Positions 1 to 64,000 of a DNA stretch of 64,000 nucleotides are shown here, piece by piece. Within the stretch, counting starts at the first letter, position 1. Every line of letters begins with the position of its first letter. The stretch is from Christensenellaceae bacterium (GTDB lineage Bacteria; Bacillota; Clostridia; Christensenellales; SZUA-584). A program made the position numbers and the translations under genes. Location of the stretch: positions 12,964 through 76,963 of the forward strand of contig CAXXTQ010000002.1 in the NCBI GenBank assembly GCA_963665005.2, read 5' to 3'. Under the pieces are notes generated by a model, which saw only the letters and a program-made list of their open reading frames with translations, ran no database searches and was not told the DNA's origin.

Positions 1-896
1 GCAATAAGAGCTGGGCTGTTCAATCCAGTGCATCCATAGTTACCCTGTTTAATCATTTCAAAGGCTTCTTTTTGTCCATCAGCTGCAGCAGCTATTAGTT
101 TTCCTTCAAGCTGCCCTGCTTCTTCAAGCACCTTCATAGCAGCCATTGTCATAACATCTGCCTCGGAAAGAAGTACATTGAAATCTTCATTTAGTGACAA
201 ACAATCTTCCATAACTACAACTGCCTCATCTTCAGTCCAGCCGGTATAACCCTGGAAGATGATCTCCAAGTTCACACTGCCCTGAGAACGAAGCTGCTCC
301 TCCACGATGCCGTCGATCAAACCCAGACGGCGCAGCTGCGAATTCATCGTTCCCATTGCTCCGCTGATCAGTACAGCCGTAATTTTTTCATTGCCCATCT
401 GCTGCGCAGCCCATTCACCGCATGCAAAACCGTTGCCATAATTGTCAGCCTGCACGGTAGTCAGAACATTCGCCGCATCTTCAAGCCCGCCATCAATCGC
501 GATAACCGGCGTTCCACCTGCTGTAATCGTGTTGATCGTTGTGGTCAAAATCTGCGTATCGAAAGAGTTGACAAGGATAGCGTCGCAACCCTGAGTCACC
601 AGATCTTCCATATTTGCGATCTGTTTTGACGAATCACCCTGAGCGTCAAACAATACCAGTTCCCATTCCTTTTCATCACAAATCTTCTGAAGTGTGGTCT
701 GAATGGTCACATAAAACGGGTGAACCATGCTGATCATGGAAAGACCTATCTTGTAATTCCCATCTGCTACAACAGCACTGCTTCCATCTGTATCATCCGC
801 GCTCTGCGTTGTAGGCTCTGTAGAACAACCTGTATAGAGCACCAACACCAACGCAATTGCAACACAAAACGCAATTACCCTCTTCTTACTTTTCAT
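1..896 (-). CDS. Sugar ABC transporter substrate-binding lipoprotein (RbsB/PBP1-like); 3-prime end lies outside the window
   Basis: Absent from the ORF track because it is open to the window edge. Reverse translation from ATG 894-896 (AGGAGG about 6 nt upstream) gives MKSKKRVIAFCVAIALVLVLYTGCS, a signal peptide plus lipobox. This is followed by KIGLSMISMVHPFYV, CDAILVNS and VQADNYGNG, typical of ribose/galactose-type binding proteins. Confidence 0.8.
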   Translation of the reverse strand, partial: MKSKKRVIAFCVAIALVLVLYTGCSTEPTTQSADDTDGSSAVVADGNYKIGLSMISMVHPFYVTIQTTLQKICDEKEWELVLFDAQGDSSKQIANMEDLVTQGCDAILVNSFDTQILTTTINTITAGGTPVIAIDGGLEDAANVLTTVQADNYGNGFACGEWAAQQMGNEKITAVLISGAMGTMNSQLRRLGLIDGIVEEQLRSQGSVNLEIIFQGYTGWTEDEAVVVMEDCLSLNEDFNVLLSEADVMTMAAMKVLEEAGQLEGKLIAAAADGQKEAFEMIKQGNYGCTGLNSPALI

Positions 897-966
897 TTCT
901 TACCTCCTATATTATTTATATCTGCACCTTTCTTTTTGCCAAGATGCAAATTAAATTTTCATTATA

Positions 967-2376
967 TCAATCTCTTTTTATATCAATTATCCTGTCTACG
1001 TACCAAATCGCGCCTTCTGTCTCAGGAGTCAAGAGTAAAACCGCCATTCCTCTTTTACAATAACCCTTTATTTGATCCATAAACTGTACACATACTTCAA
1101 AATCTATTTCGCGTACCGGAAAGCCAATTATCAATATTCTCGGTTTAGTTGCTAATGCCCGCCCAAGTAGAACCTTGTACTGTTCAATGCTTTCAAGATC
1201 TTCAATACTGTCACATTTATTTCCTTTTAAAAATTGAACTATCCATTCTTCACAAATACCCCGTTCCACTCGTAGATTTATTTTTCCAAAACAACTGATT
1301 TTGTTTAACATGCCTAAAGACAAATTATGTATAATGTCTTCATCAGGTATCAATCTTTGATGCAGTTTTTTACCGGAAACATAAGCGATACTTTGCGAAA
1401 CCGCATTCCTTGGGCTTTTTATCTTCACTGATTTCCCATCAATATAAATATTTCCGTTGATTTTCTTTGTCAGACCAAAAAGCGTTCTGCCAATTTCTTC
1501 TCTCCTTGACCCGCTTACCCCCGATATCCCCAGCACCTCTCCTTCATAAAGCGAAAAATCAACGCCTTTAATACCTTTTGTATATAATTTTTCTACGCGT
1601 AAAATTTCATGTTTTCTTATTTTGCCGTTCTCTTTGTATGGGCCTTTAACCATATTCCCTTGCATCATAGCAAGCCTTTTTTCTTTAGAGCAATCATTCA
1701 CATATACGGTATTTACAACGCTGGCGTTATGTATGATGCTTATACGGTCTGCAATTTTAAAAGCTTCTTCAATTTGAGTTGTAATATATATAATTGAGAC
1801 TCCAGCTTCTATCAATAAATGTAACAGTTCATAAATCCTCTGTACCTCGTCTTTTTCAAATTCTTCAGTTATTCCTTCAAGTATGATTAAATCTGCGCCG
1901 GACGATACGGCTCTGGCGATCAAAACAAACTTTTTATGTAAATCAGATAATGTCTCAACCTTATCTTTCGGATCCAGTTCTAATCCCATTTTTAAAAAAA
2001 GTTTCAGCGCTTTAAGGCGCATATATCTTGGGGAAAGCCACTTCTTTTCATATCTATTGCCATTTAGAAGAAAAACATTTTCCGCCATACTTAAATTGGT
2101 TACAATACTATCGCTGCTCCGAATATATACAACTTTGGATTTAAGCTTTTCACATGTTTCCTGTGGTGGCATCTCCTCCTCTTGTATGTATATCTCTCCA
2201 TCGTCAGCCGTCTGGGCACCCGCTAATACGTCAATCAACGCGTCTTTCGCATTATCAGTATTAATAATCATTGCATGAATTTCTTTTTCATAAACGCTTA
2301 AACTGATACCGCATAAAATGCATTTTCCTTGTTGACTCTTTGAAACACTGTTTAGCCTTAACAATTCTTTGTTCAT
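967..2376 (-). CDS. Degenerate tandem-NBD ABC ATPase homologue (CUT2/RbsA-like fold, nucleotide-binding and catalytic motifs lost), called P1 here
   Basis: 469-aa ORF that aligns along its length with the authentic RbsA-like ATPase at 33172-34665. Walker A GENGAGKST is INTDNAKDA, signature LSVGYQQ is LSDLHKK, Walker B LIMDEPT is LIILEGI, and H-loop ISHRL is ITTQI. In the second NBD, GLVGAGRTE is GVSGSRREE, LSGGNQQK is LESIEQYK, and IIMDEPTRGID is LIIGFPVREID. Confidence 0.85.
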   Translation of the reverse strand: MNKELLRLNSVSKSQQGKCILCGISLSVYEKEIHAMIINTDNAKDALIDVLAGAQTADDGEIYIQEEEMPPQETCEKLKSKVVYIRSSDSIVTNLSMAENVFLLNGNRYEKKWLSPRYMRLKALKLFLKMGLELDPKDKVETLSDLHKKFVLIARAVSSGADLIILEGITEEFEKDEVQRIYELLHLLIEAGVSIIYITTQIEEAFKIADRISIIHNASVVNTVYVNDCSKEKRLAMMQGNMVKGPYKENGKIRKHEILRVEKLYTKGIKGVDFSLYEGEVLGISGVSGSRREEIGRTLFGLTKKINGNIYIDGKSVKIKSPRNAVSQSIAYVSGKKLHQRLIPDEDIIHNLSLGMLNKISCFGKINLRVERGICEEWIVQFLKGNKCDSIEDLESIEQYKVLLGRALATKPRILIIGFPVREIDFEVCVQFMDQIKGYCKRGMAVLLLTPETEGAIWYVDRIIDIKRD

Positions 2377-2473
2377 ATAATTCTCACCCTATATAATAAT
2401 AACACAACCGCTAAGAATCATAATATCTCAATCGACAATTATAATTTGGAAGTAAGAACCATATTCGCTTAAA

Positions 2474-2503
2474 TTGACATATGCCCATTTCGTTTGTTAT
2501 AAT
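2474..2503 (+). promoter_or_regulatory. Near-consensus sigma-70-type promoter for the RR1-HK1 operon
   Basis: TTGACA (2474-2479), 18-nt spacer, TATAAT (2498-2503), about 135 nt upstream of the RR1 start. Confidence 0.4.
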
Positions 2504-2637
2504 TAAATCAGTTCCAAATCTCACTTAAATTATATATCTGTCGTATTTTTAAACAATGACCTGGTTTTAATAATAAGAGGTCTATTATAAGGAATACAGC
2601 ATTTTTCATGTGTTGTTATTTTCAAGAGAGGCAAATT

Positions 2638-4242
2638 ATGTTAAAAGTAATGATTGCTGATGATGAAGCATGGGTTTTAAAATTAATAAAAAATTCAATT
2701 GATTGGAAATCTCTAGGTATGGAAATTGTTTGTGAAGCGACGGATGGGCAGGAGAGCTTGGACAAAATTAAGCAATTTTCCCCTGATATTGTTATAAGTG
2801 ATGTTAGAATGCCAGTTATTGACGGAGTTACTGTAGCTAAGCTTGTTAAAGATTCCAAGTTATCTCCAAAATTTATTATGTTGAGCGGTTATCAGGATTT
2901 TGAATACGTTCAAAAAGCTCTAAGAAACGAAGTAAGTGATTATTTGCTAAAACCATACGATGAAAATACAATGTTAAAAACATTAAAAAAAGTAAAAACA
3001 GAAATATATCTGGAACAACAACATATCATAGATATAAATAATATTAAAAAGCATCTCAATAGTAGTATAGATAAGCTTAAGAATAATTTATTATCAGAAT
3101 TATTATACGGTAATGTTAAAGATATTTCATCAGATAATCAATTTAATAAAGAATATCGTTTTAATTTTCAACAAGGGATATATCAAGTTATTTACATAAA
3201 ACGCACAGGGCCTTTTGAACTTAAGAAAGCTTATGACCCTATAGTGATGAATATAATAACAACTAATATTAATAAGGAAATTAAGAAATCTTGTCACGAA
3301 GTATCTATTATACATTTACATTACGGGATTGCAATCATCTTAAACTATCCGGAGCAAAATGTAGAATTAATAGAATCTTTGATTGCTCCATTTTGTTATA
3401 CAATATTGCAAGGACTACAAATGAATATAGCTGCTTCTACAGCTATTGGGATAGGAAGCTGTGAAATTTCATTATCAGATTTAGCCCGGTCTATGTATAA
3501 TGCAGAAGATTCTGCAAATTGCATGCTGTATTACGGGTGTAACAGAGTGTATGATATAAAAAATTATTCATTCGATGAATTATCAATATCCAATATTTTT
3601 TCTGCCGATAAGCAAAACCAATTCATTTGCATAGTTGAAACATTCAATACTGAAGAGTTGTCAAAATATATCAACACATTGTTTAAACCGCTTTTATTTA
3701 AAAATACACACCCCAGAGTATTGATGGATCTTAGTAAAGCACTTATTGATATACTCTATAATATTTTAAAAAAGATTAAAATTATTAATGATATGCTACC
3801 AACTGAAGAAATAGCAAAAGCTTCTGTAGAACGCTGTTCTACTTGTAATGAAATTCCGCGCCAATTAATTGCTTTTATTTCGGAAATATTCACATATTAC
3901 CATGATAATCACCCGGACACATTGAGCTCACCCGTTCAAATTGCTAAAAAATACATTTCAATTCATTATAGTGAACCTATCAAGCTTCAAGATATAGCTC
4001 AAATGGTTTATTTAAGCCCACAATACTTTAGTGAATTGTTTAAGCGTGACATGGGTTGTAATTTCAGCGATTATCTTTCACGATATCGGATTGAAGTCTC
4101 TAAAGAACTCCTTCTAGACCCCAGGTACCGTATTAAAGATATTAATTATATGGTTGGATATAAAGACTCAAAAAGTTTCAGCAAACTATTTAAGCAGCAT
4201 ATGGGCATAAGCCCTTTAGAATATAGAAAACTACATATTTAG
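2638..4242 (+). CDS. Response regulator, CheY receiver plus AraC/XylS HTH (YesN-like), RR1
   Basis: Receiver motifs MIADDE, DIVISDVRMP and LLKP. C-terminal AraC HTH (YLSPQYFSELFKRDMG, GYKDSKSFSKLFKQHMGISPLEYRK). Start trimmed from 2608 to ATG 2638, preceded by GAGAGG. Confidence 0.9.
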   Translation: MLKVMIADDEAWVLKLIKNSIDWKSLGMEIVCEATDGQESLDKIKQFSPDIVISDVRMPVIDGVTVAKLVKDSKLSPKFIMLSGYQDFEYVQKALRNEVSDYLLKPYDENTMLKTLKKVKTEIYLEQQHIIDINNIKKHLNSSIDKLKNNLLSELLYGNVKDISSDNQFNKEYRFNFQQGIYQVIYIKRTGPFELKKAYDPIVMNIITTNINKEIKKSCHEVSIIHLHYGIAIILNYPEQNVELIESLIAPFCYTILQGLQMNIAASTAIGIGSCEISLSDLARSMYNAEDSANCMLYYGCNRVYDIKNYSFDELSISNIFSADKQNQFICIVETFNTEELSKYINTLFKPLLFKNTHPRVLMDLSKALIDILYNILKKIKIINDMLPTEEIAKASVERCSTCNEIPRQLIAFISEIFTYYHDNHPDTLSSPVQIAKKYISIHYSEPIKLQDIAQMVYLSPQYFSELFKRDMGCNFSDYLSRYRIEVSKELLLDPRYRIKDINYMVGYKDSKSFSKLFKQHMGISPLEYRKLHI

Positions 4243-4253
4243 TGGAGATTCTT

Positions 4254-6017
4254 ATGCAAAAAAACAAAAAAAAATCTTCACTAAATAACATATCCACAGA
4301 CAAACAACATTTTCGAAAAACCCTTTTTAGGACATTTGCCTTAATAATAACTATTATATTGGTATCAGTTATTACTTATGGCTGTATTTATACAATACAT
4401 ATATCGAACATAAAGAAAAACGAGGAGTATTCATTTGCAACATCGTCTGTTTTATCTCTGCTTAATAAATGCTCGATAATAATAAGCGACCTTCAAATAA
4501 CAAACCTCTCTATTTCCAACGCATATACTTCCAATGAAAAAATCGCCTCTTCTTTATTGAATGAATCAGAATATTCAACCTACATTTATTCTGAAAGAAC
4601 TAACAAGTTGGAGCCGATATCATTATCAACTGTTATATCTTCAAATATGACATCAATACTTGAAGATATTAACTACTGTTTGCAAAACATAACTTCTACT
4701 TCATATGCACGGTTTGATGACGACCTTCATTATGCATATTATATTAATCAACTTGAAGATCAAGAAAATCTGTATATGGTGGTTATTGATGAAAATATAA
4801 TTGAAATTAATAACCTGCTCTCCTCCTCTATATTCGAGGGGTCAAGTTTGTTTATTAATGGTCTTGGCAACAATGTTCTTTATTCGCATAATATTGAAGA
4901 GAAAGATATATCGCGTTGGGAAACAGTCTATCGCAGAGCCGCTTTCGATTCAGCAAGTTCGGTGTATAGCAGACAACTAATCGAATCAAACGATGATTTG
5001 CTTTTTCATTATCCAATGGGCTTATTAGGATATACTTTTGGCGGTTCGCTTTTAATATCAAGCGTATATTCTTCTTTTATATATGAAATACTGCCGTTGT
5101 TCATTCTTACAATCATAATAATAGTTATTTCTGTTTATACAATAATAAAATTCAAAAGATCTATCTATATTCCTATTGTTGAAATAGAAAAGGGAATTAA
5201 CGGAATTACAAACAAGGAAATGAATCTTGAGATCGCGTTAGATGAATCCAACGAGTTCTTCCCTATGTCAACACAAATAAATAGAATAATCAGGGGCCTA
5301 AGAGAAATCCTCAATCGTGAATATAATGAAAAAATAATGCGCAAACAGGCGCAGATTAGTGCTCTGCAAAGTCAACTTAATCCGCATTTTTTATACAATA
5401 CCTTTGATTCTATGCGTGGGCAGGCATTGGAAAAAGGTGCTACAGAAATAGCAAACATATTGAAATCTATGTCAAGCTTATTTAAATACAGTATTAAACA
5501 CAAACCAAAAACAGTCACTCTATTCGACGAACTGAATAATGTTGACAATTATTTATATATACAACAATACCGATTCAATAATAAATTCACCGTAAAAAAA
5601 CAAATTGATAACGATGAGCACGGTCAAATATTATCGTATAGCATCCCTAAGCTCACGTTGCAGCCTATTGTTGAAAACTCATTGATTCATGGTATTGAAC
5701 CAACGCCAAAAAACGGTCTTCTGTCTATACGTATATTCACAACAAAACATAATCTTATAATAGAAATTGAAGATAACGGTAAAGGTATTCCTCCCGAAAA
5801 ACTTCGAGAACTTAATGAAAATTTATATCATGGTGTAGACCTTTTCGACATAAAAGAACAAGATAATGCTCATATAGGAATAGGAATGTTTAATGTTAAT
5901 GAACTTATTAAACTATTGTACGGTAATAAATATGGACTGAAAATCTATAGTACGCAAAATATTGGCACTACAGTTCAGATTATATTGCCCTTAATTCCAA
6001 CCATTTCAGAAAAATGA
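4254..6017 (+). CDS. Sensor histidine kinase, LytS/YesM type (PF06580-like H-box plus HATPase), HK1
   Basis: Two TM segments flank a roughly 250-aa extracytoplasmic region. H-box LNPHFLYNTFDSMRG, N-box QPIVENSLIHG, G-boxes EDNGKGIP and GIGMFNV. Start set to ATG 4254 (GGAG 6 nt upstream), immediately after the RR1 stop. Confidence 0.9.
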   Translation: MQKNKKKSSLNNISTDKQHFRKTLFRTFALIITIILVSVITYGCIYTIHISNIKKNEEYSFATSSVLSLLNKCSIIISDLQITNLSISNAYTSNEKIASSLLNESEYSTYIYSERTNKLEPISLSTVISSNMTSILEDINYCLQNITSTSYARFDDDLHYAYYINQLEDQENLYMVVIDENIIEINNLLSSSIFEGSSLFINGLGNNVLYSHNIEEKDISRWETVYRRAAFDSASSVYSRQLIESNDDLLFHYPMGLLGYTFGGSLLISSVYSSFIYEILPLFILTIIIIVISVYTIIKFKRSIYIPIVEIEKGINGITNKEMNLEIALDESNEFFPMSTQINRIIRGLREILNREYNEKIMRKQAQISALQSQLNPHFLYNTFDSMRGQALEKGATEIANILKSMSSLFKYSIKHKPKTVTLFDELNNVDNYLYIQQYRFNNKFTVKKQIDNDEHGQILSYSIPKLTLQPIVENSLIHGIEPTPKNGLLSIRIFTTKHNLIIEIEDNGKGIPPEKLRELNENLYHGVDLFDIKEQDNAHIGIGMFNVNELIKLLYGNKYGLKIYSTQNIGTTVQIILPLIPTISEK

Positions 6018-6298
6018 TAAACTTTTACAACTTTTGAACAATTTATTTTTTCATTAATCAGGAATATAAAAACTTGTTCCAGTATTTCTTCTTATGCTAT
6101 TTACTTATTTTACCTATCTGTATTCAAAATGCTTTAAACGTGCACAAACAAAAAAACAGCATCTACTTTTGCTCGACAGCGCTGTCATAAACGAACTGGG
6201 CAGCATAAAAAATTTGATTCATCATCTGCTGAAAGAAAGCCGCGTCGCTCTTAAAGAGAATAAAAAATGGGTAAAAAGTCTTATGGCAAAAAACACTT

Positions 6299-6341
6299 AA
6301 AAAAAGATACAGACTATACTTAAAAAAGTATAATCTGTATC
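6299..6341 (-). terminator. Rho-independent terminator downstream of trxA
   Basis: 15-bp stem (14 of 15 paired) gatacagactatact / agtataatctgtatc with a 6-nt loop, followed on the minus strand by a T-run. Confidence 0.6.
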
Positions 6342-6379
6342 TTCGTTATGCTGCTTTTAAAATTATCTTGGACTTATTT

Positions 6380-6703
6380 TTACATTGCGACAGCCTTGTC
6401 TAGAATTCCCTTATAGTATTCTTTTGGCCTTACGCCTACAACGCTTTCCAAAACTTTGCCGTCTTTTATCAGAAACACGCTCGGAATGCTCATTACTCCA
6501 AAATGCTCGGCTAATTCGCGCTGTTCATCTATGTTAATCTTTCCGATAACGGCAGTATCCGCATAATCTTTACTCAATGTCTCTATAGACGGCTCAAGCA
6601 TTTTGCACGGCCCGCACCATGCCGCCCAAAAATCGAGCAGTACCGGTTTTTTCGTATCCATAACTTCCTCTTTAAAATTATCAATTGTAATTTTCTTTGC
6701 CAT
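6380..6703 (-). CDS. trxA: Thioredoxin
   Basis: 107 aa with the WCGPC active site and a typical thioredoxin fold sequence. Confidence 0.95.
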   Translation of the reverse strand: MAKKITIDNFKEEVMDTKKPVLLDFWAAWCGPCKMLEPSIETLSKDYADTAVIGKINIDEQRELAEHFGVMSIPSVFLIKDGKVLESVVGVRPKEYYKGILDKAVAM

Positions 6704-6809
6704 AATAAAAATCCTTTCTTTGTTGATAATCGTATAATTATCTTTATTACAATAAAAGGATACTATTACTCTAAAATAAAATCTGTGACATAGTTACTTA
6801 ATTATAAAT

Positions 6810-7436
6810 TTATTTTAATATTATTTTCCCGCGCGAAAGGAATAGCAAATCTTTCTGTGACATCTTCTTTAACTGACGCGTTATTACCTCTCTTGAAGAC
6901 CCAAGGTCAATTGCCATTTTTTCATGAGTAGTCTTAACGGCGCCCGAACCATCGGCGTTTTTTTGCAGGTATTCTAGTATTCTGTCTTCAATGCTGTCGA
7001 ATATAAGCATTTCTATTGTCTCTATAGACATTATCAGCTTTTGAGCCAAAGTGTTGAAAATATACGTTTTAAAAACCTCACTCTTTGCGAAAAGCTCTTT
7101 GAATATATCGGGCGGTATGCTTAGCAGCACACTGTCTTTTTCCGCCTCGGTAGAAAAATCGTATTCAACGTCGCCCATAGTACAGACGGCCGCGAGAATA
7201 CAAAGCTCTCCTTCTTTTATGCGGTATAGCGTCATCTCTCTGCCTTTGTCGGATATTCTGAAAAGCCGGAGCGTGCCTTTAACTATCAAAGGTATACCGT
7301 TGCATCTTTGGTTGTCGCCCATCAATATCTGGCCTTTGTTAAGCTCTTTACGAAGTACGGTATCGCGCAAAAGCGCTCTGTCTTTATCGCTCATTTTTTC
7401 ATAAAAAGAAAATTTATTTAAAAGGTTTTCTGTCAT
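6810..7436 (-). CDS. Crp/Fnr family transcriptional regulator
   Basis: N-terminal cNMP-binding-like beta-roll and C-terminal HTH (REVITRQLKKM). No N-terminal Cys cluster. Confidence 0.8.
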   Translation of the reverse strand: MTENLLNKFSFYEKMSDKDRALLRDTVLRKELNKGQILMGDNQRCNGIPLIVKGTLRLFRISDKGREMTLYRIKEGELCILAAVCTMGDVEYDFSTEAEKDSVLLSIPPDIFKELFAKSEVFKTYIFNTLAQKLIMSIETIEMLIFDSIEDRILEYLQKNADGSGAVKTTHEKMAIDLGSSREVITRQLKKMSQKDLLFLSRGKIILK

Positions 7437-7607
7437 TTAGAATCCTCCGTTATTATATTCAATAAATAATAAGCAGCAGCTTACTAGCTTTTATTATAAT
7501 ATCCGTGCATACAATTATCCAGATATATTTGCCTTAAAATTCTAGCGCGTACCTAAAATTTGCACAAATTAACTTATTGTGTATAATCATATATAAGGAG
7601 CGGCGTT

Positions 7608-7907
7608 ATGAAAAAGTCTGTTATTATTATTGCTTTATTAATACTGATTGCCATGCTTTGCTCATGCACATGTGATATCGTGCGTTCGGGCGGAGTTGTG
7701 GTGCGCGCAACCCCCGGGCGATCTGCCGAAAAGACAGACTACGAAAAACAATACCCAGACAAAGAAATTGTTTACATTACAAAAAACGGCACAAAATATC
7801 ACAAAGAGGACTGCTCTTATCTTTCTTCTTCTAAAATACCTGTAACCTTAGAACAGGCAATAAGCCAGGGGCTCGAGCCGTGCAGCAAATGTTTCCCGCC
7901 CGACTAG
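7608..7907 (+). CDS. Small lipoprotein with a C-terminal His/Cys-x-CxxC metal-binding-like motif
   Basis: Signal peptide plus lipobox (LIAMLCSC). C-terminus is YITKNGTKYHKEDCSYL...EPCSKCFPP. AAGGAG RBS. Confidence 0.6.
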   Translation: MKKSVIIIALLILIAMLCSCTCDIVRSGGVVVRATPGRSAEKTDYEKQYPDKEIVYITKNGTKYHKEDCSYLSSSKIPVTLEQAISQGLEPCSKCFPPD

Positions 7908-7909
7908 GG

Positions 7910-9274
7910 CTACATCAATTTTCGAATGAGTTTATATATCTTTTTATACGGCGCATATCGCGGCAAATCCAGCATAAGATTGCGGTATGCCACCGATCTT
8001 TTTTGGGAAAAAGTTTCGAGGCTGTGCCGGCTGTGGTAACAGCCCATTCCCGACATGCCCTTGCCGCCAAACGGCAGGTTCGGGTTAGCGAAATGTATTA
8101 CCGTATCGTTTATCACGGCGTCTCCCGAAGGCAGGCGTTTTAGATAATTCTTGATTTTTTTCTTATCTCTGCTGAATATATAAATCGCAAGAGGAGTCTC
8201 GAGACCGGCGAGTTTGTCTATCATTTCATTTTCATTTTCGTATTCTATCACCGGCAGTACGGGCCCAAAAATCTCCTGCTGCATTACATCGTCATCAAAC
8301 GTCACATTATCGAGTATAGTCGGAGCTATGTACCTGCTTTTTGCATCCGATTCTCCGCCGTATACTACTTTATCTTTGTCTATCAAAGACAGCACTCTTT
8401 CAAAATGCCTGTCTGTAATGATTCGCGGGAAATCGGGGCTTTCTTTGGCGTCCTCACCGTAAAACTTTGTCGTGATTTTTTTCATCTCTTCCAAAAGTGA
8501 CTTCTTAACACTTGATTTTGCCATAACATAATCGGGCGCTATGCACGTCTGACCTGCGTTTATAAACTTGCCCCAGCATATAGATTTCGCAGCTTTTTTT
8601 ATATCCGCTGTTTCGTCTACTATACACGGGCTTTTTCCGCCGAGTTCAAGCGTTATGGGCGTAAGATTTTTCGCGGCCGCTTCCATCGCGATTTTTCCAA
8701 CCTTGGTGCCGCCCGTAAAAAAGATATAATCGTACCTTTCGTTTAGCAGCTCTGTGTTTGCCTCTCTTCCGCCCTCAAACATGGCGATATATTCGTCCGA
8801 AAAATTTTCTTCTATTATACGCCGCAGCACGGCCGATGTTGACGGCACGTATCTTGAAGGCTTGACTATTGCGGTGTTGCCCGCAGCCATTGCGCCGATA
8901 AGCGGAGCGAGCGTAAGCTGTACGGGATAGTTCCACGGCGACATTATAAGCGCAACGCCGAAAGGCTCGTACACATACGTGCTTTTTGCGTGAATCGTTG
9001 CCATAGACGGCATCACGATTTTCCGCCCTGTCCAGCGCCGTAAATGCCTTTCAAATTCTTTTATACCGCTTATTATCAAAGCAAATTCAGTAGCGTATAC
9101 CTCAAAAGGGCATTTGCCAAAATCGGCAGACATCGCTTTTTGAATGTTTTCTTCGTTATCCAGAAGAGCGATCTTGAGCTTTTTTAATTGTGCGATTCTG
9201 TACCCAATATCTTTTGTCTTGCCGCTGTTGAAAAACGCTCTTTGTTTCTTAACCGTTTCTTTTATACCGCTCAT
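7910..9274 (-). CDS. NAD(P)-dependent aldehyde dehydrogenase (class-3-like)
   Basis: Motifs SPWNYP, ELGGKSP and GQTCIAPDY. Start trimmed to ATG 9274 (MSGIKE), preceded by GGGAG. Confidence 0.9.
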   Translation of the reverse strand: MSGIKETVKKQRAFFNSGKTKDIGYRIAQLKKLKIALLDNEENIQKAMSADFGKCPFEVYATEFALIISGIKEFERHLRRWTGRKIVMPSMATIHAKSTYVYEPFGVALIMSPWNYPVQLTLAPLIGAMAAGNTAIVKPSRYVPSTSAVLRRIIEENFSDEYIAMFEGGREANTELLNERYDYIFFTGGTKVGKIAMEAAAKNLTPITLELGGKSPCIVDETADIKKAAKSICWGKFINAGQTCIAPDYVMAKSSVKKSLLEEMKKITTKFYGEDAKESPDFPRIITDRHFERVLSLIDKDKVVYGGESDAKSRYIAPTILDNVTFDDDVMQQEIFGPVLPVIEYENENEMIDKLAGLETPLAIYIFSRDKKKIKNYLKRLPSGDAVINDTVIHFANPNLPFGGKGMSGMGCYHSRHSLETFSQKRSVAYRNLMLDLPRYAPYKKIYKLIRKLM

Positions 9275-9369
9275 ATTAAAATCTCCCTTTTCGTTTTTTA
9301 AACGCAAAAGTTTCGGGTAACTGATTTAATATAATGGTATAACAATAAAGGCACGTGCGCAATACAAAT

Positions 9370-11307
9370 TTATTTTATGGTCTGCTTATATTGTCGCTTT
9401 GTTACAAGATAGAAAACGCCGTAAACTAAAGTATACGCAGCATAAATAACACCCGATGTTTTAAGCACGCTTATGTATGAGCTCTCTGCCGGTATCATAT
9501 TAGAAAAAATCAAAGTATCGGCGGCTTTCATTGCAAACACGCTGTGCAGTATGCCAAGCAAAAGAGGTATTAAAAACATAGGCAGAAGCCTTTTTGTAAT
9601 TATCTTATTTTCCGTGTCGGTATCAACTCCGATTTTTCTCAGCATTTCATACTGGCTTTTTTCTTCTGCTGCCATTGCAACCTGTTTAAAATAGAGCATG
9701 CTGGCTGTCATTAAAATAAATACGGCACACATAAAAAACCCTATAAAACATACCATACCGAAAATTTCGAGCAGGCCGTTATAAGAATTGTACGATAAAA
9801 AATAGCTTCCTTGCCCGGTTTGAAGCAACTCGTTTAAATCTTTGGCAATATCTGCCGAATTCAAAGCATGATTATAATTGATCGCAGCGTAAGAAGCCGA
9901 TTCATCTAAATTAATATCACCTGTTGAATATAGCTGATCATAATCCTCATCGTTTAAAACGACAGTAAGATATCTTCCATTGCTGTATTCGGCGCCTCGA
10001 ATTACCCGTATACTCAAATCTCTGTCCGAAAAAGACAAAGCCGCGCTGCCCCATGAGGTATCGTTATGAAATTCATCTACTATTACAGCGCTGCCTTTTT
10101 TTACGCTGACCGATTTATCGTCGCTTTTTGATATGCTCTCAATATAATTATACTGACTTTGTGAATATACTCTGAGCGGCGCGTTATCCTCAAAATAATA
10201 CTCACTGTTTTCCGGAATATCTATTGCCTCTGGCTGCGCGATATTGCTTTCGAATATAATTTCATCAGTTATTGTCTCGCCGTGGTTTTGTATGATATTA
10301 CGTACGCCATTCATAAGATTTTCGTCAGCATTCTCAAAGTATACATCGAAACCTTTTGTTTCATACGTTATATCCTCGGCGTTTCTAAACAGCGTATGTC
10401 CGAACGATATAGCTGTTGTTCCAATTGCTACGAGTATCGTTATGGTTGCCATAGTTGCCGCCATAGTCTTCGCTCTGTGCGATAGCAAAGAAACGGCAGC
10501 CAGTTTTGTTCCTTTATAATATGTTTTAGTATTTCTTTTTATCAAATGCAGTATTTTCTGAAGCCCGCCCCGAAAAAATATATACGTTCCGGCAATTACT
10601 ATTATCAATATCGGAATTATCAGAATTGCAAGCTGTGAGACTTCCTGCGTAAAAAAAGCATAATAATATCCGCCTAAAATCAGTATAAGCGAAATGGCAA
10701 GCAGCACATAAGAACCTTTAGATTTTCCTTCGGACACTTTTTCACCTTTGAATAGATCTACAAGTTTAAATTTATTTATCACCCGAAGGCCCGAGAGCCC
10801 CATAAAACAAAAAATTATAGTGAAGATTACAAGCGTCTGCAGGGCGGCACCTATACCTATGCTAAACGTTACATTTCCCGTAAAGGCGGGCATGGCAAGC
10901 TTTAAAAGCGCCATTGCCGTTAATTTAGAAAAGAAAATTCCAAACGCTATTCCTGTAACCAATGCCAAAGAGCCTATCATCATAGTTTCCAAAAAAAACA
11001 GTTTTCCTATTTTAGAATTTTGCATACCGAACAATGCGTAAGTTGAAATTTCTTTTTTTCTTGACCGTATAAAGCTGTTATTAGAGCTTAAAAGAAAAAA
11101 CAACACAAAAACGAGTATAACTATCGCAAACGTAATGAAAACGATCACATACCTGTCGTCACCAAACGTTGCCTGTACGCTCTTATTATCGAGCAGAGCC
11201 AAAAAAGAATATATGGTGAAAACACTAAAGGCCATAGCAAAAAAATACATTGCGTATTTTTTCATATTATGACGCATGTTAGACAGCGCGATGGAAGAAA
11301 GCTTCAA
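9370..11307 (-). CDS. BceB-like FtsX-family ABC permease (10 TM, large extracellular loop)
   Basis: 645 aa with two FtsX-like TM bundles separated by a roughly 200-aa loop. TTG start overlaps the upstream ATPase stop (TTGA). Confidence 0.85.
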   Translation of the reverse strand: MKLSSIALSNMRHNMKKYAMYFFAMAFSVFTIYSFLALLDNKSVQATFGDDRYVIVFITFAIVILVFVLFFLLSSNNSFIRSRKKEISTYALFGMQNSKIGKLFFLETMMIGSLALVTGIAFGIFFSKLTAMALLKLAMPAFTGNVTFSIGIGAALQTLVIFTIIFCFMGLSGLRVINKFKLVDLFKGEKVSEGKSKGSYVLLAISLILILGGYYYAFFTQEVSQLAILIIPILIIVIAGTYIFFRGGLQKILHLIKRNTKTYYKGTKLAAVSLLSHRAKTMAATMATITILVAIGTTAISFGHTLFRNAEDITYETKGFDVYFENADENLMNGVRNIIQNHGETITDEIIFESNIAQPEAIDIPENSEYYFEDNAPLRVYSQSQYNYIESISKSDDKSVSVKKGSAVIVDEFHNDTSWGSAALSFSDRDLSIRVIRGAEYSNGRYLTVVLNDEDYDQLYSTGDINLDESASYAAINYNHALNSADIAKDLNELLQTGQGSYFLSYNSYNGLLEIFGMVCFIGFFMCAVFILMTASMLYFKQVAMAAEEKSQYEMLRKIGVDTDTENKIITKRLLPMFLIPLLLGILHSVFAMKAADTLIFSNMIPAESSYISVLKTSGVIYAAYTLVYGVFYLVTKRQYKQTIK

Positions 11308-12059
11308 TTTTTTTCACCTCCGAGCACGCTCATTACATTCATAATAGAGTCAAAAAATTCTTTTCTGTCGTCGCTTGCATAAAGCTGGTTATAGATTTCG
11401 CCGTCACTTATGAATAATATTTTATGGCAATAACTCGCGGCATAAGCGTCATGAGTTACCATGAGTATAGTTGCTTTATACCGCTCGTTTATATGTTCGA
11501 ACAAGCAAAGAAGCGCTTTGCCCGATTTTGAATCAAGATTGCCGGTGGGCTCGTCCGCAAGTATTATTCTCGGCTGTGTTATAAGTGCTCTGCATGCGAC
11601 TGCCCTTTGCTGTTCCCCGCCCGAAACTTCGTAAATATATTTATCTAAAACATCGGTGATACCAAGGTCTTTTGCCAATACGTTTAGCTTATTTTCCATT
11701 TCATCAGCGCGCATGCCCGACAGCGCAAGCGGTAGTATTATATTCTCTTTTAGTGTCATGGATTGCAGCAAATTGTAATCCTGAAATATAAAACCTATGT
11801 TTCTCATTCTGTGTTCTGCAAGCTCTTTTTTGCTTAGCATGGATACATCCTTGTCGCCCATCTGCAGAGTGCCTGTCGTAAGAGTATCAATGCTGCCTAT
11901 AATGTTAAGCAATGTCGATTTGCCCGCGCCCGAAGGCCCCATTATGCCTATAAAATCACCTTGGTTAACTTCAAGTGAAATATTTTTTAGTGCAACATAC
12001 TGCTTATTTTTTTTCGAACCGTATATTTTACTTAAATTCTTTGCTTTTAATATCTGCAT
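11304..12059 (-). CDS. BceA-like ABC ATP-binding protein
   Basis: Walker A GPSGAGKST, signature SGGEQQR, Walker B ILADEPTGNLD. Start trimmed to ATG 12059 (MQILKAKNL), preceded by GGAGAA. Confidence 0.9.
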   Translation of the reverse strand: MQILKAKNLSKIYGSKKNKQYVALKNISLEVNQGDFIGIMGPSGAGKSTLLNIIGSIDTLTTGTLQMGDKDVSMLSKKELAEHRMRNIGFIFQDYNLLQSMTLKENIILPLALSGMRADEMENKLNVLAKDLGITDVLDKYIYEVSGGEQQRAVACRALITQPRIILADEPTGNLDSKSGKALLCLFEHINERYKATILMVTHDAYAASYCHKILFISDGEIYNQLYASDDRKEFFDSIMNVMSVLGGEKN

Positions 12060-12157
12060 ATTTTTCTCCCTTTTTGTTATAAAAAAATTATACATTAAAA
12101 ATGTTAATGCAAAAATCGCTTAACCTTACATTTTTATAAATTCAGCTAACATTTTTG

Positions 12158-13144
12158 TCACATGGATTTTTTATTTGAAAATATCAAACTGAACTGTGCG
12201 TATTCACCGTATTTTGAGGCCGCCGTTAAACAGTGCCCGAGTTTATCCGCCAGTTTTTTAGATAAGTATAAGCCATAACCGGTAGAAGCAAGCCCGCTTC
12301 GGTTATCGTTTGACGTATATCCCCTGTTAAAAATATGCTGCAAGTCAGAATTTCTTATGCCCTGTCCTGTGTTTTTTATGCTGATTGTAACATCATCTTT
12401 ATCTTTAGTTGTTTTTATCGTGATTTCTCCGTTTGGCGGAGTACGCTTTACAGCGTTTGACAAAAGCTGGGATATAATATAACCGCTCCATTTCGAATCG
12501 GTCAGTACCGTAAAATCTTCGTCGCCGAGTTTTAACGTTATCTTTTTGTAAGCGAAAAAGGTGGAGAACTGCTTCAAAGATGTGTTTATCAGGCTTCTCG
12601 TGCTAACTTGCGATATTGTATAATCGTCATAAAAGCTTCTTGATTTTATATGAAAGAGCACTTTCTGCGTGTTTTGCTGTATGGCTGAAAGCTCCATTTC
12701 AAGCCTTTCTTTTACATTTTCCATATCGCTTTCGAGCAAAAGCTTCATAGCCGATATAGGCACTTTTACGTCATGCACCCATTTTGTTATAAAGTCTAGT
12801 TCATCGGCAGAGCTGCTTACTACCTGTGCGCGATACCGGTTAAACTCGTTTGCAAGCTGAGTTATATCTTTAGAATAAATCCTGTCGCTCGGGAAGGAAA
12901 ACTCTTCATTGCCCGTACCTCCGTTTTTTATATATTCGGATAGTTTTTTTATTCTCGATTTTGTTATAAAAAAGTCGACTACTATATAGAAAACCAGAAA
13001 CAACAATATGCCCGAAAAAACATATATCAAGTTTCCTGATAAAAGGCTCGTATCAATCAGCATTATCGCAAAAACGAACACTATGCAAACTATTATCATT
13101 ACGAACATATACCATTTTTCTTTTATGTAATCAAAAAAACTCAT
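12158..13144 (-). CDS. BceS-like intramembrane-sensing histidine kinase
   Basis: 328 aa, two N-terminal TM helices with almost no loop. H-box HDVKVPISA and HATPase motifs. ATGA overlap with the RR gene. Confidence 0.85.
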   Translation of the reverse strand: MSFFDYIKEKWYMFVMIIVCIVFVFAIMLIDTSLLSGNLIYVFSGILLFLVFYIVVDFFITKSRIKKLSEYIKNGGTGNEEFSFPSDRIYSKDITQLANEFNRYRAQVVSSSADELDFITKWVHDVKVPISAMKLLLESDMENVKERLEMELSAIQQNTQKVLFHIKSRSFYDDYTISQVSTRSLINTSLKQFSTFFAYKKITLKLGDEDFTVLTDSKWSGYIISQLLSNAVKRTPPNGEITIKTTKDKDDVTISIKNTGQGIRNSDLQHIFNRGYTSNDNRSGLASTGYGLYLSKKLADKLGHCLTAASKYGEYAQFSLIFSNKKSM

Positions 13145-13815
13145 ATAAGCTTATACCCTTCGCCCTTAACTGTTCCGATAATATCTTCTTGCTTTATGTC
13201 CTTTAGTTTTTTGCGAAGCCTGTTCACATTAACGGTCAAAGTGTTTTCATCCACGAACTGCTCGTCTTCCCAAAGCGATTTTATAAGCGCCGCCCTGCTG
13301 ACGATTTTTCCCGAAGCTTTTATGAGCATCAGCAATATCCTGCAGTCATTACGCGCAAGTGTTACTTCGGTACCATTGCATGTTGCCACAGCTTTTTCAA
13401 GGTCAAGCACTATATCTTTATAAGATATTATGCTGTATGTGTTATCCACGTAATCGTAAGCGCGCCGCAGCGCCGCCTTGATTTTTGCAATAAGAACATC
13501 GACGGAAAACGGCTTTTCTATATAATCGTCTCCTCCGCCCGTAATAGCGCGTATTTTATCAGAATCGTCAGCTCTCGATGATATAAAAATTATGGGTATA
13601 TTAGATGCTTTTCTTATTTTTTCGCACCAATAAAACCCGTCATAATAAGGCAGGTTAATATCCATAAGCACGAGATGAGGCTTTATTTCAAGATGTTTTT
13701 TAAATACATTTTCAAAATCTTTCACCTCGAAAGATTCCAATCCCCATTTATTAAGTTTTTCATGCAGTATAGACGAAATTGTGGTGTCGTCTTCTACTAT
13801 CAGTATCTTATACAT
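13141..13815 (-). CDS. BceR-like OmpR-family response regulator
   Basis: Receiver (ILIVEDD, LVLMDINLP) plus a winged-helix C-terminus (TVKGEGYKL). Confidence 0.9.
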   Translation of the reverse strand: MYKILIVEDDTTISSILHEKLNKWGLESFEVKDFENVFKKHLEIKPHLVLMDINLPYYDGFYWCEKIRKASNIPIIFISSRADDSDKIRAITGGGDDYIEKPFSVDVLIAKIKAALRRAYDYVDNTYSIISYKDIVLDLEKAVATCNGTEVTLARNDCRILLMLIKASGKIVSRAALIKSLWEDEQFVDENTLTVNVNRLRKKLKDIKQEDIIGTVKGEGYKLI

Positions 13816-13836
13816 TAAAAATCACCCCGCGGCTTT

Positions 13837-14061
13837 TCAGCGCATAAATTCATACATATCATCGGCTTTTTCGCTGACGAATTTCTGCATGTCAATCACC
13901 GCCTGATTATATATTCCAGGCCCTATTTTCTCTAGTATAAAATCGAGTATCAGTTTGCTTTGCAGCTCTCCTATAGACTCGTCCCTTTCGCACTCAAAAT
14001 AATTTTTTAGTTCCTGCGTCGCCGCATCGTATCGCTCTTTATCTAGTTCAATCTTGCTCAT
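13837..14061 (-). CDS. DUF2164-like small protein
   Basis: 74 aa from ATG 14061 (GGAG upstream). Sequence pattern ELQSKLILDFILEKIGPGIYNQAV resembles the DUF2164 family. Confidence 0.5.
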   Translation of the reverse strand: MSKIELDKERYDAATQELKNYFECERDESIGELQSKLILDFILEKIGPGIYNQAVIDMQKFVSEKADDMYEFMR

Positions 14062-14134
14062 ATTATACTCCAAATTTTTTTGATTTGTCTTTATTATACT
14101 ATATATTTCCTTATGGTTCCTCTATCTTTTTATA

Positions 14135-14161
14135 TAAAAAAGAACGCTCATTAAACGTTCT
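14135..14161 (-). terminator. Weak rho-independent terminator downstream of typA
   Basis: 6-bp stem agaacg/cgttct with a 9-nt loop, then TTTTTT on the minus strand. Confidence 0.35.
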
Positions 14162-14215
14162 CTTAGAATGTGCCATTTTGAATGAACGAAGCGAATGAAG
14201 AATCTTTCGCATTTA

Positions 14216-16024
14216 TTATTTTTGCGACTTGGCTCTGTCCGTTTTTCCGAGCACTGCTTTTCGCAAGCGTATGCTCATTGGCGTAACCTCTACAAGCTCG
14301 TCATCGGCGATAAACTCAAGTGATTGCTCTAAGCTAAGCACGGCAGCAGGCGTTAATTTCAGCGCTTCGTCAGAGCCCGAAGCCCTGGTGTTCGTAAGCT
14401 GTTTTTTCTTGCAAACGTTTATCACGATATCTTCCGCGCGCGCGTTCTCTCCGACTATCATTCCTTCGTATACTTTTGTTCCTGCGCCTATAAATAGCCG
14501 CCCTCTCTCCTGTGCATTAAAAAGCCCGTATGCTGTGCTTTCTCCGAGCTCATGCGAAATTATAGACCCTCTCTGGCGCTCGGGGATATCGCCCGCGTAG
14601 TCGCGGTAACCACAGAAAATATGATTGAGTATACCATTTCCTTTTGTGTCCGTCATAAACTCGTTTCTATAGCCTATAAGCCCCCTTGCCGGTATCTTGA
14701 ACTCAAGCCTTGTGCTTGCCCCTTCTGTGCTCATATCGACAAGCGACGCTTTTCTCGTATTAAGCTTATCTATTACTACTCCTGTGTATTCGCCCGGAAC
14801 ATCTATCATCAAAAGCTCGAAAGGCTCCTGCCTTCTTCCTTTTTCCTCTTTGAATATAACGCGCGGCCGAGATACCGCAAACTCGTAGCCTTCTCTTCTC
14901 ATTGTCTCTATCAAAATAGACAGATGAAGCTCTCCTCTTCCCGATACTTTAAAAGAATCGGTAGACTCCGTTTCCTCTACCCTTAAGCTGACGTTTGTCT
15001 CAAGCTCCCGCGTGAGCCTCTCTTTTATATTTCGCGTTGTTACGTATTTGCCTTCTTTTCCGGCAAAAGGGCTGTTGTTTACTATAAACTGCATAGATAC
15101 TGTAGGTTCGTCTATTTTTACAAACGGCAGCGGCTCTATACATTCGGGATCGCAGACAGTTTCGCCTATGTTTATTCCCGGTATGCCAGCTATAGCGATT
15201 ATGTCGCCAAATCTGGCGCTGTCCGTTTCTGTTCTTGTAAGCCCCGAAAACTCAAAAAGCTTTGTTATTTTAACGTTTTGCGAACTGCCGTCGTCTTTGC
15301 ACAGCACAGCCGGCATACCTCTTTTCGCCATACCGCGCTCTACCCTGCCTATACCTATTCTTCCGAGATATTCATCGTAGTCTATGTTGCTTATAAGTAT
15401 CTGGAGATTTCCGTCTTTATCGCCCTTTGGCGCGGGCACATGTTCTAAAATTGCCTCAAACAGCACGGACATATCTTTTTGCTGCCCACCCGGCACGAGC
15501 GACGCTGTTCCCTCTTTTGCCGAAGTATAAATCACGGGAAAATCAAGCTGGTCATCCTGCGCGTCAAGCGCTATAAATAAATCGATAATACCGTCAACAA
15601 CTCTTTCGGGGTCTGCGCCCGGCCTGTCTATCTTGTTTACCACAGCCATCACATGCTTTTTTAGTGCAAGCGCTTTTTTTAGTACAAAACGCGTTTGGGG
15701 CATACACCCCTCAAAAGCATCCACGAGCAAAAGCACGCTGTCTACCATGGTCAGCACGCGCTCTACCTCTCCGCCAAAATCGGCGTGCCCGGGGGTATCA
15801 ACTATGTTTATCTTTATTCCTTTATATTCAACGGCGGTGTTTTTAGAGAGTATGGTTATTCCCCGCTCCTGCTCTAAGTCTCCCGAATCCATTACTCTTT
15901 CGCGTACCGTCTCGTTTGTACGAAATGTCCCCGACTGCCTAAGCATCTGGTCGACAAGCGTCGTCTTGCCGTGGTCGACATGCGCGACAATCGCTATATT
16001 TCGAATTTTATCCTGTGTTTGCAT
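14216..16024 (-). CDS. typA: Translational GTPase TypA/BipA
   Basis: 602 aa with G1 AHVDHGKTT, DTPGHADF and NKID, and EF-G-like domains. Confidence 0.95.
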   Translation of the reverse strand: MQTQDKIRNIAIVAHVDHGKTTLVDQMLRQSGTFRTNETVRERVMDSGDLEQERGITILSKNTAVEYKGIKINIVDTPGHADFGGEVERVLTMVDSVLLLVDAFEGCMPQTRFVLKKALALKKHVMAVVNKIDRPGADPERVVDGIIDLFIALDAQDDQLDFPVIYTSAKEGTASLVPGGQQKDMSVLFEAILEHVPAPKGDKDGNLQILISNIDYDEYLGRIGIGRVERGMAKRGMPAVLCKDDGSSQNVKITKLFEFSGLTRTETDSARFGDIIAIAGIPGINIGETVCDPECIEPLPFVKIDEPTVSMQFIVNNSPFAGKEGKYVTTRNIKERLTRELETNVSLRVEETESTDSFKVSGRGELHLSILIETMRREGYEFAVSRPRVIFKEEKGRRQEPFELLMIDVPGEYTGVVIDKLNTRKASLVDMSTEGASTRLEFKIPARGLIGYRNEFMTDTKGNGILNHIFCGYRDYAGDIPERQRGSIISHELGESTAYGLFNAQERGRLFIGAGTKVYEGMIVGENARAEDIVINVCKKKQLTNTRASGSDEALKLTPAAVLSLEQSLEFIADDELVEVTPMSIRLRKAVLGKTDRAKSQK

Positions 16025-16192
16025 AATAACCTCTTATGTTAATTTTTTTCAGCCGCACATGATTATATGCCTTTATTACCTATAATACAAGGTGTTTTAT
16101 AAGAAATGCATCCAAAATTTTTATATCCAGGCAGTTGATTGATAAGGCACATAAATAAAATGAAGAGCTGCGAGCCTCTCGTCATTCACTTT

Positions 16193-19156
16193 TTATCCAA
16201 CAGTCACTCCCGGACCCGAGAGAGTGCTCTTTCCGCCCGACAGTTTGTCTACCTGAACTTTTACGTTTATTCTCTCTTTTAGCGCGCCGACGTGTGATAT
16301 AACGCCGACAAGCTTATTCTCGCGATTGCCAAGCGACGAGAGCGTCTGAAGCGCGGCTTCGAGATAATCTTCATCGAGCGAGGCAAACCCTTCGTCTATA
16401 AAAAGCGAATCTATACGAGTTTTGTTAGACGACATCTCTGAAAGCCCGAGCGCTAATGCCATAGATACTATAAAGCTTTCTCCTCCTGAAAGATTGCTTA
16501 CAGGGCGTATATCGCCCGCCTGATAATTATCTAGCACGCTTATCTCGAGCGGCTTTGCGATGTTGCCTGAATCGCGCATTAGCAGATACCTGTCGCTCAT
16601 TTTCATAAGGTTCGCGTTAGCATACTGTAATAGAACTTCAAATGTGATACCCTGCGCCATACGGCTGAATTTGTCACCCGTTGCCGAGCCTATAAGCGCA
16701 TTGAGCCTGCTCCATTTCTCGTAAGCTTTTTTTAGCTGCTTTTCCTGGCTGCGCAAGTCTTTAAGCTGTTTTTTACGCTGATCGTTTGTTTCAAGCTGCT
16801 CCGCGACTCTGCCTTTTCTCTCCGTCTGTTTTGCCGACAACGCCCGCAGAGCGTTTGCCATACTGTTTATATCGCCGATGTTTCGCCCTGCGTCTTTTGA
16901 AACCTTTTGCGATAAATCGCAAATATCAGCAAATAATCCTCTTATTTCATCATCGCCGAAAACAGGCTCTGAACACATTTTATCCGCATTTTCCACAGCC
17001 TGCTTATACGCTTGCCCAAGCTTAATGTTCTGCTTCTCAATTTCTTTTTTTGTGCGCTCGATATCGTTTATATTCTGCTGTGCGTCGCTTTTTGCTTTTT
17101 GGCTTTTTTCACGGCACTCTTCTAAAACTTTCTGCGCTTCTTCAAGCAGCTTTTCCGCCATCTGCTCTTCTTTATCCGCCTGTCTTTGCCCGAAAATCTT
17201 TATGCGCTCCTGTACGTTTTTACCAAGCTCTTTTTGTGCTTTTTCTTTTGCTTCCTGCCTTTTTTCGTTGCGCAGCTGCGTATCTTTTATCGTCTGCTTA
17301 TTGTTGTCTATTATAAGCACGTCTTTATCCACTTCGCCGAGCTGCCTTGTGAATCTTGATACCTCGCCGCTGGCGGCGCTGTGCTCTTTTAGAAGCTCAG
17401 AATATTTTCGCATTATAACCTTCGCTTCATCTATCAGCTCTTCTATCTTTTTTTCGGCCGTGTCATCTATAAAATCAACGCCCGTATCTTCAAGCCTTGC
17501 GCCTATCCCCGCCAGCCTTACTTTATTCTCATTGATAACAGCGGTTTTTTCTTTGACCAGTTTATCTTCGGCGGCAAGGCTGCTTTTTATATCTATAATA
17601 TCCCGCTTTGTTTTTTCTATCTCTTTTAAAAGCAGAGTTTTTTGCTCGTTTATATATTGTAAGTTTTTTTCGGCTTGCTCTGCATCAATGCCCGGATGAT
17701 GCAAAGCGCCGCAAAGCGGGCATGGTTTTCCGTCCTCTAATTTGCTGCGCTCCTGCCCAAACTTTTCTTCGAGCCTTGCGAGCAAAAGTTTTTCCTGCAT
17801 CTCTTCATTTTTAGCTTTTTGCTCTTTTTCTTTTTCCTCAAGCTTTTCCGCTTTTTTATAAAGCTCTGACTGCCGAATTTCAGACAACAAAACGGCTCTT
17901 TGCGACTGCGCTATAGGCAAAGCGATTTCGAGCAGGTCTGCCCTTGCCTGCCAGTATTTTTCATCTTTTCCTGCAAGAGTTTTTTCTATCTTGCCGCGCA
18001 TATTTTTTTCTTTGTCAGTCGCGCCTTTTAAATCCGCCTTGGCTTCCGCGCGTATTATATCGGCCGCATCGTGTGTCTCATACAAGCTTTTTAGTTTTGC
18101 GTTGTCCGCGCCGGGCAGGTACTTTTTAAAAAGATTAAGAATTACCGATTTATATTCGCGTATCTTTTTTTCATCGCCGTCTATCTCGCTTTCTATTCTT
18201 TTAATATTGTTTTTTTCCACTGCTATTTTATTGTCGAGTTCCCTGACTGTTTTAAGCGTTTTTTGCAGATCTGACTGCTGCTGTTTTGTCTTTTGCTCAT
18301 TTATTTTGGCCGTTTCAAATTTCTTATTTTGCTCTAAAAGCTCTTGTTCAAGCCGCTTTTTTTCTTTCTCGTATACTTCAAGAGACTCTTGCAGCTCTGC
18401 TGCTTTTTTTATTGACTCCGCGCAAAACACAAACCTTTCGCCAAGCTCGCTGTATTCGGCAATCGCGCCGCCAAGCTGCTTAGCCTCATTTTCGAGCTCT
18501 TTTTGGCGGACATCATCAAGCACATTAACCGCGTCTATCTTAGTTCTTATCTCAAAAAGCCCCGCTTCGTGTTTCTTTGCTCTTTGATAAACAGCTATAG
18601 ATATATTGCGGTAGATATCCATATCAGAAATCTGCTCTAATATTCCCGCCCTCGTATTAGAGTCCGCTTTTAAAAACTCTGTGAACTCAAACTGCGCAAG
18701 CATTATAGACCGACGGAACTGGTTATAGTCTAGCCCAGTTATTTCGGTGATTTTCGCATTTACCTCTTTTATCATACTGGCAATGATACTTCCCGTGCCG
18801 TCCTGCCCGTATTCAATAACCTCTCTTTTTACCTGGCGAAAAGGGTTTTGCCCCTTTGCCCTCGCGTGAGAAAATACCGCTTTATATTTTTTGCCTCTCG
18901 ACCAGAAAGTAACCTCTGCGCCGCATTCGCTTTCCGCTTTTGTCATTATCTCGTTTTGCGTTTCGCTAATCATATTTATACGCGGCGTTTTTCCGTACAA
19001 CGCCAGGCATATGGCATCGAATATGGTGCTTTTTCCGGCGCCCGAAGGCCCAACTATCGCGAAAAGCCCTTCTGCGTAATCGCTTTGCGTAAAATCTATC
19101 TCGAAAGTTCCGGCAAGAGAATTTATATTGTGAATGAGCACCTTTTCTATTCGCAT
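16193..19156 (-). CDS. sbcC: SbcC-type SMC-like ATPase (nuclease SbcCD subunit C)
   Basis: 987 aa. Walker A GPSGAGKST, long coiled coil with CPLC zinc hook, LSGGESF signature, LFIDEGF Walker B. Confidence 0.9.
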   Translation of the reverse strand: MRIEKVLIHNINSLAGTFEIDFTQSDYAEGLFAIVGPSGAGKSTIFDAICLALYGKTPRINMISETQNEIMTKAESECGAEVTFWSRGKKYKAVFSHARAKGQNPFRQVKREVIEYGQDGTGSIIASMIKEVNAKITEITGLDYNQFRRSIMLAQFEFTEFLKADSNTRAGILEQISDMDIYRNISIAVYQRAKKHEAGLFEIRTKIDAVNVLDDVRQKELENEAKQLGGAIAEYSELGERFVFCAESIKKAAELQESLEVYEKEKKRLEQELLEQNKKFETAKINEQKTKQQQSDLQKTLKTVRELDNKIAVEKNNIKRIESEIDGDEKKIREYKSVILNLFKKYLPGADNAKLKSLYETHDAADIIRAEAKADLKGATDKEKNMRGKIEKTLAGKDEKYWQARADLLEIALPIAQSQRAVLLSEIRQSELYKKAEKLEEKEKEQKAKNEEMQEKLLLARLEEKFGQERSKLEDGKPCPLCGALHHPGIDAEQAEKNLQYINEQKTLLLKEIEKTKRDIIDIKSSLAAEDKLVKEKTAVINENKVRLAGIGARLEDTGVDFIDDTAEKKIEELIDEAKVIMRKYSELLKEHSAASGEVSRFTRQLGEVDKDVLIIDNNKQTIKDTQLRNEKRQEAKEKAQKELGKNVQERIKIFGQRQADKEEQMAEKLLEEAQKVLEECREKSQKAKSDAQQNINDIERTKKEIEKQNIKLGQAYKQAVENADKMCSEPVFGDDEIRGLFADICDLSQKVSKDAGRNIGDINSMANALRALSAKQTERKGRVAEQLETNDQRKKQLKDLRSQEKQLKKAYEKWSRLNALIGSATGDKFSRMAQGITFEVLLQYANANLMKMSDRYLLMRDSGNIAKPLEISVLDNYQAGDIRPVSNLSGGESFIVSMALALGLSEMSSNKTRIDSLFIDEGFASLDEDYLEAALQTLSSLGNRENKLVGVISHVGALKERINVKVQVDKLSGGKSTLSGPGVTVG

Positions 19157-20352
19157 GATTGGGCCTCCTCAACTTCCGCCGCGATTTCATTAAAGCATTC
19201 TATAAGCTCTCCTTTATGCTCTTCGCTGTACGAATTGGCCTCAATACACTTTAAAAAAACGTCCTGCACTTTCATGCTTTCAAGAGTTTCGCTCGGCTCG
19301 GTTGTGAGTATGCTGCCGAGAAGCGCGCTGTTTCTTATGCTTAAAACTTCTGCGTTTTTGCCTTTTACCGCCTCGTATATATCCGCCGAAAGCCCCGGGT
19401 AAATTTCTTTTCCCGTATATGTTATCTCTATCCAAACATCCTCGTCTGCTGTATCTTTTAAATCGCGCATTATATCAGAATATTCGCCCGAAATAGTTTT
19501 CATAGCCTGAAAGGAGGGCACTTTTATTTTCTCAACAGAAATCCCACCATCCGTATCAATCTCTAAGACGTATTTGCTTTTTTCTGTCTCTGAAAAACTC
19601 ATAGCAAGAGGCGACCCGCAGTACCTAATATTATCTCTGCCCATCACTTTTTGTTCGCTGTGTATATGCCCGAGAGCAACATAATCAAAGACTTCCGGGA
19701 ATATATCCGCGCCCACCTGCCCTAAGCTGCCTACATACAAATCTCTTACGCCGTCGCCCTGCCGAACGCTCGCGCCCTGTGCGAACAAATGGCCCGTCGC
19801 AATAATCGGCAAACCTATTCCCCATTTTTCTCTTTTTCGTACCGCTGCGTTTGCAACATCGCTGTATAGCCTTTCGGTCGCCGTCACGATTTTTTCATCG
19901 CTGTTTATATTATCGTCCTCAATTTTGACCATCTCGTTTTTCCTAAGATAAGGCACGGCGCAGCACACCGCCGCTGCCTTGCCGCTGTTATCAGTTAATG
20001 GTATAACGTGGTCCTCGGGCTCTCGCGGAAACCCTATTACGTGTATATTCAGGCTTTCGAGCACGCCCGCGGGCGCTTCAAGCATACTTGGAGAATCGTG
20101 ATTGCCCGCTACAATAACAGCATTTTTGCAGTTTGTGCAAAGCAGAGACTTTAAAAAATCGTAATACAGTTTCTGCGCCCCGCCTCCCGGCACACCGGTA
20201 TCAAAAATATCGCCCGATACAACAAGCGCTTCGATTTGCCTTGTTTTAATCTGCTCAATAAACCAGGAGAGAAACTTTTCGTGTTCCTCGTGCCTCTTTT
20301 TTGAGTAAAGCGCGTGCCCTATATGCCAGTCGGATGTATGTAATATTTTCAT
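19147..20352 (-). CDS. sbcD: SbcD/Mre11-type nuclease
   Basis: MKILHTSDWHIGH, GDIFD, GNHD and GHIH phosphoesterase motifs. Start trimmed to ATG 20352 (GGAGG upstream). The 3-prime end overlaps sbcC. Confidence 0.9.
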   Translation of the reverse strand: MKILHTSDWHIGHALYSKKRHEEHEKFLSWFIEQIKTRQIEALVVSGDIFDTGVPGGGAQKLYYDFLKSLLCTNCKNAVIVAGNHDSPSMLEAPAGVLESLNIHVIGFPREPEDHVIPLTDNSGKAAAVCCAVPYLRKNEMVKIEDDNINSDEKIVTATERLYSDVANAAVRKREKWGIGLPIIATGHLFAQGASVRQGDGVRDLYVGSLGQVGADIFPEVFDYVALGHIHSEQKVMGRDNIRYCGSPLAMSFSETEKSKYVLEIDTDGGISVEKIKVPSFQAMKTISGEYSDIMRDLKDTADEDVWIEITYTGKEIYPGLSADIYEAVKGKNAEVLSIRNSALLGSILTTEPSETLESMKVQDVFLKCIEANSYSEEHKGELIECFNEIAAEVEEAQSCE

Positions 20353-20517
20353 AGGCGCCTCCGAATTTCCTTGAAATGCTATCGAAAATGGTGTCGATTC
20401 TTGCTGCCGCAAATTTCTAATTAATTGTATCATGCGCCCTGTGTGTTTTCAATGTAACCATAAAAATAGGATGCGCCTTACTAAGACACATCCTGAAAAT
20501 GCGTTTGTTATAAAAAA

Positions 20518-21735
20518 CTATATCTTAAGCGCGGCAAACCTCTCCATAGCTTTTACCGTGTTCTCTCTTGTGTTAAAAGCGGTCAGCCTAAAATACCCTT
20601 CGCCCGCGTTTCCAAAGCCCGCGCCCGGTGTTCCTGCAACGTTCGCTTCTTTTAGCAGCTTATCAAAGAAATCCCACGAAGGCATACCGCCCGGAGTTTT
20701 GAGCCAAATGTACGGTGCGTTTATTCCGCCGAAACATTCTATGCCAAGCGATGATAAACCGTCGAGTATCACCTTAGCGTTTCCAAGATAATAATCTATG
20801 ATTTCTTTAATCTGTTTCTTGCCGTCCGGCGAATAACAGGCAAGCGCACCCTTTTGGGTGATATACGGTACACCGTTGAATTTTGTTGTGTGCCGCCGGT
20901 TCCACATGGAGTTCAGCGACTGCGTCTCGCCGTCGCTGTTTATGCCGAAAAGCGTTTTCGGCACCACAGTATACGCGCACCTTGTGCCCGTGAACCCTGC
21001 CGTTTTAGAAAAGCTTCTGAACTCTATAGCGACCTGTTTTGCGCCGTCTATCTCGTAAATGCTGTGCGGAACATCGTCCTGCCTTATAAACGCTTCGTAC
21101 GCCGCGTCAAAAAGTATGAGCGCATTATTTGCCTTTGCGTAATTCACCCACTCTGTCAGTTCATCTTTTGTCAGCACAGTTCCCGTAGGGTTATTGGGGT
21201 AACAAAGGTAAATGATGTCCACATTGCCAGAAGGCAGCGCCGGTTTAAAACTATTCCCTGCGCTTGCCGTAAGGTAAGTTATATCCGAGTAACCTTTTTT
21301 GTTTTCGTCGTATTCGCCCGAACGCCCCGACATCACGTTTGTATCAACGTACACGGGATATACGGGGTCTTGAACGGCAACGCGGCACATATCGGAAAAA
21401 AGCTCGCCTATGTTGCCCGTGTCGCATTTCGCACCGTCGGAAACGAAAATCTCGTCAGCAGAAATATCAAGGCCGGAGAAATCGTTATCAGCAATCGCCT
21501 CGCGCAGCCAGGCGTACCCCTGCTCGGGTCCGTATCCGTGAAATTTGTCTGCCGTCGCCATATCATCTACCGCGCTTTTCATTGCGTCGGTAATTGCCGG
21601 CGGCAGCGGGCACGTAACATCGCCTATGCCGAGCTTTATTATATCTTCGCCCTTATGGGCATTTATTCTCTTTGCCATTTCGGAAAAAAGATAACTTCCT
21701 CTAAGCCTTTGGTAATTTTCATTGATTAATATCAT
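20518..21735 (-). CDS. dapL: LL-diaminopimelate aminotransferase
   Basis: N-terminus [17 protein letters not shown] and PLP-lysine context [15 protein letters not shown]. Start trimmed to ATG 21735. Confidence 0.85.
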
Positions 21736-21767
21736 GCAGTATCCTTCTCCTTCGTATAAAATCTTAT

Positions 21768-22616
21768 TTAAAAAGCTTTTCTTATAGCCTTTTTCATCGC
21801 TTCTATAGGCGCATCCATGCCCGTCCATATTTTAAAACCAATCGCTCCCTGATACACCAGCATACCCTGCCCACTGATGATTTTTGCCGCGCCGAGTTTT
21901 TTTGCCTGCTTTAAAAACGGCGTGTCGGGCGGATTTGGAATAACGTCGCAGACAACGAGCCTGCCGTTAACACAAGACATATCAATATCGGGCAAACTGG
22001 TGTCGGGATAAAGCCCGACAGACGTCGCATTAACCAAAATATCCGCTTCGGCAGGTTTTTGCGCCCTGCCTGTCCATTGTATAAACTCGGCTTTGCTTCC
22101 TGTTTTTTCGTTTACCAGATCGGCAAGCGACTGCCCTCGCTCTTTGTTTCGATTTATTATATAAATCTTCGCGGCTCCTTCGAGCGCAGTTTCCACAGCT
22201 ATAGCCCGCGCGGCGCCGCCCGCTCCGAGAAGCGCAATGACCGCTCCTTTTATTTGAACTTTCTCTTGCTTAAGTGCGCGCGTAAAGCCCTGTCCGTCTG
22301 TGTTATATCCAATAAGCTTTCCGTTATCGTTCTTTACCGTATTAACCGCGCCTATGAGCTTTGCGCTTTTATCTATCTCGTCAAGAAAAGGCATGCAGGC
22401 GACTTTATGCGGTATGGTCATATTCATGCCTTTAAAGTTAAGCGCGCGTATGGAAGCAATAGCGTCGCCTAAATCCTCCGGCTTTACGAGCAGGTTAAGA
22501 TAATGCCAGAAAAGCCCCTTTGCCGCAAACGCCGCGTCTTGTATTACGACGGTCGGGTTCTCGTCTACAGGATATCCGAACACTCCTACGAGTTCCTGCC
22601 TAAAATTTTCTGCCAT
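21768..22616 (-). CDS. aroE: Shikimate/quinate 5-dehydrogenase family protein
   Basis: Motifs MTIPHK, NTDGQGF and GAGGAARA. The N-terminal substrate motif is atypical, so the exact substrate is uncertain. Confidence 0.7.
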
Positions 22617-22705
22617 AACCTACACTCACCAGCTTTCCCCATTAAAAAAAACATATGTTAGCCTTATTTTCTGTCTATTATACTACAGCACATAAGGCAG
22701 CGGCG

Positions 22706-23374
22706 TCAATACTTATGAGCTTTGTTTGCAGGTATTCTTATGCATGTTCCCTCAGTAAATTCGCTTGGCCTGACGTTCTCGTTGGCGGCAAGAAGAGCGC
22801 TGACTTTTATTCCGAATTTGCCGGCGACGCAAACTACATCTTCTCCTTTTTCTATGGTATAGAGTTCGCCTCCGGCATGCCTTGGCATTTTTCTTTCTAT
22901 GTTTACTTTCTGCCCCGGTTTTACATCAAGCGGGCTGATGCCCGGATTAAGAGCGCAAAACGTCGTAACATCCATATTATATTTTCTTAGCACATCGAAA
23001 AGCCCTTCGTTTTCTTTTAGTATATAGCTTTCATCCGAAGTTTTATGTGAGCCGTGCGGAATAATTATTATCTGCCCGGGAATATAGTACGACGGGTTAA
23101 GATAAGGGTTTGCGCCAAGCAGCACATCAAGCGTTATGTCATGCCGCTTTGCGATTTTAAAAAGTGTGTCGCCTTTTTTAACCGTGTAAAAAGAACCTCT
23201 TGCGCATCCGCCGCATTTACAGGGAATTTTCAGCGCCGCTCCTTTTGTTATATTACTAATATCATTGCTGTTTTTTATCTCTTTTTCGCTGACCGAAAAC
23301 TTTTTTGCTATAGACTCAAAAGTTTCGCCCTCCTGAGCGCAGTAATCAAAATAGCTGTAAGGGCACTGCATCAT
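22706..23374 (-). CDS. Multi-LysM-domain protein (no signal peptide; spore-coat/SafA-like)
   Basis: Repeated LysM-like units (YTVKKGDTLFKIAKRHDITLDVLLGANP, YTIEKGEDVVCVAGKFGIKVSALLAAN, and others). Confidence 0.7.
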   Translation of the reverse strand: MMQCPYSYFDYCAQEGETFESIAKKFSVSEKEIKNSNDISNITKGAALKIPCKCGGCARGSFYTVKKGDTLFKIAKRHDITLDVLLGANPYLNPSYYIPGQIIIIPHGSHKTSDESYILKENEGLFDVLRKYNMDVTTFCALNPGISPLDVKPGQKVNIERKMPRHAGGELYTIEKGEDVVCVAGKFGIKVSALLAANENVRPSEFTEGTCIRIPANKAHKY

Positions 23375-23580
23375 TTATCTCGCCTCGCTAAAAAATTTTA
23401 TTACTATATTTATATTTTGAGCCTTTGCAATTAATGACGCGGTTTTAAGGCAGATATAAAATCGCCGTTAAAAAAGAGAATATTAATAAATTGAGTTTGC
23501 ATTTTACAGAGCTGATTGATAAAATGAGAGTTAATCACAAAGTTACAAGTAATTCAATATTCGATAAAGGGCGGCAGAAA

Positions 23581-24483
23581 ATGCAAAGCATTGCAAAGCA
23601 GATTGAAAAACTTAAAAAAGAAAAAAACGCGGTCATACTCGCGCATTATTACCAGACCGGAGATATTATCGATATCGCGGACATGGTGGGAGATTCTTAC
23701 GGACTCAGCAAAAAAGCAAAAGAAACGCGAGCTGATATCATAGTTTTTTGCGGAGTAAGGTTTATGGCGGAAAGCGCCAAGATATTAAGCCCGGATAAAA
23801 AAGTCCTTCTTCCCGTGAGCGGCGCAGGCTGCCCCATGGCGGATATGGTAACTCCGCAGGATATAATAAACCTCAGAAAAAAATATCCGCAGGCTGCGGT
23901 TGTGTGCTATGTCAACTCGACATCGCAAGTAAAGGCGCAAAGCGACGTATGCGTAACCTCATCTAATGCGGTAATTGTTGTGCGCTCGCTAAAAGAAAAA
24001 CAGATAATTTTCGTGCCCGACCAGAACCTTGCCAGATACGTCGCCAGCAAACTGCCCGAAAAGCAGATTATACTGTTTGACGGATATTGCATAGTCCACC
24101 ACCAGGTAAGCGCAAAAGAAGTTGATGATGTTAAGGCCTCTCTGCCTGACGCTTTGCTTCTCGTGCATCCCGAATGCGCGCAGGAAGTAGTGCAAAAGGC
24201 CGATTTTGTAGGAAGCACGGCAGGAATAATAGAATATGCCAAATCGTCCGAAAATGAGGAGTTTATTATAGGAACAGAACTGGGTATCATGCATGTTTTG
24301 AAAAAACAAAATCCCAATAAAAAATTCTATCTTTTAACTCCCAGGCTACTGTGCTCTAATATGAAAAAAACAAAGATTGCTGATGTTCGTGATGCGCTTT
24401 TGTTAGAACAGCACGAGATACAGCTTGATAAGCAAGTTATGCAAAAAGCCAAAAAAAGCCTTGACCGAATGCTGATGGCTTGA
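23581..24483 (+). CDS. nadA: Quinolinate synthase
   Basis: ILAHYYQ and FCGVRFMAE with conserved Cys positions. Start trimmed to ATG 23581. Confidence 0.9.
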   Translation: MQSIAKQIEKLKKEKNAVILAHYYQTGDIIDIADMVGDSYGLSKKAKETRADIIVFCGVRFMAESAKILSPDKKVLLPVSGAGCPMADMVTPQDIINLRKKYPQAAVVCYVNSTSQVKAQSDVCVTSSNAVIVVRSLKEKQIIFVPDQNLARYVASKLPEKQIILFDGYCIVHHQVSAKEVDDVKASLPDALLLVHPECAQEVVQKADFVGSTAGIIEYAKSSENEEFIIGTELGIMHVLKKQNPNKKFYLLTPRLLCSNMKKTKIADVRDALLLEQHEIQLDKQVMQKAKKSLDRMLMA

Positions 24484-24511
24484 TGATCATTATTTTGAGA
24501 CGGGAGCTTTT

Positions 24512-26068
24512 ATGAGAAGGTATGTTTTTGATATATCAAAAAAAGATGTACAGACACACGACATTGATGTCGCTATAATCGGCAGCGGGCTGGCAGGCCT
24601 TTATTCGGCGTACCATTTAGACGAATCGCTCTCGTGCGCTCTTTTTACCAAGGAAGAAATTGAAACGAGTTCTTCTTCGCTTGCCCAGGGCGGTATTGCC
24701 GCCGTTACCGAAAAGGACGATAATTTCACATATCATTTTCAGGATACCATTAACGCGGGCGCGGGCATGTGCGACGAAAAAGCGGTACGCATAATAGTTG
24801 AAGAAGGGCCAAAAGAGATAGAAGAACTTTTAGCACTCGGTGCAAACTTTGACCTTGACAGCAAAGGCAACCTTTTAACTACGCGCGAAGGCGGCCATGG
24901 CATGAGCCGTATACTGCACGCAGGCGGAGACGCTACCGGCCTTGAGATGGTAAGAACATTAAAAGAAACGGTAAAGCGCAAAAAAAGCGTTGCTCTGCAT
25001 GAAAATTCTTTTGTTGCCGATATTATCACGGATAAAACGGGCGTCGTCGGTTTAATGGTATACGAAAACGGCGGCTGGCATTTATATGCAACAAATCATG
25101 TAATATTAGCTTCGGGGGGCCTCGGCCAAATATACAGGTACACTACCAACCCGAGCGTAGCGACGGGCGACGGGTTCGCTCTTGCCGAGCGCGCGGGCGC
25201 GGCCATGGAAAATATGGAGTTTATACAGTTTCACCCTACAGGATTATATACTCCCGAAAACCGCAACAAGCAGTGTTTTTTAATATCAGAGGCGGTACGC
25301 GGCGAAGGAGGCATACTTCTAAACGATGCGGGCGAAAGATTTATGAAAGGGCGTCATCCGCTTGCTGAACTGGCGCCGAGAGACATAGTCGCGCGAGAAA
25401 TATATAACGAGATACAAAACCAGAAATCACCGTTTGTTAAACTTGATATTACGCATAAATCAAAAGATTTTTTAAAGAGCCGTTTTCCGACAATTTACAA
25501 CACCTGCAAGCAAACTGGCATAGATATTTCAAAAGATTATATACCCGTCGGCCCTGTACAGCATTATATGATGGGCGGCGTAAAATCTGATCTTATGGGG
25601 AAAACAAACGTAAACGGGCTTTTGGTATGCGGCGAAGTTGCGTCAACGGGCGTGCACGGCGCAAACCGGCTTGCGAGCAATTCTACTTTAGAATGCCTCG
25701 TATTCGGAAGAAGATGCGCGAAAGTCGTCAGCGAAGCGTTTACCAAACAAAAAGATAAAAATATAATGCCTGTTCTAGCTGCTGCCAAAGACAAAAAATT
25801 TGATACGACTGCGGCTATGATAAGTATTAAAGGCCTCATGATAAGATACTGCGGTATTTTGCGCAGCGACGAGAATCTGAAATATGCAGCAGGAAAAATT
25901 GATGACTTGTTCGCTAAATTAAGAAACGCGCGGCTTAGCACCATCAAACAAATGGAGCTTTATAACATGACTATAGTCGCAAAAAATATTTTAAAGTGCG
26001 CTCAAAAAAGAAAAAATTCTGTAGGTGCGCATTTCCGCACAGACGAAGGAGAAACTTCTGATGATTGA
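24512..26068 (+). CDS. nadB: L-aspartate oxidase
   Basis: FAD motif IIGSGLAGL, SSSLAQGGIAA and HYMMGG. 518 aa. Confidence 0.9.
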   Translation: MRRYVFDISKKDVQTHDIDVAIIGSGLAGLYSAYHLDESLSCALFTKEEIETSSSSLAQGGIAAVTEKDDNFTYHFQDTINAGAGMCDEKAVRIIVEEGPKEIEELLALGANFDLDSKGNLLTTREGGHGMSRILHAGGDATGLEMVRTLKETVKRKKSVALHENSFVADIITDKTGVVGLMVYENGGWHLYATNHVILASGGLGQIYRYTTNPSVATGDGFALAERAGAAMENMEFIQFHPTGLYTPENRNKQCFLISEAVRGEGGILLNDAGERFMKGRHPLAELAPRDIVAREIYNEIQNQKSPFVKLDITHKSKDFLKSRFPTIYNTCKQTGIDISKDYIPVGPVQHYMMGGVKSDLMGKTNVNGLLVCGEVASTGVHGANRLASNSTLECLVFGRRCAKVVSEAFTKQKDKNIMPVLAAAKDKKFDTTAAMISIKGLMIRYCGILRSDENLKYAAGKIDDLFAKLRNARLSTIKQMELYNMTIVAKNILKCAQKRKNSVGAHFRTDEGETSDD

Positions 26069-26894
26069 CAATACGCTGCTTAATAAGATAATAAAAAGAG
26101 CGCTCGAAGAAGATTTGAATACAGGCGATATAACAACAATGAGCACCGTGCCAAAAGAAACAAATATCAGCGGAAATTTTATCGCCAAGACAGATGGTAT
26201 TCTTTGCGGAATAGATATCGCAAAATCGGTTTTTGCGTACTTAGACCCGCAGGTTAAATTAGACTGCTTTTTCAAAGACGGCGATACTGTAAAAAAAGGC
26301 GATGTCATAGCCAAAATTAAAGGGCGGGCAATATCTGTGCTCTCGGGCGAAAGGCTCGCGCTTAACCTTATGCAGCGTCTTTCGGGAATAGCCACCAAAA
26401 CAAGACAGGCGGCAGATAAGGTTGCTAATTTTGATGTAAGAATCCTTGACACGAGAAAGACAACGCCGGGGCTGCGCATGCTCGAAAAATACGCAGTGCG
26501 AACGGGCGGCGGATATAACCACCGCTTTACGCTCTCTGACGGCGTGCTCATTAAAGACAACCATATAAAAGCGGCGGGCGGTATAGGCAAGGCCGTTTCG
26601 GCGGCAAGAGATTTTGTGCCGCACACTTTAAAGATTGAGGTAGAAGTCGAGACGATTGAGCAGGTTAAGCAGGCGCTTGCTGCCCGCGCGGATATCATAA
26701 TGCTCGATAACATGAGCAATGATATGATGAGCCAGGCGGTTGCATTAATAGACAAAAAAGCATTAGTTGAAGCGTCGGGAAACATGGACGGAAAAGACCT
26801 TCGCGAAGTTGCCGAGACCGGCGTCGATTTTATATCGATAGGCGCGCTTACTAATTCGGTTAACCCACTGGATATAAGTTTAAAATTTGATTAA
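26061..26894 (+). CDS. nadC: Nicotinate-nucleotide pyrophosphorylase (carboxylating)
   Basis: ALEEDL..GDITT, TRKTTPGLR and MLDNM. Start ATG 26061 overlaps the nadB stop. Confidence 0.9.
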   Translation: MIDNTLLNKIIKRALEEDLNTGDITTMSTVPKETNISGNFIAKTDGILCGIDIAKSVFAYLDPQVKLDCFFKDGDTVKKGDVIAKIKGRAISVLSGERLALNLMQRLSGIATKTRQAADKVANFDVRILDTRKTTPGLRMLEKYAVRTGGGYNHRFTLSDGVLIKDNHIKAAGGIGKAVSAARDFVPHTLKIEVEVETIEQVKQALAARADIIMLDNMSNDMMSQAVALIDKKALVEASGNMDGKDLREVAETGVDFISIGALTNSVNPLDISLKFD

Positions 26895-26906
26895 AGAGAT
26901 TTTTGG

Positions 26907-26937
26907 AAAAGCCGCAGCAAAAATGCTGCGGCTTTTT
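26907..26937. terminator. Bidirectional rho-independent terminator (nadC on plus; ancestral tRNA-Gln flank on minus)
   Basis: Stem gccgcagca/tgctgcggc with an AAAA loop, flanked by an A-run upstream and a T-run downstream. Confidence 0.75.
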
Positions 26938-26941
26938 CCTT

Positions 26942-26964
26942 TGGCAGCGGAACTAGGATTCGAA
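26942..26964 (-). repeat. Direct repeat 1: copy of the 3-prime 23 nt of tRNA-Gln (att-like)
   Basis: tggcagcggaactaggattcgaa is identical to 41861-41883 and to 42137-42159 (T-loop to CCA end of tRNA-Gln), in the same orientation. Confidence 0.85.
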
Positions 26965-27340
26965 ACAGAATTAAACGTATTTTCTGGTATTTTCCTGTTA
27001 TGTCATGTCCAGAAAATGCCTTTATAAAGGCATTATTTGTTTCGTTGTGTCTATAGCGTTCCAAGCGATTATAAAGCTTTTGTATCCAAACCAATATTCC
27101 TATTTTTTGATAATGAGTATATTATAATATTCCACAATCATTTTTCAGAGTGAGCTTTTTGCATTAGTATCTTTCCTCCTAATTGCCTTTGAAGCTATGA
27201 TTCCTTGACTTATTTTAATGTCTACCTCTTGTAATTTGCTGATGATCTATTCATCTGTGTAAATTCTTTTAGCAATATTCCTTCATCTCTTGATTTATTA
27301 TATCATCAGTAAATCCCCACTTTTCATACCTTTAACCAGC
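26965..27340 (-). mobile_element. Heavily decayed transposase/integrase remnant at the island edge
   Basis: Only short interrupted frames. The minus-strand translation contains EKMIVEYYN...IKK and FGYKSF, reminiscent of the C-terminus of rve/IS3-type DDE transposases. No intact ORF. Confidence 0.25.
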
Positions 27341-27343
27341 TTT

Positions 27344-28879
27344 TTAGCTCTCCCCCATATCCTGCAGCCTCTCAAAGAAACCATGAAGCTCTACCATATA
27401 CTTAGAGTAAAGCTCGATATGCTTAGCATATTTCTCTTTCATTTCCGGCTTTGGATCATAAGCCTTCTCTTCTTTGACAAACCGTTTCGCCGTCTCTTTT
27501 ATATCCTTGAACACGCCTATCGCATTGCCCGCTAGTATCGCCGCTCCCCACATAGCAACATCCTCGCGGTTCAGCGTCTTGTACCTCTTCCCCTGTGCGT
27601 CAGCGCACATCTGTGTCCAGACAGGCGATTTCGCACCGCCGCCTATTATCTTTATGTTATCAATATTGTACTCAGGATAAAGCCTCTCGATGCTTCTTAA
27701 GCATAATGTAAAATCGTAGGTAAAGCTTTCGAGCAACGCTCGGTAAAAATGTTCTTTCTTATGGCTCCAGTCATGCCCCATCCACAATCCTCGCAAAGCT
27801 CCGTCAAGCGGCATCGAGCTCCCGCCTAAAAGCCCCAGCGCCATAAGCCCGTCGCACCCTATCGGCAACGCATCTACCTTCTTCTCTATCTCGGCAAACA
27901 TCTCTTTTGTAGAAACGCCTTCTTGTCTTACAAAAGTATTCATGAACCAGTCAAGCGTTATTCCCGAACCGGCAACGAAGTGTACCGCGTAAAACTCACC
28001 GGGTACAGCCGATGGAACGACATCAAGCCGCCTCTCCTTTAGATCCGGCCTGTATTGCTCCACACACGTACTGATCATACCATACGAAGACGCTTCAAAA
28101 ATCGTCTCTCCGGGCGTCACAATAGCGGCCCCTAGCGCACCAGCAGCTTTATCGCCCGCCCCGGAAACAAGCGGAACGCCTTCCTTCAACCCCATTACAT
28201 CAGCCATTTTCCCGGAAAGACGGCCGCATATGTAGTTTGACCTCACTATTTTTGGCAGATACTTTTTTTCAAGTCCTATGGCGTCACATATCTTGTCAGA
28301 CCATTGGTCGTTTTGTACATCCGCAAGTCCCGTCCATTCTGTATACGACCTGTCTATTACCGCTTCTTCTATCGGCACATTCCCAAGCCTGCCGATAACA
28401 TATCCGCTAATCATCAGATACTTGGCGATTTTTTTGCTTTCGTCGGGAAACTCATTTTTGAACCATTCATATTTTGGAGCCATCTGAGGAAAATTAGTAC
28501 CCGCAATCCCTAGGAAGTCATCCTTGAGTTCCCCCATCTGCCGCTCCGCATACGGCATATACCGGCTGTCAAGCGAGCAAGACCAAGTTGTTATATCATT
28601 CCAGTCCTTGTCTACCCCCATGAATCCGGACATCTGCCCGGTAAAAGCGATAGCCTCTATGTTTTTAGCACGGTCTCCAAGCGCTTGCGATATCTTTTTT
28701 ACGCATTCAACTACCGATTCAAAAAGCTCCTCGCCTTTCTGTATAAACACTCCCGGGCTTGGCCGGTAATCTTTTACAGGCTCATTTGCAATCGCCACAC
28801 AATTACTTGACGTATCATATACTCCCGCCTTTATGAAGCTCGTCCCAAGGTCAACCGCCAGCAGTAATACTTCTTGCAT
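27344..28879 (-). CDS. FGGY-family carbohydrate kinase (xylulokinase-like)
   Basis: 511 aa. N-terminal LAVDLGTSFIKAG and C-terminal GGGAKSPVW motifs. Confidence 0.85.
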   Translation of the reverse strand: MQEVLLLAVDLGTSFIKAGVYDTSSNCVAIANEPVKDYRPSPGVFIQKGEELFESVVECVKKISQALGDRAKNIEAIAFTGQMSGFMGVDKDWNDITTWSCSLDSRYMPYAERQMGELKDDFLGIAGTNFPQMAPKYEWFKNEFPDESKKIAKYLMISGYVIGRLGNVPIEEAVIDRSYTEWTGLADVQNDQWSDKICDAIGLEKKYLPKIVRSNYICGRLSGKMADVMGLKEGVPLVSGAGDKAAGALGAAIVTPGETIFEASSYGMISTCVEQYRPDLKERRLDVVPSAVPGEFYAVHFVAGSGITLDWFMNTFVRQEGVSTKEMFAEIEKKVDALPIGCDGLMALGLLGGSSMPLDGALRGLWMGHDWSHKKEHFYRALLESFTYDFTLCLRSIERLYPEYNIDNIKIIGGGAKSPVWTQMCADAQGKRYKTLNREDVAMWGAAILAGNAIGVFKDIKETAKRFVKEEKAYDPKPEMKEKYAKHIELYSKYMVELHGFFERLQDMGES

Positions 28880-29034
28880 TTTCCCTTTTCCTCCTCAATA
28901 ATCTCTCTGTTAAAACAATTTGAGAGCAAAAGACAATCTTATTGCAGCTTGTCAAATGCCCTCAAATCACCCCTTCACTCTACTAAAAATCAGAGGTATT
29001 AGCATCTATATATTTTTTGTTCGCACCTTTTTAC

Positions 29035-29808
29035 TCATACTCCCGTATCAGTCTTTTCCTGATTCGGCTGTCCGTTCCAAGCCGACAAGCCTCCGTCCAC
29101 GGGAATGTTCACTCCGCATAGATGTGTAGCCTGATCGGACGCGAGATATACGATCACGTTTGCGCACCACTCCGGCTCGCACAACGCCCTTGCGGGCATA
29201 TTCTTGCGGAAACTCTCCAAAACCGCTCTAGATGCGCCCGTTAAAAACATTGGCGTCTTGACCGCCGAAGGCGATATTATGTTAACACGCACGCCCTGCA
29301 TTGAGTAATCCATGGCTACTGCCCTCGACATCGCTATAACGGCGCCTTTTGTCGCGCAGTAAAGCGACATGTTATAATCTCCGCCCATACCAGATACTGA
29401 TGCAACATTAACTATTGCGCCCTTCTTCTTGGCGAGCATCTGGGGCCCGAACGCCTTCATGGTATGGAATGTACCGCGTACATTTACATCAAACTGGAAA
29501 TCATAGTCCTCTTCCGGCGCATCCTCAATCTGCCCAACTCGGAACACACCCGCACAGTTTGCCAACACATCCGCTCCGCCTGCATCGTTAACCATCTTTG
29601 CAAGAGCCTCTACCTGTTCCCATTTGCCTACATCCGCAGCCTTACAGAAAACATTACCCGGATAATCCTTTTCGAACTCGCCGCATACGCTCTGAAGCTG
29701 ATCCGCTTTCCAATCCGTCATAAAAACTTTATCACCAAGCTTCAAGAAAGCTTCTACCGTTGACTTGCCAACTCCTGATGCAGCCCCTGTAACTACTACA
29801 TTTCTCAT
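29035..29808 (-). CDS. Short-chain dehydrogenase/reductase
   Basis: TGAASGVGKS cofactor motif and YCATKGAV catalytic YxxxK. Confidence 0.9.
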   Translation of the reverse strand: MRNVVVTGAASGVGKSTVEAFLKLGDKVFMTDWKADQLQSVCGEFEKDYPGNVFCKAADVGKWEQVEALAKMVNDAGGADVLANCAGVFRVGQIEDAPEEDYDFQFDVNVRGTFHTMKAFGPQMLAKKKGAIVNVASVSGMGGDYNMSLYCATKGAVIAMSRAVAMDYSMQGVRVNIISPSAVKTPMFLTGASRAVLESFRKNMPARALCEPEWCANVIVYLASDQATHLCGVNIPVDGGLSAWNGQPNQEKTDTGV

Positions 29809-29820
29809 TTTATTACCTCC

Positions 29821-30219
29821 TTAAAGCGCCTGGCAGAGTTCTATGTGCTCGTTATCCGGCCCACGGAAAAACACCCACTTGGTGCCATTCGGGAACATAT
29901 CCGCACAGAACATCTGATCTTCCGTCTCAAACTTAATTCCTTTTGCCTCCAGCTCTTTACGGATTTCTTCTATATCATCCACCGCGTAAGCAACATGATC
30001 TGTCATGCCATCTCCCGGATTGGAACCGATCTTCCTCTGCACCAATTCCAAACATACGCTCCCCTTCTTTACAAATGCACACGTAAACGTATTCCCGTCT
30101 GCATCAAAAGAACATTGCTCTATGCACTCAAGTCCTAATATATCATTATAAAACTTCTTAGATTTCTCCACATCGTCCACAAATATACCGATGTGCCCTA
30201 ATCCAGTTACTTGTGCCAT
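29821..30219 (-). CDS. VOC/glyoxalase-family protein
   Basis: 132 aa with GLGHIGIFVDD and HVAYAV metal-ligand contexts. Confidence 0.75.
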   Translation of the reverse strand: MAQVTGLGHIGIFVDDVEKSKKFYNDILGLECIEQCSFDADGNTFTCAFVKKGSVCLELVQRKIGSNPGDGMTDHVAYAVDDIEEIRKELEAKGIKFETEDQMFCADMFPNGTKWVFFRGPDNEHIELCQAL

Positions 30220-30230
30220 ATCTTTTCTCC

Positions 30231-31247
30231 TTAATTCTTAATCAACACTTTTATACAATTCGAAGAATTATTCATCACGAATTCAAATGCTTCTTTTACT
30301 TTATCTAATGGGAATTCCTGTGTTAACAACAAATCTAAATTTATTTTCTTTTTTTCAACCATTTTAGCCGCTTCTCTAAAATCTTCCCATGTATATTCAA
30401 GTGCACCCCGAATCGCTATCTCTCTATCTTCTACCCGGAACATATCCACCTTCGGAGTCATTCCATAAACCCCCATTGCGATAACTTCTCCACCACGATC
30501 TGTATGTTTTACACATGTTGAGAGGCTCTTTTCGTTTCCAACGCACTCAAACGTGTATCTGGTATAATTCTTTCCTGTCTCTTTAACCAATGTTTCTTCA
30601 ACAGACTCTTTTAAAATATTTATGGGTATTAATCCCAGCTCTTCTGCTATCTTTAATCTGCTATCTATAAGGTCGGAAATAAAAACTTTTTTTGCGCCCT
30701 TGTTTTTTGCAGAAACCGCTGTCAAAAGGCCGATTGTTCCCGCTCCTGATACCAACACATTTTCACTTCTAAGCTCTTTAATCATATTCGCACCGTGGAC
30801 ACCAACTGCCAGCGGTTCAATCATCGCAGCATGACGCAAATCAGTGTTATCATCTAATACAATTGCATTATCAGCATCAACAATAAAATAATCAGCCATC
30901 CCTCCCATATAGAACGTCTGTTCAGGACATATTGCCACTAAACCTTTTTTACAGGTCCAGCATTGCCCGCAACTTCTTACCGGTTGTACTGTAACTTTTT
31001 TGCCGATTTCTAAACCTTTCACACCAGAACCTATGTCGTCTACGATTCCTGAAAACTCATGCCCCAATTCAACCGGATATTTACCTTCCATCAGCGGATG
31101 CTCGCCTTTGAATATATGAATATCCGAACCACATATCCCGCAATAAGCCACTTTAATTCTGACTTGTCCCGATCCGGCCTTAGGCATTTCCATTTCTCTA
31201 ATATTCAAATTTTTTATATCTTCACAATACACTTGTTTCATATTCAT
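30231..31247 (-). CDS. Zinc-dependent polyol/alcohol dehydrogenase (sorbitol dehydrogenase-like MDR)
   Basis: CGICGSD, GHEFSG, structural-Zn Cys cluster CGQCWTCKKG, and GAGTIG Rossmann motif. Confidence 0.85.
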   Translation of the reverse strand: MNMKQVYCEDIKNLNIREMEMPKAGSGQVRIKVAYCGICGSDIHIFKGEHPLMEGKYPVELGHEFSGIVDDIGSGVKGLEIGKKVTVQPVRSCGQCWTCKKGLVAICPEQTFYMGGMADYFIVDADNAIVLDDNTDLRHAAMIEPLAVGVHGANMIKELRSENVLVSGAGTIGLLTAVSAKNKGAKKVFISDLIDSRLKIAEELGLIPINILKESVEETLVKETGKNYTRYTFECVGNEKSLSTCVKHTDRGGEVIAMGVYGMTPKVDMFRVEDREIAIRGALEYTWEDFREAAKMVEKKKINLDLLLTQEFPLDKVKEAFEFVMNNSSNCIKVLIKN

Positions 31248-31272
31248 TTATTCTCCATATTTTTCAATTTAT

Positions 31273-32118
31273 CTATACAAGCTTTTTCTCTGCCTCTTCA
31301 AGCACCTTGAGCCCGTCTATCCAATACTTATCCGTTTGGAAACGAGAACCGTCACATCTTTCCATATAATCGAAAAAGAACGCAACGGGCGGCAGCAATT
31401 CAAGCGCAAGATATCCATCATATCCGATATCTTTTAGCGTTTGCAATATTTTTACGAAATCATGTGACCCCGTTCCCGGAGCCTCTCTTCCGCTGTCCGA
31501 AAGATGAATATGCACAAGATAATCTTTTTGATCGATAAGCGCCTGATACATATCCTTTTCTTCAAATTGCATATGGAAAAAGTCCCCGTGCACCCCTATG
31601 TTAGGCATGTCTACTGCTTTTACCCACCTAACCGCTTCTGCAAGCGTATTAATAAGATGATTGTCGTATCTATTCCAAGCTTCAAGGCAAAGTGTGACAT
31701 CATGCTTTTGAGCATATTCCGTAGAGATACGCATACTTTCAACACCATACTTAAACTCGTCCTCAGGATCCGCAAGCGGTACCGGTTTTAAAAATTCGCC
31801 GGGATATACGATAGCCATGTGGCAGTCCTGCTCAGAAGCAAAATCTATTGTTTTTTTCATATAATCGATTGATTTTTTACGAACTCTTGTTATTGGGCTG
31901 GAGAGGCAGGTTCCTTCTAGAAACACGCTGCACATCGAACCCATCTTCAATCCTTCGCCTTCAAGGACTTCTTTTATCTCTTTGGATTTTTCATAGTAAT
32001 CATTGAATCCGGGTATTTCTACATATTTAAACCCGCATCTGGCTGCCCTTTTGAAAGATTTAGCTATATCCTCCACTGGGCGGTTTATCATTGAATTGTA
32101 TTCATATTTGAATTGCAT
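31273..32118 (-). CDS. Xylose-isomerase-like TIM-barrel protein (ketose 3-epimerase-like)
   Basis: Metal-ligand contexts LEAWNRYD, VHGDFFHM and LALELLP resemble the tagatose/psicose 3-epimerase family. Confidence 0.65.
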   Translation of the reverse strand: MQFKYEYNSMINRPVEDIAKSFKRAARCGFKYVEIPGFNDYYEKSKEIKEVLEGEGLKMGSMCSVFLEGTCLSSPITRVRKKSIDYMKKTIDFASEQDCHMAIVYPGEFLKPVPLADPEDEFKYGVESMRISTEYAQKHDVTLCLEAWNRYDNHLINTLAEAVRWVKAVDMPNIGVHGDFFHMQFEEKDMYQALIDQKDYLVHIHLSDSGREAPGTGSHDFVKILQTLKDIGYDGYLALELLPPVAFFFDYMERCDGSRFQTDKYWIDGLKVLEEAEKKLV

Positions 32119-32195
32119 TTATTATACCTCCTTCAATAGGTTAACTTATTATTTTTCATGGTCTTCATTGCATAAATTATTGATACTGCCTATTG

Positions 32196-33152
32196 CTATT
32201 TTTCTTTAGCCATACGTAATTTCTGTAAACAATCAAAGCTTACCGCCAACAACAAAACAACACCCTGTACAACAATTTGCACATACTCGCTTACATTTGC
32301 CAGAGCCATACCATTTGCAAGCACGCCCATTATAAACACACCAATCAAGCAACCAAACACTGAGGCCGATCCACCTGAAATACTTGTTCCTCCCAGAACA
32401 CATGCTATAATAACATCGAACTCAAACCCTCCTCCTGTATTCGGCGATCCTGTGTTGATCCTTGAAAGGGTCACTATACCTGCTATACATGCAAATACAC
32501 TGCTCAACACATATACGCTCGTCTTCATGACGTCAACATTTATACCAGAAAGTTTTGCAGCTTCCTCGTTTCCTCCTATGGCAACATAATATCTGCCATA
32601 AGTCGTTTTATAAAGCAATAACCATGCCAATACAAAAGTAATCGCAAAGATAATTACAGGTATCGGGATATATGCCAAGTACCCTTGTCCAATTACTTTA
32701 AATTCTGTAGTAAAACCATATATGGGTAACCCGCCGCATATAAGGTAGGCTGCACCTTGAAGTATTTTCATAAAAGCAAGCGTCGCAATAAAGGGCGGTA
32801 TCTTTACCTTCGTAATAAACAAGCCAGTAATCAAGCCCGCTATAATGGCCATGACAATGCATATTAGTATTGCCAGGTACATATTCATACCCATATTAAC
32901 CATCATGTAGGCGCATATGATATTTGTAAATGTAACTTGTGAGCCTACTGATAAATCTATACCTCCCACTAACAATACAAACATCATACCTGCAGCGGCA
33001 ATCCCGACCATTGATACTTGTCTTGCAATATTTAACGTATTGTTAATTGAAAAGAAATTATTTGCAGTAAATGAAAAGAATATAACAAGAGCAATTAACA
33101 CAAATACGATTGCATACTTCCCTAAGAATTTCGCCTTTCCTTCTTTATACAT
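32196..33152 (-). CDS. CUT2 sugar ABC permease (RbsC-like)
   Basis: 318 aa, about 9-10 TM, typical RbsC/branched-chain permease pattern (GGIDLSVGS). Confidence 0.9.
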   Translation of the reverse strand: MYKEGKAKFLGKYAIVFVLIALVIFFSFTANNFFSINNTLNIARQVSMVGIAAAGMMFVLLVGGIDLSVGSQVTFTNIICAYMMVNMGMNMYLAILICIVMAIIAGLITGLFITKVKIPPFIATLAFMKILQGAAYLICGGLPIYGFTTEFKVIGQGYLAYIPIPVIIFAITFVLAWLLLYKTTYGRYYVAIGGNEEAAKLSGINVDVMKTSVYVLSSVFACIAGIVTLSRINTGSPNTGGGFEFDVIIACVLGGTSISGGSASVFGCLIGVFIMGVLANGMALANVSEYVQIVVQGVVLLLAVSFDCLQKLRMAKEK

Positions 33153-33171
33153 TATATACCATTTCCTCCAT

Positions 33172-34665
33172 TCAACTTACCTTTGATGCATAGTGCATTA
33201 TTTTTTCTTGAGAAAACTCTTCTCTTTTTAACTGGGCTCGTATTTTCCGTTCGCACAAAACAAGTATTCGATCAGACATTCCCATTAACTCAGGCATCTC
33301 CGACGAAATCATAATTATTGTTTTACCCTGTTTAACCATCTCATTTATGAGTATGTATATTTCATATTTTGCCCCAACGTCTATACCTCTGGTCGGCTCA
33401 TCCATTATAATTAGATCGGGCTGTGCCGCAAGCCATTTTGCAACAACAACCTTTTGCTGGTTGCCCCCGCTCAGATTTTTCACAAGCTGTTGTATAGACG
33501 GTGCTTTTATTGTAAGTGCATTTTTATATTTATCAATAATTTTTCTTTCTTTACTTCTATTGATCCAGGACAAAAAGGATATCTTACTTAACATAGCAAG
33601 CGTAATATTCTGGGCAATTGACATATGTGCTAATATACCATGCTCTTTACGGTTTTCCGGCACCAACACGATTCCGTGAGCAATCGCATCTTTGGGAGAT
33701 TTAACATGTATTTCCTTCCCCTTCAATTTCAACTTTCCAGATTTTATCTTTGCAGTGCCGAATATTAATTGCGCCATCTCCGTACGCCCAGCACCTACAA
33801 GGCCGCCCAAGCCCAGTATTTCTCCTCGATATAGCTTCATATTTAAGTTTTCAAATCCATTACCTGATACCCCTTCCATTTCCAGCAGTACTTCATCGGT
33901 AATCTGGGGCTCCTCTTTAGGAAATATGTTTTTTATTTCACGTCCTACCATCATTGTAATAAGCGTATCTCTTGTTATCTCGTTTGTATCCATAGTCGTA
34001 ATTAGCTTACCATCCCTCATAACAGAAACTCTGTCAGATACCTCAAATATTTCTTCTAATCGATGTGAGATATATATAATACTGACTCCGGAGGCTTTCA
34101 ATGTTCTTATCAATTTGAATAACGTCTCCACTTCTGCATCTGTCAATGGTGCAGTGGGCTCATCCATTATCAACACTTTTATATCCGTTATTAATACTTT
34201 ACCGATTTCAACTAGCTGTTGATATCCAACGGAAAGATTTTTTATTTGATCGTTTATATCTATCTTTATATCTAACTGATCAAACACCTGCAGGGCACGC
34301 TTTTTCATTTCTTTTTTCTTTAAAAATTTCCCAACCTTTATCTCTCGTCCCAAGAACAGATTTTCCCACACGGTGAGTTCATTTACCAGATTAAATTCCT
34401 GATAGATAACACCAATACCTAATTCTTTCGAGCTATGTGGGTTAAAACCTTTATATTCTTCGCCTTCAATTACTATCGTACCGGAGCTGGGTTTATGTGC
34501 GCCTGCTGCAGTTTTTATCAATGTTGATTTGCCTGCGCCATTCTCACCAACAAGCGCATGCACCTCACCCTTACGAAGTGAAAAGCTCACATCATCTATT
34601 GCCAAAACACCCGGAAACGTTTTAGTAATATTACGAAATTCAAAAAAAGTCTTTTTATTTCCCAC
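33172..34665 (-). CDS. CUT2 sugar ABC ATP-binding protein (RbsA/MglA-like, tandem NBD, intact motifs)
   Basis: GENGAGKST, LSVGYQQ, LIMDEPT, GLVGAGRTE, LSGGNQQK and IIMDEPTRGID. GTG start with GAGGAA RBS. Confidence 0.9.
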   Translation of the reverse strand: MGNKKTFFEFRNITKTFPGVLAIDDVSFSLRKGEVHALVGENGAGKSTLIKTAAGAHKPSSGTIVIEGEEYKGFNPHSSKELGIGVIYQEFNLVNELTVWENLFLGREIKVGKFLKKKEMKKRALQVFDQLDIKIDINDQIKNLSVGYQQLVEIGKVLITDIKVLIMDEPTAPLTDAEVETLFKLIRTLKASGVSIIYISHRLEEIFEVSDRVSVMRDGKLITTMDTNEITRDTLITMMVGREIKNIFPKEEPQITDEVLLEMEGVSGNGFENLNMKLYRGEILGLGGLVGAGRTEMAQLIFGTAKIKSGKLKLKGKEIHVKSPKDAIAHGIVLVPENRKEHGILAHMSIAQNITLAMLSKISFLSWINRSKERKIIDKYKNALTIKAPSIQQLVKNLSGGNQQKVVVAKWLAAQPDLIIMDEPTRGIDVGAKYEIYILINEMVKQGKTIIMISSEMPELMGMSDRILVLCERKIRAQLKREEFSQEKIMHYASKVS

Positions 34666-34750
34666 TTAATTTCCTCTTTCGTTTTTTTTATAATTCTACA
34701 GACACGAACAGCAAATATATTACCGTTCGTGTCTGCACCTATTTATACCT

Positions 34751-35866
34751 TTATTCTAAATAATCTCCAAAATACGCCAGGGCTTCGTAATCAACCGTTA
34801 CTTCAATATCATAATTGAGCTGTTCCATCATTTCAGGTAAGTTATCATAAGTAATTGGAAGTACAGGCATATACAAAACACTTTCATAATCTTCGCCGCG
34901 TACAACCTTCATTGTTTCATCTATCATAGCTTCCGCGTGAAGAGCTCCCCCTCCAAGATTTGCACAGCCACGTATATAACCGCCCATGGCCATTAACGTA
35001 ACCGCTTCCAAGCTACCGTCGATTGTGAAAATACCAAAGTCATCATCAGCATTGGCCGCTACAATCGCCTCGTTTGCGCCAACACCGCCGCCATCACCAA
35101 AAGATAGAATGATGTCCATATCGGGGTAAGCCTGGAGCATGTTTTCAGCTCCATCAAATCCTTCAGTTGCTACCAAAGCGTCTTGCTCTATAACGACCTC
35201 CGCGTTAGGAGCCAGTTCTGCAAGAGCATCTTTCATTCCTTGAACACGCGTTGCGGCTATATCAGGAAATACGCTACTCCCGAATACTCCAACTTCAATT
35301 GTTTCCTTATTTTTTAGTGTTTCATGCTCATTGATCCATGCCGCTGCCATAGTACCACACATCACACCCGCATCATGATCAGGCATAGCATATTTAATAT
35401 CATCGACTAGAGATTCGGTCGTATAAGCACAAAGCGCAATGCCGTTGTCCTTTGCCTTCTGAAGCACGTCTTCACCTGCAGTTGTTGGCGTAATGTATAT
35501 AATGCCGTCATAACCAGCCGTAATGAAATTTTCCATTTGCTCAACAAATTTGCTGGGATCATCATCATAAGAAACGGATGTTACGTTGGCATTATACTTT
35601 TCCTTTGCATATACTTCTGCATGATTAACAAGATCAACCCAAACACTGTTAGTAAGGCCGCTGAATACGATGCCGAGCTGGTACTCCTTAGCAGTCTCGT
35701 CAACGCTATCATCAGGCTCTTCGCCACCATTTTCCGCAGTCTCTGTATCTACCGCTTCATCGGTAGACTGAACTTCGTTAGGTGCACCTGTACAAGCAGC
35801 AAATACAAACGCTAATAATAAAACTAACAGTACAAACGCTATGCTCCTTTTCATCTTCTTCACCAT
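34751..35866 (-). CDS. Sugar ABC substrate-binding lipoprotein (PBP1-like)
   Basis: Signal peptide plus lipobox (VFAAC), an acidic linker, then a binding-protein fold sequence. AGGAGG RBS. Confidence 0.85.
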   Translation of the reverse strand: MVKKMKRSIAFVLLVLLLAFVFAACTGAPNEVQSTDEAVDTETAENGGEEPDDSVDETAKEYQLGIVFSGLTNSVWVDLVNHAEVYAKEKYNANVTSVSYDDDPSKFVEQMENFITAGYDGIIYITPTTAGEDVLQKAKDNGIALCAYTTESLVDDIKYAMPDHDAGVMCGTMAAAWINEHETLKNKETIEVGVFGSSVFPDIAATRVQGMKDALAELAPNAEVVIEQDALVATEGFDGAENMLQAYPDMDIILSFGDGGGVGANEAIVAANADDDFGIFTIDGSLEAVTLMAMGGYIRGCANLGGGALHAEAMIDETMKVVRGEDYESVLYMPVLPITYDNLPEMMEQLNYDIEVTVDYEALAYFGDYLE

Positions 35867-36050
35867 TTTTGTTCCTCCTTTTGTTTTTACAATTTATACA
35901 ATCCACATAGCCGTGTTACATAAGCAAACCACAAAATACGGATTGTCGCTATTGCTCAGCATCATTTATACTAACACTCGCTCAATAAACCGTCTACGCG
36001 ACACTTTCTAGATTTCTCATGCCATTTTCAAGATATTTAATTTTGGTCAC

Positions 36051-36080
36051 TTGCTTTTATTATTTATAAGGGACTATAAT
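36051..36080 (+). promoter_or_regulatory. Candidate sigma-70-type promoter for the RR2-HK2-P2 operon
   Basis: TTGCTT, 18-nt spacer, TATAAT (36075-36080), about 30 nt upstream of the RR2 start. Confidence 0.3.
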
Positions 36081-36111
36081 AAAATAGGGAAAGGGGGATA
36101 AAATTAAATTT

Positions 36112-37725
36112 ATGATTACATCAAAGAAATTGTCAACAATAATCATAGATGACGAACCTAATGTCTGTGACTTAATAAAGCATTTAGGGAATTGGCAGGA
36201 GTTAAATATCGAAGTCATCGGAGAAGCAAATGGTGGTCAACAGGGTCTTGCCTTAATTCGAAAATACAAACCAGATATCGTAATAATTGATATGAGGCTT
36301 CCGGGGATTAGCGGAATTGATATTATTAAAAAATGTTTTACAGAACATATTTCGTCAAAATTTCTAGTTGTTAGTGGCTATAAAAAATTCGAATATGCTC
36401 AACAGGCTCTCACATTAAACGTTTCAGGGTATCTCCTCAAACCTATTAACAAATATGACCTTAATTCTGCCCTTAAAAAAATAATTACAGAGATTCAAAA
36501 TTCTTATGTTGCCAAGAATCATTTGCAAACTCTCTCCTCAACAATCGATATAAAACAAGGATATTTATGGGAGCAGCTATTTTTTGCATTGACCGAACAA
36601 AAAAGGAATAACATTGATATAAATAAACTTAGAAAAACTCTTGGAATTTCCAACGATAATATAAGCTTTGTATTTTTTATCGTTAAAATAGATGCTTTAA
36701 TTGATACATTAGATATAAATTCATTATTAAAACAGATTAATGCTTTATTAAAAAAATACTTTAATGAACAAGCTCCCTTTCCCTTACATATTTTCAAAAC
36801 CGAAAATCGCCTTTTTAGCATTTTATATTATGAATCGGCCAGTCCCTACAACGCCACGTCGATATTTAATAATATCTATCAACTAGTAAATAAAAAAATA
36901 CTTCCAGCCAAAGCAAAAGTAACTATAGGAATTAGTTCGAAAAAAAATAGTTTTTCTGATTTGCCGTCAGCATATCGCGAAGCCACAGCCTGCATAGAAT
37001 TTCGTCGTTATAGTACACAAAATATAATTTTGTATACCCCGGAAATCCCGTTGGTCCCAAAAGAATTTGCTGTTCCTCAAAAATATGAAGACAAAATCAT
37101 AAGAGCTATAGAAATCCAAAGTAAAGAAAAGGCTTTACAAATCTTTAATGATTTTTGGTCAGAATTTTTGCCCACTTTTAAGCCTCGCGGCAGTTTATTC
37201 ATTACAATTAGCGCATTTGTGGAAACATGGTGTTCAATACTTAATAGCTATTCTAAACATACGGATTTTTTTCAAAAAGAAAAATATATGCTTATTACAT
37301 CAATAGATAATGAAATGAACCTCAATAAAATTAAGGATTATGTTTCCATAATGATCAAATCTTCTATTAAACAATATGCTGACTGCCATAAATCATGGGG
37401 GGACCAATATATACGAACAGCTAAAAAATATATTGCAGAAAATTTGGGAAATGGTTTAACATTGGATGAAGTTGCTGAAGCAGTATCTTTAAATCCAATA
37501 TATTTTAGTTCATTATTTAAAACAAAAACCGAAATGAATTTCTCCAGTTATATCCAAAAGCAACGTATAGATATGGCTAAGCAACTACTTCAAAAATCTA
37601 AGTCTCCCATCAAAGTCATTAGTTCTTCCGTCGGTTATCAAGATATCAATTATTTTACAAAACTGTTTAAAAGGTATGTCGGAATTACTCCATCTGCATA
37701 TCGGCGTATGCATTTTCCAATTTAA
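36112..37725 (+). CDS. Response regulator, CheY receiver plus AraC/XylS HTH (YesN-like), RR2
   Basis: IIIDDEP, DIVIIDMRLP and LLKP. C-terminal AraC HTH (LNPIYFSSLFKTKTEMNF, GYQDINYFTKLFKRYVGITPSAYRR). Confidence 0.9.
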   Translation: MITSKKLSTIIIDDEPNVCDLIKHLGNWQELNIEVIGEANGGQQGLALIRKYKPDIVIIDMRLPGISGIDIIKKCFTEHISSKFLVVSGYKKFEYAQQALTLNVSGYLLKPINKYDLNSALKKIITEIQNSYVAKNHLQTLSSTIDIKQGYLWEQLFFALTEQKRNNIDINKLRKTLGISNDNISFVFFIVKIDALIDTLDINSLLKQINALLKKYFNEQAPFPLHIFKTENRLFSILYYESASPYNATSIFNNIYQLVNKKILPAKAKVTIGISSKKNSFSDLPSAYREATACIEFRRYSTQNIILYTPEIPLVPKEFAVPQKYEDKIIRAIEIQSKEKALQIFNDFWSEFLPTFKPRGSLFITISAFVETWCSILNSYSKHTDFFQKEKYMLITSIDNEMNLNKIKDYVSIMIKSSIKQYADCHKSWGDQYIRTAKKYIAENLGNGLTLDEVAEAVSLNPIYFSSLFKTKTEMNFSSYIQKQRIDMAKQLLQKSKSPIKVISSSVGYQDINYFTKLFKRYVGITPSAYRRMHFPI

Positions 37726-37732
37726 ATATGGT

Positions 37733-38776
37733 ATGAATATGAAATTATTAAAAAATAAAAATAATAAAATAAATTTTTTTTCTCATGCTGCTTTTGTACT
37801 ATATTGCCTATTATTTTCTGCGCAGATTTTCTCGCTTTATTTTATTTATCTTGCATATAGAGTATCCTTATTAAGTATTTTGTATTTCTTTTTTATAATT
37901 CTTTGTATGCTATTTTTTATTTTCATTATAATTCGGCCAATATATAAGAACTACAAACGCGGCAAAATTGCTGGCATTGTTGAAAACAATCCTTTTAAAA
38001 TGCTAAATAGCCTTGCTTCAGGTGCGTGGGTGAAAATCATTGAAGAAAACAATAATTTAGTTAAAAAAGACTACTCTAATAAAATACTTCTTAACCAAAT
38101 GAAATTTCAAACATTGCAAAATCAAATAAATCCTCATTTTTTATATAATTCCCTTGATTCTGTCCGTGGACTGGCAATAAAGGCAAAGGACTATTCTACA
38201 GCAGAAATGGTAGAAGCTCTCGCCTCATTTTTCAGATATAACATTGGTAATGAAAATGATATCGTTGAATTGCATCAGGAAATACAAAGTATACGCAACT
38301 ATTTTATTATCCAGAGATATCGTTTCTCAAATCGTTTTAAACTTGAGTGCCATTTTGATCAGAAAGACTCCTCAATTATTCAATATATGATTCCAAAACT
38401 AATAATACAACCGTTAGTAGAAAACGCAATATTTCATGGACTCGAACCCAAAGAAGGCAAAGGTTTCGTCGCCATCAATGTCCGTAAAACTACACACAGA
38501 CTGTATATATCAGTTGCCGACAATGGCGTAGGGATGAGCGACGCAGAATTACACTATCTCAATAAAAAATTGCTTTCAATTAAAAAAACTTCGCAAGGCT
38601 TATCTATTAGCGAAGATATGAAACATAAAAACATTGCTATACCTAATATAAATCAACGCATAAAAAGTATTTTTGGAGAAGATTTTGGTTTGCATATCAG
38701 CAGTACGCTCAATCTTGGTACAGAAATCGAACTCTCTCTCCCATTTCCATCACAGATAAAGGATTACAGCCAGTGA
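37733..38776 (+). CDS. Short LytS/YesM-type histidine kinase without an extracytoplasmic domain, HK2
   Basis: Two adjacent TM helices, a short linker, H-box INPHFLYNSLDSVRG, N-box QPLVENAIFHG and G-box ADNGVGM. The start is ambiguous (ATG 37733 or 37739; the ORF-track start 37676 overlaps RR2). Confidence 0.85.
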   Translation: MNMKLLKNKNNKINFFSHAAFVLYCLLFSAQIFSLYFIYLAYRVSLLSILYFFFIILCMLFFIFIIIRPIYKNYKRGKIAGIVENNPFKMLNSLASGAWVKIIEENNNLVKKDYSNKILLNQMKFQTLQNQINPHFLYNSLDSVRGLAIKAKDYSTAEMVEALASFFRYNIGNENDIVELHQEIQSIRNYFIIQRYRFSNRFKLECHFDQKDSSIIQYMIPKLIIQPLVENAIFHGLEPKEGKGFVAINVRKTTHRLYISVADNGVGMSDAELHYLNKKLLSIKKTSQGLSISEDMKHKNIAIPNINQRIKSIFGEDFGLHISSTLNLGTEIELSLPFPSQIKDYSQ

Positions 38777-40182
38777 TAGACGAATTGCTTAGAATTGAAG
38801 ATTTATACGGCTATTATATTGAGAAAACAATACTTGATCATGTTGCTTTTAGTCTTTTTAATGGCGAAATTTTGTGCCTATTTGGATTGAATAATTCCGG
38901 GAAAAGTACTATTATCCGCATCTTTTCGGGCAAAATACACGGCGTCTGGGAAAAAAGAATATATTATAAAGGTAACCCTATAACAATTGATTCTCCAACC
39001 GAATCAAAAAAACTTGGAATTGCATGTATACAATCTAACTCTTCGCTACTGGATACTTTTACGGTATCAGAAAGCCTTTTTATAATGCCTGAAATTTCTC
39101 CAAAACGCACCTTTATCTCATATAAAAAAATTAATAAAAAGACTGCTCAAATCCTAAAAAAATTTGATCTCGATATAAACCCTACCGACATAGTATGCAA
39201 TCTTAGTCAAGCCAACCGCTTCCTTCTTGAAATTGTTAAAAATATAGTAGATGAAAAAGAAATATTCTTTATTGACTGTCTTCATGTATTCAGGCAAAAA
39301 ACTGATTTTGATAAACTTAGAAAAATTATTATTAGCCTTAGAGAAACTGGTAAAACCATTTTATTTACCAGTAATAATTACCACCAAAACCTTTCCTTTG
39401 CTGATCGTATTTATATATTACGTGATGGTATGATCGTAAAGGAAATGACTGCTTCAAATTTTACTCCAAAGCTCTTAAAGAAATATGCAGCTAAACAGTT
39501 TTATATTCCAACATCGAATAGCAAAGTAGAAAAAGATTCATCTATACTGCTAGACATTAAAAACCTCAATGTTAACAAAAAATCTCATGCGCTTTCTTTT
39601 AAAATCTTTAAAGGTGCAATAACTGCTGTTGCATCACAAAATAAAAATTTGCTGCATGAATTAGCTAACTATTTTATTGACCCATATCCACAGAATATTT
39701 TTGTGAAAATTAATGGTATGAACGTTACACACAAGAAATTCTGCAAATGGCTCAAACGCAATTCCAGCACTATATTAAACCTATCTAAAAGCGTTTGTAG
39801 ATTTTATAACATGAGTGTTTTAGAAAACATTACTGTAAGTGCTAAACCTTCTTTCCCATTCCCTAGATTATGGATTAATAAAAAAGTCAAAAGCTTTATA
39901 GCTACTGACAATAAACATCTTATTGATGTTGTAGAACTACTAGATAAACAAGGAGGTGACTTTGTCGTCTACAATGCATTTCTTCTTATAAAACGACTTA
40001 TATACCGTAAGATACAATTTGTCGTATTCTACTGCCCCGAATTTGGACTTGATCCCTTAAGTATTACTTGGATCTACTCAGTAATTGAAGAACTCTGTAA
40101 AAAAGGTATTGGTGTATTGCTACTTACTGAGAATGGTAATGAGGCGTCCCCTTTTTGTTCCCATACTATTTGGATAGGCTAA
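38773..40182 (+). CDS. Degenerate tandem-NBD ABC ATPase homologue (Walker A kept in NBD1, catalytic residues lost), called P2 here
   Basis: 469 aa. GTG start forms a GTGA overlap with the HK2 stop. NBD1 has Walker A GLNNSGKST intact, but the signature is LSQANRF, Walker B is IFFIDCLH (catalytic Glu is Cys) and the H-loop is TSNNY. NBD2 has no Walker A, and the Walker B region is FYCPEFGLD. Confidence 0.85.
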   Translation: MIDELLRIEDLYGYYIEKTILDHVAFSLFNGEILCLFGLNNSGKSTIIRIFSGKIHGVWEKRIYYKGNPITIDSPTESKKLGIACIQSNSSLLDTFTVSESLFIMPEISPKRTFISYKKINKKTAQILKKFDLDINPTDIVCNLSQANRFLLEIVKNIVDEKEIFFIDCLHVFRQKTDFDKLRKIIISLRETGKTILFTSNNYHQNLSFADRIYILRDGMIVKEMTASNFTPKLLKKYAAKQFYIPTSNSKVEKDSSILLDIKNLNVNKKSHALSFKIFKGAITAVASQNKNLLHELANYFIDPYPQNIFVKINGMNVTHKKFCKWLKRNSSTILNLSKSVCRFYNMSVLENITVSAKPSFPFPRLWINKKVKSFIATDNKHLIDVVELLDKQGGDFVVYNAFLLIKRLIYRKIQFVVFYCPEFGLDPLSITWIYSVIEELCKKGIGVLLLTENGNEASPFCSHTIWIG

Positions 40183-40479
40183 TTCTATTGACCAGTTTTC
40201 AGGAAAAAGGTCGCAAAGTTCAAGAATACCCCCTGTCAGTGTCAAATAAATGGCCTATTGCCAAAACCTTTTTTTATGTCTAAAACAGATTAAATAATGC
40301 ATTGTTCTCATCTATTTGTACTGTGGGAAAGCCATCGCTCCTAAAAAATAAACGTCAATAATCAAAAGAAGTAATAAACCGCAAATACGTTATCCTCACA
40401 AATATTTAAAAACTGAAATGTGTCCAAACGTCCTTTTTTTAAAGTTCACAAATAAGCGAAAACTACGTAACCATCGTGG

Positions 40480-41835
40480 GGCGTGTTGACAAAATGGTCA
40501 ATACAAAACGAAAAGCCTGAGAAAAGTCAGGGTTGGAGGTAATAATATTCATCCGTACCAATCAATTTATGGTTCTGTTCCATATGCTCCGTATAGAGAT
40601 CGTTTGATTTTCCTTATCGTAGAAGTAGCTGTAAAACATTTTTCCCTTAGACCGCAACTTCGGCATTTTGGGGCGCTGCTTCTGTACAAAGCATATATGT
40701 GCTCGCCCTTACGTTCATAATAAGAAAAATGAAGGGTATGCCCTCCTGGACAATGGTATACATTTTTTTCTTTATCGTAGATAAATTCTTCTGCAGGTAA
40801 TTCGTTCTTTCGAAAACCAACATGTTTCTGACTTTCGGGAATATAGAGTGTTATACCCATTTCGCCAAAATCGTGATGTGCTTCCACACAATCATATCCA
40901 CGATCCGCAACCATATTTTGAATGGGCAATTATAATCGATCATGCTGAATTTTTATCCTATCTGTACAACATTCATGATCCAAACGATTTCCGATTGTTA
41001 CATGGATATCAGTAATAATCCCGTGCTTTATGTCGGCGCATTGGTGGCAAAGGTAATGAAATCCTCCCGGCTTCCCCCGCCGCCCTAACATTCCACTATC
41101 AGAATCGATCAGGTTTTGCACTTCTTGCCTTTTTCGTAGCTTAGCTCTTGGTTTTGGTTTTAGCCCACGCTTTTTCTTGCAGGAATACTTCTCTGCTTAC
41201 AATGCTTTAATATGCTCGAGGGAATTCCAGGACGGTCACTATAACTCTCTTTTTATCATCTGTATTAGCTTTTACATGGGTTGCATCCATAGCAATTGAT
41301 TTACCTTCTACTAAACCCGCCTCTATGCAAAGACGTACAATATGTACGAATATATCCTCAAAGATGGTTGTATTTTTAAATCGGCGACATCTGTTTTGTG
41401 AAAAGGTCGAATAATCCGGTAATACGGTCTTCCAGATCTAACCCCAGGTACCATCAATATGCAATATTGACCTGTACTTCCTGTTCAAGCCTCTCTCAGA
41501 ATTGATGCCGTACAAATATCCAGCAGAAGCATCTTTACCAGCACTACGGAATTAATTGATGTCCGTCCATATTTGCTATACATGGGACGCACCACATCAT
41601 ACACAAAATTCATGTCAACAGATGCATCCAGCTTCCTTAAAAAATGATCAGCCGGGGCAAGGCTATCCATTGCTATCATCATAAGCCGTTGTTGCTTGTT
41701 TCGTTCTTCGCTCATCATTGAAATCGCCCGCTTTTATTATACATAAATATTCTGTATTTTTCCCTTTTTGCGGCATTTTTTCATTCCTTATACTACAAAA
41801 GTCATCGGCTTATCCGATGACTTTGTCAACACGCC
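40480..41835 (-). mobile_element. IS5/IS1182-superfamily insertion sequence, internally deleted and non-autonomous
   Basis: 13-bp perfect terminal inverted repeats, GGCGTGTTGACAA (40480-40492) and TTGTCAACACGCC (41823-41835). Flanked by the 8-bp direct repeat CATCGTGG (40472-40479 and 41836-41843), which looks like a target-site duplication. Confidence 0.75.
40567..41718 (-). pseudogene. Disrupted IS5/IS1182-type DDE transposase
   Basis: The N-terminal DUF772-like segment (LAPADHFLRKLD...YSKYGRTSI), the middle part and the ADRGYD...CRSCGLREKC segment lie in at least three different frames. The C-terminal catalytic region is missing. Confidence 0.75.
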
Positions 41836-41860
41836 CATCGTGGTTTCCGGGGTTTTCTTG

Positions 41861-41883
41861 TGGCAGCGGAACTAGGATTCGAA
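41861..41883 (-). repeat. Direct repeat 2: copy of the 3-prime 23 nt of tRNA-Gln (att-like)
   Basis: Identical to 26942-26964 and 42137-42159. The preceding T-stem sequence is not conserved, so it is not a tRNA. Confidence 0.85.
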
Positions 41884-42104
41884 GGCGGGAGCCGCCCTTC
41901 ATCTTACGTTCGAGTTGCTTTGCTACCAGTGATATTTTTTTGTGTCTATATGCTTTTATAATCTTTGGCTCTTTTTACTAGGTTCTCACCACGATTCCAC
42001 AGTCAAAACAAAAAGACGATAGTTTTCTTTCGGGGCCCCCGCAAAGCACAGCTTTGTGGGGAAAAGGAGGAGCAAGGGAGCGGACGGATGTTTTTCATGA
42101 AATG

Positions 42105-42132
42105 AAAAACGGAGCAAAGCGTACTTTGCTCC
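42105..42132 (-). terminator. Rho-independent terminator of the tRNA-Val/6S/tRNA-Gln operon
   Basis: 9-bp stem ggagcaaag/ctttgctcc with a 4-nt loop, then GTTTTT on the minus strand, 4 nt after the tRNA-Gln CCA end. Confidence 0.75.
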
Positions 42133-42136
42133 GACG

Positions 42137-42210
42137 TGGCAGCGGAACTAGGATTCGAACCTAGACACTACGAGTCAGAGTCGCAGGTGCTACCGTTACA
42201 CAATTCCGCT
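42137..42210 (-). tRNA. tRNA-Gln (anticodon CTG)
   Basis: Hand-folded cloverleaf: acceptor AGCGGAA/TTCCGCT, anticodon stem TGCGA/TCGTA, loop CTCTGAC, T-arm CTAGG-TTCGAAT-CCTAG, encoded CCA. Confidence 0.9.
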
Positions 42211-42217
42211 TTATAAA

Positions 42218-42392
42218 TATCCCACAGATGCCGTCCGCCAAAGTTTTAACGCCTGCACACTCGCAGGTGGGTGCTCTGCCAAATGCCTCTGCCCTCCCGT
42301 CTAAGCGGGCCCGGTATCAGCAAGCGGACTCCCGAGCTCCCGAAAACATTTTGTAGGTTTAAAACAAGGGCGTTATCGAACACCGCAGGATA
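42218..42392 (-). ncRNA. ssrS: Structured 175-nt RNA, most consistent with 6S RNA
   Basis: GC-rich segment between two tRNAs. The ends pair over about 10 bp (UAUCCUGCGG with CUGUGGGAUA). GGUGUUCG near the 5-prime end and UUAAAACU...GGCGGACGGCAUCUG near the 3-prime end resemble E. coli 6S as I remember it (GAUGUUCG, UUAAAACU, GGCGGCAUCUC). The size fits 6S. Confidence 0.5.
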
Positions 42393-42469
42393 TGGTGGGG
42401 TTAATTGGGCTCGAACCAACGACCTCTACGATGTCAACGTAGCGCTCTGACCAGCTGAGCTATAACCCC
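42393..42469 (-). tRNA. tRNA-Val (anticodon GAC)
   Basis: Hand-folded cloverleaf: acceptor GGGGTTA/TAACCCC, D-arm GCTC..GAGC, anticodon loop TTGACAT, T-arm GTTGG-TTCGAGC-CCAAT, encoded CCA. Confidence 0.9.
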
Positions 42470-42489
42470 TTTAAAAATCCGTACCTCAT

Positions 42490-42517
42490 ATTATACACAA
42501 TCTCGCGATTAAATCAA
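42490..42517 (-). promoter_or_regulatory. Candidate promoter of the tRNA-Val/6S/tRNA-Gln operon
   Basis: Minus strand TTGATT, 16-nt spacer, TATAAT, about 20 nt upstream of tRNA-Val. Confidence 0.35.
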
Positions 42518-42524
42518 TACTTTT

Positions 42525-43196
42525 TCATATATTGGTATTGTTACAATATGGACACACGGCTATACAAATTCCGCAAACAGAGCCTCTGCCTATCATTTTG
42601 AACTTATCTTTCATAAACCTGTTACAAAGCGAAGCGTCTACAATATCATCCCTTGCAATGCCTTTTTTCCACATATTACCGACTATTGCTCCGCACGGGC
42701 AAGCAGCTACACACAAATTACAGTCTCCGCATTTTGGCTCACCGATTGCGTTCCCCTCAAGTTTTAAATTTGTAAGCACTGTCGCGAAGCGCACGCCAGG
42801 CCCGAATTTATCAGTTATAAAAAGCCCGCTTTTCCCCACAAACCCAAGTCCGGCAAGATTCGCAGCAATCTTATGCGAAAAATCTGCTGCAATCCCTGCC
42901 GAATTCGTCGTCTGCGAAGCGGGTATAGCGACAGCTTCATAGCCGTTTCTCTGAAGATATACGACACATTTAAAAGCACACATATCAAGAAACGCGTTTG
43001 CAGTTCTGTAATGGTGGAAGTAATTCTTTGTCGGGCCTTTTTTTACAGCTTTAATTACAGCGCGTGAAAGCACCGCGCCTATAGTCACGGCATACGGCGT
43101 TTTAGAAAAAACCTCCGGCACATACGAAGACACGTCAGACGTGCCGAAAACGTCTATGCCTTCTTGATACATCAAATCTTCAAGCGTCTGCCGCAT
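42525..43196 (-). CDS. 4Fe-4S dicluster protein, epoxyqueuosine-reductase (QueG)/reductive-dehalogenase-like, short form
   Basis: CGDCNLCVAACPCG and CGICIAVCPY ferredoxin motifs follow a roughly 140-aa N-terminal domain. 223 aa. Confidence 0.45.
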   Translation of the reverse strand: MRQTLEDLMYQEGIDVFGTSDVSSYVPEVFSKTPYAVTIGAVLSRAVIKAVKKGPTKNYFHHYRTANAFLDMCAFKCVVYLQRNGYEAVAIPASQTTNSAGIAADFSHKIAANLAGLGFVGKSGLFITDKFGPGVRFATVLTNLKLEGNAIGEPKCGDCNLCVAACPCGAIVGNMWKKGIARDDIVDASLCNRFMKDKFKMIGRGSVCGICIAVCPYCNNTNI

Positions 43197-43320
43197 TAAG
43201 CCTCTCTCCTTTTTTACTACAACATATAGTTTATTTGGTAAATTTAGAATACCATATTTGCTGTACTAAATCAAAAAACGTGATATAATAATATATATAA
43301 ATTATCATGGAGGGCTTGTA

Positions 43321-43839
43321 ATGCAAATAAAGCCGATAGCGCAAAACAAACTGCTCGTTTTATATCTGCTGAACTCTATTGATATACAGCTTTCCGAGAT
43401 GCAAATATTAAGAATCGTAACGGATAACGGCTGGATGAATTATTTCGATTTTAAAGAGTGCATGTTTGAGCTTATTGAAAGCAATCTTGTCAGTCAGGAA
43501 GAAACTTCTAACGGCAGTTTATTTGAAATTACCGAGCTTGGAAGCACGACGCTTTTTCAATTAAAGAATGAAATTTTTAATTCACAGCGAAAAGCCGTAG
43601 ACGAATATTGCGTAGCCAATCGTGATGCTCTGCGCCTCGAAACAGAACTCTTTGCCGATTATGTTAAAATCGATGAAGGCGAATATAAAGTGATGTTAAA
43701 AGTACTCGAGAATCAGGTTTCGGTCTTCGAGCTTAATCTGGTAACCTATTCTAAGCATTCCGCAGAAGATTTTATAAAAAAATGGAAAGACGTTGCTCCG
43801 AAAATATATAAGAACACTTACGATTTTCTGGCCGAATAA
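43321..43839 (+). CDS. DUF4364-like putative winged-helix regulator
   Basis: 172 aa. The N-terminal LLVLYLL...LSEMQILRIV pattern is typical of clostridial DUF4364 proteins. Confidence 0.5.
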   Translation: MQIKPIAQNKLLVLYLLNSIDIQLSEMQILRIVTDNGWMNYFDFKECMFELIESNLVSQEETSNGSLFEITELGSTTLFQLKNEIFNSQRKAVDEYCVANRDALRLETELFADYVKIDEGEYKVMLKVLENQVSVFELNLVTYSKHSAEDFIKKWKDVAPKIYKNTYDFLAE

Positions 43840-43906
43840 TTTTCAGGCTGCGCTTTGCCTTATGCAGTAAATAAAAATCAGCAAAAACAAAAAGGGAGAA
43901 ACACCC

Positions 43907-44845
43907 ATGCAACAAAGTCTGACAGTAATTAAAATAGTCGTTCCCGTATTTTTGGCGTTATTCTTTGGATATTTCAGCAGACAGAAGAAAATCATCTCCA
44001 AAGAAGGTATAGCCGGCATGAGAACGTTCATTGTCAATTTTGCTTTGCCCGTCGCATTATTCAGGGCTGTTGGTTCAATCAGTTATTCATCGGACACTCT
44101 TGTGCTTGTCGTAGTCATTTTTCTGGCGTGTGCCGTTGCTTTTTCGCTCGGTTTTGTTTTGCTGAAACTGTTTCCCAAATCGCCGCGCATGCTGCCCTTT
44201 CTTATAACATGTACAGAATCGGGCATGATAGGTCTTGCTCTTTTTGCACTGCTTTTTGGCATAGAAAATCTTCCGTTTATCGCACAGATCGGGCTTGGCT
44301 GCGATATATTTGTTTTCACAATCTATTCTATAATCTTAAGATCGCGTGACGGAAAAGGCGGCGTATTAAAAGAAGTTATACACAATATGGTTACCTCGCC
44401 TATTTTCATAGGTATTTTTCTTGGCATTATAGCGGGCACAAGCGGCCTTTATGCACTGGTAATGAAAACGGGTGCAGGCATGGTGCTTGGCGGCGTATTT
44501 GAGCTTTTTGCATCGCCTATCACGTTCGTTATGCTTTTCGTTGTTGGTTACAGTATAAAAGTATACAAAAGCACAATCAAACAGGTTTTATTAACGTCAA
44601 TTACACGGATATTGGTAATGGGCGCGCTTTGCGCCGGCGTTATTTTGCTGTTGAACCAGCTTATAACATTGGACAGGCGAACCATGTGGGCGATAATACT
44701 TCTTTTCTCGCTGCCCGGCCCTTATATACTGCCTGTGCTGGCATCAAGAGAAGAGGATCGCAGCTTTGCATCTACTGCGCTTTCATTCCACATGCTTATT
44801 AGCACAGGAATATTTTTTGTCATTGCCACGCTCGCTGCCGGCTGA
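43907..44845 (+). CDS. AEC (auxin efflux carrier) family transporter
   Basis: 312 aa, about 10 TM, with a two-fold TM repeat pattern typical of the membrane transport protein family. Confidence 0.7.
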   Translation: MQQSLTVIKIVVPVFLALFFGYFSRQKKIISKEGIAGMRTFIVNFALPVALFRAVGSISYSSDTLVLVVVIFLACAVAFSLGFVLLKLFPKSPRMLPFLITCTESGMIGLALFALLFGIENLPFIAQIGLGCDIFVFTIYSIILRSRDGKGGVLKEVIHNMVTSPIFIGIFLGIIAGTSGLYALVMKTGAGMVLGGVFELFASPITFVMLFVVGYSIKVYKSTIKQVLLTSITRILVMGALCAGVILLLNQLITLDRRTMWAIILLFSLPGPYILPVLASREEDRSFASTALSFHMLISTGIFFVIATLAAG

Positions 44846-44874
44846 TATCTCTTGCTTTATTTTAAAACAGAGTT

Positions 44875-45810
44875 TTATGCCAATGCATAAAAGGTGTTCA
44901 GCACGAATAATACTGCACACGACACAATAAATAATGCCATGCCCACGTTAGAAAAAACAGTTGCTTTCCATTTTTCTTTGGACAGTACTATTTCGCTCTG
45001 TTTGAATGATATTCGTTTTTTATTGATAAAAAACAGTACAAGGCCGGCTATTACAATACCCAAAACAACGTTTCCGTACAGCAATGTCAAAACTGTGGTT
45101 TCTTTGAGCACCATAGGCGCTATAACAGAACCCATGAAATTAATTATAATATGAAACGCTATCGTATAACGTATCTTGCCCGTTTTTACAAATACATACC
45201 CGAAGGCAAGCCCTAAAGCAAACGCATAAAAAAACTGAGATATATTGCCGTGCACCAAGCCAAATATCAGGCCGGATGTTATAACGGCAACTCGTTCTCC
45301 GTATCTGCTCAGCCTTTCTATCAAAAGCTTGCGGTAAAAAAGTTCTTCTATTACGGGAGCAAGTATAACGACTATTATAAGATTGAACCATATATCCAAG
45401 CCCATTATAGTATCCGCAACTAAATCGGACATATCACTTTGTACTATTGTACTTATTATCGACGATAAAATAGTCGAAGCTATGTTTCCTGCGCTTACAA
45501 GAAAATAGCATATCATAAATATTATAACAAGCTGTCCGGGGTTTAGTTTTTTCTGTTTGATTTTTGAAGCGGGAATTTTATTTAGCGCAAATGCGGCAAT
45601 AGGCATTATTATCACATAGGTCGGTAAAAACGTTAGTACGTAATAACCCCACTTTCCGAAACTTTCAGGGAAAAATGCCGAAAAGAGAGCATCAACAATT
45701 ACGCCGATAATAACAGAAGATATTACTATTCCGAACATTATAAGCCCTATGTGCGAAAATATCTTTTTCTCTGTAAAAAGGTCAGTCTCTGATAACATGC
45801 GTTTCTCCAA
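44875..45810 (-). CDS. CPBP-family intramembrane glutamic endopeptidase (CAAX protease-like)
   Basis: Motifs EELFYRKLL, FGLVHG and HIIINF within a polytopic membrane protein. Confidence 0.8.
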   Translation of the reverse strand: MEKRMLSETDLFTEKKIFSHIGLIMFGIVISSVIIGVIVDALFSAFFPESFGKWGYYVLTFLPTYVIIMPIAAFALNKIPASKIKQKKLNPGQLVIIFMICYFLVSAGNIASTILSSIISTIVQSDMSDLVADTIMGLDIWFNLIIVVILAPVIEELFYRKLLIERLSRYGERVAVITSGLIFGLVHGNISQFFYAFALGLAFGYVFVKTGKIRYTIAFHIIINFMGSVIAPMVLKETTVLTLLYGNVVLGIVIAGLVLFFINKKRISFKQSEIVLSKEKWKATVFSNVGMALFIVSCAVLFVLNTFYALA

Positions 45811-45825
45811 AAAGATAGTATATTT

Positions 45826-46113
45826 TTAGTCTCTGTTAAAATCTACCGATACGGCTTTTTCCATGATGCCGTGCATGAATTCACGCACAGGCTGGTGAAG
45901 CTCGTGTTTGTCATATATCTCATAATCTTCCTTGCTGTCAAAATCGGCTATAAGAGCTATTTCATAAGAACGCTCGCTTTTTTTGTCGTCCAGCCCGACC
46001 TCAATGTTTTTAACCTCGGGCATTGCGGCAAGAGATAAAAGCTTTTGTTTTGCCTCTTCGGCTTTGTTTTTTTCGCACTGTTTTAAGCCAAAGCATACAA
46101 TATGCCTGTACAT
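45826..46113 (-). CDS. Dabb (stress-responsive alpha/beta barrel) domain protein
   Basis: 95 aa with a HIVCFGLK start and a Dabb-like pattern. Confidence 0.65.
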   Translation of the reverse strand: MYRHIVCFGLKQCEKNKAEEAKQKLLSLAAMPEVKNIEVGLDDKKSERSYEIALIADFDSKEDYEIYDKHELHQPVREFMHGIMEKAVSVDFNRD

Positions 46114-46124
46114 ATAATTTCTCC

Positions 46125-47180
46125 TTATCTTATATCGACCAAATTTGAAGAGTCTATTCTTGCTTCTTCAAAAGTAGCCATGTTCTTTATCATAACTAGG
46201 CTTACGCCGAGTATATTAAACATCAAAGGGCAGCCGCTTCCTTCGCCGAGCCGCATCTGCAAATCCAGAGGAGCTTTTAGCCCGAGTTCATCCATGGCAA
46301 CACCAAAACCCGGTTCAGTGCTTACATGCGAAGCGAACATATATTGTGTAACCGCAGGATTGAACCTGCTTGCCGCAAGCGCCGCTGCCGCCGATATAAA
46401 GCCGTCTACAACAACCGCCATCTGTTTATAAGCCGCGCCGAGGAAAAACCCCGTCATAGCCGCTATATCAAACCCTCCGACTTTGGAAAGCACGTCTAGT
46501 ACATTGTCTTTCTCCGGGCTGTTTACCTCTATCGCCTGCTCGACTACCGCTATCTTTTTTTTAAGCTGCTCGTCCGACACTCCCGCGCCTTTGCCGACAA
46601 CGAGCTCTGCGGGAGTCTGTGTTAATACCGTAACGACTGCCGAAGAAGATGTTGTATTGCATATACCCATTTCACCGCAGCCTACCAAACGGTATCCTTT
46701 TGCCCAAAGCTCTTCAGCGGCGTCTATACCGTACGCTATAGCCTGAACCGCCTGCTGTATATCCATAGCCGCGCCTTTTGCGATATTGCGCGTTCCGTCT
46801 CCAACGCGCCGGCTTTGTACTCCCTTAACCGTTTCAAACCCCTTTATACCCATATCATAAATAAAAACATCTGCATCGCAATGCGCCGCGATTGCATTGA
46901 CGCCCGTTATGCCTTTTGCCATGTTTTTCACCTGCATTGCAGTTACGCTCTGCGGAACGGGAGAGATATCCTCTTCCCAAACTCCGTTGTCCGCAGCAAA
47001 AACCGCGACCGCCTTTTTTGGGTCGGGAATGTTTGTCTTTCCGAATATTCCGGCCAACTTAACAGCGTATTCTTCAAGAAGCCCAAGGCTGCCTATAGGT
47101 TTTACAAGACTGTCTGCCCGCTCTCTCGCTTTTGCCATCGCGGCGGCAGACGGCTGCTTAATATTAATTATTCTTTTCAC
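46125..47180 (-). CDS. cobT: Nicotinate-nucleotide--dimethylbenzimidazole phosphoribosyltransferase
   Basis: GEMGICNTT motif, 351 aa, CobT-like throughout. Confidence 0.85.
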   Translation of the reverse strand: MKRIINIKQPSAAAMAKARERADSLVKPIGSLGLLEEYAVKLAGIFGKTNIPDPKKAVAVFAADNGVWEEDISPVPQSVTAMQVKNMAKGITGVNAIAAHCDADVFIYDMGIKGFETVKGVQSRRVGDGTRNIAKGAAMDIQQAVQAIAYGIDAAEELWAKGYRLVGCGEMGICNTTSSSAVVTVLTQTPAELVVGKGAGVSDEQLKKKIAVVEQAIEVNSPEKDNVLDVLSKVGGFDIAAMTGFFLGAAYKQMAVVVDGFISAAAALAASRFNPAVTQYMFASHVSTEPGFGVAMDELGLKAPLDLQMRLGEGSGCPLMFNILGVSLVMIKNMATFEEARIDSSNLVDIR

Positions 47181-47381
47181 AAAGCAACTCCTTAAAGCTT
47201 TTTTACAATTTTACATCAGAACATTCCCTTTTACAATGAAAGGTTGCATTATACAGATACTTTTTGCTTAAAATCATGAATTGTTACATTTTTCACTTTA
47301 AAAAAAATTATTATATGCTATAATCTTTGTTGACGTAAATTTTTTGACTTATAAGAAATTATATTTAAGGAGAAATACAAA

Positions 47382-48212
47382 TTGTATAGAATTCTCGAAA
47401 AAAGAGTCTTGAACGAACAAGTTAAGCTAATGGTTATAGACGCTCCCCTGATAGCTAAAAAAGCGCAGGCAGGCCAGTTTATAATCTTAAGGGTAAACGA
47501 TAAAGGAGAACGCATTCCTTTAACTATCGCCGATTATAACAGAGATAAAGGGACTATTACAATTATCTTTCAGGAAGTCGGCAAAACGACCATGCTTCTT
47601 GGGACATTGAACGAGGGCGACAGCCTTGCCGATTTTGTAGGGCCTTTGGGCAAAGCTTCGCATTTTGACAGCAGCGTAAAAAAAGCGGCCGTCATCGGCG
47701 GCGGGCTCGGAACGGCCATAGCATACCCGCAGGCAAAAAAGCTTCATTCTCTGGGTGTTGATGTAACAAGCATAGTTGGTTTTCGCAATAAAGACCTTAT
47801 TTTACTCGAAGGCGAGCTTAGCGCTGTTTCGAATAAACATATCATTATCACCGACGACGGAAGCAACGGCAATAAAGGGTTTGTAACGGATGCTCTTAAA
47901 AAAGAAATTGACTCTGGCGAAAAATTCGATTTGGTTATAGCCATCGGCCCGCTTATTATGATGAAGTTTGTTGCAAAGCTTACAAAAGAGTACGGAATAA
48001 AAACGATTATCAGCATGAACCCTGTTATGATAGACGGCACAGGCATGTGCGGCGGATGCAGAGTTACTGTCGGCGGCGAGACGAAATTCGCCTGCGTTGA
48101 CGGCCCCGATTTTGACGGGCATGAAGTTGACTTCGACGAAGCAATGAGGCGTCAGAATATGTATAAAAAACAAGAAAAAGAATCCTGCAATTTATTCAAG
48201 GGGGTTAATTAA
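47382..48212 (+). CDS. nfnA: NfnA-like FAD/NAD-binding and [2Fe-2S] subunit (sulfide/dihydroorotate dehydrogenase-like)
   Basis: TTG start after AAGGAG. C-terminal CGGCRV...FACVDGP cluster motif. 276 aa. Confidence 0.8.
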   Translation: MYRILEKRVLNEQVKLMVIDAPLIAKKAQAGQFIILRVNDKGERIPLTIADYNRDKGTITIIFQEVGKTTMLLGTLNEGDSLADFVGPLGKASHFDSSVKKAAVIGGGLGTAIAYPQAKKLHSLGVDVTSIVGFRNKDLILLEGELSAVSNKHIIITDDGSNGNKGFVTDALKKEIDSGEKFDLVIAIGPLIMMKFVAKLTKEYGIKTIISMNPVMIDGTGMCGGCRVTVGGETKFACVDGPDFDGHEVDFDEAMRRQNMYKKQEKESCNLFKGVN

Positions 48213-49606
48213 TGGCAAAGCGCAATATGGACTTGAAAAAAACAGCAATGCCCGAGCAAGACGCAAAGAAAAGAGCGGGCAATTTTGGAGAAGTGTCATT
48301 GGGATATACAGAGGAAATGGCAATAAACGAAGCAAACCGCTGCCTCCAGTGCAAAAATCAGCCTTGCGTATCGGGATGCCCCGTATTTGTACAGATACCC
48401 CAGTTTATAAAGCTTATAGCGCAGGGAAAACACGTGGACGCTTACAATAAAATCCGCGAAACGAACGGCCTTCCTGCAATATGCGGAAGAGTCTGCCCCC
48501 AGGAAGAACAATGTGAAAAGCTCTGTGTAAGAGGCATAAAAGGTGAACCTGTCGGCATAGGCAGGCTTGAGCGGTTCTGTTCCGATTTCGCTATCGATAA
48601 GGGCGTAGAAGCGGTAACGTGCGCGCCGCCCATAGGCAAAAAAGCAGCCGTCATAGGCTCGGGCCCTGCCGGATTAACTTGCGCTGCAGATTTAGCAAAA
48701 GCGGGCGTGGACGTAACTATATTCGAGGCTTTTCATGTTTCGGGAGGAGTTTTAGTTTACGGCATACCCGAATTCAGGCTTCCTAAAGCGCTTGTACAAA
48801 AAGAGATAGATGCCCTCTCTGCAATGGGCGTTAAGATAGAGAACAACATGGTTATAGGCAGGATACTGACCATAGATGATTTAAAACAAATGGGCTTTGA
48901 TACCATGTTTATAGGAACGGGAGCAGGCCTTCCTTCTTTCATGAAAATACCGGGCGAAAATCTTAACGGAGTTTATTCGGCTAACGAGTTTTTGACACGT
49001 ATCAACCTCATGAAGGGCTACAAATTCCCCGAGCACGATACGCCCGTGGTACTGCATAAAAAGGTTGCTGTCATAGGCGGCGGAAACGTTGCCATGGACT
49101 CGGCAAGGTGCGCAAAGCGCCTCGGCGCAGAAGAGGTACATATAGTATACCGCAGAAGCGAAGTGGAAATGCCGGCTAGAAACGAAGAGATAGAGCACGC
49201 CAAAGAAGAAGGCATTATGCTTTCTCTGCTCGTCAACCCAACTGCAATTCTCGGCACGGAAGACGGCTATGTAAAAGGCATGACTCTTCAGAAAATGGAA
49301 CTTGGCGAACCGGATAGTTCGGGAAGGCGCAGGCCTGTGCCGATAGAAGGTTCGGAGTACGATATAGAATTAGATGCTGTTGTGGTAGCAATCGGCCAAA
49401 GCCCGAATCCGCTTTTGCGTGAAGTTACGCCCGGCCTTAAAACGCAGACCTGGGGCGGAATCATTATCGACGAAGAAACGGGGCAGACTTCTATAGAAGG
49501 CGTTTATGCCGGCGGCGACGCGGTTTCTGGTGCGGCTACCGTTATTCTTGCAATGGGCGCAGGAAAAAAGGCTGCAAAATCTATGCTCGAATATATGCAA
49601 AAATAA
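48212..49606 (+). CDS. nfnB: NfnB-like glutamate synthase small-chain homologue
   Basis: Two N-terminal 4Fe-4S motifs (CLQCKNQPCVSGCP, CGRVCP) and dinucleotide folds GSGPAGL and GGGNVAMD. Confidence 0.85.
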   Translation: MAKRNMDLKKTAMPEQDAKKRAGNFGEVSLGYTEEMAINEANRCLQCKNQPCVSGCPVFVQIPQFIKLIAQGKHVDAYNKIRETNGLPAICGRVCPQEEQCEKLCVRGIKGEPVGIGRLERFCSDFAIDKGVEAVTCAPPIGKKAAVIGSGPAGLTCAADLAKAGVDVTIFEAFHVSGGVLVYGIPEFRLPKALVQKEIDALSAMGVKIENNMVIGRILTIDDLKQMGFDTMFIGTGAGLPSFMKIPGENLNGVYSANEFLTRINLMKGYKFPEHDTPVVLHKKVAVIGGGNVAMDSARCAKRLGAEEVHIVYRRSEVEMPARNEEIEHAKEEGIMLSLLVNPTAILGTEDGYVKGMTLQKMELGEPDSSGRRRPVPIEGSEYDIELDAVVVAIGQSPNPLLREVTPGLKTQTWGGIIIDEETGQTSIEGVYAGGDAVSGAATVILAMGAGKKAAKSMLEYMQK

Positions 49607-49620
49607 TAAGAACAAATACC

Positions 49621-49655
49621 AAAGAGGATACTTATGGTGTATCCTCTTTTTTGTT
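49621..49655 (+). terminator. Rho-independent terminator after nfnB (hairpin shared with the convergent gene)
   Basis: 11-bp stem aaagaggatac/gtatcctcttt with a 7-nt loop and a T-run. Confidence 0.75.
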
Positions 49656-50006
49656 TGGCGATTTTATAAGAATATATATATAGGCTGATAACGCCGCAAC
49701 ATTTAAAGCCAGTATTAAATAATCCCATAAGCCGGCTTGGTCGGTAACGCAGAAAATAAGATTAACTCCCAGAAATAAAAACGTTGCTATTTTGAACAAA
49801 AGATATTTCTTTTGGGAGATAAGCATTAAAACAATATACGCGATACCATCCGCCGCCATAAGCAAAGCAAGAATATATTTGCAAGATTCTTGTATGCTAA
49901 TAAGCTGTATTATGCCGAATATTATCCAAAACAAACCTTGCGCAGCCATGCTTACATAAAAACAAATTTTAGCTGTTTTAAGCATTAGATACCTCCATAA
50001 AACCAT
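49632..50006 (-). CDS. Small polytopic membrane protein, unknown function
   Basis: 124 aa, four hydrophobic segments. Overlaps the dgkA 3-prime end by 22 nt. Confidence 0.5.
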   Translation of the reverse strand: MVLWRYLMLKTAKICFYVSMAAQGLFWIIFGIIQLISIQESCKYILALLMAADGIAYIVLMLISQKKYLLFKIATFLFLGVNLIFCVTDQAGLWDYLILALNVAALSAYIYILIKSPNKKEDTP

Positions 50007-50347
50007 TCCAGTATGTGCGGCACAAATATAATAATTCCTATTGCCGCAGAGAAAATCGAAAACACCAGCGTAGCGCCGGCGGCGATATCCTTTGCTTTTT
50101 TGGCTAAAACTTTATACTGATTTGTTTGTAGGTCTACTGCGCTTTCTATAGCGGTATTAACCATTTCAAGGCTTATAACAACACCGCAGCATATAAGAAT
50201 TACCGCCCATTCTATGCCCGAAAGCCTGACGATAAATCCAAGAGCCGCTGCCAGTATAAAGCAGACAATAATAATGCGGAAATTGTTCTCTGTTAAAAAG
50301 ACAAGCTTGATTCCGTTTACCGCATTTTTTAATGATTTTAAAACCAT
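49985..50347 (-). CDS. dgkA: Diacylglycerol/undecaprenol kinase
   Basis: 120 aa, three TM, EMVNTAIESAVD motif. Confidence 0.85.
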   Translation of the reverse strand: MVLKSLKNAVNGIKLVFLTENNFRIIIVCFILAAALGFIVRLSGIEWAVILICCGVVISLEMVNTAIESAVDLQTNQYKVLAKKAKDIAAGATLVFSIFSAAIGIIIFVPHILEWFYGGI

Positions 50348-50508
50348 TTAACCATTACCCCGCTATATAATAAGTATTAAACTGTATTGTGCTCATACAA
50401 AAAACATTATATACAAATACGCAGCGATGTCAAGTATACTTTACACCGCATACTACAAAAAAAGGGCTTGCACAATTATGTGTAAACCCTCATTTTTTAA
50501 GCGGAGTT

Positions 50509-52338
50509 TTATTCTATCTCTATAAAATATATCTTTTGTTTTCTTGTCCCTACCACAATCATGTTGTCATATATAGCAGGTGTAGATTCAAAGTTGATAC
50601 CTTCGCCCATATTCAGCTTATCCACTTCACTGCCCGTAGCACCGTCGATAAGCGCGATATCGCCCGCCTTGTCGCACTGCACGATATAACCCTTGCCATC
50701 TTCTGTGTACACGGGTACAGGAGAAGACGGAGACCATCCGGCAATATCCATATCATACTCCCAAACCTGCACACCTGTTAGTTTATCAAGCGCGACAAGC
50801 CTGCTTGTCGTAGAATCTCCTTTAACCTCTTGCGTTATATTGAATATTATCAGCCCTTCCATGCTCGTACCGTCTTTTCCAAGCACAGGAGAAGCAAGTA
50901 TTCCGCCGTCAACACTGCCAGACCTAACGGTATATTTCTCCTCCCAGATAATCTCTCCGGTCATACCGTCAAGTTTACGGGCATATGCCGTGTCCGAGCT
51001 TCCATTCTTTCTTACATCCTCGTCATATTCACATCCTGTATACAGATAGAACGTATTGTTCGCTATATCTTCTTCAAGCACCATGGATACATCGCTGTCG
51101 TCCGTAAGGTCGTTTGCGTAAACCAGCTCTAACGTATTAAGGTTAACGCATTGCAGCATACCGATGTTGTCGGTAAAAATTAGATAATCTCTCCATGCCA
51201 CGGCAGAGTCTTCCATGCCCCATCTTCCGCCGTCGTCCGCAGCCACATTTCTCGGAGTGGTGTATCTATATTTTTGTTTTACAGGATCCGGGTCCATAGT
51301 GACTGTTCCGGCGTCGGGGTCATAATTCGTGTTTAGTTTGCATGTATATAAAACGCCGTTTTCTCCAAGAACGATAAGCGTATCCGTTTCTGCGTCTATA
51401 AGCGCGCTCGAATCATACGCCTGCCAGTTCCTCAGAGCAAAAGGATCGCCCGAGGTTGCACCGAACTTCATCAAAAGCGTTCCGTCTATAAGGTTAAAAG
51501 CCCTGAAATACATGTCGTTGCTTTTATTGCCGTCTCCATCCGGGCTTATGCCCTGTCCCACGTAAACGATAGGGTATCCTCTCGGGTCAAGGCTCGCTGT
51601 GCCTTTTGTCGGCGCTCCTATGTTTATAAAATCTCTCGTTTTTTCACCCGTTTCGAGTTCCATAAAATACATGTTCCCATCGAGAGTAGCGTATATTACT
51701 TCAGTAAAATTTTCTTTCGTTCTAAACTCATCGTAAAGCATTGTCATGTTTTCTCTTGTCTCTGCCGGCCATTTTACTATAAGCGGCTGCCCCGTCCATC
51801 CCGTACCAGTCCAGGTACCTATCGCGCCTATATCTTTTGCATTTACCTCTGTCAGTTCTTCTTTTGTGATATCAGCCGTTCCGTAGCTTGCCGCGTCTCT
51901 GTAGTTGTTGCCTCGGAATGTAATAACGCCTTCAAGCTGTGTATACTCTTCTCCCGTCGCGAATGATATTATCTCGTCTCGGGAGAAAGAAGAAACTTCT
52001 GTTCCGTTGTCCATAATATTCGTCTCAAAATCAAAATTTGAAGGCTGTGTTTCATCCGTCGCGTGAGGAACAAGGTCTATAGCGAGCGACGGCTCGGGAG
52101 TCGGCGTTGCGGGAGCCTGCGTCTCGTCCGTAGGCAAATTAACAGCATCTTCGTCAGGGGCTGTCATTGCTAATGATGAACTTGGTGATTCGCCGCTGCC
52201 CGGTTTTTCAGATGTCGCTTTAACAATAAAGAATATTCCAACCGCAAGCGCAACGATAAGCAAGCCTATGATTACATAAAATCTTGTCCTTGCCTTTCTT
52301 CGTATTCTGCGCCTTCTGGCGTATTGTCTTTTTTTCAT
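50509..52338 (-). CDS. Membrane-anchored PQQ-like beta-propeller repeat protein
   Basis: Arg-rich N-terminus plus one TM, a Pro/Thr-rich linker, then repeated beta-propeller-like blades (for example LVALDKLTGVQVWEY, ALIDGATGSEV). Confidence 0.7.
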   Translation of the reverse strand: MKKRQYARRRRIRRKARTRFYVIIGLLIVALAVGIFFIVKATSEKPGSGESPSSSLAMTAPDEDAVNLPTDETQAPATPTPEPSLAIDLVPHATDETQPSNFDFETNIMDNGTEVSSFSRDEIISFATGEEYTQLEGVITFRGNNYRDAASYGTADITKEELTEVNAKDIGAIGTWTGTGWTGQPLIVKWPAETRENMTMLYDEFRTKENFTEVIYATLDGNMYFMELETGEKTRDFINIGAPTKGTASLDPRGYPIVYVGQGISPDGDGNKSNDMYFRAFNLIDGTLLMKFGATSGDPFALRNWQAYDSSALIDAETDTLIVLGENGVLYTCKLNTNYDPDAGTVTMDPDPVKQKYRYTTPRNVAADDGGRWGMEDSAVAWRDYLIFTDNIGMLQCVNLNTLELVYANDLTDDSDVSMVLEEDIANNTFYLYTGCEYDEDVRKNGSSDTAYARKLDGMTGEIIWEEKYTVRSGSVDGGILASPVLGKDGTSMEGLIIFNITQEVKGDSTTSRLVALDKLTGVQVWEYDMDIAGWSPSSPVPVYTEDGKGYIVQCDKAGDIALIDGATGSEVDKLNMGEGINFESTPAIYDNMIVVGTRKQKIYFIEIE

Positions 52339-52437
52339 GTTATACCTTCCTAAATCTTTTTCTCCTTTGCATTTTCCGTTTAATTATACTATATAACGAC
52401 AAAGTATTACAGTCTTAATGTTTATGCATGAAAACGC

Positions 52438-53301
52438 TTATTTTTCCCTGCAAAAAACGCTGCTGTAACGCGGCTTTCCAAACTCTCTCATAAACCTTTC
52501 GCATTTGCAGAGCAGCATATAATATATATTAAGGCCGCATCCTTCCATCGTTTCATAATTGCCCATGCCCTTAGATATTAGAATATCCGCGTCATAAAAA
52601 AGCTCTTTGGCCTCTTGCGATATTTCATCGATTATTGTTCCGGGAATCGCCATGCCGTTATCGACAACGGGCACAATGTCAGAAAGCCCTACTTCTTTTG
52701 CATCAGCAATAGTCACATCGTTCAGTACGGGAAATCCGCGCACAATAGAAGTTATTTTAAGCTTTGGGTAAAGCTCTTTTATAAAAGCGATACATATCTT
52801 ATCGAATACTATCTCTCCGCTGTTGTCATGCACGAACAGCAGAGTTTCCGCTTTTTTTAAATCTTCTTTCAATTCATCGTAAGCTTCCCCGAGGTCTATA
52901 TCCACAGCAGCCTCAATAAGCTCATGAAGCTTTTCTTTGCTCACTCCCGATGAATTGCCAAAATCGATATAATTGCCCGTCATGGCATATTGCAATGCTC
53001 TGTAAAGCTTGTCGGGCGCATTGGTAATATGCGCTATTATATCATCCTCCATATCTAGTATAGCCTTGTTATAGATATATTTTTCTTTCTCGTATAAGTC
53101 TTTGCTGCCCGCCTCTTTGGCGACAAGTGACATCAATTCGGCAACAATCGGCGGAGCGGAAGACTCGGCGTCAGACTCCGCAATAGTTTTGCAAACACCT
53201 CTCATAAACGCCATTCTTTTATCCGCGTCTTTTTGAAAATTTCCGTAGTTGCGGTCCATTTGGTTAAATATGCAGTAGATACATTCTGTTGTCATTTTCA
53301 T
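52438..53301 (-). CDS. DUF89 (ARMT1-like damage-control phosphatase) family protein
   Basis: N-terminal CIYC, HDNSGEIVFD, and KGMGNYE near the C-terminus, typical of DUF89. Confidence 0.7.
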   Translation of the reverse strand: MKMTTECIYCIFNQMDRNYGNFQKDADKRMAFMRGVCKTIAESDAESSAPPIVAELMSLVAKEAGSKDLYEKEKYIYNKAILDMEDDIIAHITNAPDKLYRALQYAMTGNYIDFGNSSGVSKEKLHELIEAAVDIDLGEAYDELKEDLKKAETLLFVHDNSGEIVFDKICIAFIKELYPKLKITSIVRGFPVLNDVTIADAKEVGLSDIVPVVDNGMAIPGTIIDEISQEAKELFYDADILISKGMGNYETMEGCGLNIYYMLLCKCERFMREFGKPRYSSVFCREK

Positions 53302-53332
53302 ATAATTTATTTAGCTCCTGTCAAATAATTTT

Positions 53333-54664
53333 TCATTCTTGTTCCGCCTGCGCATAAAAAGCTTCGCCCGTGGTATACGGCTCGAATTCCTGCAAATACG
53401 CCTGCGCATCCGAATACTCATAGTAATGTTTCGGATAATACTCTTTTAACTGCGATTGGTCGGGCAAAAACAATTCATAGCTGCCTATACTCTCTAAACA
53501 ATTCTGCGTGCCGCAGCTTTTCATATCTGCCAATATTTTTGCAATGGCATCGGCTTTTTGCTGTGTTTCGACAGAAAACACGCGCGACATAGAAAAAACT
53601 ATAGGCGGTATATCTTTGCCCTGCCCTTCAAGATACTGTATTGCGTATTCAAGCGCTACCATACCCGTCTGGCAGGTACATTCTACCGTCTGTGCAAAAT
53701 CATTATAATACACACTAGTAAGCCCCTCCCTGGTCGCGCCTATAGACCAGATATTGCCGATAAGCTCGTCTCTGCCGTAATCGAGTATCGCCTGAAGGCA
53801 CTGCACGGCTGTATCATCGCATACGGCAGCGACAGCGTCAAGCTCGCCATAACGAAACGCTTTTAATAAATTGACCGCCGCTTTATAGCTTACCTCTTTA
53901 TCATAATCGCCCGCAACACTGCATACTACGTTTAATTCGTCGTAATTATCAAACACACGGCGCAGCCCCATAGATCTAAGCCTCGACGCGGAATCTGTAA
54001 CCTCGCCTGTTATCTCGCCTATATTTCCTTTTGGATAGCCGTATTTATCGGTCATAGCTTTTACTATAGAAATACCGTTTAAAACGCCCAGCAAATATTC
54101 GTCGCGTTCTATAGAGCATATATATCCGCCCTGCCCGGGAGTTTTAGCTATCGTTTTATTCATCGTTATATAAGGAACGGAGTTTTTTTCGCATAAATCT
54201 CCGAGCTCTTCCATACCGCTCTCATTCGGAGAAATTATAAGTAAATCGATTTTAGCGTTTATCATTTCTTTTGCCGTTTCTATTTGAAGAGCAGTATCGC
54301 CGCCCGTTGCTTGTTCGAGTATGTCGACGTCAAATTTCTCTTCATATCCGCCGCTTATCGCATGAAACTCTTTCCACCAATTTTCTTCCTGCTCCGATTT
54401 ATTTATAATAACGCCTATCTTATACTCTCCTGTAGGCAATGTTCCTATTTCGGAAAGCCCGGGCATAAAAAACTGCGGTATCCCAGTGTTTGTCACAGGC
54501 AGTATAACTGTAGGCTGCGGAGTAGGCTGCTCTTCGGGCAGAGAATCCGCTGTTTGTGTTTCGGCAGGCGTGACCTGCTGCGCTTCGCTGGTATAACTAC
54601 ATGATGAACTAAAAAATAAACTTGCCAATAATGCCAGTATTAAAAATGCTGATCTTGTTCTCAT
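53333..54664 (-). CDS. Orphan PBP1-type sugar-binding-like lipoprotein
   Basis: Signal peptide plus lipobox (FSSSC), a Pro/Gln-rich linker, then a binding-protein-like core (KIGVIIN, DLLIISP). Start set to ATG 54664 (GGAGG 5 nt upstream). No transporter genes adjacent. Confidence 0.65.
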   Translation of the reverse strand: MRTRSAFLILALLASLFFSSSCSYTSEAQQVTPAETQTADSLPEEQPTPQPTVILPVTNTGIPQFFMPGLSEIGTLPTGEYKIGVIINKSEQEENWWKEFHAISGGYEEKFDVDILEQATGGDTALQIETAKEMINAKIDLLIISPNESGMEELGDLCEKNSVPYITMNKTIAKTPGQGGYICSIERDEYLLGVLNGISIVKAMTDKYGYPKGNIGEITGEVTDSASRLRSMGLRRVFDNYDELNVVCSVAGDYDKEVSYKAAVNLLKAFRYGELDAVAAVCDDTAVQCLQAILDYGRDELIGNIWSIGATREGLTSVYYNDFAQTVECTCQTGMVALEYAIQYLEGQGKDIPPIVFSMSRVFSVETQQKADAIAKILADMKSCGTQNCLESIGSYELFLPDQSQLKEYYPKHYYEYSDAQAYLQEFEPYTTGEAFYAQAEQE

Positions 54665-54689
54665 ATATTCCTCCAAATATGATATATCT

Positions 54690-55643
54690 TCAAATGCCTG
54701 CTCTCCTGAATATTTTTGCTGTATAAAAACGGCTGTCTTTATAGACGATGTCCGATTTCTCTAAAATAAATTCTTTGCCCAGCGCCTGCTCAAGCCGGGG
54801 CAGCCCGGGCGTATAGATAAAACAGCCTCCCGTTTTCAAAGCGTTTAATATCATATCATATTTACGTTGGTATTTTTCAAGCTGTGAAGAACCTTTTTGC
54901 ATAAGATACCACAACTGGTTAGAAAATGCCATGTGCGAGACTATAGTGCCGTAAGTTTTTATGCCGAAATCAAAGTCCAGATAGTCGCCCGAAAATAAAA
55001 ATTCATTTTGCTCGGCATCCCTGTCTATACCGTACGCCTCTATACCGTTTTGTCTTAAATATTTAACGAGCCCCGCATCTTTCCCGCATCCTATATCCAT
55101 CACAGGGCCGATTATTTTCTCCGTTTCTAGATCTAGCAGCTTCATCTGGCGCTGCGGGCTGTACTGCGAGCATACTTTAGGTATTATCTGCGGCGCTTTA
55201 GTATATTCTTGCAGCATACTCTGGCCGTTATATTCACTCAGAAAAAGCCTCAGCCTGTCGTAATGCGCACTGAAAAGTTCATCTATATCATTTTTGCTTA
55301 CCGCCTTTTTTTCGCACAGCTTTCTTATATCGCAGACAAATCTTTTGTATACTTCGCCCGCTTTTTTTAGGCTGTCTTTATCTCCGGCAAGATATTGGTT
55401 AGCCCTAAAAAAAACATCCATAACATACTTTGACAATATTTCTATAAAAAAATCGAACCGTCCCTTATCTTCTATTTCCTGTATAAACCGCAATACATCC
55501 TGCCTTGCGTTTAATAAAAGAAAATAGTTTTTATCCGAACAGCTCACGCCCTGCTCACTGCCAAAGTTGTAGAACAGGCTTTTTGTACCGTTTTTTTCTA
55601 TCTGGCTTTGAATGCTCTGTGTTATCTCTTCCCAACCTGCCAT
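54690..55643 (-). CDS. Class I SAM-dependent methyltransferase with an unknown N-terminal helical domain
   Basis: Motif I VMDIGCGKD and AYGIDR in the C-terminal half. The roughly 170-aa N-terminal region is not recognisable. Confidence 0.6.
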   Translation of the reverse strand: MAGWEEITQSIQSQIEKNGTKSLFYNFGSEQGVSCSDKNYFLLLNARQDVLRFIQEIEDKGRFDFFIEILSKYVMDVFFRANQYLAGDKDSLKKAGEVYKRFVCDIRKLCEKKAVSKNDIDELFSAHYDRLRLFLSEYNGQSMLQEYTKAPQIIPKVCSQYSPQRQMKLLDLETEKIIGPVMDIGCGKDAGLVKYLRQNGIEAYGIDRDAEQNEFLFSGDYLDFDFGIKTYGTIVSHMAFSNQLWYLMQKGSSQLEKYQRKYDMILNALKTGGCFIYTPGLPRLEQALGKEFILEKSDIVYKDSRFYTAKIFRRAGI

Positions 55644-55740
55644 TTATTAAAAAAGCCTTTCCGCCGATTAGTTTTCCATGATATATTAACGGCACTATGA
55701 TATAATATCTTACGGGAAAAAACAACTTTTAGGGGGAAAT

Positions 55741-56988
55741 ATGAACGCAGAGATACTATGTATCGGTACAGAGATACTTCTTGGAGACATTGTAAACACC
55801 AATGGTGCTTTTCTGGCGCAGCAGCTGGCGGCGCTTGGTATAGATATTTTTCATCAAACGGTAGTGGGCGATAATAAAGACAGGCTTAAAAAAAGCTTAG
55901 AACTTGCTCTTTGCCGAGCGGATATCGTTATAACGACAGGCGGGCTCGGCCCGACATACGACGACGTTACCAAGAAAACGATAGCCGATTATTTTGGCAT
56001 AGGGCTAAAGCTGCATGAACCTTCTGTAAAAAAGATAGAAGAATTATCGCGCAGGTTAAAAAGAAAGCTCTCGCCAAACAACCTTCTTCAGGCAGAAGTT
56101 CCCGAAGGCTCTACCGTGTTTTTTAACGATACGGGATTCGCGCCGGGCATTGCCTTAGAAAAGAATAATAAGACGGTAATAATGCTTCCCGGGCCTCCGA
56201 ACGAAATGCGGCCTATGTTTAAAAACCGGGTAATACCTTATCTTTTAAAAAACACCGATTCAATTATATTGTCGCGAACCGTTCACGTTTTTGGCCTCGG
56301 CGAATCTCTCGTTGAACAGACTCTGCACGATATTATGACTACCTCTTTTAACCCGACTGTCGCGCCGTACGCGAAACAGGGTGAAGTTCATGTAAGAGTA
56401 AGCGCAAAAGCAAAAGACGAGAAAGCCGCGCAGGCGCTTATAGCTCCTGTAATCGGCGAGATAAAAAAGCGTCTTGGCAATGCCATTTACGGAATTGATA
56501 TAGGCAGCCTGCAAAACGCTCTTGTTTTAGCGCTTAAACAAAAAAACATAAAAGCGGCGACCGCCGAAAGCTGTACGGGCGGCGCTGTATCTCGTGCAAT
56601 AACAGATATCCCCGGCTCGTCCGCTGTGTTCGAGTGCGGTATATGTACATATTCTAACGCTATGAAAGCAAAACTTCTAGGAGTTAAAGAAGAGACTCTA
56701 AAAGCGCACGGCGCTGTTTCTGCCCAAACTGCCGCACAAATGGCAAAAGGCGTGCGAGAAGTTTCGGGCGCGGATATAGGCTTTGGAATTACAGGTATCG
56801 CCGGCCCTGACGGCGGAAGCGAAGAAAAACCGGTCGGGCTCGTGTATATGGCGATAGACAGCGACGCCTTATGCGAAACAAAAAAACTTAATCTTAGCAG
56901 AGGCCATAAGAATGAGCGTGATTTTATTAGAATGTATGCAACTATGAACGCTCTGTCATTTCTCTTGTCTGCCGCTGATAAAGCATAA
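55741..56988 (+). CDS. cinA: CinA family protein (MoCF-like domain plus NMN deamidase PncC domain)
   Basis: N-terminal ILCIGTEILLG..NTN, GGLGPTYDD, and C-terminal TAESCTGG. Confidence 0.9.
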   Translation: MNAEILCIGTEILLGDIVNTNGAFLAQQLAALGIDIFHQTVVGDNKDRLKKSLELALCRADIVITTGGLGPTYDDVTKKTIADYFGIGLKLHEPSVKKIEELSRRLKRKLSPNNLLQAEVPEGSTVFFNDTGFAPGIALEKNNKTVIMLPGPPNEMRPMFKNRVIPYLLKNTDSIILSRTVHVFGLGESLVEQTLHDIMTTSFNPTVAPYAKQGEVHVRVSAKAKDEKAAQALIAPVIGEIKKRLGNAIYGIDIGSLQNALVLALKQKNIKAATAESCTGGAVSRAITDIPGSSAVFECGICTYSNAMKAKLLGVKEETLKAHGAVSAQTAAQMAKGVREVSGADIGFGITGIAGPDGGSEEKPVGLVYMAIDSDALCETKKLNLSRGHKNERDFIRMYATMNALSFLLSAADKA

Positions 56989-57061
56989 GAAAATATTTCT
57001 TCAAAAAAAGAAAAGGGATGCCTCGTTCTATAATTCGAGGTATCCCTTATTTATTAAATTA

Positions 57062-57844
57062 TTATTGCTTAGCTCCGCATTTTCCGCAGAATACTGCGCC
57101 CGGCGGAAGGTCTGCTCCGCAGCTTACGCATTTTGCACCGGCAGGTGCCGCGCTCTGTTCGGGAGCGGATGCCGCCGGCTGTACCGGAGGTGCTGCAGGC
57201 GGTGCCTGAGGTGCTGCTTGGGGTGCTTGGGGCGGTGCAGCCTGAGGTTGTACCGGAGGTGCGGCTTGAGGTGCTGCTGGCGGTACAGGCTGCTGCCCGA
57301 TAGTATTCGGCGCGCCGCAATTCGGGCAGAAAGCAGACGAAGACGGAATAAATGCTCCGCAATTCGGGCACGCAACGCCGGCGGTTGCCTGCGCTTTTGC
57401 CGCTGATGCCGCTCTAATCTGCTTAAACTTCTCGGATTTTATCATTACCAAAGCAACTATAGCTCCAAACGCGAGGAAATAGAAGAAAGGTTCAAACCAT
57501 CCTCTACCTACCCAGGCAACATAACCATATCCATATCCTCCAAAACTAATGAGAGTTATAATAAAAGCAATAAGACTGCCTAACGCAATAATGCCGCTTG
57601 TTATTATTAGAGTCATAATATCTTCTTTTATTAACGTCAACAGCAATCCGGCGTACATTAAAATAATTCCAATTGTTGATACAAAAGATGCCGCGACCAT
57701 TACAAAAGCGCCAACAAGATAGAAAAAACCTCCTGCGCCAAACACAAGCATGTTAAATGTCAAAAGAAATTTTAAAAAAGGAACACTGTTAAAATAATCT
57801 TTAGCAGCATTGGTAAAGTTTTTATACGGAGTCATAATAAACAT
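57062..57844 (-). CDS. Membrane protein with two zinc-ribbon motifs joined by a Pro/Ala-rich low-complexity linker
   Basis: About five TM helices, then CPNCGAFIPSSSAFCPNCG, then a PPAAPQAAPPVQPQAAPPQAPQAAPQAPPAAPPVQPAA tract, then CVSCGADLPPGAVFCGKCG. Confidence 0.75.
   Translation of the reverse strand: MFIMTPYKNFTNAAKDYFNSVPFLKFLLTFNMLVFGAGGFFYLVGAFVMVAASFVSTIGIILMYAGLLLTLIKEDIMTLIITSGIIALGSLIAFIITLISFGGYGYGYVAWVGRGWFEPFFYFLAFGAIVALVMIKSEKFKQIRAASAAKAQATAGVACPNCGAFIPSSSAFCPNCGAPNTIGQQPVPPAAPQAAPPVQPQAAPPQAPQAAPQAPPAAPPVQPAASAPEQSAAPAGAKCVSCGADLPPGAVFCGKCGAKQ
57177..57300. repeat. Imperfect GC-rich direct repeats encoding the Pro/Ala tract
   Basis: gtaccggaggtgc occurs at 57181 and 57250 (69-nt offset), each followed by (c/t)tgaggtgctgct. 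Confidence 0.5.
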
Positions 57845-58101
57845 CCTCCCAGATTTAATTTTTATATGTATTTATATTACATCATTAATACCTATATTCG
57901 CAAGAGATAAACAAACAATATATTTTAAAATTTCTTATAATTTCGTAATGTTTACAAAATTTGAGTATCTTTTGCAAAATAATCTGTTTAGCCATAAACT
58001 TTTTAATATTTTCAATGTTCAAATTTTTTTCACACTTTAATCATGTTTCGGCAAAAATAATACTGTAATGTGTTATTTATAATACGGAGAGGAAAAAATT
58101 A

Positions 58102-58986
58102 ATGGAGCTTTGGATAAACATAGTTTTCGCGTGGATTGCGCTGATATTATCTTTTTTTCTTATTGTCATATGGGCACTGCGATTAACCTGTAAAAAGAAA
58201 AAACCGCTGCTGCTGCATAAAATAAACCGAAAGCTTAGAAAACACCATAAGCTTATAGGTATACTGCTTATAGGCACGGCGTTCGTGCACGGGCTTTTTT
58301 CGAGCGACGACCTTCTCAGCCTGAACTGGGGAACTGCCAACTGGATAGTGAGTATACTGCTCGGTTTCTCGTGGCTGCTGCGCAAAAAGCTTAATATGAA
58401 AAAAACCTGGATGACAGTTCATCGTGTTTTGACTGTTTCTTTTGTTGCGCTTATCGCCATTCATGTATTAAACGTCGGCGGATTTATTATCGATGATATG
58501 ATAGCGGGCGATATTGCTCCGCCCCCTGTTGCAATTGCGCAGGCTGAGTCGACAGATAACAGCGAGGCGGATGAAGAAACGCCCGAGCCAAGCGTAGAGC
58601 GAACGCCCGCCCCAACTACGCAAAGCGAAGCACAGACGGCCAAGCCAAGTACTGTTGCAGAGCCGAGCACCGAAAATACGCCTGCACCTGCAACCACTTC
58701 CGAAAGCAGCACCATGTATCAGGACGGCGTTTATCAGGGCACAGGCACCGGCTATAAACCCGGCCTTGTCGTCGAAGTCACCATAGAAAACGATATCATC
58801 GTAAGCGTAACGGTAATCGACCATAACGAGAAAAACGAGATGTTCTGGGGCGTTCCCGTAACCGAAATACCTAAAGCTATAGTAGAATCGCAATCGACAG
58901 ATGTCGATGTAGTATCTGGCGCGACTATGACGTCAAGAGGTATCATAGAAGCTGTGGAAGACGCACTCGGCAAGGCTCTTTATTAA
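58102..58986 (+). CDS. Fusion of a four-helix His-containing membrane domain and an extracytoplasmic FMN-binding (FMN_bind) domain
   Basis: N-terminal TM helices carry conserved-looking His residues (HHK, FVHG, VHRV, IHV). A Pro/Thr/Glu-rich linker follows. The C-terminal domain has the flavinylation-type motif SGATMTS. Confidence 0.7.
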   Translation: MELWINIVFAWIALILSFFLIVIWALRLTCKKKKPLLLHKINRKLRKHHKLIGILLIGTAFVHGLFSSDDLLSLNWGTANWIVSILLGFSWLLRKKLNMKKTWMTVHRVLTVSFVALIAIHVLNVGGFIIDDMIAGDIAPPPVAIAQAESTDNSEADEETPEPSVERTPAPTTQSEAQTAKPSTVAEPSTENTPAPATTSESSTMYQDGVYQGTGTGYKPGLVVEVTIENDIIVSVTVIDHNEKNEMFWGVPVTEIPKAIVESQSTDVDVVSGATMTSRGIIEAVEDALGKALY

Positions 58987-59061
58987 AATATATAGCTTTT
59001 GCTGTTAAAAAAAGTTCGCGGTCATGGTATCCTCGGTATCCGATTTTAGAAAAGCAGCTTT

Positions 59062-59118
59062 CAAAAAAACAAAAGACCGTGTATATACACCAGAATAACT
59101 CCTGCAAAATACACGGTC
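59062..59118 (-). terminator. Candidate terminator downstream of glmS
   Basis: 10-bp stem gaccgtgtat/atacacggtc with a large 24-nt loop, followed by a T-rich run on the minus strand. Confidence 0.4.
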
Positions 59119-59134
59119 AAGTATTTTTGTAATT

Positions 59135-60958
59135 TTATTCCACTGTCACACTCTTAGCCAGATTTCTTGGTTTGTCTACATCACAGCCTTTTTCTACCGA
59201 CATATAATATGCGAAAAGCTGCATGGGCATAACGGCAAGTATGGGCGCGAACAGGTCATTCATTTTAGGAAGATAAATAACCTCATCCGCTATATCGTCG
59301 GGCAGCTCACAGCCCTCAAAAACAACAGCGAGCACTTCCGCGCCTCTGGCTCTTACCTCTTTTATATTGCTTATAGTCTTTTCCAGAAGCTTTTGCTGTG
59401 TCGCAATCGCCACAACAAGAGTACCCTTTTCTATAAGCGCAATCGTTCCGTGCTTTAGCTCTCCCGCGGCGTAAGCTTCCGAATGTATATACGATATTTC
59501 TTTTAACTTTAGCGAAGCCTCCATAGACAATACGTAATCGAGCCCCCTGCCTATAAAAAACACGCTGTTTTTATGAAAATGCGCTGCCGCGAATTTTTGA
59601 AGCTGCTGCTTTGTGCCCAGTATTTGTTCCATAACAGCCGGCACCTTAGCAAACTCTTTTACGAACTCATCGTATTTTTTTGCATCCAGGCTTTGGTTAA
59701 GCCTCGCAAGCTCAAGCGCAATCATATATATAGCCATCAGCTGTGTATTATACGCTTTTGTAGAAGCTACTGCTATCTCGGGGCCTGCGTGCGTATATAG
59801 CACGGCATCCGCTTCTCTTGATATTGTGCTGCCTACAACGTTTACTATCGCAGCGATTTTTGCACCGCATTTTTTTGCTTCGCGCATTGCCGCCAGAGTA
59901 TCTGCAGTTTCTCCCGACTGGCTTATAATTATAACGAGCTGTCCGGGTACAATTATAGGGCGGCGATAGCGAAACTCTGAAGCGACTTCTACGTCTACAG
60001 GTATTCTCGCCAAACTCTCGATTATATATTTTCCTACCATTCCGGCGTGGTATGCCGTTCCGCAGGCAATAATGCTTATCTTGCCTAAACCCTCTACCAT
60101 CGCTTTATCTATGCCGATCTCTGCCAAATCGATTATGCCGTCTTTGAATCTTGGAAAAAAAGTATCAGCCATGGCCTTTGGTTCTTCATGTATCTCTTTT
60201 ATCATGAAATGCTCATAGCCGCCTTTTTCTGCCATAGATACATCCCAGTCTACATGATAGCTGTCTCTCTGCGCTTTTTTTGCGTACTCATCATAGATAA
60301 CGACATTGTCTTTTGTTATTACCGCAATATCTTTATCGTTTAAAAAATATACGTCTCTTGTATACTCCAATATGGCGGGTATGTCCGAAGCGATGAAGTT
60401 ATCGTCCTTACCGATTCCGATGACTAAAGGGCTGTCTTTTCTTGCCGCGATAAGCATGTCAGGATGTTTCTCAGAGACTACGCCGAGCGCATACGACCCT
60501 TCGAGCCGTGCAATCGCACAATTTACCGCTTCGAGTAAATCTCCATCATAATAATGGTTGATAAGATGCGCCACAACTTCTGTGTCCGTCTGTGATACAA
60601 ACTCTGCGCCTTCACTGATCAACCACGTTTTTAGTTTCATGTAATTTTCTATTATACCGTTGTGCACTACGGCGATATCGCCGGCGCAGTTAGCATGAGG
60701 ATGCGAATTTTCGAAAGACGGCTCTCCGTGCGTCGCCCATCTGGTATGCCCTATACCTATAGTATCTTTAGCTTCACAGCCTTGCAGTATTTCGGCAAGG
60801 CCTGTAAGCCTTCCTTTTGTCTTTTGTATGTTTAACCTGCCGTCCTGAACGACCGCTACTCCCGCGCTGTCATACCCTCTGTATTCAAGCTTAGAAAGGC
60901 CTCCAAGCAATACGGGATAAACATCCCGCGCTCCTACGTAACCTACTATTCCGCACAT
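59135..60958 (-). CDS. glmS: Glutamine--fructose-6-phosphate aminotransferase
   Basis: MCGIVGY N-terminus, two SIS domains, C-terminal KSVTVE. Start trimmed to ATG 60958 (GGGGG upstream). Confidence 0.95.
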   Translation of the reverse strand: MCGIVGYVGARDVYPVLLGGLSKLEYRGYDSAGVAVVQDGRLNIQKTKGRLTGLAEILQGCEAKDTIGIGHTRWATHGEPSFENSHPHANCAGDIAVVHNGIIENYMKLKTWLISEGAEFVSQTDTEVVAHLINHYYDGDLLEAVNCAIARLEGSYALGVVSEKHPDMLIAARKDSPLVIGIGKDDNFIASDIPAILEYTRDVYFLNDKDIAVITKDNVVIYDEYAKKAQRDSYHVDWDVSMAEKGGYEHFMIKEIHEEPKAMADTFFPRFKDGIIDLAEIGIDKAMVEGLGKISIIACGTAYHAGMVGKYIIESLARIPVDVEVASEFRYRRPIIVPGQLVIIISQSGETADTLAAMREAKKCGAKIAAIVNVVGSTISREADAVLYTHAGPEIAVASTKAYNTQLMAIYMIALELARLNQSLDAKKYDEFVKEFAKVPAVMEQILGTKQQLQKFAAAHFHKNSVFFIGRGLDYVLSMEASLKLKEISYIHSEAYAAGELKHGTIALIEKGTLVVAIATQQKLLEKTISNIKEVRARGAEVLAVVFEGCELPDDIADEVIYLPKMNDLFAPILAVMPMQLFAYYMSVEKGCDVDKPRNLAKSVTVE

Positions 60959-61024
60959 ATAATAATTGCCCCCTTGCTTTGTGCTCCAAAAAGCTGCCGC
61001 TTTTTTTAATCCCACAAATATTAA

Positions 61025-62371
61025 TTACGCAAGGCGGCTTTCTATGAGCGCTGCCATTTCTACCGCCTGGCGCTCTATTTCTTTGATGTCCTGGCCCTCT
61101 ATCATAACTCTTACAAGCGGCTCTGTTCCCGAGGGACGTATAAGAACTCTGCCTTTACCGTGAAATTTATGTTCAAGCGCTTTTATCTGCTTTTTTATCT
61201 GTTCGTCTTCGATTATATGATATTTGTTTTCGTCTTTCACTTTTGCGTTTACGAGCACCTGCGGAAGTATTGATACCACTCCTGCAAGCTTCGAAAGCGG
61301 TTTCCCGCTTCGCCTAACTATTGAAGCAAGCTCGATTCCCGTTAATATTCCATCGCCCGTAGTATTGTTGTCAAGGAAGATTATATGCCCCGACTGTTCC
61401 CCTCCGAGCGAATATCCGCCTTTCATCATCTCTTCTAAAACGTATCTGTCGCCGACGTTTGTCTTGACTATTTTTATGCCGTTCTCTTTCATAGCGATAT
61501 CGAGCCCGAGATTGCTCATTACCGTAGCGACAAGAGTGTTCTTTTCCAGCCGACCGCGAGATTTTAAATCGAGCGCACATATAGCCATTATCTGGTCTCC
61601 GTCAACAACAACGCCGTGCTCGTCTACCGCGATAAGCCTGTCTGCGTCTCCGTCAAAAGCAAACCCCATATCAGCGCCAAGCTCGGCTACAAGCTGCGTC
61701 AGCTTTTGCGGGTATGTAGAACCGCAGTAATCGTTTATGTTTGTTCCGTCGGGAGTGTTATAATACGGAACAACTTCTGCACCAAGCTCCATGAAAGCGC
61801 GCGGCCCGACGATAGATGCCGCTCCGTGCGCGCAATCGAGTACTATTTTTAATCCGCGCAGATTGGTATCTGTGGTAGACAATAGAAATTCTTTATATTC
61901 TGCCAAAGCGTTTGCCGCAGTGACCCGCCTTCCGACGTCTATTCCCGTCTTTAATTCTATCTCTTCGTTGCCGTCGAGAATAATTCTTTCTATATGGTCT
62001 TCTATCTCGTCGGGAAGTTTTTTGCCGTCCGCGCTGAAAAATTTTATGCCGTTATATTCTACAGAGTTATGCGACGCCGATATCACAACGCCCGCGTCCG
62101 CTTCGTAATCCCTTGTTAAAAAAGCAACGCCTGATGTGGGAATAACTCCCGTAATAACCGCCTCTGCGCCGACAGAACAAATTCCCGCAACCATTGCCGC
62201 TTCAAGCATATCGCCCGAAATCCTTGTGTCTCTGCCTATAAGTATTCTTGCCTTGTGCACCTTGCTCGTCAATACATACGCACCAGCCTGCCCAAGCTTA
62301 AACGCAAGCTCGCAAGACAGCTGGTCGTTAGCTACTCCACGTACACCGTCCGTTCCAAAAAGCCTTCCCAT
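61025..62371 (-). CDS. glmM: Phosphoglucosamine mutase
   Basis: GTDGVRG N-terminus, active-site SASHN, 448 aa. Confidence 0.95.
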   Translation of the reverse strand: MGRLFGTDGVRGVANDQLSCELAFKLGQAGAYVLTSKVHKARILIGRDTRISGDMLEAAMVAGICSVGAEAVITGVIPTSGVAFLTRDYEADAGVVISASHNSVEYNGIKFFSADGKKLPDEIEDHIERIILDGNEEIELKTGIDVGRRVTAANALAEYKEFLLSTTDTNLRGLKIVLDCAHGAASIVGPRAFMELGAEVVPYYNTPDGTNINDYCGSTYPQKLTQLVAELGADMGFAFDGDADRLIAVDEHGVVVDGDQIMAICALDLKSRGRLEKNTLVATVMSNLGLDIAMKENGIKIVKTNVGDRYVLEEMMKGGYSLGGEQSGHIIFLDNNTTGDGILTGIELASIVRRSGKPLSKLAGVVSILPQVLVNAKVKDENKYHIIEDEQIKKQIKALEHKFHGKGRVLIRPSGTEPLVRVMIEGQDIKEIERQAVEMAALIESRLA

Positions 62372-62411
62372 ATTTCCTCCGTTTCCCGGACCTTTGTATT
62401 ATATTCCGGGT

Positions 62412-62435
62412 TATACCAATATGCAAATTGGTATA
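62412..62435. promoter_or_regulatory. Perfect 9-6-9 palindrome between trxB and glmM
   Basis: TATACCAAT-atgcaa-ATTGGTATA, starting 4 nt after the trxB stop. A second hairpin, cccgga-N14-tccggg, lies immediately before the glmM RBS. Confidence 0.3.
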
Positions 62436-62438
62436 GTC

Positions 62439-63353
62439 CTATTCGTTTTCTCTGATATAAGACTGTGCTGAATATACAGCCGTCGCGCCGTCCGCAGCCG
62501 CTGTAACTACCTGTCTTACAGGCTTTACAATTATATCGCCAGCTGCAAATACACCCGGCAGGCTCGTCCTCATGCCCGTATCGGTAATGATATATCCCGA
62601 AGAATCTGTCTTAATAAGGTCTTTGACATCGTCCGAATGCGGCACCGTCCCTATGGCTACGAATACTCCCGAAACGTTTATGGTGCGCATCTGCTCTGTC
62701 TTTTTATTTCTTACCCGTATGGCTTCAACTGCCGTTTCTCCGGCTATGCTGTCAACTATGCTGTCCCATACAAACTCAATTTTTTTGTTAGCCATAGCCG
62801 CTTTCTGCAGCGCTTTTTGAGCCCTTAGCTCGTCTCTTCTGTGCACTACATAAATTCGGCTTGCAAATGCCGCAAGATAAAGAGCGTCCTCTAATGCCGT
62901 ATCTCCGCCGCCTATGACTGCCACATCTTTTTCTCTGAAAAAAGCTCCGTCGCACGTTGCGCAATACGAAACGCCCGAGCCTATAAATTTCTTTTCAGAA
63001 TATAACCCGAGGCTTCTGTAATCTGCGCCCATCGCAAGTATAACTGTTTTTCCTTTATATGTCTTATCTGACGATACAACCTTTTTTTCGTCGCCTTCAA
63101 GATCGTATCCGGTTATTTCTGCCGTCTCAATTATCGCGCCGTGCGCCTCTGCCTGTTCTTTGAATTTAATCGAAAGGTCTACGCCCGAAACTCCTTCGGG
63201 AAACCCGGGATAGTTTTCTACGATATGCGCTCTGGCTATCTGCCCGCCGGCAAATACTCTTTCTAGCACAAGCACAGACATGCCCGCCCTTGCGGCATAC
63301 AGCCCCGCGGTAAGCCCTGCAGGGCCTGCCCCTACTATTATTACGTCGTACAT
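62439..63353 (-). CDS. trxB: Thioredoxin-disulfide reductase
   Basis: GAGPAG FAD motif, redox-active CATCDG, GGGDTA NADPH motif. Confidence 0.95.
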   Translation of the reverse strand: MYDVIIVGAGPAGLTAGLYAARAGMSVLVLERVFAGGQIARAHIVENYPGFPEGVSGVDLSIKFKEQAEAHGAIIETAEITGYDLEGDEKKVVSSDKTYKGKTVILAMGADYRSLGLYSEKKFIGSGVSYCATCDGAFFREKDVAVIGGGDTALEDALYLAAFASRIYVVHRRDELRAQKALQKAAMANKKIEFVWDSIVDSIAGETAVEAIRVRNKKTEQMRTINVSGVFVAIGTVPHSDDVKDLIKTDSSGYIITDTGMRTSLPGVFAAGDIIVKPVRQVVTAAADGATAVYSAQSYIRENE

Positions 63354-63512
63354 TATTTACTCCTTATGTGTGTTATTTTTCCGCACTTATAATACCCTAT
63401 TTGCCCTGAAAAAACAAACGGGCGTTTTTGCTTAATGCCATATTATCACAAATTTGCTTTTGCAGGCTTTAACATAATGTAAACTTCATTATCAACCATT
63501 AAAACCTTATAC

Positions 63513-64000
63513 CTACATACCTTGCTTTAAAACTTCTATCGCTTTTTCAAGCTGTGTATCATGCCACTCTTCATTTTCCTGAGAATCTTTGATTTGCGGC
63601 AGTTCAACATAATAATCGGGATAAATGCCGTTGCCGTTAATGCTTCTGCCGTTAGGCGTGAAATATTCGGAAGTCGTTATCTTTAAGCCGCCGCCCGCAG
63701 GCATAGGAATAACCACCTGTACAACGCCTTTACCGTATGTCGTCGTACCCACTACCTCACCGTACTCAAAATCCTGAACAGCCCCGGCAAAAATCTCGGA
63801 TGCCGATGCCGTGTTGCCGTTTACAATAAGCGTTACCGGCATATCAATATGCGCCTCGTCGCTGCTTTTAACCTCACGGTTTCCATCTTTGTCTTCGGTA
63901 TAAACGAGAGTGCCCTCGGGCAGCAGCATATCGAGCACATCAACGACCGTAGTCAAAAAGCCGCCCGGATTATCCCTTAGATCTATAATAACACCGTTTG
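63513..64000 (-). CDS. S41-family C-terminal processing peptidase (C-terminal part; 5-prime end outside the window)
   Basis: The frame stays open to the window edge. Motifs NGNTASASEIFAGA and TTYGKGVVQ, with IIDLRDNPGG upstream of the ORF-track Met. Confidence 0.8.
   Translation of the reverse strand, partial: NGVIIDLRDNPGGFLTTVVDVLDMLLPEGTLVYTEDKDGNREVKSSDEAHIDMPVTLIVNGNTASASEIFAGAVQDFEYGEVVGTTTYGKGVVQVVIPMPAGGGLKITTSEYFTPNGRSINGNGIYPDYYVELPQIKDSQENEEWHDTQLEKAIEVLKQGM

Follow-up and report, generated by a model that had tools for sequence, protein, structure and literature searches.

The window, that is, the whole 64,000-nucleotide stretch of Christensenellaceae DNA that was analysed, carries two loci at which two-component genes and a degenerate tandem ATPase gene lie beside a sugar ABC importer (Table 1). 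At the P2 locus, the genes for the response regulator RR2, the histidine kinase HK2 and the ATPase-like protein P2 follow one another on the forward strand, divergently from an operon that encodes a CUT2 importer and a set of catabolic enzymes, the last gene being that of an FGGY sugar kinase. The locus has a single binding-protein gene, and P2 is not needed for transport, since the adjoining complete importer has an intact ATPase of its own. The P2 gene starts with GTG, at a position aligned with the M-x-x-E-L-L-R N termini common to all its relatives. For its part, HK2 has two adjacent transmembrane (TM) helices and carries neither an extracellular domain nor a HAMP domain. The GC content of P2 is 0.32 versus 0.40 to 0.48 in the neighbouring genes, with equally low values in the genes of RR2 and HK2, and P2 is part of an island delimited by tRNA-Gln 3'-end repeats, beside an IS remnant. 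A promoter and terminator scan of positions 35700 to 40700 yielded nothing above the shuffled background. At the other locus, P1 is the first gene of an operon encoding a binding protein, an ATPase and a permease, divergent from the genes of RR1 and of the full-length kinase HK1.

Table 1. Features of the P1 and P2 loci and of the P2 protein (positions are those of the window)
Feature	Position	Strand	Description	Basis
P1	967..2376	-	Fully degenerate tandem-NBD paralogue	ORF, Pfam, alignment
RR1 and HK1	2608..6017	+	RR1, 2608-4242; HK1, 4242-6017 (591 aa, extracellular domain present)	Pfam
Catabolic genes of the importer operon	27344..32118	-	TIM-barrel isomerase/epimerase, Zn-ADH, VOC protein, SDR, FGGY kinase	Pfam
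Permease	32196..33152	-	RbsC-type (BPD_transp_2), candidate docking partner of P2	Pfam; docking inferred
Importer ATPase	33172..34665	-	Functional tandem ATPase, every motif intact	Pfam, alignment, NCBIfam
Binding protein	34751..35866	-	Sugar-binding lipoprotein of the CUT2 importer (divergent operon)	PF13407
RR2	36112..37725	+	Response regulator, receiver plus AraC-type HTH (YesN-like)	Pfam
HK2	37733..38776	+	Sensor-less PF06580 (LytS/YesM-type) histidine kinase	Pfam, hydropathy, N-terminal sequences
HK2 stop/P2 start	38773..38776	+	GTGA overlap, translational coupling	Sequence
P2	38773..40182	+	Tandem-NBD pseudo-ABC-ATPase, 469 aa, DC family	ORF, Pfam, AF2, NCBIfam
P2 A-loop region	38806..38820	+	YGYYI, aromatic Tyr15	Column Tyr/Phe in 7/7 DC family members
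P2 NBD1 Walker A	38884..38910	+	GLNNSGKST, residues 38-46 (canonical GENGAGKST)	Alignment
P2 NBD1 signature	39202..39222	+	Degenerate, LSQANRF (canonical LSVGYQQ)	Alignment
P2 NBD1 Walker B	39262..39279	+	IFFID, then Cys169 at the catalytic Glu position; residues 164-169 (canonical VLIMD-E)	Alignment
P2 H-loop position	39364..39378	+	FTSNN, His to Asn (canonical YISHR)	Alignment
P2 NBD2 Walker A position	39625..39654	+	Lost, AVASQNKNLL (SQNKNLLHE vs canonical GLVGAGRTE)	Alignment
P2 NBD2 Walker B position	40027..40053	+	Walker B lost (FYC); Pro422 and D-loop Asp427 retained (PEFGLD)	Alignment

Motifs were called by aligning P2 with the functional CUT2 ATPase of the window and about 30 further paralogues from the genome. 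This alignment bore out what the sequence-only reading had described for the first nucleotide-binding domain (NBD1), namely an intact Walker A motif and a preserved Walker B aspartate, together with a cysteine at the position of the catalytic glutamate, the sequence LSQAN in place of the signature and an asparagine in place of the H-loop histidine. The loss of the second domain (NBD2), read from AVASQNKNLL and FYCPEFGLD, was likewise found, although the D-loop aspartate is kept there. A Walker A motif of the form G-x4-GK[ST] occurs in NBD1 and not in NBD2, and an hhhhD stretch followed by the catalytic glutamate occurs in neither half (IFFID-C in NBD1 and FVVFY-C in NBD2), the NBD2 Walker B position reading FVVFYCPEFGLD compared with the canonical LIIMDEPTRGID. 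The Q-loop glutamine is displaced and unconserved among relatives, and NBD2 has no counterpart of the signature, the H-loop histidine or the Q-loop glutamine. Both halves retain the [ST]VxEN motif of the helical subdomain. The loss of the NBD1 signature is milder than the earlier reading implied, as the signature of active CUT2 NBD1 domains is not LSGGQ either (LSVGYQQ here).

P2 belongs to the ABC ATPase superfamily both by Pfam gathering score and by fold. The PF00005 match (52.9 bits, with a cutoff of 25) was a single stretch confined to NBD1, and the AF2 model (pLDDT, 84.3) had a tandem-NBD fold whose top Foldseek matches were OppD/DppD and the A2 component of MCR; it aligned over both halves with the tandem NBDs of OppD and DppD (TM score, ~0.6 to 0.65). 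The CUT2 tandem ATPases (RbsA, XylG, MglA, AraG, AlsA, and YtfR) share with P2 the two-NBD architecture and the length class and provide its best NCBIfam and Pfam matches, and the P2 gene adjoins those of an RbsB/RbsC-type binding protein and permease. P2 differs from them, however, in having no catalytic glutamate, H-loop, Q-loop or signatures, in keeping only the D-loop of NBD2, and in being encoded in a two-component operon and not in the operon of the transporter, which has its own intact ATPase. Its best NCBIfam score was 123.3 bits (NF010069; cutoff, 699), compared with 571 for the true ATPase of the locus, and it fell 5- to 7-fold below every curated CUT2 equivalog cutoff (XylG, RbsA, MglA, AraG, AlsA, GguA, and YtfR). 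As judged from its sequence, P2 is a pseudo-enzyme derived from a CUT2 sugar importer ATPase. That it would be unable to act as a normal hydrolase is supported, given that the catalytic glutamate, the Q-loop glutamine, the H-loop histidine, both signatures and the second Walker A motif are gone, so that neither hydrolysis nor ATP-driven closure would be expected.

An intact Walker A motif, a preserved Walker B aspartate, a replaced catalytic glutamate and a nonconsensus H-loop and partner signature constitute the hallmark of degenerate ABC sites (PMC7544095). The motif state of P2 NBD1 is like that of the degenerate sites of CFTR (site 1), TAP1, MRP1/ABCC, ABCB11, BmrCD, and TM287/288, and the hallmark of the CFTR site 1 type, with Walker A and the Walker B aspartate intact and the catalytic glutamate gone, is present in P2 and kept in 12 of 12 relatives. 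Degenerate ABC sites devoid of the catalytic glutamate bind ATP stably with little hydrolysis. Those sites pair with a second, catalytic site within a transporter, whereas P2 lacks a catalytic site and is not fused to a membrane domain. To our knowledge, a cysteine at the catalytic glutamate position is unusual, the known degenerate cases having Asp, Ser, Asn, or Met. As the partner signature of NBD2 is gone, the canonical ATP sandwich cannot form in P2; the affinity of the NBD1 site may be low, and there may possibly be no closed state.

The closest known relatives of P2 are its paralogue P3 in the same genome (36% identity) and five metagenomic proteins, next to which stands a sister group of five proteins with the same layout. 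We defined the DC family as tandem-NBD proteins of 460 to 476 aa that keep the Walker A motif, show D-C at the Walker B position, and are encoded by a gene that overlaps the 3' end of a sensor-less PF06580 kinase gene downstream of an AraC-type response regulator gene, all of which are features of P2. The seven members (P2, P3, P0033, P0035, P0036, P0039, and P0041) form a clade with 100% support and, at identities of 24 to 36%, all have G-x4-GK[ST], hhhhD-C and an aromatic A-loop residue. Invariance across the 12 kinase-coupled relatives (7 DC plus 5 sister-group proteins) is limited to 12 of 469 columns, G38, G43, K44, and D168 among them; the chance probability of all four being invariant is ~2.5e-7. 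P422 and D427 of NBD2 are also invariant (12/12), and C169 is invariant in the seven DC members, with D, G, or N at its place in the sister group. Neither the catalytic glutamate nor the H-loop histidine occurs in any of the 12. All five sister-group proteins have G-x4-G-K and the Walker B aspartate, one of them with Ile instead of Ser/Thr after the lysine. The open reading frames of all relatives are intact (461 to 493 aa). The dN/dS ratio of a sister-group pseudo-ATPase pair was 0.24 (0.12 for its response regulator and 0.17 for its kinase), a value that comes from one pair with 95% identity, contig pairs with identical proteins having too few nucleotide differences; selection on P2 itself is read from the family, its closest relative being 36% identical.

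Two other lineages with the same fold, P1/P0185 and L011d, have no Walker A motif, so that the motif is not simply required for folding. The predicted ATP-binding pattern appears to be a conserved family trait and not a chance survival, and the retention of its residues looks selected. The suggestion that P2 may bind ATP without hydrolysing it was strengthened on both sides as a prediction, the hydrolytic residues being gone and the putative ATP-binding residues being kept in 7 of 7 DC members and, as a scaffold, in 5 of 5 sister-group proteins.

The DC family is small and apparently undescribed, accounting for some 7 clusters in 1.84 billion representatives. No further members were found in 60 relatives and in 400 genomes from the same order, in which 4 to 26 candidates were scored per genome (4 each in the 400). 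A word-indexed homologue search with P2 gave no relative above 24% identity, the family profile gave only P0036, and a search of genome and metagenome contigs with a profile from a three-sequence alignment recovered only canonical ATPases. A further kinase-coupled pseudo-ATPase, met through a canonical-ATPase match, is carried by L011 on the opposite strand. No kinase-NBD fusions were detected among the long matches of the representative search, which were ATPase-permease or isomerase-ATPase fusions.

The arrangement of P2 behind a kinase gene is that of the whole group. Gene context is known for 11 of the 12 proteins, and each is encoded directly after a short PF06580 kinase that has no extracellular domain. 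In the 13 DC and sister-group loci with context, a kinase of 314 to 369 aa is invariably encoded immediately upstream, with an AraC-type response regulator before it, and a complete sugar ABC importer lies alongside wherever the contig extends far enough. Besides P2, the kinase and pseudo-ATPase genes overlap by 4 nt at P3, L004-L008, and L011 and by 11 nt at L003, L016, and L017, and they are separated by 2 nt at L014, L015, and L037; at L003, the pseudo-ATPase gene also overlaps a permease gene. The partner kinases have one or two TM helices, with H-, N- and G-boxes invariant among 10 of them, and the identities of regulator, kinase and pseudo-ATPase co-vary across loci. This genome encodes five PF06580 kinases, four of them at CUT2 loci and each of these four with an extra ATPase paralogue, and the two that have no sensor domain are exactly those overlapped by P2 and P3. 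P0037, a near-intact relative, is kinase-coupled too.

Since a kinase devoid of a sensor domain must obtain its information from elsewhere, it is somewhat probable, in our view, that P2 binds ATP but does not hydrolyse it and serves HK2 as its input or adaptor subunit in the cytoplasm. Owing to the 4-nt gene overlap, P2 would be produced in fixed register with HK2, an intramembrane-type LytS/YesM kinase, and both are inherited jointly with the AraC-type regulator RR2 as a three-gene module beside the sugar importer and catabolic operon. P2 would hold ATP essentially without turnover and, as gene order suggests, would dock on the RbsC-type permease of the importer, like any NBD, or on the membrane-proximal region of HK2. 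P2 would relay to HK2 the state of the importer, be it transport or occupancy, and HK2 would then phosphorylate RR2, resulting in the induction of the divergent operon. The ATP on P2 would most likely be a structural or allosteric ligand, and it could make the signal dependent on the energy state. A structural ATP that stays bound throughout is no less likely than the nucleotide occupancy switch put forward in the sequence-only reading. The absence of a Walker A motif from L011d, a third kinase-coupled lineage, implies that ATP binding is not essential to the general design of kinase plus pseudo-ATPase.

In UhpC-UhpB, PstSCAB-PhoU-PhoR, and MalK-MalT, a signalling protein of the cytoplasm is informed of substrate or flux by a component of a transporter or by a paralogue of one, and PhoR, like HK2, has no periplasmic sensor. 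UhpC is an MFS membrane protein, and PstB and MalK are active ATPases; unlike the case of P2, we know of no dedicated pseudo-NBD encoded with a kinase among them. In the Bce module of Bacillus subtilis (BceRS-BceAB), a sensor-less kinase reads an ABC transporter (PMC10314905). As far as its genes indicate, the P2 module resembles it in the two-TM kinase without an extracellular sensor, as found in HK2, in the putative ABC-dependent input and in gene clustering, and the influence of nucleotide binding at the NBD on the Bce kinase is a further likeness (PMC10314905). However, BceA is an active ATPase whose hydrolysis is needed for signalling, whereas the P2 module has an apparently dead NBD (PMC10314905). 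BceB is of the MacB/FtsX type, with a large extracellular domain and antimicrobial peptides as substrate, and works with a HisKA_3/BceS-type kinase and an OmpR-type regulator; the P2 locus has the BPD_transp_2 permease of a sugar importer, a PF06580 kinase and an AraC-type regulator, and neither a BceB-type (FtsX/MacB) permease, an active BceA nor an OmpR-type regulator is found there.

The three-component sugar sensors of Clostridia, XylFII-LytS-YesN of C. beijerinckii and CuaD-CuaS/R of R. cellulolyticum (PMC8050422, PMC10384115), share with the P2 module the LytS/YesM-type PF06580 kinase, the AraC-type regulator, the adjacent sugar importer under their control, and an accessory protein that is a paralogue of a transporter component. 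At the P2 locus, a PF06580 kinase and a REC-AraC regulator indeed lie beside a sugar ABC operon. The accessory protein of those sensors is, however, an extracellular binding-protein paralogue acting on the extracellular domain of the kinase, whereas P2 is a predicted cytoplasmic ATPase paralogue, and the locus has neither such a kinase domain nor a dedicated binding-protein paralogue. The P1 locus, with its full-length kinase, is nearer to the XylFII layout than the P2 locus.

P2 might instead regulate the transporter and not the kinase, occupying the permease dimer in competition with the true ATPase and thus throttling or locking import, in which case co-transcription with the two-component genes would serve dosage only. 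We regard this as unlikely: the preserved NBD fold, the presence in both halves of [ST]VxEN, which lies near the permease-contact region of ABC NBDs, the overlap with the permease gene at L003 and the complete importer adjoining every time are in accordance with it, but it leaves unexplained the invariable sensor-less kinase partner and the kinase-specific start/stop overlap, and it leaves that kinase without a source of input. The two roles, transporter regulation and kinase input, are compatible with each other.

Less likely still, the P-loop may be kept for a reason other than ATP, either to bind another phosphorylated ligand (GTP, a sugar phosphate, or pyrophosphate) as a cytoplasmic signal or for purely structural purposes. 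The readers of the gamma-phosphate (Q-loop, H-loop, and partner signature) are gone, the invariant cysteine beside the Walker B aspartate has no known role, and the FGGY kinase that ends the operon would yield a sugar phosphate. Nevertheless, the A-loop aromatic residue, which would stack on adenine, is present in all seven DC members, and the Mg-coordinating Ser/Thr and the Walker B aspartate are retained, all that a site for Mg-ATP or Mg-ADP would be expected to have; a structural P-loop is made unlikely by the survival of the fold in lineages without Walker A.

It is very improbable that P2 is a slow ATPase, with Cys169 or a neighbour as the general base and hydrolysis as a signalling timer. 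The strict conservation of Cys169 in the DC family would fit such a protein, and the near-intact, kinase-coupled P0037 makes an active ATPase probable as the ancestral partner; but the catalytic glutamate, the H-loop histidine, the Q-loop glutamine and both signatures have been lost jointly, when each single loss of this kind cuts turnover by orders of magnitude, and the cysteine itself gives way to Asp, Gly, or Asn in the sister group. Least probable of all is that P2 is the functionless remnant of a transporter gene duplication, not yet deleted from a mobile island, for despite the AT richness of P2, its position between tRNA-Gln repeats next to an IS remnant and the lack of a known close orthologue, the reading frame is intact with the length and start of relatives at 24 to 36% identity, the three-gene synteny recurs in 13 loci of different organisms, functional residues are invariant, the sister-group dN/dS is 0.24 and the low GC content, being shared by the regulator and kinase genes, is no mark of decay; a pseudogene was rejected on these same grounds.

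P1 had been placed with P2 at different points on the same degeneration path. The loss of its NBD1 Walker A motif was confirmed (INTDNAKDA), and its Walker B position reads LIILEG. The P1 orthologue P0185 (58% identity) has identical synteny, and Walker A is lost in both; P2 likewise has conserved relatives of its own that share its motif state (P2/P3/P0033, 36%). The idea of P1 and P2 as recent paralogues, each caught at its own stage of a single decay, was rejected, given their 18% identity and their separate conserved families, and their different gene arrangements also count against a single path. What stands of the proposal is a split from the transport ATPases, with 96% support in the tree and all paralogues from two-component loci on one side, which makes possible a common older lineage of regulatory paralogues with graded motif loss. 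P1 and P2 are two stable end states and not snapshots of a single decay.

A search of the literature for a pseudo-ATPase or degenerate ABC protein working with a histidine kinase or YesM found nothing relevant. Tentatively, and with considerable doubt, the input role of P2 may be extended to an undescribed four-part class of sugar sensors in anaerobic Firmicutes, in which an ATP-loaded, non-hydrolysing pseudo-NBD would replace the motor on its cognate permease and pass the conformational change induced by binding protein and substrate directly to a sensor-less kinase, with the ATP/ADP state gating the signal by energy charge, along a graded lineage from P0037 through P2/P3 to P1/L011d. If so, partners that are active, only ATP binding, or nucleotide free would provide a natural dissection of the role of the NBD in signalling versus transport.

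In practical terms, DC-type proteins are now unnamed or liable to be annotated as "sugar ABC transporter ATP-binding protein," a label that is almost certainly mistaken. LytS/YesM-YesN systems control many sugar loci of gut and soil anaerobes, and a partner of the P2 type is a concrete candidate for the signal input of a kinase without a sensor domain. If confirmed, P2 would represent a new type of accessory protein for two-component signalling, and the transporter-as-sensor principle known from Bce, Pst/PhoR, and UhpC would reach sugar importers. It would also offer a natural system in which nucleotide binding by an ABC protein is split from hydrolysis, with four paralogues of differing degeneration (P4, P2, P3, and P1) in one genome.

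The motifs of P2, the pseudo-ABC-ATPase encoded beside the sugar importer, were read from an alignment to the intact CUT2 tandem ATPase of that importer (the true ATPase) and about 30 CUT2 ATPases encoded in this genome. The alignment bore out the claim of the sequence-only reading that NBD1 keeps an intact Walker A, with the catalytic Glu replaced by Cys and the signature and H-loop lost, and all the motif strings then given were found at the positions named. In NBD2, signature and H-loop are both gone. P2 has lost every hydrolytic residue and keeps the Mg-nucleotide-binding set.

ABC motifs of P2 and their canonical counterparts
Motif	P2	Canonical
NBD1 Walker A	GLNNSGKST (residues 38-46)	GENGAGKST
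NBD1 Walker B	IFFID-C (residues 164-169)	VLIMD-E
NBD1 signature	LSQANRF	LSVGYQQ
NBD1 H-loop	FTSNN	YISHR
NBD2 Walker A	SQNKNLLHE	GLVGAGRTE
NBD2 Walker B	FVVFYCPEFGLD	LIIMDEPTRGID

Features of the window discussed in the text
Feature	Position	Strand	Description
P1	967..2376	-	second degenerate paralogue
tRNA-Gln 3' end, 23 nt	26942-26964		direct copy
True ATPase	33172..34665	-	intact CUT2 tandem ATPase
RR2	36112-37725		receiver domain and AraC-type HTH
HK2	about 37733-38776		PF06580 His_kinase and HATPase_c domains
P2	38773..40182	+	GTG start; 469 aa
Small ORF	40567-40929	-	120 aa; within 40472-41843
tRNA-Gln 3' end, 23 nt	41861-41883		direct copy
tRNA-Gln 3' end, 23 nt	42137-42159		direct copy
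tRNA-Gln gene	42137-42210	-	

Pfam yielded a single ABC_tran match for P2 (residues 21-168, 52.9 bits) and two for the true ATPase (187.7 bits). The NCBIfam CUT2 equivalogs XylG, RbsA, AlsA, GguA, AraG, MglA and YtfR all matched P2 end to end, with scores (92-123 bits, against cut-offs of 689-850) that place it outside every curated ATPase equivalog; the true ATPase scored 487-571 bits. An AlphaFold2 model built from a 23-row alignment (mean pLDDT, 84.3; pTM, 0.66) showed two NBD-like halves, and the best full-length Foldseek matches were OppD and DppD of M. tuberculosis (fused tandem NBDs) and the A2 component of methyl-CoM reductase activation. These results identify P2 as a genuine tandem-NBD protein that descends from CUT2 ATPases.

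When 1.84 billion cluster representatives were scanned in full with HMMER, very few relatives emerged that were similar in size and matched over their full length in a single stretch: P3 (P0034; C1:332883-334289), a paralogue in the same genome with 36% identity, and five others, P0033 (36%) and P0035, P0036, P0039 and P0041 (24 to 28%). This family, provisionally named DC, is small; no P2 orthologue closer than 36% was found, and none of the database members carried a name. A check of the hits of P2 for fusions of an NBD to a kinase yielded none. The location of the module on a segment bracketed by tRNA-Gln copies (see below) may explain the missing orthologues in related genomes. The family forms a clade with 100% SH-aLRT support, and all seven proteins share G-x4-G-K-[ST], an aromatic residue at the A-loop position and a Walker B hhhhD followed by Cys; an H-loop His or a recognisable signature was present in none of the seven. 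Its sister group (98% support; P0046, P0080, P0095, P0107 and P0109, all of about 492 aa) keeps G-x4-GK and the Walker B Asp, has Asp, Gly or Asn at the Glu position, and lacks the H-loop His in all five proteins. Cys169 of P2 (window 39277-39279) is the same Cys that replaces the catalytic Glu in P3 and the other five relatives. Known degenerate ABC sites carry Asp, Ser or Asn at this position; an invariant thiol adjoining the gamma-phosphate position could serve redox or covalent chemistry.

Across 12 proteins of the DC family and its sister group, 12 of the 469 P2 columns were invariant (M1, E4, G38, G43, K44, G53, D168, G193, G219, N352, P422 and D427). Among them are two Walker A glycines (G38 and G43), the Walker A lysine K44 and the Walker B aspartate D168; the chance of all four landing in the invariant set is about 2.5e-7. 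P422 and D427 are part of the NBD2 D-loop, which in ABC dimers extends into the opposite ATP site. Walker A has been lost from two further lineages with this fold, L011d and the pair of P1 and P0185 (a 58% orthologue of P1), and their ORFs are still intact; therefore the P-loop sequence is not needed merely for folding. In the family of P2, its invariance suggests that ligand binding is under selection. Purifying selection was seen directly in the sister group, where the pair P0080 and P0265 (95% identical) gave a dN/dS of 0.24, from 28 synonymous differences and 24 non-synonymous ones, compared with 0.12 for the RR gene and 0.17 for the HK gene on their contigs.

P2 is the third gene of the unit RR2-HK2-P2. 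Its GTG shares 4 nt with the stop codon of the preceding gene (GTGA) and is preceded, about 10 nt upstream, by the Shine-Dalgarno-like AAGGA. HK2 has two TM helices back to back with essentially no external loop, lacks a HAMP domain, and places its H-box about 60 residues from the membrane. The divergent operon is complete, with a binding lipoprotein, the true ATPase and an RbsC-type permease, followed by genes for a TIM-barrel isomerase/epimerase, a Zn-ADH, a VOC protein, an SDR and an FGGY kinase. The three tRNA-Gln copies, an integrated-island signature, bracket a segment of roughly 15 kb that holds the entire sugar operon together with RR2-HK2-P2 and an IS-like remnant. The small ORF resembles a transposase fragment (no Pfam match at 1e-5). 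The GC content was 0.30 to 0.32 in both RR/HK/pseudo-ATPase regions (window 2001-6000 and 36001-40000) and 0.38 to 0.48 in the adjoining transporter and catabolic genes (genome, 0.415); the regulatory modules thus differ in composition from the operons presumably under their control.

The order AraC-type RR, PF06580 kinase of 314 to 369 aa and pseudo-ATPase was found at P3 and at every relative with a context-bearing contig, amounting to 13 loci: P2, P3, L003, L004, L005, L006, L007 and L008 in the DC family, and L014, L015, L016, L017 and L037 in the sister group. The stop codon of the kinase gene and the start of the pseudo-ATPase gene overlap by 4 nt in 8 of the 13 (P2 and P3 included) and by 11 nt in 3, and lie 2 nt apart in the other 2; wherever the contig was long enough, a complete CUT2 importer lay beside the triad. 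Identity to the P2 locus co-varied among loci (RR, 28 to 34%; HK, 43 to 53%; pseudo-ATPase, 24 to 36%), as expected for a co-inherited module. P2 and a kinase devoid of an input domain are produced in fixed register, and the module with that kinase is conserved. All catalytic boxes are retained in the short kinases, which would therefore be live beside a dead ATPase paralogue. In the locus of one metagenomic relative (L003:2110-4541), the pseudo-ATPase gene shares 11 nt with the kinase gene upstream of it and 4 nt with a BPD_transp_2 permease gene downstream of it, which hints that the pseudo-ATPase pairs with a permease. A triad of RR, short HK and tandem pseudo-ATPase with a 4-nt overlap also occurs in a Hadza-gut Eubacteriales MAG (L011:1323-5432, minus strand), whose pseudo-ATPase, L011d, has wholly lost Walker A and Walker B (VYDNFISADS and YVILLNPN).

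Four of the five PF06580 kinases of this genome lie at CUT2 loci, each with an extra ATPase paralogue (P1 to P4); the fifth is a full-length kinase at a CUT1 locus, without a paralogue of this kind beside it. Exactly two kinases lack a sensor domain, those overlapped by P2 and P3. The P3 module (C1:330158-334289; L002/L018) is a second complete copy, made up of a 556-aa RR, a 342-aa sensor-less HK and the 468-aa P3 with its ATGA overlap; a further CUT2 importer operon is transcribed divergently from it. The motifs of P3 are GLNNSGKTT at Walker A and IIVLD-C at Walker B. P4 (C1:535918-537390, 490 aa; locus C1:532147-537390) is found upstream of genes for an RR and a 439-aa PF06580 HK, across an 850-bp gap without a clear ORF. 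It has lost the NBD2 Walker A and keeps nearly intact NBD1 motifs (GMNSAGKTS, LLLIDE and FITHN), so that a graded series is present within one genome: P4, then P2 and P3, then P1.

The loss of Walker A in P1 was confirmed, INTDNAKDA standing in its place, with LIILEG and YITTQ at further NBD1 motifs and NBD2 likewise degenerate. The sequence-only reading had placed P1 and P2 on one degeneration path. As successive time points of one decay they were ruled out by their 18% identity, by their different partners and by P0185, which shares with P1 its motif losses and its synteny (a P1-like gene together with those for SBP, true ATPase and permease and, on the divergent side, an RR and a kinase that has an extracellular domain and is 586 aa long in the P0185 locus). 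Identity between the two organisms is 58% for P1, 61% for the HK, 66% for the RR and 76% for the true ATPase, so the constraint on P1 is close to that on its kinase. P1 and P2 are thus two separately conserved states. In a looser sense a common path has some support, since a 63-sequence tree separated all the paralogues from two-component loci (DC family, sister group, P1/P0185, P4, P0037, P0038 and L011d) from 44 transport ATPases by a split with 96% support. Many branches in this tree are long, making attraction possible; P0037 and P0038 are short-branched, which makes an old lineage of regulatory ATPase paralogues with repeated, graded motif loss plausible. P0037 (L034:1-1786), whose gene overlaps the end of a PF06580 kinase gene, is canonical save for Gln at the NBD2 catalytic Glu. 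P0038 (L035:3001-9027) has lost only the H-loop and is encoded first in a transporter operon, before the true ATPase; an RR, a 384-aa HK and a second binding protein are encoded divergently from this operon.

Since an intact ATPase is present, P2 is dispensable for transport. Site 1 of CFTR is established to behave as other degenerate sites without the catalytic Glu do. Such sites bind ATP with negligible turnover (PMC7544095), and P2 would probably do the same, acting as a cytoplasmic input or adaptor of the kinase. For a kinase without an external domain, the importer would be the simplest route for a sugar signal, and P2, as an NBD, could dock on the coupling helices of the permease; alternatively, it may dock directly on the juxtamembrane linker of the kinase. 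An ATP-driven closed state of P2 seems unlikely, because NBD2 has no signature to clamp ATP; more realistically, the nucleotide would be structural and stay bound permanently, or P2 would depend on the ATP/ADP ratio. L011d is kinase-coupled and lacks Walker A, so the general design can work without nucleotide.

Full-text literature searches found no description of a protein like P2. The concept resembles that of Bce systems, in which the kinase is signalled through an ABC component (BceS reading BceAB; PMC10314905), although their permease type, active ATPase and OmpR-type regulator are not those of the P2 module. XylFII-LytS-YesN sensors differ in having an extracellular kinase domain and a dedicated binding protein. 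The P2 module would work most like a hybrid of clostridial sugar sensors, with which it has the kinase and regulator family in common, and Bce/PhoR systems, with which it would share the dependence on an ABC component, here a dedicated pseudo-enzyme.
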